This document shows positions 1 to 64,000 of a DNA stretch of 64,000 nt, piece by piece (the stretch's first letter is position 1; every line of letters starts with the position of its first letter). The translations under genes and the position numbers were made by a program. Under the pieces are notes generated by a model that was given only the letters and a program-made list of their open reading frames with translations, made no database searches and was not told the origin of the DNA. The DNA lies in contig OZ176051.1 in the NCBI GenBank assembly GCA_964247055.1, forward strand, positions 1,054,001-1,118,000, read 5' to 3'. This stretch comes from Paragordius varius (taxonomy: Eukaryota > Animalia > Nematomorpha).

Positions 1-1764
1 TGCCATATGAAGATTCTCGTATTTTAAATTTCAATTTACCATCCATATAATAAACATTCATTAACAATATAATTGGAAGCAAATAAAATATAAAAAATAC
101 GTGTTATTCCCTCACATCGTATTGTTGGACCCATGGGGCGATCTTTTTCTAAAATAAAAAAAATGTATATAATATTATTGATACCCCATTGCACAAATAA
201 AAGATTGATTTTTAATAAAATATATATATCATCATGTATGTCCTTTTGTATTAGGCAATAAAGTGACCACTTTTATGGTATTAACCTTATACGAAAATAT
301 AATTTATGAATAATTTACATTTTTAGGGGAAAATAAATTTTCCAAAATATATCATTTATGTCATAAACTATAACAAGAATTTTTTGATAAAAATTAAATG
401 TTTAGATTGGTCTCCCACAATAACCGAGACTGCGCTAAGAAATATTATTATATGTAAAATTGTATAAAAAAGATTATTTCTAAATAAAACTTTGCCCACA
501 ATTTGTATCATATGAGATTTATTATTGTAGTGATTATAAGGTAGTTAGACGTTTTTTAATAAATTCAAAATTTATTAATACAGAAGGTGGATTCATTATT
601 AAATGAATTTTAATGTGCGGAAAGTCTAGGAAATTACTGAATGCATGTTCTTATATTAAAATGAAAATGTAACATAACCTATATAATTCAATTATTTCCC
701 AGGATTTTTACACAATGTCTTTTCGATGATACTCTCAACGAATTTTGCGAATTTTTATCCGTGAACCTCGCTCTATATTTTGATTTTATTATACCAATAA
801 ATCAAAAATTGACATCTATAATAGTGAAACATGGTTGTCAATTTAAGCAAGTTTATGTGCAAACATATGAATATATAAAATATCTGGTGAAATGAATTAG
901 ATTTTGCTAAATGCTGTTAAACTTCATTTTTTGAAATACTATACTTTGGTAAGCCATATAAAAACACACGGCCGGCCAATTTTAGTATGTGAACCCTTGT
1001 TTGCCGACTCCTGATGTAAACTATTATATTGAGCCATCAACAAAAATAAGATTTAATTTTTATCCTCCATGTATTGTTAATATATACAGGTGTGTTGGTT
1101 CATAAAAAGCGAAATGTTAATTGCTTTGAAAAAATTATATTGGTGGACGCTGCAATAACATAAAAACCCTGTAATTTCAAACAGGTCAATGTCACTAAAT
1201 GAATGAGAACACAATAGACCCAAAAAATTAAAGCCTATAATAACAGGAACAAAAGGAGGCTATAAAAATGTTAAAAGCAAACATTATCCCTATTCTCAAC
1301 ATAAACTTATATCCCTAGTTTACAACTTACATTGTTGCATATTTCACTCAGCTATTTATCGAATTTCACTTCATTTCATTCCATACAATACGATTAAATA
1401 ATCATCTATTATTGATCTTTTAACAAAAGTAATTTTTTGATATTCTTGGTCATATCTTAGGCCATAAATTTCCGCCAACTTATATACAATTTTGATCTTA
1501 ACTACTTCGGGCGCACTGTTATATGATCTACTAATTTTTCAATATTTTTACCTCGCTTCTTGTTAGTTATTATGTCTAAAGGAAACCATTATGAGCTTAT
1601 TCTTTATGTTAATTAAGAGATGAATAGTATTTGACCGGTTTATTCTTAAAACTCTTATATTCATGAACCTTTAGGGCAGTGATGATCTATACCATTTATA
1701 TCTGTTTTTAATCATATATTCATGTTTTAACTCACCATTAATGTTTGGCTTTTATAAATTATGT

Positions 1765-2170
1765 TATATTTTAAATAAAATTAATATTTGTATAAGAATA
1801 ATAACTCGTTAATGGCGGGCTCCTTGTAATTTTTCGAGGAAATAATACGCAAATTACCTAAAGAATAAAAAAAATTGTAACATAATCTTTTCGTCCTTGT
1901 CGTGGATTTATCAGATCTTCGAAATTTCTGTTTTATAAGGCCTCTCCTTGATTACTATGAACCCTTATTCAATTGTAGACTAATGCAACGATCTCCATAT
2001 TTTGCTGTTATAAATAATTAGTCCCAAAGAATCTATCCAACATTGAATATATTTAATTTTTTTATTTTTTAGATGATTTGCGTATTATTCCCAGGAAGAA
2101 TTACAAAGAGCCGGCCATCGAGTTATTATTTTTATACAAATATTAATATTATTTACTATTATATAACAAA
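1765..2170. mobile_element. Palindromic MITE with ~100-bp arms
   Basis: ATAACTCGTTAATGGCGGGCTCCTTGTAATTTTTCGAGGAAATAATACGCAAAT mirrors ATTTGCGTATTATTCCCAGGAAGAATTACAAAGAGCCGGCCATCGAGTTAT. Confidence 0.75.
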
Positions 2171-2399
2171 ATTTATTAATGTCAAACATTAATTTTGAAA
2201 TTATATTTATATTCCCTTAAAAATAACATTAGTCTTTCTATTATCTGCCTATCTTATTTGATAATAACACCTGATATAGTAAAAAAACACAAATAGAAAA
2301 TAGATTTCAATAGATATTTATGAATTTATTTGGCCCATCATAATTTACTAAATTGGTGACGAATTTAGATTATGTTTACTCTGTCTATCACTAATATTT

Positions 2400-3010
2400 T
2401 TATAAAAAATTGGTAAATGATAGAAAATTATTTATGTTTAATATATAAAATTAACATTTGGATACAACACAGTCATTTTAGTCCTTCGATTGATATTGAG
2501 GTATTTAAATACAGGCCTGTTTAAAATTAAATTCTTTACAAAATATGGAACGATTCGAAACCATGGCAAAATTTTGCACTTTATAACATTAATAAACCGA
2601 ATATAAAAAAATTTATTCAAAAATACCTGATATTACTTAGTTTAAGCTAAAACCAAATAAAAATTTAGTCAGCGTGACATGTCTGCAATGGTAATTGAAA
2701 AATAATATAAAATAAACCGCTTTTTCTATTTCTATCCATGTTAGATGTAATTTAAATAAAAAATTAGCTTTAATTTTACCCTTAAAATTAAATGAAGACG
2801 ATATTTTGGAATTTTGTAAAATAAAAATGGCGTCGAAGTAGTTTGATGTGAAACTTTTTTTTAAAACCAAATTTTATTTAAATATGGTTTATTTATATAA
2901 TTTTTATTAGGATAGACGCATAAATTTAAATTGGGACCGTTTCTTTCAGTAGTTTTTTAAAAATCCTAACTTAAATTTTATTTGGATACCCCAATTTGAA
3001 TCTAAGTGTT
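2400..3010 (+). repeat. Dispersed AT-rich repeat family E (other copies at about 54420-55020 and 24920-25220, partial at 7420-7560)
   Basis: Shared blocks TTGGATACAACAC..TCATTTTAGTCCTTCGATT, ACCATGGCAAAA, AAAATGGCGTCGAA, GGATACCCCAATTTGAATC. Confidence 0.8.
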
Positions 3011-3869
3011 AATATAAAACTTATTTGTAAATTAATGTATTTATAATTTGATAAATATTGCACATTGCAAATTAGGCACGACGTAACACTTGGCTATCTA
3101 TTTTGCTCTTTTAAAAAAATAGTGCAGGCCTTTACTTAACACTGTTTAAAATTTGCAATTTGATTATACTGAAATAAATAATCATAATTAGCTCAAAAGT
3201 TTCGAAATTTTTTTTGATGTTTATCAACAACTATTTATAGCACAATTTTGCCCTCTGTGTTAAAATTGTGTTTGGATAATTAGATATAAACTTCTTATAC
3301 GCTACTCTATGTAACCTTTAACCTAAAACAAATGGGTTCGCGGGCCGTATTTGAAATATATATATGGACATTTAATATTTATACCTAAAACCGCAAATAT
3401 CAAACACAATATAATAATTTTTTCTAGTTCTTGCAAATTGAAAAGACTTATTAGGCAGTGTTGGACACCCCAGTTTAAATTATTTTGCATTGAGAAAAAA
3501 CATTTTGTTTTTCATTACCAATAATTTTTACACACCTTATGGTATTGTTAATTTTTAAATAATATTTACCTTTTTGGGCACCTCGTTTCGTTGAAGTTCG
3601 GTTGTATTAACAAAAATAGGGAATGGTAAAGGATTATTCTTGGTTAGCTGCGCCAAATGTGGCCCATGTAAGCATATACACAATCCCTAAAAAATAAAAT
3701 ATATATTAAAATCTTTCAGGGTTTTCAGGTACTTTTGGTTTTGGGCCTACAAGTGATATTATAAAGTTATTAAAATTTTGTGGTAAGAGATCTATATAAT
3801 AAATGGCGAATTCTGAGCGCATTTTTGTAATAAATTTTTTTGGTGAAAGCTAAATGCAGTCCAAATATC

Positions 3870-4460
3870 ATCGAAATGTATAAAAAGCCAAATGTTTTTA
3901 AAAAACTTTAATAATTAGATGTGGGCTCCAAGAGTGGCAAAATTTTGTTCTCTAAAATAGGCTAGTTTTCTGAAAATAAACGCGAAAATGCCGATATTGC
4001 GCAATAAAAAGGTAAAATATAAACTAAATTTTGTCAACTATAAATATCTATAAAATGCATATGTTTTTATAAAATTTTTAGCAAAATTTGGTTGAAGCGT
4101 ATTTCATACTTTTGAGGCAAAACGGTTTCAGAACGGAATATTTTAACCTTTATTGAAGTAATAGTGTTCATCATCATCAAATTATGTGGAAAAAGTTTTT
4201 TCTTAAAGCGTTTTATACCGTTTCCAGTAAGCCTCAAACTAGTATAAAGTAGGCTTCAACAAAATAAATTTGAAAGTTTACATTTTTTAAAATCAACTGA
4301 GTTGATATCAAAATTTAGCAAAAAAAACATTTAGCGCGCAATCCCCGCATTTTTGCATTTATATTAAAATGACCAGCACTTATTTGAGGAGCGAAGGAAC
4401 TTTCGGAGCCCACATCAAAAATTAATATTTTTAAAAATAATTTTTTGCTTTTGTAATAAA
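3870..4460. repeat. Old degenerate palindromic element
   Basis: GATGTGGGCTCC (about 3918) mirrors GGAGCCCACATC (about 4405), with patchy similarity on both sides. Confidence 0.55.
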
Positions 4461-4554
4461 AATTTACCCAAAAAAACTTTTAATACAGTAGTATTACTTC
4501 TCTGAGTAGTCTATTCCAATCGAAATCTCGGACAATAAGGACAACCCAAATGAA

Positions 4555-4890
4555 GTGAATTAAAAAGAAGTATTTAATACCACCTGAGTTTCTGATAATG
4601 CATGTTGTGGATCTAATAAGAAATGTTAATTTTAAATTATAATGTTTACATTGACGTTTGTATTTTTTGTCCACGATTATATTTTGGGTTAGATTTTGAC
4701 CCCAGAGCTTACAATAAAATTAAATTATTTAACCCTCTAATAATAAATTAAATTTTTTACAGCTTCTTAAGTTATAGAGTCAGAAATTCAGATAGCAAAC
4801 AGCTATATTATGATCTAAATTAATATTTATTTTTAGATCCACCTAATGAACTATCGGAAAGTCTAGGTGATATTAAATACTCTTTGTATA
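4555..4890. repeat. Degenerate palindromic MITE
   Basis: 4560-4640 is the reverse complement of 4820-4890 (TAGATCCAC....AGGTG.TATTAAATAC). Confidence 0.6.
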
Positions 4891-7800
4891 GTTAGAAAAT
4901 TATATAAATAATAAAATGATTACTTCATTTTTCGTTATCGAAATTTTTAGGGCAAAAATATAGTATTTATGAAAATTAAATCATAGATTTTTGATCAAGC
5001 ATTATAAAATTTTGTTTGGAATTAACTATGAACCAATAAATTTTAAAACTATTAGCATATATTTTTGCATATAAATACTAAAAATAGCTTTGATAAATAC
5101 CAATTTTAAATCAAATAAATATTTAAGTAATCTACATTGATCGCAATTTTTAACATGATTCTACCAAAATTAAATTCTTGTCAATTGTTTCGAAAAATCA
5201 AAAAAATTGTATAAAATCGCTCCAAATATGAAAAATAATTATCAATATAGATGAGTTTGGGTTTCGTTTTTCTTTTAAAGAATAAGAAGTTGTATTATAT
5301 CAGAAAAAAATGATAATTTGTATTTTATCAGAACTTTGAAAGCCTGACACTCGCTTGGCAAGGGCTGTCATCGACACATTATATTATCTCAAAAATATAA
5401 AATTTATTATTTTCATCATTAAAATATGAAAAAATATATTTTTACAAAATAAACCCGAAAATTGCATATATTCCTGCTTTTAGTACTCATATCAAATATG
5501 TTAACATTAAAAACTAATTTGATACAAATCGTAGATTAAATTATTAATGTAGGAAAACACCTATGTTACCTTTTCGATAAAACAAAATTATTATATGATA
5601 AACAGTTAAAAATAAATTCAAACAAAAAGATAGGAATTTTGGACTAAAGTATTAGCATCTAAGTTATCAAAAAATATATATAAAAATTAAAAATAATGTA
5701 CTGAATATAAATGTCAATAACTGCATATGCCAAATTTTAATTACATTCATTGTAAAATCAAATGTTTTTTTTAAACTAATTTACAAAAAAATAATCAATT
5801 TTACAAAAAAGAACAAAAAATGCAAAGTACAACTACTGTTTAATTAATATAAACATCAAGATTAATTTTACTAGAATAAAAAAGCTTTGAGCAGATATAA
5901 AAAACCAAAATGATCCAAATATTATTATCATCCTTAAAATGGCGCAAAAATTATGTAAGGAGGTAGACTAAAATCTATGGTTATTCAAATGAATTTGCTC
6001 TTTTCTGTGTACTTTAAAATAATAATATTGGCCGGTTTCTTTCATTTTTTTACCATTAGGCTACAATAATATGAGTAATTATATAGCTATTATAAAAAAA
6101 TCTATATTCTGATTTTCAAGACGATTTTTAGTAATCAGTGTATAATTTTCATCAACACTTTTAATATAACATATTTATATTTATTACATTCAATTGGACA
6201 AACCTATGGATTTTTTCACTTATAAAATGAATTGATATAAGCTTATCTCAGGACTAAATTTATTTTTTTTATTTTAATTATAATAAATAACTTCTTTTGG
6301 CAAATATGTCTTTTGTATTATTATCATATATTAAAACCATTGACTTATTACAATGCTTATACCATATTTTAATTAATTATTTATTTTCCTTAGGCACTTA
6401 CCATTTATCCGTTTAATAACAAAGAATTAAACATTAAAATTTAATTATGAAAGTGACATTCATTAGCTTAATTTCAAATAATGTATTGAAGAGAATTGAT
6501 TAATATTTCAAAATTTAATAGAGGCGTTTATTTAAAGGTTTATTCTGAAAATATTTTCAAAAACATTTTGCATTATAATGAATCGCTATGGGTAGAACAC
6601 AAATAGAAGCGATGTAGCCTTCATTTATAAAGGAAAGATTTTAAGAAGTCTTGTTTGGTTGGAGGATATATTGAATATCATGTTAAATTGATAAAAATGG
6701 CATGTGCATTTTATAGTCACTTAAGGATTACTAAATATGATATGATGATGTGTTAAAAGATACCTAAATCATTAAAACAAATTGGAGATCGCAAAAACGT
6801 TTCTTAATATATATTTACAAAATTATAAATTTCTAGCCAATAAAACTAATCCTAATATATATCTATTTTATAATCATTTACTAAAATCCATCTCAAAAAG
6901 GATTTGATAGTTATAAGAATATTTGATTTAAGAGTTCCAAAATTACAAATGACTATGTAACAGAATACGAACAATAATTTAATAATTTTTTAAACGTTTT
7001 ATACATAATAATACAAATTCAAATATATGATAGTATATAATGAGATAAATATACACTAACATAATTGTTTACTAAAGTTGATAAAGTTAAAAACAAAAAC
7101 AATATTTAAACGCTTGGATACAACCACATTCATTTCGGTCCTTTGATTCGAATTGCGTCCTGGTGACACTAGGCCTTATAAAAGCATAATGTAACCTAAA
7201 ACCGTTACGAAAATTCGCACTTATATAAGATTGATAAACCGAAATATAAAATCAGAATTATTTTAAAATTTATATTGTTTTATAAAAAAATCTGGAAAAA
7301 TTTAACCAAAATGACATATGTGCCATACCGTAATAAAAAAATAATAAAAAAATCATGTCTTAGAGGTGAATTTGATAAATTAGCTTTATTTTTAGCGTTA
7401 GAATTAAAAATATATTAAAAATACTGTGAAATAAAAATGGGAAGTTTGAGGAGCTTTTTTTAAAACTAAATTTTTATTTTAAATTATTTATTTAATATTT
7501 ACAATAAATTTAAATTAAAACCGCTTCTTTCAGTAGGATTTTTTTAAAAAAATCAATTTAATTAGGCCGGTCACTAGTTACCACAATTCGAATCAAAGTT
7601 TTAAGACTGTCTGTGCTGGTGATGGAGCCATCTTATTATTAAATGACGGTTTCTCTTGAAATATTTTCTAATTAGGCGTTTTTGCAAATGAATGATATGA
7701 CAGGTAGATAAAATATTTATAAATAAGTTTTTTCGTTTGAACACTTTAAAACCATCGTCAAGCATCCTTGTTAGTACATAATAACATAGCAATACTCCTT

Positions 7801-8369
7801 AGACTTAATATTCTTTGCCCCAAAACTACATCGTCAATTAAAATAGCATTGTAACCAAAATATTTTTTTTAAAAAAAATCTTGTAAATAACAGTTATAAA
7901 GTATAGCCATATTTTTGAGTTTTTGCAAAATCGCTTATCAAACTAAGAAATATGGTTTTATTTATAAAGTTACCAAAGTCAAGTTCATTAAATTATTTTT
8001 GTAAAAATTGTTTAATATAAATTAAAGGTTTGACAACTAGAGATGAAAAAACCAAAAGAACTATTTATATATAAGTTAAAACATTGGCCTTTAGATAAAG
8101 CTAATTAATTAATCACCATTTAAATTATCAGGTGAAATCCATTTAAGAATATATAAATATATATTGATTTTACGAATAGCAATCGAAAATTATATAAATA
8201 TTACACAGGTGTTTGGGCAGTCATCATTAATACATTCAAAATTTTAATTCAACACCTTATCTGTAAAAAATGCAAAGACAGTGGCAAATTATGGAAATAA
8301 TTTAGCAAGTTTAAATTAACGATAGAGAGATGTCATTTAATGGAATTAACATATTTGATATATTATAAG

Positions 8370-8870
8370 ACAACCAATATAAAAATGAAGTTTTATAAAT
8401 TATGCTTGCAATAAAAATATTACTAAAAATTAAAGGATTTATTACCAAATTGGTCCAAGAATTCGATAAAAGAAATTAGTGTAGAAATTTAATAAATGTT
8501 ACAATTGTTTTTAAAAATTAGAAATTAAAAACAACTATTCAAAGGTAAAAATAATATAAAGCGATAAAAAAAATTCATGTTCAAAATTAGTCACGTAAAC
8601 AATGGCGTGTTTTTTATAAACCAAACTAATTTGCATGTTACGAAAATGTACGGCTTTAAAATAAAGAGAATTGAAAAAAGTTCTTAGTAATTTACATGTC
8701 CGTTTTATATATGATTTATTGGAGGTCAACAATATTTATATAAAAAACGATTCAATTACATTTATAATACATTAATATGTTTGAAATTTATTAATTAACT
8801 ATTTATTTTATCAACAATAATAAATAAATTATAAAAATAGATTTTTTTAGTATCAGACTTTAATTTTTAT
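8370..8870 (+). repeat. Dispersed repeat family F (second copy at about 55060-55620)
   Basis: Shared TAGTCACGTAAA..AT.GCGTGTT..TTATAAACCAAACTAATTTGCATGTTA.GAAAAT.TACGG block and flanks. Confidence 0.75.
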
Positions 8871-9024
8871 ACAAAGCTTTTTTATGTATAGTTAACTTTA
8901 TTGAATAGCTTTTATAATTACATTCATTCAAGCATTTCAATGAAATTCTGATCGATTTTGAAACCATTGCCATATATTATTAAAAAGGTTGGAATCAAAT
9001 GATACTCGTAGGCTTTAATGACTT

Positions 9025-9357
9025 ATAACAGTTGTTAAAATCCGTAAGATAACGATAAAAGAATATTAAATAGGATTAAATGAAGTATAAATAGAAATTA
9101 TAAACGATATCTGAAACCCTTCGTCATTAGTAATCGCAGACTACTTTCGTGCTTGTTAGCACTCATCAGTACGACACAACTATTTGACTTGGGGTTTTCA
9201 CATATCGATTTCGTCTATGTATCCAACTTTGCAATTTTGGTATAAATGCAGTTTGTTATACGAAAGGGTTTCACACGTTTATAATTTCTATTTATACTTC
9301 ATTTAATTCTATTTAATTTTCCTTTAACGTTATCTTACGGATTTTAACAACTGTTAT
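9025..9357. mobile_element. Inverted-repeat element (~100-bp arms) enclosing the hammerhead; possible Penelope-like pLTR remnant
   Basis: Arms 9025-9124 and 9260-9357 are near-perfect reverse complements (ATAACAGTTGTTAAAATCCGTAAGATAACG... / ...CGTTATCTTACGGATTTTAACAACTGTTAT). Confidence 0.75.
9121..9174 (-). ncRNA. Type I hammerhead ribozyme motif (stem I slightly degenerate)
   Basis: Minus strand: UCGUA CUGAUGA GUGCU-AACA-AGCAC GAAA GUAGUC-UGC-GAUUAC U A / AUGACGA. Both core boxes are perfect, stem II is 5 bp, stem III is 6 bp with one G-U, the cleavage triplet is CUA, and the predicted cut lies between 9128 and 9127. Confidence 0.8.
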
Positions 9358-10129
9358 TACAAAACATAACCAATCCGTTATTTACCATTTAAAGACTTAT
9401 GTTTGAACAAAATTTTTTACGATAATTAGGACGTGTATTCCATGTGTTTAGAACTTTAAGCAATAGGACTGATAGGCAAAGACCTTATTGTAAACCATCA
9501 AAATGCATCATAACTTTAAAGGTTATAACACTATAAACATTCTCCATCAAATAACAATATCCCACATAATTCCTTTGACGAGGGTAGAACACAAAATTGA
9601 TAAAATCCCATACAATGTTGGGCAAAATTTTTACGATCAGTCTTCTTCTTACAATTGACGTCTTTGCAAATCACTACTTTAGTTTTTCTTTTGACAATAT
9701 ATAAATATATATATATAAATTACAAATTTAGTTATTAAACGTTGAATTTAAAATAGCAATTTTAAGTTAAGAGTCAAACATTACTTTAAATTTACTTTGA
9801 AATTTTATTCCTATATTTTTTTTCCCTTTCAAGTTTCATATAATACTAGAAAGGCATAAAATTAAATCGAATCTCCATTTATTGCGTCGTCCAATCACTA
9901 CCACCGATAAATAAATCATAATCTCATAATCACGGTTAAAAATTTCTGTTTATTTTGTTCTGTAGTTTGTTCAGAAGATATCTAATTTAGATATAGTTCA
10001 TTAGTTTTTAATTATTAAGATATCTTTTAAGTTATTACTTAGTTTGTATTGGTTCCATACGCCACAAGTATGGTGAATAAAATCCCGGCAAACTAGTTCA
10101 TAAAAATATAGAAAATTTAAATGAAAAAT

Positions 10130-13059
10130 ACGTATAGCAGGGTTGAAAGGAAGAAAAAAGATCTAATAGTAAAGAACAATGCAAAGAATCCATTAGATAT
10201 TTTGGGTATCAGTGAAACCCATTACAAGGGCAATGGTTTTTACATAATAAAAAAATTGTAATTATATGTCGGGACAATGAAACAAAGGGGAGGGAGTTGG
10301 TGTAAATAATGGATATAAATATGTCAATTCGTTTATACAATTTTAGAATCATGATCATTAGATTTAATGCTAGTCTGGTTAACTATCAATGTGTATGCCC
10401 CTACAGCGGACTCCGAACAAGAAAAAATAGATTTATGAACAGCTCCAAGACTTAATAAACTTTGTACCTAAAAAGAAAATGATTATAATGGGTGGTAAGA
10501 GTACGACACGATAGTGGAAAAACACGGATTAGGCGAAAGGAACGAATCTGGTTAAAGATTGATCGAATTCTGCATGATTAATAAAATGTTTGTTGTTAAA
10601 CCATGTTATTAAACATAAAACGGCTTTACTCCTGGACCTCCCCTTTAGCATTTATGAAAAACTTTTTCCATTTTTGTTGTGCCAAAAAATAATCCATTTG
10701 GTGTTTAATTTAAAGTTGTGACTGCTCAAGATTTGAATTATTATAATAACACAGATACCCGATGGAATAACAGTAAAACAATAATCCCCGAACAGCACAA
10801 AAATATCTACCAAAGAAAAAACATCATTAAAAAGGGTTATCAGATGACTTATTAAAATAATTGAATAAAGAAAAAGAGCTAAAAATAGAGGGGATATATA
10901 CCATTTGCACTTCAAGAGTGTCCTTGAAAAAATCAAGTTGGTCCTTGAACAGTTCTCCTTGAACACTTCAAATTGGTCCTTGAACATTTCAAGTTGGTCC
11001 TTGAACATTTCAAGTTGGTCCTTTGACCTTTTTGTTTTGTTTTTAACTTTTATCAATCAAATCGTAAATAATTCATCTATTTTATTTTTTTTAACCTATT
11101 TTCTATTATTTAACATAAATTTTAGATCGCTATCAACTTTTAATCTTTGAGAAACCGTATATTCTTATTAATTTCTTAAATAATTTTGGATATTTATAAG
11201 ATTTTAACACGAAATGAAAAAATATATAAGTTTTCTGGGTTATTAATTAAAATTTTTCATTAAAAACATTAAAAAGTCAATAATTTTGTTCAATTGAAAA
11301 AAAATAGTTTAAAACAAAAAAGTGGTTTTTCAATCAAAATTTTTATTTTTTGAATAAATATATAATAAATAAAGAAAATTAGGTAAGGACTAACTTGAAG
11401 TGTAAGACAACTTGAACTGTTCAAGGAACAACTTAAATTGTTCAAGGACCAACTTGAGATGTTCAAGGACCAACTTGAAGTGTTCAAGGACACTCTTGAA
11501 GTGCAAATGGTGTAGTTAGGTTATAAAAATTAACAAGATTCAGAGACAGAAATGGAATGACCTGTGAATGGAATAATAAACAATACATAATTATTGAGGA
11601 AGAGAAACTTAAGTAAACCTTTGTTCCAAATCATCAGAATAACAAATCAATACCAACTCCTTAACATTTAAGGATGATAAAGCAAAAACCTTAACGACGA
11701 AAATAAATTAAACAAAGATTGGAAAGTTACATCTAACAGTTATGTAGTGCGCACCCAGGTGCAAATGATAGACTAATATATGGGAATGGATGATGAGTTA
11801 TGTTAATGAAAGGAAATACCAATAAAGAAAGCTCTGCAATAATATTCTTTTGGATTAAACAAGAGATATACCGATATCAGTTATACATAGATTGTGCCAG
11901 GAAGTATGAAAGTCAGGTATTGGCAGTCTTTAAAAAAAACTGAAAAGACGAGAACTATAAAAACATAGATATCATTATATATGAAAGCAAATTATTGAAA
12001 ATTATCCAGAACAGATTACACCGAGGGATAGTCAGGGAGATTCCAGATGTTCAAACATTTATGGAGCATAGCACAAGAGATCCCATCCCTGACTGAGACG
12101 TATAATTGAAACATTTATAGAATATCAGGTGGAGTTTATATGTTGCATTGAATAGATCTAGGCTTTTGACTCGATTAACCATGTACATATATGGCAAAGT
12201 TTGGAAGCTATGGGTTATAGCAAAGCTTATCTTGCAAAATTTGTATGAACAGCAAAAATAACAAAAACCCCGGTGGGAAAATTTCAATACAGAGAGGTGT
12301 TAGACAAGAATTTTGCCTCTCACCATACTTAACATTTGTACAGAAATGATCATGAGAAAAGTAGATCATGTTAATAAAAGCTTAAAGATAGGACGGAAAA
12401 AGATTAACAATCTATTTGCAGATGACCCGACGCTGTCGCAGTGATAATGTAGAAAGTTTAAATAATATGATAAGGTTAGTAAGAGAAGAAAGCAAAAATG
12501 TATAACCTCAATCCTAAGAAAACCAAAATTATTAGTTTAGAAAATAAAGCTGATATAACCATAGACGACACCCCAGTAGAAGTAGTAAATAAAATCCTGT
12601 TCTTAGGCCCAATATCAAGGGCTTCCTTACGCCAGAGACTAAACTCAGCATAGCATTAGGGAAGTCAGATGTACAAGCTGACTAAATTATGGAAAAATAA
12701 AGATATTACTATGAAAACTAAGCGAGTGTAATGAAATGCAGTTGGACACTAAAACTCAATGATAAAAAAGGACAGCATTCGTAATGTGGTGTTTGAGTGT
12801 AAAATATAAAGAAAGTTTACGTTTGGGCACATTTTAAGAAGTGTATCCCTTGAGAAGGATTTGATTTTGGGGAAAGTTGAAGAAAAAAGGATAAAAGGAA
12901 GACCGATGTTAAGTTGACTGGACACTGTAAAAAAGGTATCTGATAGATGTATAATTGAAGGAAATAGCATGATGAAGAGACAAGTGGAGAGAACTGGTCA
13001 TTTTATTTTCAAGGGTTCGAACTTGACCTAAGGAATTAACTACCTGACTACCTACCTAA
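10130..13059 (+). mobile_element. Decayed RTE-clade non-LTR retrotransposon (APE + RT), interrupted by a MITE
   Basis: Frameshifted motifs in order: LDILGISETH, NVYAPTADSE, EKHGLGERNESG, RLYSWTSP, AFDSINH, RGVRQxxCLSP, INNLxFADD, GRP. The 3' end has a short (CTAC)n-like tail at about 13040-13059. Confidence 0.9.
10899..11512. mobile_element. MITE A: TIR element with 21-bp subterminal repeats (GAACATTTCAAGTTGGTCCTT)
   Basis: Ends TACCATTTGCACTTCAAGAGTGTCC / GGACACTCTTGAAGTGCAAATGGTG; TA on both flanks (10897-98, 11513-14); inserted into RTE coding sequence. Confidence 0.9.
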
Positions 13060-13079
13060 TTCAACATAGCGCTCGAGAA

Positions 13080-13780
13080 TAGGGGTTTCATATGCATAAA
13101 ATTCTCACTCTCTGAATTCGGTTCGTTATTTCCTCAGACATTCCGTCCCTACTCTCAACACAGGATACGGGTAACTATTTTCAGGGTAATGCTAGATAGC
13201 TCCTACACTTAGATCTTTGACGTTAAAATAATAACGTCATACTTCAAAAGTGTACTATCGAGTTTTCAGGAGCCCCATTCAGTTCATCATGAGAGTTTCC
13301 AAGAGAACTATATTATTATAGGCAAGATGTCATACATCCTATTTTACCTTGCTTCGGAATCCTGTCAAGATTTAACTCTCGAGGTTTGGTTTGAAAACCT
13401 TTAAAAATACTGGAAACATTCGCTACTCTTAGACACTATTCCAAAGAAATGTTGAATAGAGTAGGTTACACCCTGCGCCCTTACCTGACACCGCGTTCGA
13501 AATTAAATTAGATTGAGGCATCTCCTCTAGACTTGACTCTCGCCTTGATGGCCAAAATCTGCCTCACCATAGCCGAAAACCGTGAAAAATCCGCATTGAA
13601 CTAAGAATTATAGATGTGGCGCGCAATCAAAGCTTTTCTTAATCGAGAAAGACGGCATGTAGCTTTATCCGTCACTCTATCTTCTTAAGTCCTACACGTC
13701 AGTATATGAGGTCGATTGATGCTCTCTGAGCCCATATTAAGTCAAAGACTTTAATCTTTGTCGATAATATTTTAGTAAAG
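13080..13780 (-). mobile_element. RT-domain fragment of a second RTE family, related to the element at 18430-22150
   Basis: Clear nucleotide similarity to about 19400-20000 (e.g. GTTAAAATAATAACGTCA, GTGTACTATCGAGTT, CCGCATTGAACTA). Confidence 0.75.
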
Positions 13781-14514
13781 GATTTTCCGTTTTTTACATA
13801 AACAAAAAAGTTATAGTTGACGCGTTTTCTTCAAATGTATTTATTTTATTGACCTAAAATGCGATAAAATGAAATTTTTTGTATATTTAACCGCAATTTT
13901 TTATTCGAACTTTTAGTTATAGAGTGAAATGCTCGCAAAAATTTTAATTTTGAGATTCGCATAAGTTTATATTGAAATTCCATGGATAGAGTTGATTTAT
14001 GGATGTTATTGTTTAAAAAATAAATTAATCCACACAATTATAATAGTTTATAAATAAATTAAATTTAATAAATCAATATATTCAAGATAATTATTTTATA
14101 ACATAAATATAAATAATTTATTATTTAAATGATTTTGCTGCAAATAAATAGTTTTTAAGAATCCTTCTATTAAGTAAAATCGACTTATTAATTTTTTGTT
14201 TTTTTTGAACATTTCGAGAGCCATAAATATGAATACACATCATTAAAATATTTAAATTTAATTTTGGGTTTTATTGTCTTTTTAGGCTATAATTAAAATA
14301 CTTTGAAAATTTATAATGGTTTTCACTATATTAATAGGTAATTAATAATGGGGTTCGAGTACAATTTTAATCATTATTATTCGTTTTACATCAGTACAAG
14401 CAAAAATTTGTTTATTTCTTTTTAAATATTTTTAATCATTTCTGAATACCAGCTTTCCTTTCCACACATCAGACATGTATTAGTACTCACTTTAATAGCC
14501 ATTTAACAAGCGTA

Positions 14515-17500
14515 TATGTCTAATTTATTATGCAAATTAATTTGATTAACAAAAACAAGACGCTTATTTAGGGACTAAATCTCAAACAATTATTTATTCT
14601 TCGTTAGTTTTCTCCATATTTGAACTAATTTCTGATATTTAGTAGAATTAAATCATTTATTAGATTTTAAAACCTAATCCCGTTTATCCTATTCTTTGCA
14701 GACATTTAAACTTAATTAAATATCTTATTAAGCTAAATGTTAAGCTAATGGGTTTGCCAGTTAATACAGTCACGTATAATATTTGAGTTTTAACAAAACT
14801 GTTTTTGAGATATTATCTTCCTTTCACAATAAGAATTCTCTATTGTTTGCCAGGATGATTAGAACAAATGATCTTTATTAACATATACTGTAAATAAAAT
14901 TTAATATATTTCCCCTACCCGCAAAGGGGGACTAAAATTTTTATTATAAGAAATAAAAAAGGCCCGTGTTTTGCCTTGGGGACCCAGAGCACTGCTCCCC
15001 CCTAGCTCCTGTTCGTTTTGCCACTGTATTTAAATTACATACCGAAATCACTAACAATGCTTCACGTTAATAAACCAAAACTAATTGGGGAACGAGAAAA
15101 AAATTTAACAAATATCAAAATTGTATGCTCAAAATTTGGAGTGTTTTGTTTTATCAAAGGCCTATTTAGTTTAAATAACATATCAAAAATAATCAGCTTG
15201 ATCAACTAACTGTACTTTGAAATTAATTAAACAAATTGGATTTATAACTTATGGAGTTTTCTTAAGAATGATTTATAAAATTCAGATAATTACAACATCA
15301 TCGTGCATAATATTTTTTTATAACTATCGTCATATCACTAACTTTGTATTTATATGAATGTTACTATTATATTATTTATTAATTGCTAAATTATACTCTT
15401 TTATGCTTGTAGGACATTCAAATATTATCCCAATGGGAGTTTATAATGCTTATTTACTCGATTATTGGATATTATAAAGATATTTTCAAGATTTATTATG
15501 ACAATATTTTTATTGGCTTAAAATGGCTTTCCATCAAGCACTTAAATCAAAAGAATGAAAAAAATATTTTTATATTTTTTAATCTTTTTAGCTAAGGGCT
15601 CATAGAGAGCTATTTCGTACGGGCCAAGATATTTAAAAAACAAACCTTTTTATTTTTATTATCTCAACATTATGTATAATTACGATTAATTACACTAGAC
15701 AAGAAATTTTTTGCCAGAATTTTTTGCATGTTCTGATTCATTTTAACAGAATCTGATATAAGAATTAAAACCTGAATTTAATTTTTATCAATTTTATTTA
15801 TAAATGTGTTGCCTTAAATATGCAACAGATGCCCATTCGTAGTATATCATTCGAAAGAGTAATAAAAACTCTATAAAATGCACACTAATATTTACATCGT
15901 TAGTTAATATTTGACATTAGAAGCGACAAACTCGCGCACTCTTAATTAATATATTTTTAAAACTAATGGATGAAATAGGTCAAACTTTGTATAGATGGCA
16001 ATGAATGTCTTTAAAAGATAACACAAGCTTGTTATTTTGAATAAACTCATTTTATCACATAAGTGAACAAAGATATTCAGTGAAAATGAGATATTTATTC
16101 AAAATTATTTAATAACTAAAAACTTATACAGTAGCATATGCAGTAACAGATTGTTAGTGCGCAATAATCTAAAAAACACAAAACAGGGGGTTATCATGGA
16201 TAGTGTATACAAAATCAGGGGACAATCTTGGTATATGTAAAAATGCGCATTTGGGTTTGTAAAATTGCGATGAAAAATTGTAAAAATATTAGTGAAACAT
16301 TATTTCCCAGATTTCTTATAAAAAAATGTTAATTTTTCATTTAATGGTAGAACATTCCGTGATTTGAATTATGGAACTGTATATAAATACAATTAGAAAT
16401 TATACAAGATCCTTATTTAAATTATTACTTGCTTTTCTCGATCTATTTAAAACTGAATAAGCGTGAGGTGAAAATTTAAAATATTTTTAAAATTTGGGGC
16501 TTTTTGTTAAAAATCAATCACACAAGTTTACTTCTTAAATGCATTACTTATATTATATTTTATTAACCTCTAAACATTATTAACTGCTATAGATTTCTTA
16601 ATTTTTTTGTTGTTTTACAACATATTATCTTCAAGTAACGTTATCTAAATTGGATATATCCTGTAATACATTTCTAGAAGTTTGTTGAATATTTGGTATT
16701 GTGGCTTCCTTTTCCTATGAGTATTCATAAACATTTAATAAATTTTCAATAAAAAACATCATAAACATTTATCACAAAAATTTTATTAGTTTTTCAATAC
16801 CAAATGTGCCGACCAATTGTTCTCAATTTTCATATTTTGATTATCATTCAGTCCTATTTATAAACATATCCATAATATCCCCCTATTTTGTGTTTTTTAG
16901 AATATTTTGCACTAACAATCTTTTGCTGCATACGCTACTGTATTAAATTATTTTAACTCCACCCAAGTCAATGAATGAACTATCTAAAAATATAATCAAA
17001 ATTATTATTAAAATTTAAACACCTTTTAAATTAAAACTTTCCAAATATTTCTTATCTATTAAATTCTCTATACCGGGTTTATTATATAGTTACACTAACT
17101 AAATTTTGAAATCAAAAATTTTAGGTTACTGGATTAAACGACAAGTATTTAGCAATAAACAATTATAATTGCAAAAAAAGTTTTATTGAATAAAATTTAT
17201 GTGATTTTTTAAAAAAAATTTATATACAAAAAATGCCAGGAGTAAAGATTAATGGTTTCTAGCCCACAACAAGTTGAAGCCGCAAATCATGAAATGCAAT
17301 TAACGACGATAGGCATACCAACAAAAGATAGCAACAAAATACAGCACCGATAATAACCACACTTATATCCATATATCCATAACAACAACGAAATTTCCCT
17401 GATCGCTTTACTATGGGGGAATATGATGTTATCATTTATTTACATTGTATTATAATACAAATAAGTGCGAATTTTTTATTTAAAAATATATAAATATACC

Positions 17501-20196
17501 TGTGAAAGTTAGAAAAATTTAACTCAATAAATAATAAATTTTATACATTATTCATATCATGTGCCTAATAATTTAATCGTGAAAGCTGCTCTCATTGCAA
17601 AAATATCGCTAAAATAAATCAGTTAATTTTAGCATATTGTATGTTAGCTCCAAAAAAGTCTTAATTATGACCATCCATTGTAAATCTGTTTTAATATTAA
17701 ATGCCGCAATCGAAAATTATCATTAAATCGTATGGTATGATTGAGGGGTCATTTGTAAACTATTCCGTAGCCCCTACACAGGATACTAGCGTTATTAAGA
17801 CTTGCCATATTCTTTTAGGGGTATGTGTCCACTACATCTTAAGACGCACTCTTCCCTTCTTGCCTTTCACATTTTAATCATTTTTTACCGATAAAAAATG
17901 ATCTCTACTCTTGATGAGTCCAAACCATCTGAGACGATTTAGTATCATTTATTGTTTATATGTTTTATTTCAGTAGATACTCTATTATCCTAATTCTTCA
18001 CTTTGCTCTTTATCATACCACACATTACCCTAACTATTTCCTGCTTTTCTACTGTATAGCCCATTTTAATATCATTGTTGGCTATACAACTGCATTATCG
18101 GCCTTACACTTAACTTTTATGTTAAGATTTATGTCCCATATAACATTTGAGATCTTAGATAATTTTCACAAGTTTAATTTTTTACATTATCATCACTGCT
18201 GCTAAAATTCCAAAATATTTTGACTCCACATTCTTTTTTATACAACCTTTTTAATCGTATCTGTAGTTTTTCTTACCAAATTTTGTCGTTTTTCCTTTTT
18301 AACTTTTAAATCACTCAATGTAATGCATTAATCCTTTGATTCCATAATGATTCAAGCACGTCTGACGGAACTATTAGGTCATTTGCATAAAGAAAATAAC
18401 ACACTGTTAATTCTTGAATTCTCAAATGCGCCCCATAAATATTAACGAATGCTGACTCCAGATACGCTGAGGTCTTCAATAATTACGGATATGCCGCAAA
18501 TGCATTTTATGTATTTTTGTAACGGTCAGGCACATTTTTTGTCTTAAACTCTATGGTACTTTGCGGTAACTTTTGAAAGAGTTTCACTATCAGCAAACGG
18601 TGTCCACCATCTCACCTAAGCAGGAAATAGGCGTTATGATGTATGACAACACAAAAATATACCGCAAGCATACTCATCCCTCCACTTTAGGTCCGAATAA
18701 GCCCGTTTTTAAATATTTTTTGTATTTGTGATTTTTTTGTTTTTTCCATATACACCCTGAATATGTGCAAGCAATTGCTCCTCCAACCCTGCTTTTTGAC
18801 CATAATAGGAATCAATACCAAGTTTTTTCTTCGGTCTCAACATGGCACTTTTATTCGAGATTTACCTTTTAACACGTTTGCCAAATCTGTAAGACAACTG
18901 CAACTTTTTCCCATAATCTTAAGTAAACCATTCGATCCAAAGTTGCCAATTAATTAAGAAAGATCAATTCGTATGAATTTTTCCCTCCTTTGTGTTGCGA
19001 TTGATTCGATCCTCCCGCACCGATAAAACTTAACACATGAATCTAGCAATGTCGGATAAGTGACCTTGATGCAATCTACAAAGCCACCGTAGTCTTATAT
19101 AGCAAATCATCTAGTTTGCGTCTGTTACTTAGTCTATACACAGTTACATTATCGTATTTAGAGATGTTCTCAAAGCTTCTAATGCCGGAGTTAATAAAGC
19201 TGTCTAGTTTCGAGACATCCTGTAGGTTAGTTTATCACCATCTGTACAGAGTTACAAGAAACATAATAAGATGCTTTTTAAAGAGCAATTCTGCAGCACG
19301 CGCAAGAAGAAATTTCATATTCTCGCTAATTGTAATCGGTTGGTTATTTCCTTAGACATCCCCCTACCCCAGCTGTTTAACCCCAAGAAAAGCTCTATAC
19401 ATCCTCGATCATCGATCTTCTCAATACAATCGGCGGGTAACTACGTCCGGAGTGATACCTGATAGCTACACTTGGGTTTTTGAGGTTAAAATAATAACGT
19501 CAGACATCCGGAGTGTACTATCGAGTTCCACTCAATTCCGTTCATCACGAGAGGGTCACAGGAAAACTATATCCACAAAGACAAGTAATGTCCGCACCCT
19601 ATCTTGCTTCGAAGTCAAGCCACTGAGAGTTGAATCTAGAGGTTGTTTCGAATGCTTTCCGAAATATTGGAAATAATCGCTTCTCTTAGATGCCCTTTTC
19701 AGAAATCTTCAAAGAGTAGGTGACCCCTGCACCCTTGCCACAGCATTCCAAGTTAACCCAGTCCTCGCTATTTGACTTGACCCTAGCCTTGTTTCCTAAC
19801 CCCAAGCCGCGCCCGTTAGCCAAATACTTTTAGGTACATCCGCATTGAACTAGGAATTTGAGTGTTTGATGTGGCTTACACTCAAAGCTCCATCTAAATA
19901 GGGAAAGACGGCATGGGTAGCTTTCTCCATATAGATTTTATTCATCTCATCATATGTAATTGTGGTCCTAAGATTTCACAACCCACACGCGTATCGGTCA
20001 TGACTCCAAAGTTTCTAAAACGAGCATCAACCACCCGTTTAAGATTTTTCCCCCAACATTAAATAAAGAGGCGGTATGATTTAGGGTCTTCCTGCTTACT
20101 TTTAGGTTTATATATTGCAGATATCCAGAGCCTTCGTTCTTCGGGTACTACGCCCGACGTCCAAACTACCTTAAAATTCCTTCCAATGGCTTAACA
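14515..20196 (+). repeat. Left arm of a giant inverted repeat (~5.7 kb)
   Basis: Collinear reverse-complement match to 25545-29820 continued by 46134-47460 (also 37952-43555 in the redundant contig). Confidence 0.9.
17745..18340 (-). mobile_element. 3' fragment of a third RTE family (mirror copy at about 27400-27990, plus strand)
   Basis: Remnants KYFG, NRLRWFGLIKSRD, KGKKGR resemble the RTE C-terminal RLRWFGHV..R..GxRxRGRP region. Confidence 0.75.
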
Positions 20197-22150
20197 CAGT
20201 ATGATTCGATTGTAACATTATCGATACCGCACGCTTAACGAAATTTCATCGAACGGATTTAAGCTTTTTTCAGCCAAATAAAGTGCGCTGAACAAGCCCG
20301 ATGGTGGGAGACCATAGTCATCACTTGTGTGCAAGGCTTCATAAAATATATACAGGAACCGGTATCCGCACCCTTGGCTAAATTACGCCTTCTGTCCGTA
20401 GCCAACTTTAACCCAATTAAATTGTCACACTTAGCCTCCTTGATGCAGCAGAGCGTTCTCGCCATTAGATTCTCCACTTCTTCCGCCTTCGTATGAGTTC
20501 CAAAATTGCCCTTATTACTTGCTTATTAAGAGTTTTGTGAGTCAGTTGCGAAATCGTGCTTTTCCTTTATCATCTCTGACACCTTATCTCATCTGCACCA
20601 CCCCAGACTGGAAGTATATTGACCTGTGTACACCCAATATAGCTTTTGGTTTTTTTGAAATAGTTGAACTTTTCCTCTACATTTCTATGATCTTAACCTT
20701 TGATTAATTTAGGTTTAACATCCTTATCGTACCCTTATTACAATATTGCTTAGCAGTTTGTCTTGCCTTCTCATGACCACATTTTCGTAGTTTCACAGGT
20801 TCTTAACGCTTTATGGATCATATAATAAGACATTTGTCACTAACCGACCGCCCACTTTGGATACCATTTGATCGTGATTGACCTTCCCGTTCGGATTTAC
20901 CCAACTTTTTATTTACCAAAATGATTTGCTGTACTTACATTCGGTATCTTTCAGCCCTGCCTTTAGACACACATACATTACCGCTTTCCGATATCGGCCT
21001 TGATTCTGTTTGCAATTATATTATAGTGATATACAGAATCACAATGGAGAGCGTCAAGACCTATTGGCGCATTGAAATCGCTTAGCACAATGAGGCTCTA
21101 CCCACAACATTTGACACATTTACAGAGTTTTTTTAAAGAAAGCGCCTTAACTTCCCAGGTCATTAGGGTTGAATCATAAACCGACAACAGCGTAAACTTC
21201 TTTCATATTGTAAGTTTCAATCTTGTTTTTCGAGAACAACTAAGGTAAACATTTTCAACGCTTGAAACCCACAGCCGCCTATTCCATTCGTACAGGGACT
21301 GAATAGTGGCATAAGCCACTACACATATATTCAGTAGGTAATGAAATACGGTGATCTTGTATTGCAATGACTGCAATATTCTATATCTCGCGCATACGAA
21401 CACAAGTTGGTTTATTAACTGATCCATGAGAATACCAACATTTAAACCGCCAAACTGTACGGGTACACTCTTTGACCTTGGTTGCAAAAACATAATCATT
21501 ACATGACGAACTAATGGCTTTAGAAGTAGAGTAAGAAGTTTGTAATGTGTCATGATTTGTATTTGTATGTTTTAGTATTTTCATATACATTGATTAGCAG
21601 CTGTGCCTTGGCAGCTTAAGGTGTGCTATTTTAGCAACGCTCGTCTAACACCTATATCGCCGGGCATTGATATTCACATCCTATTCACCTATCGCAATTA
21701 CTGAGATTAACATAGGGTTGCCCCACAGCAGCACTGCATAGCAGAATATTATCAAAATAATGCAGGCTGACCAGGCACTTGCAAAAGTAGAAAGCTAGAC
21801 TTCATCTGTCGTTAGCCGACCCGATTTGGAGCAGACTACCGAAGCCGCCATACCACTTGTTTACATCCCATGCATGTTGGTAACATCACATGAGGATTTC
21901 ATTATCTCGACCACTAACGACCATTCTTTCCACATGCGTAATTTTACAAACTCAAGGACAGAGTTGTACAACGGCCACAGCCATTTCCACCTCGTCACCA
22001 ACTAAGACACAGTCAAAGTCTGCACGGACCCATCAATATTCCATCCCTGTTAGTCCCCGATCTCATATACCCTTTTTCGAATGTATGTTCCCAGCTTAGA
22101 TCCCGTTCGCCGTCATTCAAACACTGACATTGCCCAATGATCGACGCGGG
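18430..22150 (-). mobile_element. Decayed near-full-length RTE/RTEX-like element (APE, RT, C-terminal zinc-finger-like remnants)
   Basis: Remnant motifs: CVVAYAT (APE), VPEE..DPKSYR, SPTLFNIF, degenerate YADD (LLVFVDIVF), FLYLG, RLRWL, LWEKVA, then TVC..SFKS and RRPQ. GC-rich 5' region at 21600-22150. Confidence 0.85.
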
Positions 22151-25100
22151 GTAAGAAAATGACTCATAGTTTCAAACGTTTTTGAATATTGTTAAATGCC
22201 ATGCAAGTCCTTTTTCCTTTCAATAATTTCTTCTAACTGGATGATGGAATCTAAAGAGAAAAATTTAAGAGATTAATGAATGTTAGAAATTTTGATTATT
22301 TTAATATTTTTTATGTTTGGATTTATTTTAATATCAAAATTCTTTTCTTTAAAATCAGCACAAAGCTCACCCTTATTTAAAACCTATAAATTTAGGCTAT
22401 TATTCTCCATTTGGTACTTTCTAGCTTAATTGTATGAGACATCAATTTTATCCCTGTGTGAGTGTTATGGCTTACTTTCGGACGGTATTATTCTCACGTA
22501 AATGTATTATTAAAAATATAATTAAATATCTGACATCAAAAAATATTTTTTGAATCTCTGTTTAAAAATAAACCAGGGAAATTTGATGAAACTATTTTAT
22601 GGCATTTAGGAGCGTAGTAAAAACGGTGAAAAAAACACTCATTCTATATTCGATGATGCTGAATATCTCTGTTACAGTCAAATAAATGAGTTATACGTTT
22701 TCAAATTTAATAAATAAATTGTTTTTTCACAAATTGTTGCTAAAATATAAAACGAAAAATTTTTTGTGAGATGATGTTTAGGGTCATTTAATATATAATT
22801 TTCTAGCGTATGGAACTATTTTATTTAGGTTTCAAATGCTAAAATATAAAATTCGCCTCAATAAAATTTTGCCAAAGTATGCATTTTTTTCTAAAAAATT
22901 TCGATGTCATATGGCATATATTACAAATTATTATAGTGCAACAGCATTGTGAACATCTAGAAAACTAGCCCCTTTTGATTAGAGCCAAAAAAAACTTTTG
23001 AAGCTTCCACAAAATAATAGAATTCGATATAAATTTTATTAAATATAGATCATGAACCATTATGATAACGTTTTTAAAACAAATTATTTAGCTTTGACCA
23101 AATGTTATTATAATTTTCGAGAATTTTACAATTTTAGATACCGAAATTAGGACAAAAGAATTTTTTTAATAGGCCTAAACTGTCATACAAGATATTTTGT
23201 GCAATGTGTTTAACTAGAGTTTTATTTTACGAAACCTTTAAAGTCCATAGGGATGGTTTTAACCCGCCCGAAACAAAAACTTAATTTCCGAATAAATACC
23301 AATATAAGAAAAACTACAATAACTAATTGCTCCATATCGACCAATTACAACATTATTTGTATAAAATTTTAGTTTTAAAAAGCGTTTATTAAAATCCATA
23401 AAATATAAGGCGCAGGATTAGGGGGAAATCGAAATTGTATAAAAAATGCACTGAATAATCTTTTCATATTTAAATTACCATTTAAAGGTGTATTTTTATA
23501 GCTATTTATATACATTCCACATTATTTACCGGCAAAAATATGAGGTGTAGCTGTTTTTTACTAAGATACATTTATGAATTTCATAAAGAAGATTTTCCCT
23601 ATATCCATTATTTCCAACATCATATTAGGAATTTCATTATATTTAAAATGGACATTTATAACATCCTCATTTATATTAACATTCCATTACCTTTTGGGGT
23701 AGTTTTATATCCCAGGGCGATTGAATATATAAAAATATTGTATTAAGCCGAAATTAAAAAAACTCTCTTTAAGATTTATTTCGCATTTAACAATTTTATG
23801 TAAAATTCTAAAAAAAATATTCTCTTTTTTGGCGCCTTTTTTCTATAATTTTTTACAATCGATATTACAATAAGCAATAACTGTATAGTATGCCATCAAA
23901 AACTTGATATATTTTGATTTCATAATCACTAGTTCGTTAAATCTTGTTTTGGAGCCGTATTTTAGACTCTAATAGTCACCAAAAGTAAAAAATATACGCT
24001 TTTTTATAATCCATGACAACTATGTTTAATAATAAAATCTGGGATATAAAACTACCCCAAAAGGTATTCTGACCCAAAAAGTGAAAAAGGTATGCAGTAT
24101 TAAATAAATTTATTTAAATTTAGTAGTTATTTCAATACTTGTTCGCACTTTAGATAAAATTATTAAGGGTGATTTAAATTTGGGTTTAGTATTTTTTTTT
24201 TTGATATAAAATTTTTTAACAACTCTTACTAATATTAGCGAAACATTTATGCATCCAATTATTTAATATACATATAATTGATTTGCATCTATGCAGCGAT
24301 GTTTTGTGAACAATTTTAGTTTTATTGGTGAAATAAGATGGATTTAAATATACATTAATAAAAATATTTTAGTGAATTTTTAAACATAAAACCGCAACTC
24401 TTATTTTGATTTATTAAATTTGATTTGAAAATTCACCAAAATTAAGTTACCAAACATTCGTAATTCTCAAATTGTTCAGCATAATCGAATTTAGAAAAGC
24501 ATTTTAATAATATATACGGCAATATGCCGTTTCCATCCTGCTTTAAAGTACTATGAAGTACTCTTCAATAAATTGCTAAAAATTATTTTAAAAAGGTAGC
24601 CACTTTTATAAATATTTTCAGATGCTGTCCAAATTTAAACTTTTTATTGTATCTCCATTTTGCCTTTTTTTAAAAGAACTGGTCCATATTAGTATAGCTC
24701 AAAATTTTGGGACTTTCCACATCTATAAAATAATTTTTTTAAAAAAATTGATTTGTTTTTTATATGACGTTTATGATATATTTTGGTGAAATTTTTTGAA
24801 AAGAAGCCTTTATTCACCAAAAAATATATTTAAAAATGAATTTACTGATACGGAGCACTTACTACAAAAGTGTAAATAACTTTCTTAACATACACACAAT
24901 TATTTCAGTCTTTTTCAAATTTGTTATTAAACCATGGCAAAAGTTTGCACGCATATAACATAAATAAACGGTGGGAAATCATTCAAATATACTTGATGTT
25001 ACTCATTTAAAGTATAGCCGAAAGGTAAAAATTAAGTCCTAAAATAAAAATGGCCTCGAAATAGTTTGATATATTTAAAAAAACTAAATTTTAATTAATA

Positions 25101-25544
25101 TTTTAGATTATTAATATATATTAGGATAGAAGCATAAATTGTAATTGGGATTGTTTCTTTCGATAGTTTTTTAAATATATCAATTTTAAACTAGTGTATT
25201 TAGATACCTCTTAAATGCAAATGTATCACTCGTATTAAACCAAAATCACCATGATAATCTTGTTACATTTTCAATCAGAATATATGTATTTGATAAGGTT
25301 GCTTTTTACACCTCCGGTTATGGACGCAGTGTATTGGGTGACTTAATGCTATTGGCACTGACTCAACCTATCAAAAAGATGGTGCAAACGGACCTGTTAT
25401 AAAAAACGATAGAGGCGGCGCCTTAACTTTTGCATGAATCACAAGCTATTCATCTCAAATTGTTTATTCCACCCACCCAAAAGACGGATTTACACATGGA
25501 TTTAAACCTGTGTCAAACATAGATATTATTATGAAAATATACTA

Positions 25545-27320
25545 GCTGTTAAGCATTTGGAAGGAATGTTAAGGTAGTTTGGACGTCGGGCGTAGTACCC
25601 GAAGAACGAAGGCTCTGGATATCTGCAATATATAAACCTAAAAGTAAGCAGGAAGACCCTAAATCATACCGCCTCTTTATTTAATGTTGGCGGAAAAATC
25701 TTAAACGGGTGGTTGATGCTCGTTTTAGAAACTTTGGAGTCATGTCCGATACGCGTGTGGGTTGTGAAATCTTAGGACCACAATCCACCTGATACATATG
25801 ATGAGATGAATAAAATCTATATGGATAAGTTACACATGCCGTCTTTCCCTATTTAGATGGAGCTTTGGCTGTAAGCCACATCAAACACTCTTAAAATTCA
25901 TAGTTCAATGCGAATGTACCCAAAAGTATTTGGCTAACGGACGCGGCTTGGGGTTAGGCAACAAGGCTAGGGTCAAGTCAAATAGCGAGGACTGGGTTAA
26001 CTTGGAATGCTGTGGCAAGGGTGCAGGGGTCACCTACTCTTTAACATTTTCTGAAAAGGGCATTTAAGAGAAGCGATTATTTCCATTATTTCGGAAAGCA
26101 TTCGAAACAACCTCTAGAGTCAATTCTCAGTGGCTTGATTTCGAAGCAAAATAGGGTTGCGGACATTACTTGTCTTTGTGGATATAGTTTTCCTGTGACA
26201 CTCTCGTGATGAACGGAATCGAGTGGAACTTGATAGTACACTCCGGATGTTTGACGTTTTTATTTTAACCTAAAAAACCCAAGTGTAACTATCAGGTATC
26301 ACTCCGGACGTAGTTACCCGCTGATTGTATTGAGAAGATCGATGATCGAGGATGTACACAGCTTTTTATATTTGGGGTTAAACAGCTGGGGTAGGGGGAT
26401 GTCTAAGGTAATAACCAACCGATTACAATTAGCGAGAATATGAAATTTCTTCTTGCGCGTGCTGCGGAATTGCATCTTTAAAAAGCATCTTATTATGTTC
26501 CTTGTAACTCTGTACAGATGGTGATAAACTAACCTACAGGATGTCTCGATACTAGACAGCTTTATTAACTCCGGCATTAGAAGCTTTGAGAACATCTCTA
26601 AATACGATAATGTAACTGTGTATAGACTAAGTAACAGACGCAAACTAGATGATTTGCTATATAAGACTACGGTGGCTTTGTAGATTGCATCAAGGTCACT
26701 CATCCGACATTGCTAGATTCATGTGTTAAGTTTCATCGGTGCGGGAGGATCGAATCAATCGCAACACAAAGGAGGGAAAAATTCATACGAATTGATCTTT
26801 CTTAATTAATTGGCAACTTTGGATCGGATGGTTTACTTAGGATTATGGGAAAAAGTTGCAGTTGTCTTACAGATTTGGCAAACGTGTTAAAAGGTAAATC
26901 TCGAATAAAAGTGCCATGTTGAGACCGAAGAAAAAATTTGGTATTGATTCCTATTATGGTCAAAAAGCAGGGTTGGAGGAGCAATTGCTTGCACATATTC
27001 AGGGTATATATGGAAAAAACAAAAAAATCAAAAATACAATAAATATGTAAAAACGGGCTTATTCGGACCTAAAGTGGAGGGATGAGTATGATTGCGGTAT
27101 ATTTTTGTGTTGTCATACATCATAACGCCTATTTCAAGCTTAGATAAGATGGTGGACACCGTTTGCCGATAGTGAAACTCTTTCAAAAGTTACCGCAAAG
27201 CTGACCATTACAAAATTAGCATAAAATGCATGTGCGGCATATCCGTAATTATTGAAGACCTCAGCGTATCTGGAGTCAGCATTCGTTAATATTTATGGGG
27301 CGATTTTGAGAATTCAAGAA
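25545..27320 (+). mobile_element. Inverted, 5'-truncated copy of the same RTE/RTEX-like element (inner part of the right IR arm)
   Basis: Reverse complement of about 18430-20196, sharing most of its lesions. Confidence 0.85.
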
Positions 27321-29820
27321 TTAACAGTGTGTTATTTTCTTTATGCAAATGACCTAATAGTTCTGTCAGACGTGCTTGAATCATTATGGAATCAAAGGAT
27401 TAATGCTTTATATTATGTGGTTTAAAAGTTAAAAAGGAAAAACGACAAAATTTGGTAAGAAAAACTACAGATACGATTAAAAAGGTTGTATAAAAAAGAA
27501 TGTGGAGTCAAAATATTTTGGAATTTTAGCAGCAGTGATGATAATGTAAAAAATTAAACTTGTGAAAATTATCTAAGATCTCAAATGTTATATGGGACAT
27601 AAATCTTAACATAAAAGTTAAGTGTAAGGCCGATAATGCAGTTGTATAGCCAACAATGATATTAAAATGGGCTATACAGTAGAAAAGCTGGAAATAGTTA
27701 GGGTAATGTGTGGTATGATAAAGAGCAAAGTGAAGAATTAGGATTATAGAGAATCTACTGAAATAAAACATATAAACAATAAATGATACTAAATCGTCTC
27801 AGATGGTTTGGACTCATCAAGAGTAGAGATCATTTTTTATCGGTAAAAAATGATTAAAATGTGAAAGGCAAGAAGGGAAGAGTGCGTCTTAAGATGTAGT
27901 GGACACATACCCCTAAAAGAATATGGCAAGTCTTAATAACGCTAGTATCCTGTGTAGGGGCTACGGAATAGTTTACAAATGACCCCTCAATCATACCATA
28001 CGATTTAATGATAATTTTCGATTGCGGCATTTAATATTAAAACAGATTTACAATGGATGGTCATAATTAAGACTTTTTTGGAGCTAACATACAATATGCT
28101 AAAATTAACTGATTTATTTTAGCGATATTTTTGCAATGAGAGCAGCTTTCACGATTAAATTATTAGGCACATGATATGAATAATGTATAAAATTTATTAT
28201 TTATTGAGTTAAATTTTTCTAACTTTCACAGGTATATTTATATATTTTTAAATAAAAAATTCGCACTTATTTGTATTATAATACAATGTAAATAAATGAT
28301 AACATCATATTCCCCCATAGTAAAGCGATCAGGGAAATTTCGTTGTTGTTATGGATATATGGATATAAGTGTGGTTATTATCGGTGCTGTATTTTGTTGC
28401 TATCTTTTGTTGGTATGCCTATCGTCGTTAATTGCATTTCATGATTTGCGGCTTCAACTTGTTGTGGGCTAGAAACCATTAATCTTTACTCCTGGCATTT
28501 TTTGTATATAAATTTTTTTTAAAAAATCACATAAATTTTATTCAATAAAACTTTTTTTGCAATTATAATTGTTTATTGCTAAATACTTGTCGTTTAATCC
28601 GGTAACCTAAAATTTTTGATTTCAAAATTTAGTTAGTGTAACTAAAACCCGGTATTGAGAATTTAATACATAAGAAATATTTGGAAAGTTTTAATTTAAA
28701 AGGTGTTAATAATCTCACGATGTAAATTTTAATAATAATTTTGATTATATTTTTAGATAGTTCATTCATTAACTTGGGTGGAGTTAAAATATTTTAATAC
28801 AGTAGCGTATGCAGCAAAAGATTGTTAGTGCAAAATATTCTAAAAAACACAAAATAGGGGGATATTATGGATATGTTTATAAATAAGACTGAATGATAAT
28901 CAAAATATAAAAATTGAGAACATTTGGTCGGCACATTTGGTATTGAAAAACTAATAAAATTTTTGTGATAAATATTTATGATGTTTTTTTTTGAAAATTT
29001 ATTAAATGTTTATGAATACTCATAGGAAAATGAAGCCACAATACCAAATATTCAACAAACTTCTAGAAATGTATTGCAGGATATATCCAATTTAGATAAC
29101 GTTACTTGAAGATAAGATGTTGTAAAACTACAAAAAAAATTAAGAAATCTATAGCAGTTAATAATGTTTAGAGGTTAATAAAAAATAATATAAGTAATGC
29201 ATTTAAGAAGTAAACTTGTTTGATTTATTTCTAACCCAAATTTTAAAAATATTTTAAATTTTCACCTCACGCTTATTCAGTTTTAAATAGATCGAGAAAA
29301 GCAAGTAATAATTTAAATAAGGATCTTGTATAATTTCTAATTGTATTTATATACAGTTCCATAATTCAAATCACGGAATGTTCTACCATTAAATGAAAAA
29401 TTAACATTTTTTTATAAGAAATCTGGGAAATAATGTTTCACTAATATTTTTACAATTTTTCATCGCAATTTTACAAACCCAAATGCGCATTTTTACATAT
29501 ACCAAGATTGTCCCCTGATTTTGTATACACTATCCATGATAACCCCCTGTTTTGTGTTTTTTAGATTATTGCGCACTAACAATCTGTTACTGCATATGCT
29601 ACTGTATAAGTTTTTAGTTATTAAATAATTTTGAATAAATATCTCATTTTCACTGAATATCTTTGTTCACTTATGTGATAAAATGAGTTTATTCAAAAAA
29701 ACATGCTTCTGTCATCTTTTTAAGACATTCATTGCCATCTATACAAAGTTTGACCTATTTCATCCATTAGTTTTAAAATATATTAATTAAGAAAAAAGCT
29801 CTGCTAACGATGTAAATATT
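25545..29820 (-). repeat. Right arm of the giant inverted repeat (continues at 46134-47460 after the gaps)
   Basis: Mirror ORFs (17960+/27526-, 18763+/26802-) and continuous reverse-complement similarity to the left arm. Confidence 0.9.
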
Positions 29821-30020
29821 NNNNNNNNNNNNNNNNNNNNNNNNNNNNNNNNNNNNNNNNNNNNNNNNNNNNNNNNNNNNNNNNNNNNNNNNNNNNNNNN
29901 NNNNNNNNNNNNNNNNNNNNNNNNNNNNNNNNNNNNNNNNNNNNNNNNNNNNNNNNNNNNNNNNNNNNNNNNNNNNNNNNNNNNNNNNNNNNNNNNNNNN
30001 NNNNNNNNNNNNNNNNNNNN
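29821..30020. other. Assembly gap (200 N)
   Basis: Run of exactly 200 N. Confidence 1.
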
Positions 30021-33000
30021 TCATTGCAAAAATATCGCTAAAATAAATCAGTTAATTTTAGCATATTGTATGTTAGCTCCAAAAAAGTCTTAATTATGAC
30101 CATCCATTGTAAATCTGTTTTAATATTAAATGCCGCAATCGAAAATTATCATTAAATCGTATGGTATGATTGAGGGGTCATTTGTAAACTATTCCGTAGC
30201 CCCTACACAGGATACTAGCGTTATTAAGACTTGCCATATTCTTTTAGGGGTATGTGTCCACTACATCTTAAGACGCACTCTTCCCTTCTTGCCTTTCACA
30301 TTTTAATCATTTTTTACCGATAAAAAATGATCTCTACTCTTGATGAGTCCAAACCATCTGAGACGATTTAGTATCATTTATTGTTTATATGTTTTATTTC
30401 AGTAGATTCTCTATAATCCTAATTCTTCACTTTGCTCTTTATCATACCACACATTACCCTAACTATTTCCAGCTTTTCTACTGTATAGCCCATTTTAATA
30501 TCATTGTTGGCTATACAACTGCATTATCGGCCTTACACTTAACTTTTATGTTAAGATTTATGTCCCATATAACATTTGAGATCTTAGATAATTTTCACAA
30601 GTTTAATTTTTTACATTATCATCACTGCTGCTAAAATTCCAAAATATTTTGACTCCACATTCTTTTTTATACAACCTTTTTAATCGTATCTGTAGTTTTT
30701 CTTACCAAATTTTGTCGTTTTTCCTTTTTAACTTTTAAACCACATAATATAAAGCATTAATCCTTTGATTCCATAATGATTCAAGCACGTCTGACAGAAC
30801 TATTAGGTCATTTGCATAAAGAAAATAACACACTGTTAATTCTTGAATTCTCAAAATCGCCCCATAAATATTAACGAATGCTGACTCCAGATACGCTGAG
30901 GTCTTCAATAATTACGGATATGCCGCACATGCATTTTATGCTAATTTTGTAATGGTCAGCTTTGCGGTAACTTTTGAAAGAGTTTCACTATCGGCAAACG
31001 GTGTCCACCATCTTATCTAAGCTTGAAATAGGCGTTATGATGTATGACAACACAAAAATATACCGCAATCATACTCATCCCTCCACTTTAGGTCCGAATA
31101 AGCCCGTTTTTACATATTTATTGTATTTTTGATTTTTTTGTTTTTTCCATATATACCCTGAATATGTGCAAGCAATTGCTCCTCCAACCCTGCTTTTTGA
31201 CCATAATAGGAATCAATACCAAATTTTTTCTTCGGTCTCAACATGGCACTTTTATTCGAGATTTACCTTTTAACACGTTTGCCAAATCTGTAAGACAACT
31301 GCAACTTTTTCCCATAATCCTAAGTAAACCATCCGATCCAAAGTTGCCAATTAATTAAGAAAGATCAATTCGTATGAATTTTTCCCTCCTTTGTGTTGCG
31401 ATTGATTCGATCCTCCCGCACCGATGAAACTTAACACATGAATCTAGCAATGTCGGATGAGTGACCTTGATGCAATCTACAAAGCCACCGTAGTCTTATA
31501 TAGCAAATCATCTAGTTTGCGTCTGTTACTTAGTCTATACACAGTTACATTATCGTATTTAGAGATGTTCTCAAAGCTTCTAATGCCGGAGTTAATAAAG
31601 CTGTCTAGTATCGAGACATCCTGTAGGTTAGTTTATCACCATCTGTACAGAGTTACAAGGAACATAATAAGATGCTTTTTAAAGATGCAATTCCGCAGCA
31701 CGCGCAAGAAGAAATTTCATATTCTCGCTAATTGTAATCGGTTGGTTATTACCTTAGACATCCCCCTACCCCAGCTGTTTAACCCCAAATATAAAAAGCT
31801 GTGTACATCCTCGATCATCGATCTTCTCAATACAATCAGCGGGTAACTACGTCCGGAGTGATACCTGATAGTTACACTTGGGTTTTTTAGGTTAAAATAA
31901 AACGTCAAACATCCGGAGTGTACTATCAAGTTCCACTCGATTCCGTTCATCACGAGAGTGTCACAGGAAAACTATATCCACAAAGACAAGTAATGTCCGC
32001 ACCCTATTTTGCTTCGAAGTCAAGCCACTGAGAATTGAATCTAGAGGTTGTTTCGAATGCTTTCCGAAATAATGGAAATAATCGCTTCTCTTAGATGCCC
32101 TTTTCAGAAATCTTCAAAGAGTAGGTGACCCCTGCACCCTTGCCACAGCATTCCAAGTTAACCCAGTCCTCGCTATTTGACTTGACCCTAGCCTTGTTTC
32201 CTAACCCCAAGCCGCGCCCGTTAGCCAAATACTTTTAGGTACATCCGCATTGAACTAGGAATTTGAGAGTGTTTGATGTGGCTTACACTCAAAGCTCCAT
32301 CTAAATAGGGAAAGACGGCATGGGTAGCTTTCTCCATATAGATTTTATTCATCTCATCATATGTAATTGTGGTCCTAAGATTTCACAACCCACACGCGTA
32401 TCGGTCATGACTCCAAAGTTTCTAAAACGAGCATCAACCACCCGTTTAAGATTTTTCCCCCAACATTAAATAAAGAGGCGGTATGATTTAGGGTCTTCCT
32501 GCTTACTTTTAGGTTTATATATTGCAGATATCCAGAGCCTTCGTTCTTCGGGTACTACGCCCGACGTCCAAACTACCTTAAAATTCCTTCCAATGGCTTA
32601 ACACAGTATGATTCGATTGTAACATTATCGATACCGCACGCTTAACGAAATTTCATCGAACGGATTTAAGCTTTTTTCAGCCAAATAAAGTGCGCTGAAC
32701 AAGCCCGATGGTGGGAGACCATAGTCATCACTTGTGTGCAAGGCTTCATAAAATATATACAGGAACCGGTATCCGCACCCTTGGCTAAATTACGCCTTCT
32801 GTCCGTAGCCAACTTTAACCCAATTAAATTGTCACACTTAGCCTCCTTGATGCAGCAGAGCGTTCTCGCCATTAGATTCTCCACTTCTTCCGCCTTCGTA
32901 TGAGTTCCAAAATTGCCCTTATTACTTGCTTATTAAGAGTTTTGTGAGTCAGTTGCGAAATCGTGCTTTTCCTTTATCATCTCTGACACCTTATCTCATC

Positions 33001-36000
33001 TGCACCACCCCAGACTGGAAGTATATTGACCTGTGTACACCCAATATAGCTTTTGGTTTTTTTGAAATAGTTGAACTTTTCCTCTACATTTCTATGATCT
33101 TAACCTTTGATTAATTTAGGTTTAACATCCTTATCGTACCCTTATTACAATATTGCTTAGCAGTTTGTCTTGCCTTCTCATGACCACATTTTCGTAGTTT
33201 CACAGGTTCTTAACGCTTTATGGATCATATAATAAGACATTTGTCACTAACCGACCGCCCACTTTGGATACCATTTGATCGTGATTGACCTTCCCGTTCG
33301 GATTTACCCAACTTTTTATTTACCAAAATGATTTGCTGTACTTACATTCGGTATCTTTCAGCCCTGCCTTTAGACACACATACATTACCGCTTTCCGATA
33401 TCGGCCTTGATTCTGTTTGCAATTATATTATAGTGATATACAGAATCACAATGGAGAGCGTCAAGACCTATTGGCGCATTGAAATCGCTTAGCACAATGA
33501 GGCTCTACCCACAACATTTGACACATTTACAGAGTTTTTTTAAAGAAAGCGCCTTAACTTCCCAGGTCATTAGGGTTGAATCATAAACCGACAACAGCGT
33601 AAACTTCTTTCATATTGTAAGTTTCAATCTTGTTTTTCGAGAACAACTAAGGTAAACATTTTCAACGCTTGAAACCCACAGCCGCCTATTCCATTCGTAC
33701 AGGGACTGAATAGTGGCATAAGCCACTACACATATATTCAGTAGGTAATGAAATACGGTGATCTTGTATTGCAATGACTGCAATATTCTATATCTCGCGC
33801 ATACGAACACAAGTTGGTTTATTAACTGATCCATGAGAATACCAACATTTAAACCGCCAAACTGTACGGGTACACTCTTTGACCTTGGTTGCAAAAACAT
33901 AATCATTACATGACGAACTAATGGCTTTAGAAGTAGAGTAAGAAGTTTGTAATGTGTCATGATTTGTATTTGTATGTTTTAGTATTTTCATATACATTGA
34001 TTAGCAGCTGTGCCTTGGCAGCTTAAGGTGTGCTATTTTAGCAACGCTCGTCTAACACCTATATCGCCGGGCATTGATATTCACATCCTATTCACCTATC
34101 GCAATTACTGAGATTAACATAGGGTTGCCCCACAGCAGCACTGCATAGCAGAATATTATCAAAATAATGCAGGCTGACCAGGCACTTGCAAAAGTAGAAA
34201 GCTAGACTTCATCTGTCGTTAGCCGACCCGATTTGGAGCAGACTACCGAAGCCGCCATACCACTTGTTTACATCCCATGCATGTTGGTAACATCACATGA
34301 GGATTTCATTATCTCGACCACTAACGACCATTCTTTCCACATGCGTAATTTTACAAACTCAAGGACAGAGTTGTACAACGGCCACAGCCATTTCCACCTC
34401 GTCACCAACTAAGACACAGTCAAAGTCTGCACGGACCCATCAATATTCCATCCCTGTTAGTCCCCGATCTCATATACCCTTTTTCGAATGTATGTTCCCA
34501 GCTTAGATCCCGTTCGCCGTCATTCAAACACTGACATTGCCCAATGATCGACGCGGGGTAAGAAAATGACTCATAGTTTCAAACGTTTTTGAATATTGTT
34601 AAATGCCATGCAAGTCCTTTTTCCTTTCAATAATTTCTTCTAACTGGATGATGGAATCTAAAGAGAAAAATTTAAGAGATTAATGAATGTTAGAAATTTT
34701 GATTATTTTAATATTTTTTATGTTTGGATTTATTTTAATATCAAAATTCTTTTCTTTAAAATCAGCACAAAGCTCACCCTTATTTAAAACCTATAAATTT
34801 AGGCTATTATTCTCCATTTGGTACTTTCTAGCTTAATTGTATGAGACATCAATTTTATCCCTGTGTGAGTGTTATGGCTTACTTTCGGACGGTATTATTC
34901 TCACGTAAATGTATTATTAAAAATATAATTAAATATCTGACATCAAAAAATATTTTTTGAATCTCTGTTTAAAAATAAACCAGGGAAATTTGATGAAACT
35001 ATTTTATGGCATTTAGGAGCGTAGTAAAAACGGTGAAAAAAACACTCATTCTATATTCGATGATGCTGAATATCTCTGTTACAGTCAAATAAATGAGTTA
35101 TACGTTTTCAAATTTAATAAATAAATTGTTTTTTCACAAATTGTTGCTAAAATATAAAACGAAAAATTTTTTGTGAGATGATGTTTAGGGTCATTTAATA
35201 TATAATTTTCTAGCGTATGGAACTATTTTATTTAGGTTTCAAATGCTAAAATATAAAATTCGCCTCAATAAAATTTTGCCAAAGTATGCATTTTTTTCTA
35301 AAAAATTTCGATGTCATATGGCATATATTACAAATTATTATAGTGCAACAGCATTGTGAACATCTAGAAAACTAGCCCCTTTTGATTAGAGCCAAAAAAA
35401 ACTTTTGAAGCTTCCACAAAATAATAGAATTCGATATAAATTTTATTAAATATAGATCATGAACCATTATGATAACGTTTTTAAAACAAATTATTTAGCT
35501 TTGACCAAATGTTATTATAATTTTCGAGAATTTTACAATTTTAGATACCGAAATTAGGACAAAAGAATTTTTTTAATAGGCCTAAACTGTCATACAAGAT
35601 ATTTTGTGCAATGTGTTTAACTAGAGTTTTATTTTACGAAACCTTTAAAGTCCATAGGGATGGTTTTAACCCGCCCGAAACAAAAACTTAATTTCCGAAT
35701 AAATACCAATATAAGAAAAACTACAATAACTAATTGCTCCATATCGACCAATTACAACATTATTTGTATAAAATTTTAGTTTTAAAAAGCGTTTATTAAA
35801 ATCCATAAAATATAAGGCGCAGGATTAGGGGGAAATCGAAATTGTATAAAAAATGCACTGAATAATCTTTTCATATTTAAATTACCATTTAAAGATGTAT
35901 TTTTATAGCTATTTATATACATTCCACATTATTTACCGGCAAAAATATGAGGTGTAGCTGTTTTTTACTAAGATACATTTATGAATTTCATAAAGAAGAT

Positions 36001-39000
36001 TTTCCCTATATCCATTATTTCCAACATCATATTAGGAATTTCATTATATTTAAAATGGACATTTATAACATCCTCATTTATATTAACATTCCATTACCTT
36101 TTGGGGTAGTTTTATATCCCAGGGCGATTGAATATATAAAAATATTGTATTAAGCCGAAATTAAAAAAACTCTCTTTAAGATTTATTTCGCATTTAACAA
36201 TTTTATGTAAAATTCTAAAAAAAATATTCTCTTTTTTGGCGCCTTTTTTCTATAATTTTTTACAATCGATATTACAATAAGCAATAACTGTATAGTATGC
36301 CATCAAAAACTTGATATATTTTGATTTCATAATCACTAGTTCGTTAAATCTTGTTTTGGAGCCGTATTTTAGACTCTAATAGTCACCAAAAGTAAAAAAT
36401 ATACGCTTTTTTATAATCCATGACAACTATGTTTAATAATAAAATCTGGGATATAAAACTACCCCAAAAGGTATTCTGACCCAAAAAGTGAAAAAGGTAT
36501 GCAGTATTAAATAAATTTATTTAAATTTAGTAGTTATTTCAATACTTGTTCGCACTTTAGATAAAATTATTAAGGGTGATTTAAATTTGGGTTTAGTATT
36601 TTTTTTTTTGATATAAAATTTTTTAACAACTCTTACTAATATTAGCGAAACATTTATGCATCCAATTATTTAATATACATATAATTGATTTGCATCTATG
36701 CAGCGATGTTTTGTGAACAATTTTAGTTTTATTGGTGAAATAAGATGGATTTAAATATACATTAATAAAAATATTTTAGTGAATTTTTAAACATAAAACC
36801 GCAACTCTTATTTTGATTTATTAAATTTGATTTGAAAATTCACCAAAATTAAGTTACCAAACATTCGTAATTCTCAAATTGTTCAGCATAATCGAATTTA
36901 GAAAAGCATTTTAATAATATATACGGCAATATGCCGTTTCCATCCTGCTTTAAAGTACTATGAAGTACTCTTCAATAAATTGCTAAAAATTATTTTAAAA
37001 AGGTAGCCACTTTTATAAATATTTTCAGATGCTGTCCAAATTTAAACTTTTTATTGTATCTCCATTTTGCCTTTTTTTAAAAGAACTGGTCCATATTAGT
37101 ATAGCTCAAAATTTTGGGACTTTCCACATCTATAAAATAATTTTTTTAAAAAAATTGATTTGTTTTTTATATGACGTTTATGATATATTTTGGTGAAATT
37201 TTTTGAAAAGAAGCCTTTATTCACCAAAAAATATATTTAAAAATGAATTTACTGATACGGAGCACTTACTACAAAAGTGTAAATAACTTTCTTAACATAC
37301 ACACAATTATTTCAGTCTTTTTCAAATTTGTTATTAAACCATGGCAAAAGTTTGCACGCATATAACATAAATAAACGGTGGGAAATCATTCAAATATACT
37401 TGATGTTACTCATTTAAAGTATAGCCGAAAGGTAAAAATTAAGTCCTAAAATAAAAATGGCCTCGAAATAGTTTGATATATTTAAAAAAACTAAATTTTA
37501 ATTAATATTTTAGATTATTAATATATATTAGGATAGAAGCATAAATTGTAATTGGGATTGTTTCTTTCGATAGTTTTTTAAATATATCAATTTTAAACTA
37601 GTGTATTTAGATACCTCTTAAATGCAAATGTATCACTCGTATTAAACCAAAATCACCATGATAATCTTGTTACATTTTCAATCAGAATATATGTATTTGA
37701 TAAGGTTGCTTTTTACACCTCCGGTTATGGACGCAGTGTATTGGGTGACTTAATGCTATTGGCACTGACTCAACCTATCAAAAAGATGGTGCAAACGGAC
37801 CTGTTATAAAAAACGATAGAGGCGGCGCCTTAACTTTTGCATGAATCACAAGCTATTCATCTCAAATTGTTTATTCCACCCACCCAAAAGACGGATTTAC
37901 ACATGGATTTAAACCTGTGTCAAACATAGATATTATTATGAAAATATACTAGCTGTTAAGCATTTGGAAGGAATGTTAAGGTAGTTTGGACGTCGGGCGT
38001 AGTACCCGAAGAACGAAGGCTCTGGATATCTGCAATATATAAACCTAAAAGTAAGCAGGAAGACCCTAAATCATACCGCCTCTTTATTTAATGTTGGCGG
38101 AAAAATCTTAAACGGGTGGTTGATGCTCGTTTTAGAAACTTTGGAGTCATGTCCGATACGCGTGTGGGTTGTGAAATCTTAGGACCACAATCCACCTGAT
38201 ACATATGATGAGATGAATAAAATCTATATGGATAAGTTACACATGCCGTCTTTCCCTATTTAGATGGAGCTTTGGCTGTAAGCCACATCAAACACTCTTA
38301 AAATTCATAGTTCAATGCGAATGTACCCAAAAGTATTTGGCTAACGGACGCGGCTTGGGGTTAGGCAACAAGGCTAGGGTCAAGTCAAATAGCGAGGACT
38401 GGGTTAACTTGGAATGCTGTGGCAAGGGTGCAGGGGTCACCTACTCTTTAACATTTTCTGAAAAGGGCATTTAAGAGAAGCGATTATTTCCATTATTTCG
38501 GAAAGCATTCGAAACAACCTCTAGAGTCAATTCTCAGTGGCTTGATTTCGAAGCAAAATAGGGTTGCGGACATTACTTGTCTTTGTGGATATAGTTTTCC
38601 TGTGACACTCTCGTGATGAACGGAATCGAGTGGAACTTGATAGTACACTCCGGATGTTTGACGTTTTTATTTTAACCTAAAAAACCCAAGTGTAACTATC
38701 AGGTATCACTCCGGACGTAGTTACCCGCTGATTGTATTGAGAAGATCGATGATCGAGGATGTACACAGCTTTTTATATTTGGGGTTAAACAGCTGGGGTA
38801 GGGGGATGTCTAAGGTAATAACCAACCGATTACAATTAGCGAGAATATGAAATTTCTTCTTGCGCGTGCTGCGGAATTGCATCTTTAAAAAGCATCTTAT
38901 TATGTTCCTTGTAACTCTGTACAGATGGTGATAAACTAACCTACAGGATGTCTCGATACTAGACAGCTTTATTAACTCCGGCATTAGAAGCTTTGAGAAC

Positions 39001-42000
39001 ATCTCTAAATACGATAATGTAACTGTGTATAGACTAAGTAACAGACGCAAACTAGATGATTTGCTATATAAGACTACGGTGGCTTTGTAGATTGCATCAA
39101 GGTCACTCATCCGACATTGCTAGATTCATGTGTTAAGTTTCATCGGTGCGGGAGGATCGAATCAATCGCAACACAAAGGAGGGAAAAATTCATACGAATT
39201 GATCTTTCTTAATTAATTGGCAACTTTGGATCGGATGGTTTACTTAGGATTATGGGAAAAAGTTGCAGTTGTCTTACAGATTTGGCAAACGTGTTAAAAG
39301 GTAAATCTCGAATAAAAGTGCCATGTTGAGACCGAAGAAAAAATTTGGTATTGATTCCTATTATGGTCAAAAAGCAGGGTTGGAGGAGCAATTGCTTGCA
39401 CATATTCAGGGTATATATGGAAAAAACAAAAAAATCAAAAATACAATAAATATGTAAAAACGGGCTTATTCGGACCTAAAGTGGAGGGATGAGTATGATT
39501 GCGGTATATTTTTGTGTTGTCATACATCATAACGCCTATTTCAAGCTTAGATAAGATGGTGGACACCGTTTGCCGATAGTGAAACTCTTTCAAAAGTTAC
39601 CGCAAAGCTGACCATTACAAAATTAGCATAAAATGCATGTGCGGCATATCCGTAATTATTGAAGACCTCAGCGTATCTGGAGTCAGCATTCGTTAATATT
39701 TATGGGGCGATTTTGAGAATTCAAGAATTAACAGTGTGTTATTTTCTTTATGCAAATGACCTAATAGTTCTGTCAGACGTGCTTGAATCATTATGGAATC
39801 AAAGGATTAATGCTTTATATTATGTGGTTTAAAAGTTAAAAAGGAAAAACGACAAAATTTGGTAAGAAAAACTACAGATACGATTAAAAAGGTTGTATAA
39901 AAAAGAATGTGGAGTCAAAATATTTTGGAATTTTAGCAGCAGTGATGATAATGTAAAAAATTAAACTTGTGAAAATTATCTAAGATCTCAAATGTTATAT
40001 GGGACATAAATCTTAACATAAAAGTTAAGTGTAAGGCCGATAATGCAGTTGTATAGCCAACAATGATATTAAAATGGGCTATACAGTAGAAAAGCTGGAA
40101 ATAGTTAGGGTAATGTGTGGTATGATAAAGAGCAAAGTGAAGAATTAGGATTATAGAGAATCTACTGAAATAAAACATATAAACAATAAATGATACTAAA
40201 TCGTCTCAGATGGTTTGGACTCATCAAGAGTAGAGATCATTTTTTATCGGTAAAAAATGATTAAAATGTGAAAGGCAAGAAGGGAAGAGTGCGTCTTAAG
40301 ATGTAGTGGACACATACCCCTAAAAGAATATGGCAAGTCTTAATAACGCTAGTATCCTGTGTAGGGGCTACGGAATAGTTTACAAATGACCCCTCAATCA
40401 TACCATACGATTTAATGATAATTTTCGATTGCGGCATTTAATATTAAAACAGATTTACAATGGATGGTCATAATTAAGACTTTTTTGGAGCTAACATACA
40501 ATATGCTAAAATTAACTGATTTATTTTAGCGATATTTTTGCAATGAGAGCAGCTTTCACGATTAAATTATTAGGCACATGATATGAATAATGTATAAAAT
40601 TTATTATTTATTGAGTTAAATTTTTCTAACTTTCACAGGTATATTTATATATTTTTAAATAAAAAATTCGCACTTATTTGTATTATAATACAATGTAAAT
40701 AAATGATAACATCATATTCCCCCATAGTAAAGCGATCAGGGAAATTTCGTTGTTGTTATGGATATATGGATATAAGTGTGGTTATTATCGGTGCTGTATT
40801 TTGTTGCTATCTTTTGTTGGTATGCCTATCGTCGTTAATTGCATTTCATGATTTGCGGCTTCAACTTGTTGTGGGCTAGAAACCATTAATCTTTACTCCT
40901 GGCATTTTTTGTATATAAATTTTTTTTAAAAAATCACATAAATTTTATTCAATAAAACTTTTTTTGCAATTATAATTGTTTATTGCTAAATACTTGTCGT
41001 TTAATCCGGTAACCTAAAATTTTTGATTTCAAAATTTAGTTAGTGTAACTAAAACCCGGTATTGAGAATTTAATACATAAGAAATATTTGGAAAGTTTTA
41101 ATTTAAAAGGTGTTAATAATCTCACGATGTAAATTTTAATAATAATTTTGATTATATTTTTAGATAGTTCATTCATTAACTTGGGTGGAGTTAAAATATT
41201 TTAATACAGTAGCGTATGCAGCAAAAGATTGTTAGTGCAAAATATTCTAAAAAACACAAAATAGGGGGATATTATGGATATGTTTATAAATAAGACTGAA
41301 TGATAATCAAAATATAAAAATTGAGAACATTTGGTCGGCACATTTGGTATTGAAAAACTAATAAAATTTTTGTGATAAATATTTATGATGTTTTTTTTTG
41401 AAAATTTATTAAATGTTTATGAATACTCATAGGAAAATGAAGCCACAATACCAAATATTCAACAAACTTCTAGAAATGTATTGCAGGATATATCCAATTT
41501 AGATAACGTTACTTGAAGATAAGATGTTGTAAAACTACAAAAAAAATTAAGAAATCTATAGCAGTTAATAATGTTTAGAGGTTAATAAAAAATAATATAA
41601 GTAATGCATTTAAGAAGTAAACTTGTTTGATTTATTTCTAACCCAAATTTTAAAAATATTTTAAATTTTCACCTCACGCTTATTCAGTTTTAAATAGATC
41701 GAGAAAAGCAAGTAATAATTTAAATAAGGATCTTGTATAATTTCTAATTGTATTTATATACAGTTCCATAATTCAAATCACGGAATGTTCTACCATTAAA
41801 TGAAAAATTAACATTTTTTTATAAGAAATCTGGGAAATAATGTTTCACTAATATTTTTACAATTTTTCATCGCAATTTTACAAACCCAAATGCGCATTTT
41901 TACATATACCAAGATTGTCCCCTGATTTTGTATACACTATCCATGATAACCCCCTGTTTTGTGTTTTTTAGATTATTGCGCACTAACAATCTGTTACTGC

Positions 42001-45000
42001 ATATGCTACTGTATAAGTTTTTAGTTATTAAATAATTTTGAATAAATATCTCATTTTCACTGAATATCTTTGTTCACTTATGTGATAAAATGAGTTTATT
42101 CAAAAAAACATGCTTCTGTCATCTTTTTAAGACATTCATTGCCATCTATACAAAGTTTGACCTATTTCATCCATTAGTTTTAAAATATATTAATTAAGAA
42201 AAAAGCTCTGCTAACGATGTAAATATTAGTATGCATTTTATAGAGTTTTTATTACTCTTTCGAATGATATACTACGAATGGGCATCTGTTGCATATTAAG
42301 GCAACACATTTATAAATAAAATTGATAAAAATTAAATTCGGGTTTTAATTCTTATATCAGATTCTGTCAAAATGAATCAGAACATGCAAAAAACTCTGGC
42401 AAAAAATTTCTTGTCTAGTGTAATTAATCGTAATTATACATAACGTTGAAATAATAAAAATAAAAAGGTTTGTTTTTTAAATATCTTGGCCCGTTGGAAA
42501 TAGCTCTCTATGAGCCCTTAGCTAAAAAGATTAAAAAATATAAAAATAATTTTTTTCATTCTTTTGATTTAAGTGCTTGATGGAAAGCCATTTTGAGCCA
42601 ATAAAAATATTGTCATTATAAATCTTGAATATATCTTTATAATATCCAATAATCGAGTAAATAAGCATTATAAACTCCCATTGGGATAATGTTTGAATGT
42701 CCTACAAGCATAAAATATAAATAGCAATTATTAATAAATAATATAATAATAGTAACATTCATATAAATACAAAGTTAGTGATAGACGATAGTTATAAAAA
42801 AATATTATGCACGATGATGTTGTAATTATCTGAATTTTATATATCATTCTTAAAAAAACTCCATAAGTTATAAATCCAATTTGTTTAATTAATTTCAAAG
42901 TACAGTTAGTTGATCAAGTTATTATTTAAATTCAATAAGCCATTGATAAAACAAAGAACTTCAAATTTTGAGCATACAATTTTGATATTTGTTAAGTTTT
43001 TTTCTCGTTACCCAATTAGTTTTGGTTTATTAACGTGAAGTAATGTTAGTCATTTCGGTATTTAAATGGTTAAAGGGTATGTCATTTAAATACAGTGGCG
43101 ATACGAACAGGAGCTGGATCAGTTCTGTGGGCCCCCAAGGCAAAACAGGGGCCTTTTTTATTTCTTATAATAGTCCCCCTTTGCGGGTAGGGAATATATA
43201 TTAATTTTTTTTATTTACAGTATATGCTAATAACGATAAATTGGTTTTAATCATACTGGTAGAGAATTCTTATTGTGAAAGAATATCTCAAAAACAGTTT
43301 TAAAACTCAAATATACGTGACTGTACTGGCAAACCCATAGCTTAATAAGCTAATTACTTACGTTTAGATGTCTGCAAAGAATAGGATAAACGGGATTAGG
43401 TTTTAAAATTTAATAAATGATTTAATTCTACTAAGTATCAGAAATTCAAAAGTTTAAAAAGGAGAAAACTAACGAAGAATAAATAATTGATTGAGATTTA
43501 GTCCATAAAGTTGTTTTTGTGAATCAAATTAATTTGCATTATAAATTACTCATATTATTATTATTATTATTATTATTATACCACAGATCGTTGTCGATTT
43601 ATTGCTTTTTCGAAGGTATATTTTCTCCAGTTTATTCGATTGTAAGCGAGTGATGTTAGCTGTTGTAAAGAGAGATTGGTTTCTTTGGCTAGGTTTTCGA
43701 TCCATAACATATCAAAAATAATCAGCTTGATCAAATAACTGTACCTTGAAGCCATTAATTAAACAAATTGGATTTACAACTTATTGTGTTTTTTTAAGAA
43801 TCCATCATCGTGTATAGTATTTTTTATAACTATCGTCATATCACTAACTTTGTATTTATATGCATGTTACTATTTGCTTATATTATTTATTAATAATTGC
43901 TAATATATACTCTTTTATGCTTGTAGGACATTCAACAACTATCCCAATGGGATTTTATAATGTTAATATACTCAACTATTGACTACTATAAAGGTATTTT
44001 CCAGATTTATTATGACAATATTTTTATTGGCTCTAAATGGCTTTTCATTAAACACTTAAATCAGAAGAATGAAAAAATAATTTATATTTTTATAATCTTT
44101 TTAGCTAAGGGCTCATAGAGAGCTATCTCCAACGGGCCAAGATATTTAAAAACGAACGTTTTCAAAATCATACATTCATCATAAGCTCCTAGTAGATTTA
44201 TAAGTATTTCAAAGTGGTATATATAACTTTAAAAATTGCGAATTTTTGAATTCTGTAAAGTGGAGGATAGAAAATATCTTTAACAATATAGGTTTGAGTA
44301 ATGTTGCTTCAATCTTTAGGCATTGAAAGGGGTTTACACAACCCCTATTAAATAAAAGATAATTACTAAAACATGCATGCAAAATGAAAAGTTTTTTATA
44401 AGAAATAGGTACGCATTTTATCCAACTATATTTTTTAAATTTTTTTAAATTATCAAAATTGAAATATTTGCATACTTCGTGAAATAAAAAAATCTACCCA
44501 GTTTTTAATTTTTTTAAATTGGAGGACAGAAAATTTTTATATATAAATAAATTATACGTTTTAAAAATTGCATCGATCTCTTACACATCTCAGTTAACTG
44601 AACCGCTTCAAAATACATCTGGATTCAGACATGTAAACAATTTTAGAAGGTGTGCAAATGTTTTTATATTTTTAAGATTTTGATCTCATAGCGATTAAAA
44701 TATCTGCGTGCTTTTTTCATTTTGAGGATGAAGCATTGAAGAATCTGCGCATTTTATAGGATATTATTAAATGTTTACTCCTAGATGTATAAAAATAATA
44801 TTTATTGACAATAAATATATGATATTTGAAATTTAATATATCGTTTTTTCGATCTTGCAAGCGTCCAAAAATTATTTCAATCCACAGTGCACAAAGTTGG
44901 ATGCTATAAAAAAAATCATAATATATCAAATATATTGCATATTAGGAATATCATGGTGATTTTGGTATTAGGTCTAAATTTAGGTATATCCAATTTCATG

Positions 45001-45933
45001 GTAATTGTTATGGAAAAGTTGCAAATTAGGAAAATTTATAAATTTTTTTGGTGAAAGTAAAATTTAAAAATATCATTAAATTATGAACTATATTTAAAAA
45101 CTAAAATGAAGTTTACAATTAAGCGCAGACTCCAAATGTCACAAATTTTTAGACCCCTAAATATTTCCCCGAATTTAAAGCAAAAGCTAATCAAAATTTT
45201 GAGGTGATAGAAATGTTAAGCATAAATTATATATAAAGTTTTTGTATATAATAAAGCACCATAAAATACGATAAAAATTGCCAAAATTTAACAAAAAAAT
45301 CTATTATATTGTCAAGTTCTAGTTAATATATAAAATGTTATCACGCATCGGCTTTTTTAAAAAAACTGGCCCATTTTGGAGAAGTCCAAATGCAACTTTT
45401 GAAGCTATAAATTATATTAATTTTCGATAATATAATGATATTTTAAAGGGAGGCATTTAGCTTCCACCAAAAAATATATAATTTGCCTAATTTGCAACTT
45501 TTGAAGGAACAATTACCAAAAAAGTGAATATAACTCTAAATTATTCGTTACACTTAAAACCTAAAGCACCATGACATTCATAATATGCTATTCTCTCAGA
45601 ATATATTTGATTAATAAGGATATATTTATAGCCTCCGTTTTTGTTTGTGGATATGAATGATTTTTAAACGCTTGCAAGATCGAAAAAACGATATATTAAT
45701 TCACAAATATCATATAATTATTGTAATAAATATTATTTTTCTACATCTAGGAGTAAATATTTAATAATATCCAATAAAATGCGTAGATTCTTTAATGCTT
45801 CGGGCAAAATGAGATCAAAATCTAAAAATATAGTTAAATCATTTGGAAACCTTCTAAAAAACTTTGAATTTTACATGTGTGAATCCAGATGTATTTTTTG
45901 AAGCGGTTTAATTAACTAGGATGTGTAAGAGAT
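30021..45933 (+). repeat. Redundant 15.9-kb contig: duplicates about 17592-29820 (offset 12407 over most of it) and 46134-49839 (offset 3906)
   Basis: The ORF track repeats at +12407 and +3906; 29820 corresponds to 42227 and 46134 corresponds to 42228. Confidence 0.92.
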
Positions 45934-46133
45934 NNNNNNNNNNNNNNNNNNNNNNNNNNNNNNNNNNNNNNNNNNNNNNNNNNNNNNNNNNNNNNNNNNN
46001 NNNNNNNNNNNNNNNNNNNNNNNNNNNNNNNNNNNNNNNNNNNNNNNNNNNNNNNNNNNNNNNNNNNNNNNNNNNNNNNNNNNNNNNNNNNNNNNNNNNN
46101 NNNNNNNNNNNNNNNNNNNNNNNNNNNNNNNNN
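45934..46133. other. Assembly gap (200 N)
   Basis: Run of exactly 200 N. Confidence 1.
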
Positions 46134-46379
46134 AGTATGCATTTTATAGAGTTTTTATTACTCTTTCGAATGATATACTACGAATGGGCATCTGTTGCAT
46201 ATTAAGGCAACACATTTATAAATAAAATTGATAAAAATTAAATTCGGGTTTTAATTCTTATATCAGATTCTGTCAAAATGAATCAGAACATGCAAAAAAC
46301 TCTGGCAAAAAATTTCTTGTCTAGTGTAATTAATCGTAATTATACATAACGTTGAAATAATAAAAATAAAAAGGTTTGT

Positions 46380-48060
46380 TTTTTAAATATCTTGGCCCGT
46401 TGGAAATAGCTCTCTATGAGCCCTTAGCTAAAAAGATTAAAAAATATAAAAATAATTTTTTTCATTCTTTTGATTTAAGTGCTTGATGGAAAGCCATTTT
46501 GAGCCAATAAAAATATTGTCATTATAAATCTTGAATATATCTTTATAATATCCAATAATCGAGTAAATAAGCATTATAAACTCCCATTGGGATAATGTTT
46601 GAATGTCCTACAAGCATAAAATATAAATAGCAATTATTAATAAATAATATAATAATAGTAACATTCATATAAATACAAAGTTAGTGATAGACGATAGTTA
46701 TAAAAAAATATTATGCACGATGATGTTGTAATTATCTGAATTTTATATATCATTCTTAAAAAAACTCCATAAGTTATAAATCCAATTTGTTTAATTAATT
46801 TCAAAGTACAGTTAGTTGATCAAGTTATTATTTAAATTCAATAAGCCATTGATAAAACAAAGAACTTCAAATTTTGAGCATACAATTTTGATATTTGTTA
46901 AGTTTTTTTCTCGTTACCCAATTAGTTTTGGTTTATTAACGTGAAGTAATGTTAGTCATTTCGGTATTTAAATGGTTAAAGGGTATGTCATTTAAATACA
47001 GTGGCGATACGAACAGGAGCTGGATCAGTTCTGTGGGCCCCCAAGGCAAAACAGGGGCCTTTTTTATTTCTTATAATAGTCCCCCTTTGCGGGTAGGGAA
47101 TATATATTAATTTTTTTTATTTACAGTATATGCTAATAACGATAAATTGGTTTTAATCATACTGGTAGAGAATTCTTATTGTGAAAGAATATCTCAAAAA
47201 CAGTTTTAAAACTCAAATATACGTGACTGTACTGGCAAACCCATAGCTTAATAAGCTAATTACTTACGTTTAGATGTCTGCAAAGAATAGGATAAACGGG
47301 ATTAGGTTTTAAAATTTAATAAATGATTTAATTCTACTAAGTATCAGAAATTCAAAAGTTTAAAAAGGAGAAAACTAACGAAGAATAAATAATTGATTGA
47401 GATTTAGTCCATAAAGTTGTTTTTGTGAATCAAATTAATTTGCATTATAAATTACTCATATTATTATTATTATTATTATTATTATACCACAGATCGTTGT
47501 CGATTTATTGCTTTTTCGAAGGTATATTTTCTCCAGTTTATTCGATTGTAAGCGAGTGATGTTAGCTGTTGTAAAGAGAGATTGGTTTCTTTGGCTAGGT
47601 TTTCGATCCATAACATATCAAAAATAATCAGCTTGATCAAATAACTGTACCTTGAAGCCATTAATTAAACAAATTGGATTTACAACTTATTGTGTTTTTT
47701 TAAGAATCCATCATCGTGTATAGTATTTTTTATAACTATCGTCATATCACTAACTTTGTATTTATATGCATGTTACTATTTGCTTATATTATTTATTAAT
47801 AATTGCTAATATATACTCTTTTATGCTTGTAGGACATTCAACAACTATCCCAATGGGATTTTATAATGTTAATATACTCAACTATTGACTACTATAAAGG
47901 TATTTTCCAGATTTATTATGACAATATTTTTATTGGCTCTAAATGGCTTTTCATTAAACACTTAAATCAGAAGAATGAAAAAATAATTTATATTTTTATA
48001 ATCTTTTTAGCTAAGGGCTCATAGAGAGCTATCTCCAACGGGCCAAGATATTTAAAAACG
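46380..48060. repeat. Inverted pair of a ~450-bp repeat (46380-46830 reverse, 47612-48060 forward); third copy at 15176-15640
   Basis: Shared ends ATCAGCTTGATCAA and TAGCTAAGGGCTCATAGAGAGCTAT...GGGCCAAGATATTTAAAAA; duplicated at -3906 in the redundant contig. Confidence 0.75.
47458..47485 (+). repeat. (ATT)n microsatellite at the outer edge of the right IR arm
   Basis: About 8 ATT units; duplicated at 43552-43579. Confidence 0.85.
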
Positions 48061-48084
48061 AACGTTTTCAAAATCATACATTCA

Positions 48085-49985
48085 TCATAAGCTCCTAGTA
48101 GATTTATAAGTATTTCAAAGTGGTATATATAACTTTAAAAATTGCGAATTTTTGAATTCTGTAAAGTGGAGGATAGAAAATATCTTTAACAATATAGGTT
48201 TGAGTAATGTTGCTTCAATCTTTAGGCATTGAAAGGGGTTTACACAACCCCTATTAAATAAAAGATAATTACTAAAACATGCATGCAAAATGAAAAGTTT
48301 TTTATAAGAAATAGGTACGCATTTTATCCAACTATATTTTTTAAATTTTTTTAAATTATCAAAATTGAAATATTTGCATACTTCGTGAAATAAAAAAATC
48401 TACCCAGTTTTTAATTTTTTTAAATTGGAGGACAGAAAATTTTTATATATAAATAAATTATACGTTTTAAAAATTGCATCGATCTCTTACACATCTCAGT
48501 TAACTGAACCGCTTCAAAATACATCTGGATTCAGACATGTAAACAATTTTAGAAGGTGTGCAAATGTTTTTATATTTTTAAGATTTTGATCTCATAGCGA
48601 TTAAAATATCTGCGTGCTTTTTTCATTTTGAGGATGAAGCATTGAAGAATCTGCGCATTTTATAGGATATTATTAAATGTTTACTCCTAGATGTATAAAA
48701 ATAATATTTATTGACAATAAATATATGATATTTGAAATTTAATATATCGTTTTTTCGATCTTGCAAGCGTCCAAAAATTATTTCAATCCACAGTGCACAA
48801 AGTTGGATGCTATAAAAAAAATCATAATATATCAAATATATTGCATATTAGGAATATCATGGTGATTTTGGTATTAGGTCTAAATTTAGGTATATCCAAT
48901 TTCATGGTAATTGTTATGGAAAAGTTGCAAATTAGGAAAATTTATAAATTTTTTTGGTGAAAGTAAAATTTAAAAATATCATTAAATTATGAACTATATT
49001 TAAAAACTAAAATGAAGTTTACAATTAAGCGCAGACTCCAAATGTCACAAATTTTTAGACCCCTAAATATTTCCCCGAATTTAAAGCAAAAGCTAATCAA
49101 AATTTTGAGGTGATAGAAATGTTAAGCATAAATTATATATAAAGTTTTTGTATATAATAAAGCACCATAAAATACGATAAAAATTGCCAAAATTTAACAA
49201 AAAAATCTATTATATTGTCAAGTTCTAGTTAATATATAAAATGTTATCACGCATCGGCTTTTTTAAAAAAACTGGCCCATTTTGGAGAAGTCCAAATGCA
49301 ACTTTTGAAGCTATAAATTATATTAATTTTCGATAATATAATGATATTTTAAAGGGAGGCATTTAGCTTCCACCAAAAAATATATAATTTGCCTAATTTG
49401 CAACTTTTGAAGGAACAATTACCAAAAAAGTGAATATAACTCTAAATTATTCGTTACACTTAAAACCTAAAGCACCATGACATTCATAATATGCTATTCT
49501 CTCAGAATATATTTGATTAATAAGGATATATTTATAGCCTCCGTTTTTGTTTGTGGATATGAATGATTTTTAAACGCTTGCAAGATCGAAAAAACGATAT
49601 ATTAATTCACAAATATCATATAATTATTGTAATAAATATTATTTTTCTACATCTAGGAGTAAATATTTAATAATATCCAATAAAATGCGTAGATTCTTTA
49701 ATGCTTCGGGCAAAATGAGATCAAAATCTAAAAATATAGTTAAATCATTTGGAAACCTTCTAAAAAACTTTGAATTTTACATGTGTGAATCCAGATGTAT
49801 TTTTTGAAGCGGTTTAATTAACTAGGATGTGTAAGAGATTGATGCAATTGCTAAAACCTATAAATTATTTGTCTATAAATAGATTTTCTGTCCTCCAATT
49901 AACAGAATTCAAAAATTCGCAATATTTTTAAAGTTATGCCACTTTTAAATTTTAATAAGTCTATTAGAAGCAGACTTATGATTTT
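48085..49985. mobile_element. ~1.9-kb foldback-like element, palindromic over most of its length
   Basis: Outer arms (e.g. CGTTTTTTCGATCTTGCAAGCGT / ACGCTTGCAAGATCGAAAAAACG) and inner arms (CATGGTG..GTTGCAAATTAGG / CCTAATTTGCAAC..CACCATG) mirror about a centre near 49150. Confidence 0.8.
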
Positions 49986-50739
49986 TATTCAAAAATATAA
50001 GCATAAGGATGGAAGCAAAAGGATTTAAGCATAAGGACGTAAGCAATACTTACCCGAACATGGGTCTTAGTATTTTAATTTAACTAAATAAAAAATAGTT
50101 GTCTAGATACTCCTACTTTACCGACTTTTATTAATGCCTGTAATAAAAAATACCTGGTGACTTTGGCGATGGTGTTGTGTTGTTTTCATAGCTAATCGGG
50201 ATCGATTCCTCGCTATTTCGTAATAGTTACGCTAGTTTGTAAGGTTTGGTGTGATGGATATCAACTGTTGCAATGTTAGTTACTAAGAATCGAACCAATT
50301 CATTTTGCATCTACCACGTTTTCTTGTGCGTAGATAGATGAACACGCTCTATAACTATATAATTCAGAATATAATATGATATCACTTTCTATCAAATTGG
50401 AGTTACAAGCAACATACAAATGCAAAGACAGAAAAGGTTATCTTTTTGTCATTCATTGCCATCTACACACAAAGTTTGAGCTATTTTCATCCATTAGTTT
50501 TAAAATTATATTAATTTAAAAAAAACGCTCTCACTTCGGGCGTTTATCGCTTTCTTCCTATGTCCAATATTAATCGATGTAAAACAGTATATAGAGTTTT
50601 ACTCTTTCGAATATACTACAAATGAAACTTTTTGTATATTTTCAAAAACATTTTTAAATAAAATTTTGATAAAGAGGGCGAATAATCATAAAAAAATCTT
50701 TAATGGAATAATGATTAACTGTTAAAATGATAGTGAATA

Positions 50740-51920
50740 ACAGAAAATGTCATGGAGTGTTATTAGAACACGTGACGCAGCAAAAATGTTACATTTATCA
50801 ATTATATATCATTCGATTGCTAAAAATTCGGGGAAAGGAATATAAAAAAATAATGCGAAAATCGCATTCTTGTCTTATATTAAGTCGAATAAAATTAAAT
50901 GTAACGGATAAAAATGCGTCGATTTTGATAATATATAGCATAAGGTTATTCCTAAACACAAAATGTTAGCGAAAATTCCATAGGGTCTTTTAAGTATTTT
51001 CAAGTATTAATGAAATTGTTTTTTGGGGTAAAATTTAAATTTTAAGAACTTGCTGCGGTGAAAAGAATTTTTGTTTTAACTATTATAATATTTAGAGTTT
51101 AAGCAATATATCCAAAATGAATCAAGGCTTAGATAAATTTTTAATTGCACCAAACCAAAAGTAGCTTAAAACTTTAAAAAAACATGCAGACAATTCACCC
51201 TCGAACAATTCAAATTCACCCTTAAACAATTCAAATTCACCCTCAAATAAATTATATGTTTTTTAAGATAAAAAATACCTATATATTTTATATAATATTA
51301 AAAATAAAATTTTGTTTTAAAATTAAAATAATACTGAAAAAATAATAAACTATGCCATAAAGATATATTTCATATAATAATGACTTATATTAGTTCGTAA
51401 ACAAATTTATTTTTAGGGTGAATTTGAATAGAGAGGGTGAATTTGAATTATTCAAGGGTGAATTTGAATTGTTCGTGGGTGAATTTGAACTGTAAATGGT
51501 ATATTATGCCCAAAAATTATGTTTTGATGTAATTTTGGCTATTAATCCCGCTTTTTAAAACATCTCTTAAAAAGCTGAGTCGGTAGATTTTTTTCTTTCC
51601 ATATTATAAATATATTAAATATTTATAAAAATTATAAGCTTTAATTTGTTTATACTCTAAAAAATTGTACGCTATAATCATACATGTAAGATTATCCATA
51701 CGGAATATATTAGCAAATAAATTTTGCGCGTTTTTTCTGTTGTATTTAAATTTCGACCCAATTGTATACATAAATGCGATTTTCGATTATAACAAATAAT
51801 GGAAAAAAATAAAAAAATTGTTTCTTGCCTGTTAATCGCATTTATTTTTTATTTTAATCCTGAAGCCTTTGACTATCGAATATATGATCCATTATATTTT
51901 TGCTGCACTCGTATTCCACA
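50740..51920. repeat. Old degenerate palindrome with MITE B near its centre
   Basis: GCAGCAAAAA/TTTTTGCTGC, CGAAAATCGCAT/ATGCGATTTTCG and GTCGAA..AAAT/ATTT..TTCGAC lie at mirrored positions. Confidence 0.55.
51180..51501. mobile_element. MITE B: 21-bp repeats (GAACAATTCAAATTCACCCTT), intact right end, decayed left end
   Basis: Right end ...GAACTGTAAATGGTA followed by TA; interior is the reverse complement of MITE C. Confidence 0.8.
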
Positions 51921-52099
51921 GCGCTACTAATGTTTTTAAATGATGCATTGAATAACCGAATTATATTTTCTATGTTTCTTATAAAATTAAAATTAACCAA
52001 AAATCTTACTTAAAATTGATACTTTTAAATAAAAAACATTAAACAAAAATATATTACCCTAAACTCAAATCCGGATTAGATGAAGTTATAAAAATATTT

Positions 52100-53520
52100 T
52101 TATTAAAATATATGTTGCCAGATTATTAACACCTTTCAAGTTGAAAATTTGCAATAAATTTTTATTTATTAAATTCTTCATACCGGGTTGATTGTATAGT
52201 TACACCAACTAAATTAACGTGAGTTCAAAAATTTTACGTGACTGGATTAATATACAATTATTTAGCAATAAGCAATTTATATTTCAAAAAAAAATTTATT
52301 GAATACAATTTCTAGTTGCATATCTATTTAGTTTATTGTGTGATTTTTTTTTGAAAAAATTTATTTACAAAAAATACCTGGAGTATATTGTATAAGAGGT
52401 TGAGAATATTTGCGTTTTAACTTTTGTTGATCTTGTTATTATAAAAAAAAATTAAAAAATGATAGTATATTTGAATTTAGTTTATTATGTGAATTTTCTT
52501 GAAAAATTTTATATACAAAAAATACCTGGAGTAAATTGTATCAGGGGTTGAGAATATCTATGTCTTGACTTTATTTGGCATTCTTGTTATAAGAAAAATT
52601 TAAAGAAAGTTTTGAAAAAATAATTGGTCTTCACCTAAGAATTTTTTATTAATAGGGTTTACTGAAATTTTTAGCGATTTAACATGACAGTCAAAATTTT
52701 TAAATTTTATAATAAACCATATAACATTTACATCAGATTGATTTAAATGAACTACCATTCAAAAAATTGAGTTTTTTGCGCTCTTCAGTATCAATATCAG
52801 AGGTGAAACCAAATCAATTACTTGACAGTTTCAGTCTGCATCAGACTCTCCAATCCCCTTCAGAGAATAGCCTTCACGGTTCTTTCGAATTATATGAAAC
52901 ACATGCCTCTATATTTAAAATTTTAAAAATTTCGAATGTCATGTTAAATCGCTATAAATTTTAGTAAACCCTAATAATAAATTCTTAGGTGAAGACCAAT
53001 TATTTTTTCAAATAGAGTAACTTTCTTTAATGAAATATTTATATATAACAAGAATGCCAAATAAAGTCGAGACCTAGATATTCACAACCCCTAATACAAT
53101 TCACACCAGGTATTTTTTGTATATAAAATTTTTCAAGAAAATTCACATAATAAACTAAATTCAAATATACATCATTTTTTATTAATTTTTTATAATATCA
53201 AGATCAAAAGTCAAAACGCAATTATTCTCAACCTCTTATCCAATATACCCCAGGTATTTTTTGTAAATAAATTTTTTAAAAAAAAATCACACAATAAACT
53301 AAATAGATATGCAACTAGAAATTTTATTCAATAAAATTTTTTTTGCAATGATAATTGTTTAATGCTAAATATTTGTAGTTTTATCCAATAACATAAAATA
53401 TTTAATTTTACATAAAATTATTTAGTGTAACTTTATAATAAATTCGGTATTGAGAATTTAATAGATAAGAATAATATATTCGGAAAGTTTCAATTTAAAA
53501 GGTGTTAATAATCTCACGAT
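52100..53520. mobile_element. Foldback palindrome, family G (~620-bp arms, ~190-bp loop)
   Basis: Arms of about 52100-52720 and 52910-53520 mirror each other (GGTCTTCACCTAAGAATT / AATTCTTAGGTGAAGACC); homologous to the outer arms of the giant IR (about 15800-17250). Confidence 0.85.
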
Positions 53521-55865
53521 GTAAAGTTTAATAATTTTGATTATATATTTAAATAGTTCATGCATTGACTTGGGTCCATGTAATATATTTTAATATAAGT
53601 TTTTTAGTTAATTAATTTAAAATCAATTTCTAAATCTCATTTCTACTGAATATATTTTTGTTCTATTATGTGATAAAATGAGTATATTTAAAATAACATG
53701 CTTGTGTTATCTTTTTAAGTTCATTGCCATCTATACAAAGTTGGACCTATTACATTCATTAGTTTTAAAAATATATTAATTAAGAAAAAATCTCTGCTTC
53801 GCGAGTTTGTCGCTTCCTATGTCAAATATTAACTAACGGTGGAATATATAAGTATGCCTTTTTTTATTAATCTTCGAATGACATATTACGAATCTACAGC
53901 AAAATTAATATTTGTGTATAGATTAGCGTTCGGTTTTTAAATCAAAATTCGATAAAATGTACATCATGAAAATATGTAAATTATATGTATAGAAGTTGAA
54001 TTCAAAGATCAATATATTATATAAACTTTGTAAAAATATTATATCATATATTTAATTTAAAGGATTTGATCAGTAAAAAAAATATCGACTTTTCGGAATG
54101 AATACATCAAAATTTAGAATAGCTATCAGACATCCCTTAATAATAAAATACCATAGATATATTTAATACTTAGAAACTTAATGAATATTGCAATTTTATT
54201 GTCTTTTAAAAGCTAAATATGTTGTCCTAACATTCATTTAAAAATGTTCTAAAAAATTTAATCCACGTTTCAAAATCTTCAGCCAGGTTCTAAGGTTTTG
54301 CAAAATGGCCGAAAAGTCAATAACACCTTATTTTTATATATAACAAAATGTCAGTAGTAAATCATGAAATTATTTTAGCCAATTTAAGTTTTAGCGAAAT
54401 TTCCATTTAGTTTACAAATATTATTTTTGTTTAAGGTAATGTTTAACACTTGGATACAACACACTCATTTTAGTCCTTCGATTCAAATTGGGGTAGTTGG
54501 ATACCCCAGGTCTGTTTAAAATTAAATTCTTTAAAAAATATAGAAGGAATCGAAACCATGGCAAAATTTTGCACTTATCTAACATTAATAAACCGAAATA
54601 TATAAAAAACATTATACAAAAATACTTGATATTACTTATTTTAAGCTAAAACCGAAAGGTAAAAATTTCATCAACGTGACATGTGTCAAATTGTAAAATT
54701 GAAAAATTATACAAACTAAACCGCTTTTTCTATTTCTATCAATGTTAGATGTAATTTATATAAAATATTAGCTTTAGTTTTACCCTAATTAAATAAAGAC
54801 GATATTTTGCAAATATTTTGTAAAATAAAAATGGCGTCGAAATAGTTTGAGATGGAGCTTTTTTTTCAAAACAAAATTTTATCAAGATGTTTTGGCATAT
54901 TTATATAATATTTATCAGGATAGAAGCATAAATTTAAATTGGGACCGTTTCCTTCAGTAGTTTTTTAAAAATATTACATTTAATTTAGTATGGGGTATTT
55001 AGATACCCCAATTTGAATCGAGTTAATTTAATTTGGGAAAATTACCCAATATTAAATTAATATTTAAAAAAATATGCTTGTAATAAAAATATTATACCTA
55101 TATCTTAAATAGTATGCTTAAAAATTACAAATAGGCCCAAGAATTTGATAAAAAAGTTAGATGTAGAAATTTAAGAAATGATATAATTATTAAGACTGCA
55201 AAAAAATATAAAAAAACAGCTATTCAAATTAGGCAAAAAGAATATAAAGCGAGGAAAAATAAATGTTCAAAATTTAGTCACGTAAAGAATAGCGTGTTAT
55301 TTATAAACCAAACTAATTTGCATGTTAAGAAAATATACGGTTTTAAAAGTAAAGAGAGTTCATATCATTTTAGTTGTTAAACGGAAAAAAATTATTTAAT
55401 TTACATGTCTATTACATCATGTACGATATTATTCACTTCTCAGTTAATTAAAAATTGTGGATAAAAAGTACAACGGTTTAAAATTACATATAAACAATTC
55501 AAATTAAATTATTTTCTAATATATACCACGAATACGTGCTTTTAAATTCAAATTTTATTAACATAACTTTTTATTTTATCAACAAGAATAAATAAATTAT
55601 AAAAACTAATTTTTTCACTTAATATCCAACTTTATTAGTTTACAATAGGGCTTTTAGTAGTAAAAGAACGGTTGGGATTTTTGTCATTTCGATTAGGCAT
55701 ATTAATTATTTCATCCCTTTTTATATAATTCTCAAAAAGAATATCCAAACATAAAAAAGTTTTAATTCATCTGAACCTTACTCAAGCAATAGGATAGCAT
55801 AATGGAAAATATATATATAGTACACTTTATTAAAAACCAAATTTTGTGTATGTCATTCAATGGAT

Positions 55866-56234
55866 TTAAGTGAAAATTGCCTTGGGATAATTAAATGATG
55901 AGTGCGTAGGCTTTGGTGACTTTATAAATATATTTGGACGGAATTTATTGCGATAATTAGGACAGTTGTATTCCCTGTGTTGGCTAAAAGAAAACAATTT
56001 AAAAGCAGTAGGACTGATTTGCAAAGACGTCAATTGCAAGGCCGAGACGGCAGGATCGTAAACATTTCGCTTAAAAATATATGAAGTGGGATTGATTTTA
56101 TCAATTTTTAATTTATTCCTCTGCCCAAAATGTAAAGGTTTATTTTGGTGATTTTCTACAAGCACATCCTTACTGTTAGAATATTTATTAGCAGATCTAA
56201 TATTAACCTTTAAAATTTTCAGGAAAACAATCAC
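55866..56234 (-). other. 122-codon open frame of an unidentified repeated, coding-like sequence
   Basis: Longest non-repetitive ORF outside the RTE relics; a decayed homologue lies at 9400-9710; no family recognised. Confidence 0.3.
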
Positions 56235-56329
56235 GGATAAAAAACTAATTGTAAATTTTATAAGTAAATTTATCCTGAAAAAATTTCGATAAAAAGGACC
56301 TAAAAAAGTATGTTTATTTTGTCTTGTAT

Positions 56330-56823
56330 TTTTATATTTTATAATTTATTTTTTATTTATATATATTTATTTATTTTTTATTTTAAAATTCTTATTTATT
56401 TTTTATTTATTTATTTTTGTTATATTTATTTCTATTTTTAAAATATTTAATTTTATTTTTTTTATTTTATTTAAATTTTTATTTTATTAATTTTATATTT
56501 TTATTATTTATTTTTGAATATTATATTTTTTTTAAAAAAAAATAAATTATATTTTAATTTTTTATTTTATTTTTTTTATTTTATTTAAATTTTTATTTTA
56601 TTAATTTTATATTTTTATTATTTATTTTTGAATATTTTTTTAAAAAAAATTTTTAAATTACATTTTAATTTTTTATTTTATTTTTTATCTTTTAACATAA
56701 TTTACTATTATATTATTTTTTTTATTATTTTATTTTATAGTTCTTTAATTATTATTTAATTAATGTTTTTTGATTTTTAATATTTTTTAATTTGTTTTAT
56801 TATAATTTTTATTTATTTTTATA
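56330..56823 (+). repeat. T-rich low-complexity tract (left part)
   Basis: Almost only T and A with strong T excess; internal duplication of about 90 bp. Confidence 0.9.
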
Positions 56824-58286
56824 TACCATTTCCCAGTCTAAATAAACGTTTTCCCAGTCAATCGAAACAGTTTCCCAATCAATCGAAACTTTTCCCCAGT
56901 CAATCGAAACATTTTCCCAGTCAATCGAAACGTTTTCCCAGTCAATCGAAACGTTTTCCCAGTCAATCGAAACATTTTCCCAGTCAATCGAAACGTTTTC
57001 CCAGTCAATCGAAACATTTTCCCAGTCAATAAAAACATTTTCTCAATCAATAAAAACGTTTTCCCAGTCAATAAAAACGGTTTTATTTTTGATGATAAAT
57101 ATAATAACAAGACATAAAAATAACTTTCAGCCATTATCAGCGTAATATTAGGATATTATTTTTATAAAAACACAATTATTGAATGACAATTTTCAAAATA
57201 TATTCCAGTGCACAATCAGTAATGACTTATTCTTTTAAAGAATTATATTTTTAGAATTTGAGATGTTTTTACGATCATATTTTTTATTTTATTAATGGTT
57301 CGCATAAATATTTGCCGAACGCCTTAAAACAGTTTTTAAACATGTCAAGTTTTTTATAAAAATACTGTCGGAAAAAATATCTAAACCAAAATTTTTTTCG
57401 ATAAAAATGTTTTTCATTTAAAAAATTTAATAAAAAGATATTTGACTAAAACAGGGGTGTCTAACCACGCGGGCCGCATTACTCAAAAAGCACGGCGTTC
57501 CATTCGATATATTTCATAAATAATTTTATGATTAGACATAATAAGACTGTAAAATACAAAAATATAACATTAAGATTTTGTGGGCATATTTTTGCATATA
57601 GATTTCCAATTTTTCGTGGGCCGCAGAAAGATACTCGGCAGGCCGCCTTAGTCCCCCGATGAACCAAATAAAAAATATTATAAAGTTATGGTAAAATTTA
57701 TGTTTAAGATCGAATATGAAGTATGACCTTTGAGATAAAAATGGCATATTATTTTTATTTTTAATATTTCATCCGAAACTATAGATTTTTTAAGTTAGCC
57801 ACAAATAATGCGAACCATCAATAAAATAAAAAATATTATCTTAAAAACATCTCAAATTCCAAAAATATACTTTAAAAGAATAAGTCATTACTGATTGTGC
57901 ATTGGAATATATTTTGAAAATTGTCATTCAATAATTGTGTTTTTATAAAAATAATATCCTAATATTACGCTGATAATGGCTGAAAGTTATTTTTATGTCT
58001 TGTTATTATATTTATCATCAAAAATAAAACCGTTTTTATTGACTGGGAAAACGTTTTTATTGATTGGGAAAATGTTTTTATTGACTGGGAAAATGTTTCG
58101 ATTGACTGAGAAAACGTTTCGATTGACTGGGAAAATGTTTCGATTGACTGGGAAAACGTTTCGATTGACTGGGAAAATGTTTCGATTGACTGGGAAAATG
58201 TTTCGATTGACTGGGAAAACGTTTCGATTGATTGGGAAAATGTTTCGATTGATTGGGAAAACGTTTATTTAGACTGGGAAATGGTA
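56824..58286. mobile_element. MITE/foldback D: ~490-bp TIRs, each with 11 copies plus a terminal variant of the 21-bp unit GAAACRTTTTCCCAGTCAATC
   Basis: Ends TACCATTTCCCAGTCTAAAT / ATTTAGACTGGGAAATGGTA with TA on both flanks; arms about 56824-57310 and 57802-58286. Confidence 0.95.
57452..57660 (+). mobile_element. hAT-like MITE remnant nested in the centre of element D
   Basis: Starts CAGGGGTGTCTAAC...GCGGGCCGCA, typical of hAT/Charlie-type non-autonomous ends; right end decayed; related end GTTGGACACCCCAG at about 3460. Confidence 0.5.
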
Positions 58287-59090
58287 TATTTTTCAATTTT
58301 TTTTATATATTTTTTTAAATTATTTTTTAATATATTATTTGAATTTTTCTTTATCATATAATACTTTTAATAATTTTTTTATTTTTTTAATTTGTTTTAT
58401 TATTTATTATTTTAATATTTTTATTTATTTATTTTTTATTAATTCATTAATTTTTATTCTTTTTTTATTTTATATTTTATTTTAATTTTTATTTAATTTA
58501 TTTTTTATTTTTTTATATTTAAAATTTTAAATTTTGATTTTTTTATTTATTTTTTAATATCATAATTTCATTTTATATTATTTTTTATTTATTTATTTTT
58601 AAATTTTTTTTTTTTATATTTAATTATCATTTTTTTATTTTTTATATATATTTAATTCTTAATGTTTGTTTATTTATTTAGTATTTTTTTATTTTAATAT
58701 TTTTTATATTTTTTATTTTATCATTTACATATATATTTTATATTATTTTTTATTTTTATCATAATTTCTTATTATATTATTTTTATTTAATTTTTTAATC
58801 TCAATTTTTAATTTAATTATTATATTTTAATTTAATATTTTATATATTTTATTTTATCATTAACAATATAATTTATATTATTTTTTTATTTTATCATAAT
58901 TGCTTATATTATTTTTATTTTTTATTAATTTATCAATTTTTAATATTTAATTATTATTTTTTTATTTTAATATTTTTTATATTTTTTATATTTTTTTTTA
59001 TTTTATCATTTATATTTTTTATTATTTTTTATTTTTTACCATAATTTTATATTATGTTTTAATTTATTATTTAATTTTTTAATTTATCAA
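58287..59090 (+). repeat. T-rich low-complexity tract (right part)
   Basis: Same composition and strand bias as 56330-56823. Confidence 0.9.
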
Positions 59091-59369
59091 TAGCCTAAAA
59101 TGGCGAAGAATATTTGGTATTCTCGCCCACATCTGAAAATAAAATTTTGTAAAAATATAGTTTTGCATTTTAAATATAGTTAAATCATCATTTTTGGATG
59201 TATCATATGGTTCTTACCAAAAATATTTTATCAAACATAATATCGCTATTTTACGATGTTGCGCAATTACCACAAAAGTGCAAATAACTTTCCATACATG
59301 TAAAACCCAAAACCACCATAGGAATCCTGATACATCTATCTATCACAAAATATGCATTTCATTAAAATA

Positions 59370-59860
59370 TTTTTAGACCCTCCGACGCAGTGAAGTCATA
59401 CAAGTAATAAACGACTACGTATATTTCGGAAACCAAATGACCAATGAATATGGAGAAAGCAATTAGATATCACGTTTACCAAAGATGGGTTAAGTTTCAC
59501 ATATCAAATCCAATTTCAAAACATCCATATGCATCTATAAGAACAAAGGTAAAATATATAAGGTAGTCGATCAATCTCATGCAGTAGTACATGGGCACCG
59601 ACTGAGCAAAAGATTTATAATGTGGATAGCAAAAGAAAGAACAGTAACGCTGTTTGAAGAAAAATTGGAAATAATGGATAACGATGTTATATTCATATTT
59701 AACGACACACCGAAGGCCTGACTAACACAATGTTAGAATGGATTATCAATTAAAACAGAAAAAGAAGACCGCGTATAAGTTGCACTATTAAAATTGGAAA
59801 TGCAAATCAAACCTAAGATATACCCGGATGGCATACATGAATCGGATTTAGTACGGAAAA
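59370..59860 (+). mobile_element. Decayed 3' fragment of an RTE element
   Basis: Remnants VINDYVYFG, SIRTKVKIYK, TWAPTE, RPRIS. Confidence 0.65.
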
Positions 59861-60443
59861 AATTTTTACATATTATTCACCAAACCTCTACTCCTGTAGC
59901 ACAGCAAATGTGATGATATATAATAGATGAAAAAAAATATTTAATTGGTTAAAAAAATAATAGTTCATTAAACCTGTTTTGACCGAATTAAAAATATTTC
60001 CAACATATTGTTCTCAATTTTTTTACATATTTATGTCCAAAGTATATCAGCATTTGATATATAATTTCAAAAAATTTACTTCTTCGTTTTGGGCAAATGC
60101 AAGATAAGGTCCTAATTTAAAAATCGTTTTGCCAAGATTAGTAAAGCTGTTTTGGCATATTGATAAACCATGAATGAATACAATATAAGTAAATCTGATG
60201 TAATCCTCATATTATATAATTTTAAGCTAACAACACGAATAAAACTTAATTACAAAAATACACAAAGGTGTTGAACAACTGTCTAATCCACCAATAAAAA
60301 TTTAAACAATACAAAGCATACAAAAACAATATCTTTTTTTCGTAGTGAGATTCCAAATTGGAATAAAATAAATCAATATGTTACGTAAATTTATCTGTTA
60401 ATTTACAATATAATACCAAAATCTGAAACCATGTTCAAATAAA

Positions 60444-60461
60444 TTTATTTAATAATTTATT
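60444..60461 (-). promoter_or_regulatory. Candidate NAPRT polyadenylation signals (two AATAAA)
   Basis: Plus-strand TTTATT at 60444-60449 and 60456-60461, about 40-60 nt past the stop codon; weak evidence in such AT-rich DNA. Confidence 0.35.
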
Positions 60462-60501
60462 AATGAGTATTACAATGGTCTTATATAAAAAACTAATTAT
60501 A

Positions 60502-61034
60502 TTAGGACAATTCACTAATAGGAGCATTTTCCTCCCATAACTTTTGAATTAAATTATACATTGTTTCGGTTACAGATACCTTGTAAGGGGTCGGATTTAA
60601 ATGCCTTTTGTGATCGGATCGTAGAGTTATCAAATTACTTTGAACGAAATCACGTATTTGTTGCAGAGATTGCAATTTAGTTTGTATCTATCTAAATGAA
60701 AAACAAAAAAAACCTTCCCATTTTGCCAATAAAGTTTGAGTAAGGGCTCAACGCGACTTGGGTTAACAAACGTTCTAAGAGATGACTAAAATGTAAAAAT
60801 GAGACATCAAAAAAATACTTGAAATGGATGTCTGCAAAGAATTTTAACTCCGGCCTGTACTTCGGAAGATTCTGTGTCAGATTGAATAAGATCTAAAATT
60901 GCTTTGCCTAGAAAGTTAGGTATAAATATACCATCTTTTCCGTATAAGCGATAAACCTTCTTTTTGCCAGGGATCGTCATTTTCTCCACATCTTGAGTTA
61001 ATTTCATGCGTTGTTTTCCATCTATTTCAACCAA
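60502..61034 (-). CDS. NAPRT: Nicotinate phosphoribosyltransferase, last four coding exons (61034-60932, 60907-60819, 60785-60714, 60687-60502); 5' part lies outside the window
   Basis: Splicing three GT-AG introns gives 149 aa plus TAA: [149 protein letters not shown]. This matches the conserved eukaryotic NAPRT C-terminus (KLxQDVEKxTIPGKK, LCRHPF, [12 protein letters not shown], LWxxNAPIxEL). Confidence 0.95.
60688..60713 (-). other. NAPRT: 26-nt spliceosomal intron of NAPRT (phase 0)
   Basis: gttttttttgtttttcatttagatag; only the distal AG keeps the frame into IQTKL...NPTPYKV. Confidence 0.85.
60786..60818 (-). other. NAPRT: 33-nt spliceosomal intron of NAPRT (phase 0)
   Basis: gtatttttttgatgtctcatttttacattttag; contains an in-frame TGA; removal joins CRHPFQ to SSLRTFVNP. 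Confidence 0.9.
60908..60931 (-). other. NAPRT: 24-nt spliceosomal intron of NAPRT (phase 1)
   Basis: gtatatttatacctaactttctag; removal restores ...YGKDG-KAILDL and deletes an 8-aa insertion absent from the family consensus as I recall it. Confidence 0.85.
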
Positions 61035-61429
61035 CTTGGATGCGTTTAAGATAGATTAGAAATGAATAATGTACCAAATCAATGCATTTTAAATAAAATA
61101 GTAGAATTTTTATGAAATGTAGTGTTTAATTTACTACTATTCCAACTGTATTAATGTTAATAGTTCTTAAACTAATAAAAATGGCCATATTTAAAAAATT
61201 TTTAACGAAATATGGCAGTTAAATTTAAAATTAATATGAGAAAATATATAACATATTAATATATATAAATTATAAAACCAATAAAAATTTAGTATCATAA
61301 AATAATTAATATATAAAGTAAATTTTGTAGCAGTTTGTCAGAAAATGAAGTAAGATTATGCGTATATGAAGAATTTATACAAGCAAAAAATAGAGATTAC
61401 ATCAATATTAATTGGATCTTTAAGGGTTA

Positions 61430-63650
61430 AAAAATGTATAAATATATGAAACGTGAGTACGATTAGTTGGTGCAATATAATAGAGAAATTGTGTATCTAC
61501 TATATATGTTTTTAACTATGAAATAGAAACATAGAGACAAAGAATAAAAGACGTCATAATCAAAGAATGCAGATATTGTTTGTTAGTTGGCTGAAGCTCA
61601 AGGAATAAATATGAAGGTCTTACTTACTCTGAAATTAAAATAGACATCTGAAATGAAAGCGGGACCGATGAAAGAATCTATCTCCAACACGGGTGAATTC
61701 GAAAAAGAAAGCGGTTCCCAATTCGCATCAGCCTGGTCAAATAAAGTCGCAAAAAGTTCTGACTATATTTTTCATTTGAAATATTTGGAATAGCAAATTT
61801 ATATGCTCAAACTGTACCATGATATGCCACACAGTGAAGAAGAAAGGATTAAATTTTCGGGAAATGAATTATTTAGTTTAATAACAATCATGGTAAACAA
61901 TAATGCAAATTTAGGGGAAAAAACCATAACATTCCCAGTAAAAAATTATAGCAAGATGTTTAAAAAAATTATCATCACTCATTTATTTACGCAATTTGCG
62001 GATTGATGTATGATTGTTTACAAAACTTTTGGGTTTCATAACAATTAACGCACGCCATTTCGGGTATATTATATATTAGATTATCGTATTCTATTTGTTA
62101 TCCATTTTATTTGCGGTCGTCCTTTATTTTTTTCATTCTTGCATTGTATTACGTTTAATGTACCATTAACATATTCTAGTTTAAGTAGCTAATGAGGAAT
62201 TCCTATTTTATTTCGCTGCAGTGCTATTGCTTGCTATACTCATAAACTTTTCTATGCTTTGAATATCCATTTTTATTAAGTTTGTGTCGTTGCCCATGAC
62301 TGACGACCAGTTAAGATTGCAAGTCAAATTGCCCTGTATAATTAATCTGTTCTCAAAGATACATGAGGATTTTTTAAATTGCCTTAAATTAATGAAACCC
62401 ATGCAACTTAACAAATACTTTCTCAGGTGTACCATTGTTGCTAATTATCCCAAAAATTGGTTAATAATTCTATTCCATTACCAAAATTCATTTGTACTGA
62501 ATCGCTTTGTGGTTATATACCATTAACAATTCAAATTCACCTTTATACAATTCAAATTCACCCTTGAACAATTCAAATTCACCCTAAAAATAAATTATGA
62601 AATTTCGGTCTAATATAAATCATCATTATAATTAAATATATTTTTATGGCAAAGTTTATTATTTTTTCAGTATTATTTGGATTACATACAAAGTTTCTTT
62701 TTTTAAAAATATAAAAAAATATAGGTAATGTTTAATCTTAAAAAACACAAAATTTATTTTCGGGTGAATTTGAATTGTTCGAAGGTGAATTTGAATTGTT
62801 CAAGGGTGAACTTGAATTGTTTAAGGGTGAATTTGAACTGTAAATGGTATATCTTACTTTTTCCATGTATAAATTTTCCATTAATATTGGCCCAATGGTT
62901 ATCACCTATAATTGTACAAACAGCATTGTATCGAATTCATATCAATGTTCTGTTCGCAGATATTTCATAGAAATTTGACGATATTAGAAATCGTTGTCCT
63001 GTTATCATTATATTTTTCTTATCTGTTTTGTAATCAAGCCTTTTTTGTAAAGTTTACACCTTATCTTTTTTCTCTAATAATTCTCCATACGATTTTGATG
63101 TTAAGATATAAAGATCTGCATAAAGTGCTTCAAAAAATATGGTCCATATCTTATTTCTTCAGATATTATATAATAAAAAAAAGGCACTCTGTGTAATCCA
63201 TTATTATAGCTAAATCTAGGGTTTTAACTGTCGTTTTTTTGCATAAATATCATCCTATTGAGAACAACAAACTGTACATAACAAAGTACTCTTGGGACAA
63301 AATGTGCCTGATGACTAATAATCATATTGAAATATAAATATAAAAGTATAATATGTGTTGCTTATCTCACAGAGCTTTATTATTGAAACGTGCGATAAAG
63401 TTATATGAAAGCATAATAGAAAAGATAATAAGAATATTTGGAAGCTGTGCCAATATCCATTCGCGTTTCTCCAAAATTAATCAACCATCAAACCATCTGC
63501 ACACCTTAGGACAATTACAAGAGAAATTACCTTGTCAAAATGGAAAAAAACTTATGATCACGTTTCCCAATAAATTAACCTCATAGACGTTGAGAGAAAA
63601 TTAGGTACCTGAATATTTTAAAGAATTTATCATACTACTATACAAATACA
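61430..63650 (+). mobile_element. Heavily decayed RTE element inside the long NAPRT intron, antisense to the gene
   Basis: Ordered remnants: (W)NVST at about 61447, LYAQT..EEERIKF at about 61800-61856, VPDD at about 63304, RALLLKRAIKLYESIIEK, MEKxYDHV, LREKLGxPEY. Confidence 0.7.
62518..62849. mobile_element. MITE C: complete 332-bp element with 21-bp repeats
   Basis: Ends TACCATTAACAATTCAAATTCACC / GGTGAATTTGAACTGTAAATGGTA with TA on both flanks; same family as MITE B. Confidence 0.92.
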
Positions 63651-64000
63651 TTTGCGACAATTAAAACTCGTGTAAGAATTTTTTTTAATTTTTATTCAAA
63701 ATTAATTAACCAAGGCAAATAAAATAAAGTATTATCATACCTTTGTTAAATAAGCATAAAAACCATTTTCTGGGAAAAATATTTTAAAAATAATATAATG
63801 GATTTAAAAGGTTTGAGATGATTAAAAAACATGTAGTAAATAATTTTTTACATTGGCACATGTTAATTAAAAACTTGCGGACTTTTATTTTAGTTAACAA
63901 TAGGAAATAAATAAATAGATTTATTATGTAAAAATCCTATAAATAAGTATTGTTATTTAACTATGAATAATATTTAGAACTTAAAATTTAAAATAAAACC

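Follow-up and report, generated by a model that had tools for sequence, protein, structure and literature searches.

A hammerhead ribozyme between inverted arms in Paragordius varius most probably marks an ancient insertion of a non-autonomous Penelope-type retroelement

The window analysed here is a stretch of 64,000 nt from contig OZ176051.1 of Paragordius varius (assembly GCA_964247055.1, positions 1,054,001 to 1,118,000) with a GC content of ~25%, and positions 9025-9387 of it are occupied by a single insertion flanked by a target site duplication (TSD) of 11-13 bp. The left copy of the TSD (TTTAATGACTT, 9014-9024) matches the right copy (TTTAAAGACTT, 9388-9398) with one mismatch, the two combining to TTTAA[T/A]GACTT, and the 2 nt that follow the left copy can be assigned either to the target or to the element. 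The insertion is composed of two 5'-truncated copies of a repeat unit, termed family A, joined head-to-head. The longer copy (9025-9264, minus strand, unit positions 236-476) contains a hammerhead motif, has no tail and shows 93% identity to the reference copy L019:1266-1800. Its 3' end is at period position 22, in the "short" one of two 3'-end classes described below. The shorter copy is inverted relative to it (9264-9387, plus strand, unit ~379-508), ends in the "long" class and is the only one of the two to have the ~30-nt extension termed the tail (9358-9387), which is delimited by the two 3'-end peaks at period positions 19-24 and 55-60. The copies meet at 9260-9265, where 5 nt (ACGAA) form a microhomology common to both. 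The window copy is shorter than one unit and has no partial tandem.

The inverted repeat arises from the unit segment ~379-476, which is found in both copies. The left arm (9025-9121) corresponds to the ~97 nt at the 3' end of the minus-strand copy and the right arm (9264-9357) is the same segment in the plus-strand copy. The initial annotation had described an inverted repeat of ~100 bp, and this is borne out, as the arms are 95% complementary over 82 nt without gaps (9025-9106 against 9276-9357) and 92% complementary over ~97 nt (9025-9121 and 9264-9357) when gaps are admitted. What appears as the loop between them is the stretch (unit 236-378) by which the longer copy reaches further 5'.

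The same internal junction is present in three genomic copies, the window copy and the loci L002 (contig C1) and L003 (contig C4). Both L002 and L003 have the TSD of the window copy with the identical mismatch, together with more than 3 kb of its flanks; these loci are therefore not independent transpositions. Window positions 351-15477 are collinear with C1:1835280-1848744 and C4:12886971-12895112 at 87-96% identity (by segment, 351-10309 corresponds to the C1 interval and 7444-15477 to the C4 interval). The copies thus lie inside a segmental duplication of more than 10 kb, and the insertion is therefore older than the duplication. Elsewhere in the window, positions 14514-20000 recur in inverted orientation at ~25743-29792 and ~38150-43555, and two dispersed repeats without a hammerhead motif are located at 2450-3016 (a family of ~570 bp) and 16125-16945 (~820 bp, with 77-nt terminal inverted repeats (TIRs) of 88% complementarity).

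Family A is abundant in the genome (110.6 Mb in 44 contigs). The 333-nt stretch 9025-9357 has many relatives, most of which match just 240 nt of the query, corresponding to its centre and one arm. A 25-nt core from the hammerhead occurs at least 268 times genome-wide at ≤3 mismatches and the reversed control occurs 0 times, so that both the minus-strand hammerhead core read in the initial annotation and its expectation of further copies with a conserved core are upheld. Contigs of runs labelled as several organisms also contain the element as DNA; none of the runs containing the stretch is recorded as RNA, and two small runs presumed to be RNA gave no match at contig level. The unit has a period of ~454 nt and no open reading frame (ORF), the only frame found by direct reading being one of 22 codons starting at the AUG inside CUGAUGA. 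The reference copy at L019 has 58-nt direct repeats at both ends, L007 and L018 extend to 1.8 and 1.65 units, respectively, and the longest copy reaches ~806 nt. All three loci show the partial tandem, or pseudo-LTR (pLTR), organisation. At C4:11695921-11697052 three tandem cores spaced by ~445 nt are accompanied by one inverted core, which makes this array a candidate source of the family.

The architecture of the insertions was defined by mapping 65 independent family A loci onto a trimer of the unit. The orientation of the copies is strongly asymmetric, with 38 loci arranged head-to-head (-+), 0 tail-to-tail (+-), 24 solo and 1 in direct orientation (++). Two copies abut in 36 pairs with a median gap of 0 and often overlap by a few nucleotides. 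The junction position ranges from unit 53 to 442 among the loci, with the arm length differing at each locus, and the 5' ends of the copies are scattered across the whole unit, indicating variable 5' truncation. The 3' ends are bimodal, a peak at period positions 19-24 being separated by ~36 nt from another at 55-60, and 27 of the 36 abutting pairs combine one 3' end of the short class with one of the long class. Direct repeats (TSDs) of roughly 10-20 bp border the pairs as a whole, that of the window included. An inverted 5'-truncated copy, a tail at one end and a TSD of variable length are features of Penelope-like element (PLE) insertions. The suggestion in the initial annotation that the locus is the remnant of a Penelope-type retroelement with an inverted arm accordingly stands, on the evidence of the TSD, the head-to-head junctions, the two 3'-end classes, the partial tandems and the PLE-type hammerhead.

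Most family A copies run through the predicted cleavage site of the ribozyme, and 5' ends are not enriched there (3 observed compared with 2.6 expected), so that the genomic copies bear no trace of cleavage in vivo. As copies cross the site and some exceed one unit, the templates would be uncleaved multimers or religated circles. The first reverse transcriptase (RT) start site lies, by fold prediction, inside a stem-loop at L019:1720-1777 (unit ~455-512) formed by a stem ACGGAUU ... AAUCCGU with an inner GUUAU/AUAAC stem, which resembles one that the anole PLE has at its own RT start site.

The hammerhead motif of the window copy (9133-9175, minus strand) is of the PLE-type minimal type I and is identified by direct reading, by covariance model and by comparison within the family; no second CUGANGA-hairpin-GAA motif was found on either strand of the 64-kb window. 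Reading along the minus strand, stem I is formed by 6 bp (9175-9170 with 9138-9133) and is followed by CUGAUGA (9169-9163), the 5-bp stem II GUGCU/AGCAC with the loop AACA (9162-9149), GAA (9148-9146) and the hexamer of helix III (9145-9140). C17 is at 9139, placing the predicted cleavage between 9139 and 9138 (between unit positions 361 and 362). The inverted window copy starts 15-19 nt 3' of this GUC site and 4-8 nt 3' of the alternative CUA site considered below. All elements of the conserved core are read directly, namely C3-U-G-A-N-G-A9, G12-A-A14, A15.1-U16.1 and H17, with the triplet GUC. The family consensus is fully canonical in the GUC register, with a 6-bp stem I (GUCGUA/UGCGAU) that includes two G-U pairs, a stem II (GUGCU/AGCAC) with G10.1-C11.1 and a helix III formed by the palindrome ACUAGU. 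Read in this way, the family A ribozyme is best described as a minimal type I hammerhead with a palindromic helix III and putative cleavage after GUC.

The window copy departs from this design by a private C15.2-to-G substitution at 9144, which changes the hexamer to AGUAGU, breaks the helix III palindrome and creates a 7-bp hairpin (9145-9139/9135-9129). G at 9144 occurs in just 2 of 85 copies (the window copy and L010), and 71 of the 85 read ACUAGU. The paralogue L002 has the consensus C at this position; the G therefore most likely arose after the duplication. All 43 nucleotides of the ribozyme are intact in 40 of the 85 copies.

A second ORF-less hammerhead family is represented by the loci L031-L060 (for example L034:1501-1544). 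Its layout is that of family A, and its helices differ (GUGUG[G/A]/UCACAC, GUCC/GGAC and ACGCGU); with ACGCGU as helix III and GUC as the triplet it conforms to the classic minimal design of PLE hammerheads. Copies of this family also occur in inverted pairs, 300-580 bp apart. In a joint alignment of the two families 99% of the cells pair and five pairs are changed on both sides, as compared with 12-53% pairing in slid controls, and the sole unpaired cell is the G-G mismatch at 15.2/16.2 of the window copy. Covariation in the stems, proposed as a check in the initial annotation, is thereby observed, as a single comparison covering two families only. The hammerhead is furthermore the least diverged segment of the unit, with 1.3% divergence per site compared with 3.4% in the flanks (Fisher p=1.6e-6) among copies picked by overall similarity and not by the core, and the low divergence stretches past the ribozyme over unit positions ~281-400. 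Folding of the isolated 43-mers with RNAfold/cofold gave no hammerhead dimer, even for the classic second family, and this result is therefore not used as evidence.

The covariance-model search suggested by the initial annotation returned no Rfam family at the gathering score across the whole window. The best match in E-value mode is to Hammerhead_HH9 (RF02275), with 21.5 bits for the window copy (E=0.009 in a 601-nt search) and 26.7 bits for L019, both below the gathering score of 52. The model aligns L019 and the window copy in the GUC register, with GUCGUA/UGCGAU as stem I and ACU/AGU as helix III. The second family gave 56 matches to Hammerhead_1 (RF00163) of 32-33 bits, up to 33.2, compared with a gathering score of 34. 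As the genome-wide search with this model scored 73 of 8881 candidates, the absence of family A from its list is uninformative. Family A has the core, helix order and canonical register of both Rfam models, but the two genome families score below the gathering thresholds and neither is annotated automatically, which means that routine Rfam annotation misses these ribozymes.

Three other readings of the locus can be set against that of a PLE-type insertion with a GUC ribozyme. The inverted arms could be the TIRs of a MITE or foldback DNA transposon, acting as a transposase substrate with a hammerhead carried by chance in the centre. The second proposal of the initial annotation, a non-autonomous family combining foldback arms with a self-cleaving RNA, is of this kind. 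The window copy does have arms of ~97 nt at its ends and three genomic copies have the same internal structure, but those three are paralogues within one segmental duplication of more than 10 kb with a common TSD and flanks. Across the genome the arms are not fixed TIRs, as their length varies from locus to locus with junctions between unit 53 and 442, the two ends are not equivalent since one has a tail of ~36 nt, the TSDs are long and variable, and solo and tandem copies occur. True TIR families in the window, such as that at 10894-11514, hold constant ends in all copies. With neither fixed TIRs nor a constant short TSD, an identity as a MITE or foldback element is rejected, and this origin is considered extremely improbable. 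The repeat at 10894-11514 itself is a genuine foldback-type MITE family of more than 40 copies with constant ends, in which TIRs of ~130 nt are made of ~24-nt subrepeats (TTCAAGGACCAACTTGAAGTG-like). The ribozyme could also be read as the initial annotation had it, as a monomeric type I hammerhead with a stem III of 6-7 bp (9145-9139/9135-9129) and cleavage after CUA (between 9128 and 9127, unit 372 and 373), and the minimum-free-energy fold of the window copy with short flanks is indeed this structure (-14.2 kcal/mol). It depends, however, on the G at 9144 that is present in only 2 of 85 copies. In the family consensus the CUA register has a C-C mismatch beside the A15.1-U16.1 pair, and it requires an additional A, left unpaired, between C3 and stem I. 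The covariance model picks the GUC register whether given the window copy or L019, and the second family has no equivalent of the hairpin. The CUA structure is therefore not the design of the family and is very unlikely to be the functional register. A side possibility, limited to the window copy, is that the C-to-G change turned a dimer-dependent hammerhead into a monomeric one with the cleavage site shifted by 11 nt.

The remaining alternative accepts a PLE-type insertion but takes the hammerhead as a functionless relic of an ancestral PLE pLTR, the element having spread without self-cleavage. It agrees with the one PLE studied in vitro, where hammerhead mutants left insertion unaffected and RNA-seq showed no reads with an end at the cleavage site (PMC11167929), and with the family A copies that cross the site and show no enrichment of 5' ends at it. 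Against this, no other segment of the unit has diverged as little as the hammerhead, a common architecture is preserved in two unrelated ORF-less families through compensatory changes in the stems, and 40 of 85 copies retain all 43 nt. A functionless ribozyme is accordingly regarded as rather unlikely. The reading preferred here, held with high confidence, is that window 9025-9387 records a single ancient insertion, made by a non-autonomous retroelement that carries a hammerhead and is of the non-LTR retrozyme or PLE-derivative kind. The window copy itself is, judged from its sequence, a dead relic that is 5'-truncated, ~7% diverged, has a broken helix III palindrome and was later duplicated (>10 kb).

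[quoted passage not shown] The surrounding interval C1:4912929-4918783 (loci L102 and L103) appears to be an intact PLE placed head-to-head with a 5'-truncated inverted copy. Autonomous PLE copies occur in head-to-head pairs with two end sites ~35 nt apart, which lie at the ATG or just before it. In the parts read of the loci of the one autonomous PLE examined, including its pLTR of ~205 nt, cmscan detected no hammerhead. Comparison of family A with this PLE gave no blastn or tblastn match in a consistent orientation, only weak AT-rich noise, and family A has no homology to the pLTR or 3' end of this one PLE family. The initial annotation had proposed looking for copies next to an ORF encoding RT and GIY-YIG, and none of 100 listed family A cores (of at least 268) is within 5 kb of any of 20 GIY-YIG matches. 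Weak GIY-YIG matches with in-frame stops at C7:7794, C28:8476, C3:14411901 and C4:14188756 are less than ~10 kb from contig ends and may represent a subtelomeric PLE-like family.

Since the intact PLE has no similarity to family A, the assignment of a mobilising enzyme is inferred. Both hammerhead families are ORF-less and the PLE has neither a hammerhead nor a sequence in common with them, so that if it is the mobiliser it must recognise RNA structure. The PLE nevertheless shows the same signature of two start sites and head-to-head copies. A candidate for the structure recognised is the predicted stem-loop around the first RT start site (unit ~455-495). That the PLE selects its passengers by RNA structure, or that the ribozyme elements are semi-independent circular-RNA parasites of an unrelated RT, is a doubtful proposition at present, with little probability attached to it.

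The signature of family A can be compared with published descriptions of PLEs. PLE insertions characteristically have an inverted 5'-truncated copy beside the main copy, partial tandems known as pseudo-LTRs and a tail of 30-40 bp that in many cases only one end carries (Craig et al. 2021, PMC8557442). In vitro work attributes this tail to a pair of neighbouring internal RT starts, in a reaction that cuts and extends each strand of the target (Frangieh et al. 2024, PMC11167929). Family A has in common with these insertions (PMC8557442, PMC11167929) the inverted truncated copy, the tail at one end, the variable TSDs, the AT-rich targets and the hammerhead, but it has no RT/GIY-YIG ORF and the whole unit is only ~454 nt. 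The two 3'-end classes of family A follow its ribozyme at a distance of ~115-150 nt. For the anole element PAc, subtraction of the published positions (cut at +26, RT starts at +111-118; PMC11167929) puts the RT starts ~85-92 nt downstream of the hammerhead cut, and the anole PLE hammerhead was protein-assisted (PMC11167929).

Metazoan PLE hammerheads have a minimal or short palindromic helix III, are expected to act as dimers and show little activity in vitro (Cervera & de la Pena 2014, PMC4209133). The family A ribozyme is similar to these minimal hammerheads (PMC4209133) in its 6-bp stem I, G10.1-C11.1, short palindromic helix III and GUC triplet. It differs in a 5-bp stem II closed by a 4-nt loop and, as far as its sequence suggests, in having no obvious loop-loop tertiary contacts.

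Animal retrozymes have been proposed to be non-autonomous derivatives of PLEs (PMC7229834; bioRxiv 10.64898/2026.07.22.740005). The animal non-LTR retrozymes (Cervera & de la Pena 2020, PMC7229834; Li et al. 2026, 10.64898/2026.07.22.740005) are, like family A, small, ORF-less and AT-rich elements of a few hundred nucleotides, and both have a type I hammerhead, tandem or partial-tandem copies, TSDs of more than 4 bp and PLEs in the same genome. Published work on retrozymes stresses tandem arrays and abundant circular RNAs, whereas family A is found mostly as dispersed head-to-head truncated pairs. A further difference is that family A has no homology to the one resident PLE family examined. 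By its insertion signature family A would belong with the animal non-LTR retrozymes, or non-autonomous PLE derivatives.

The role of the ribozyme would be to cut multimeric transcripts down to unit-length RNA. For insertion, a PLE protein with RT and GIY-YIG domains, provided in trans, would nick both strands of the target, as inferred from the published PLE mechanism, and each strand would then be extended by target-primed reverse transcription from either of the two internal sites of the element RNA. The two cDNAs would halt at arbitrary points and join at a microhomology. From the copies that exceed one unit (to ~806 nt) it follows that the template RNA was multimeric or circular. The arm length, which differs at each locus, is set by the truncation points of the two cDNA copies.

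As the window locus is truncated, mutated and later duplicated, nothing functional is expected of it. The kind of element is already known, and the finding is real but ordinary. Its meaning is that an apparent MITE looped around a ribozyme is what Penelope-type reverse transcription normally leaves behind when it acts on a small non-coding RNA. With at least 268 cores, a ratio of 38 to 0 for head-to-head over tail-to-tail pairs and a single tail in 27 of 36 pairs, the Paragordius varius genome provides a natural data set for the PLE mechanism, and its pattern accords with the pair of internal RT start sites that in vitro work revealed in the anole PLE.
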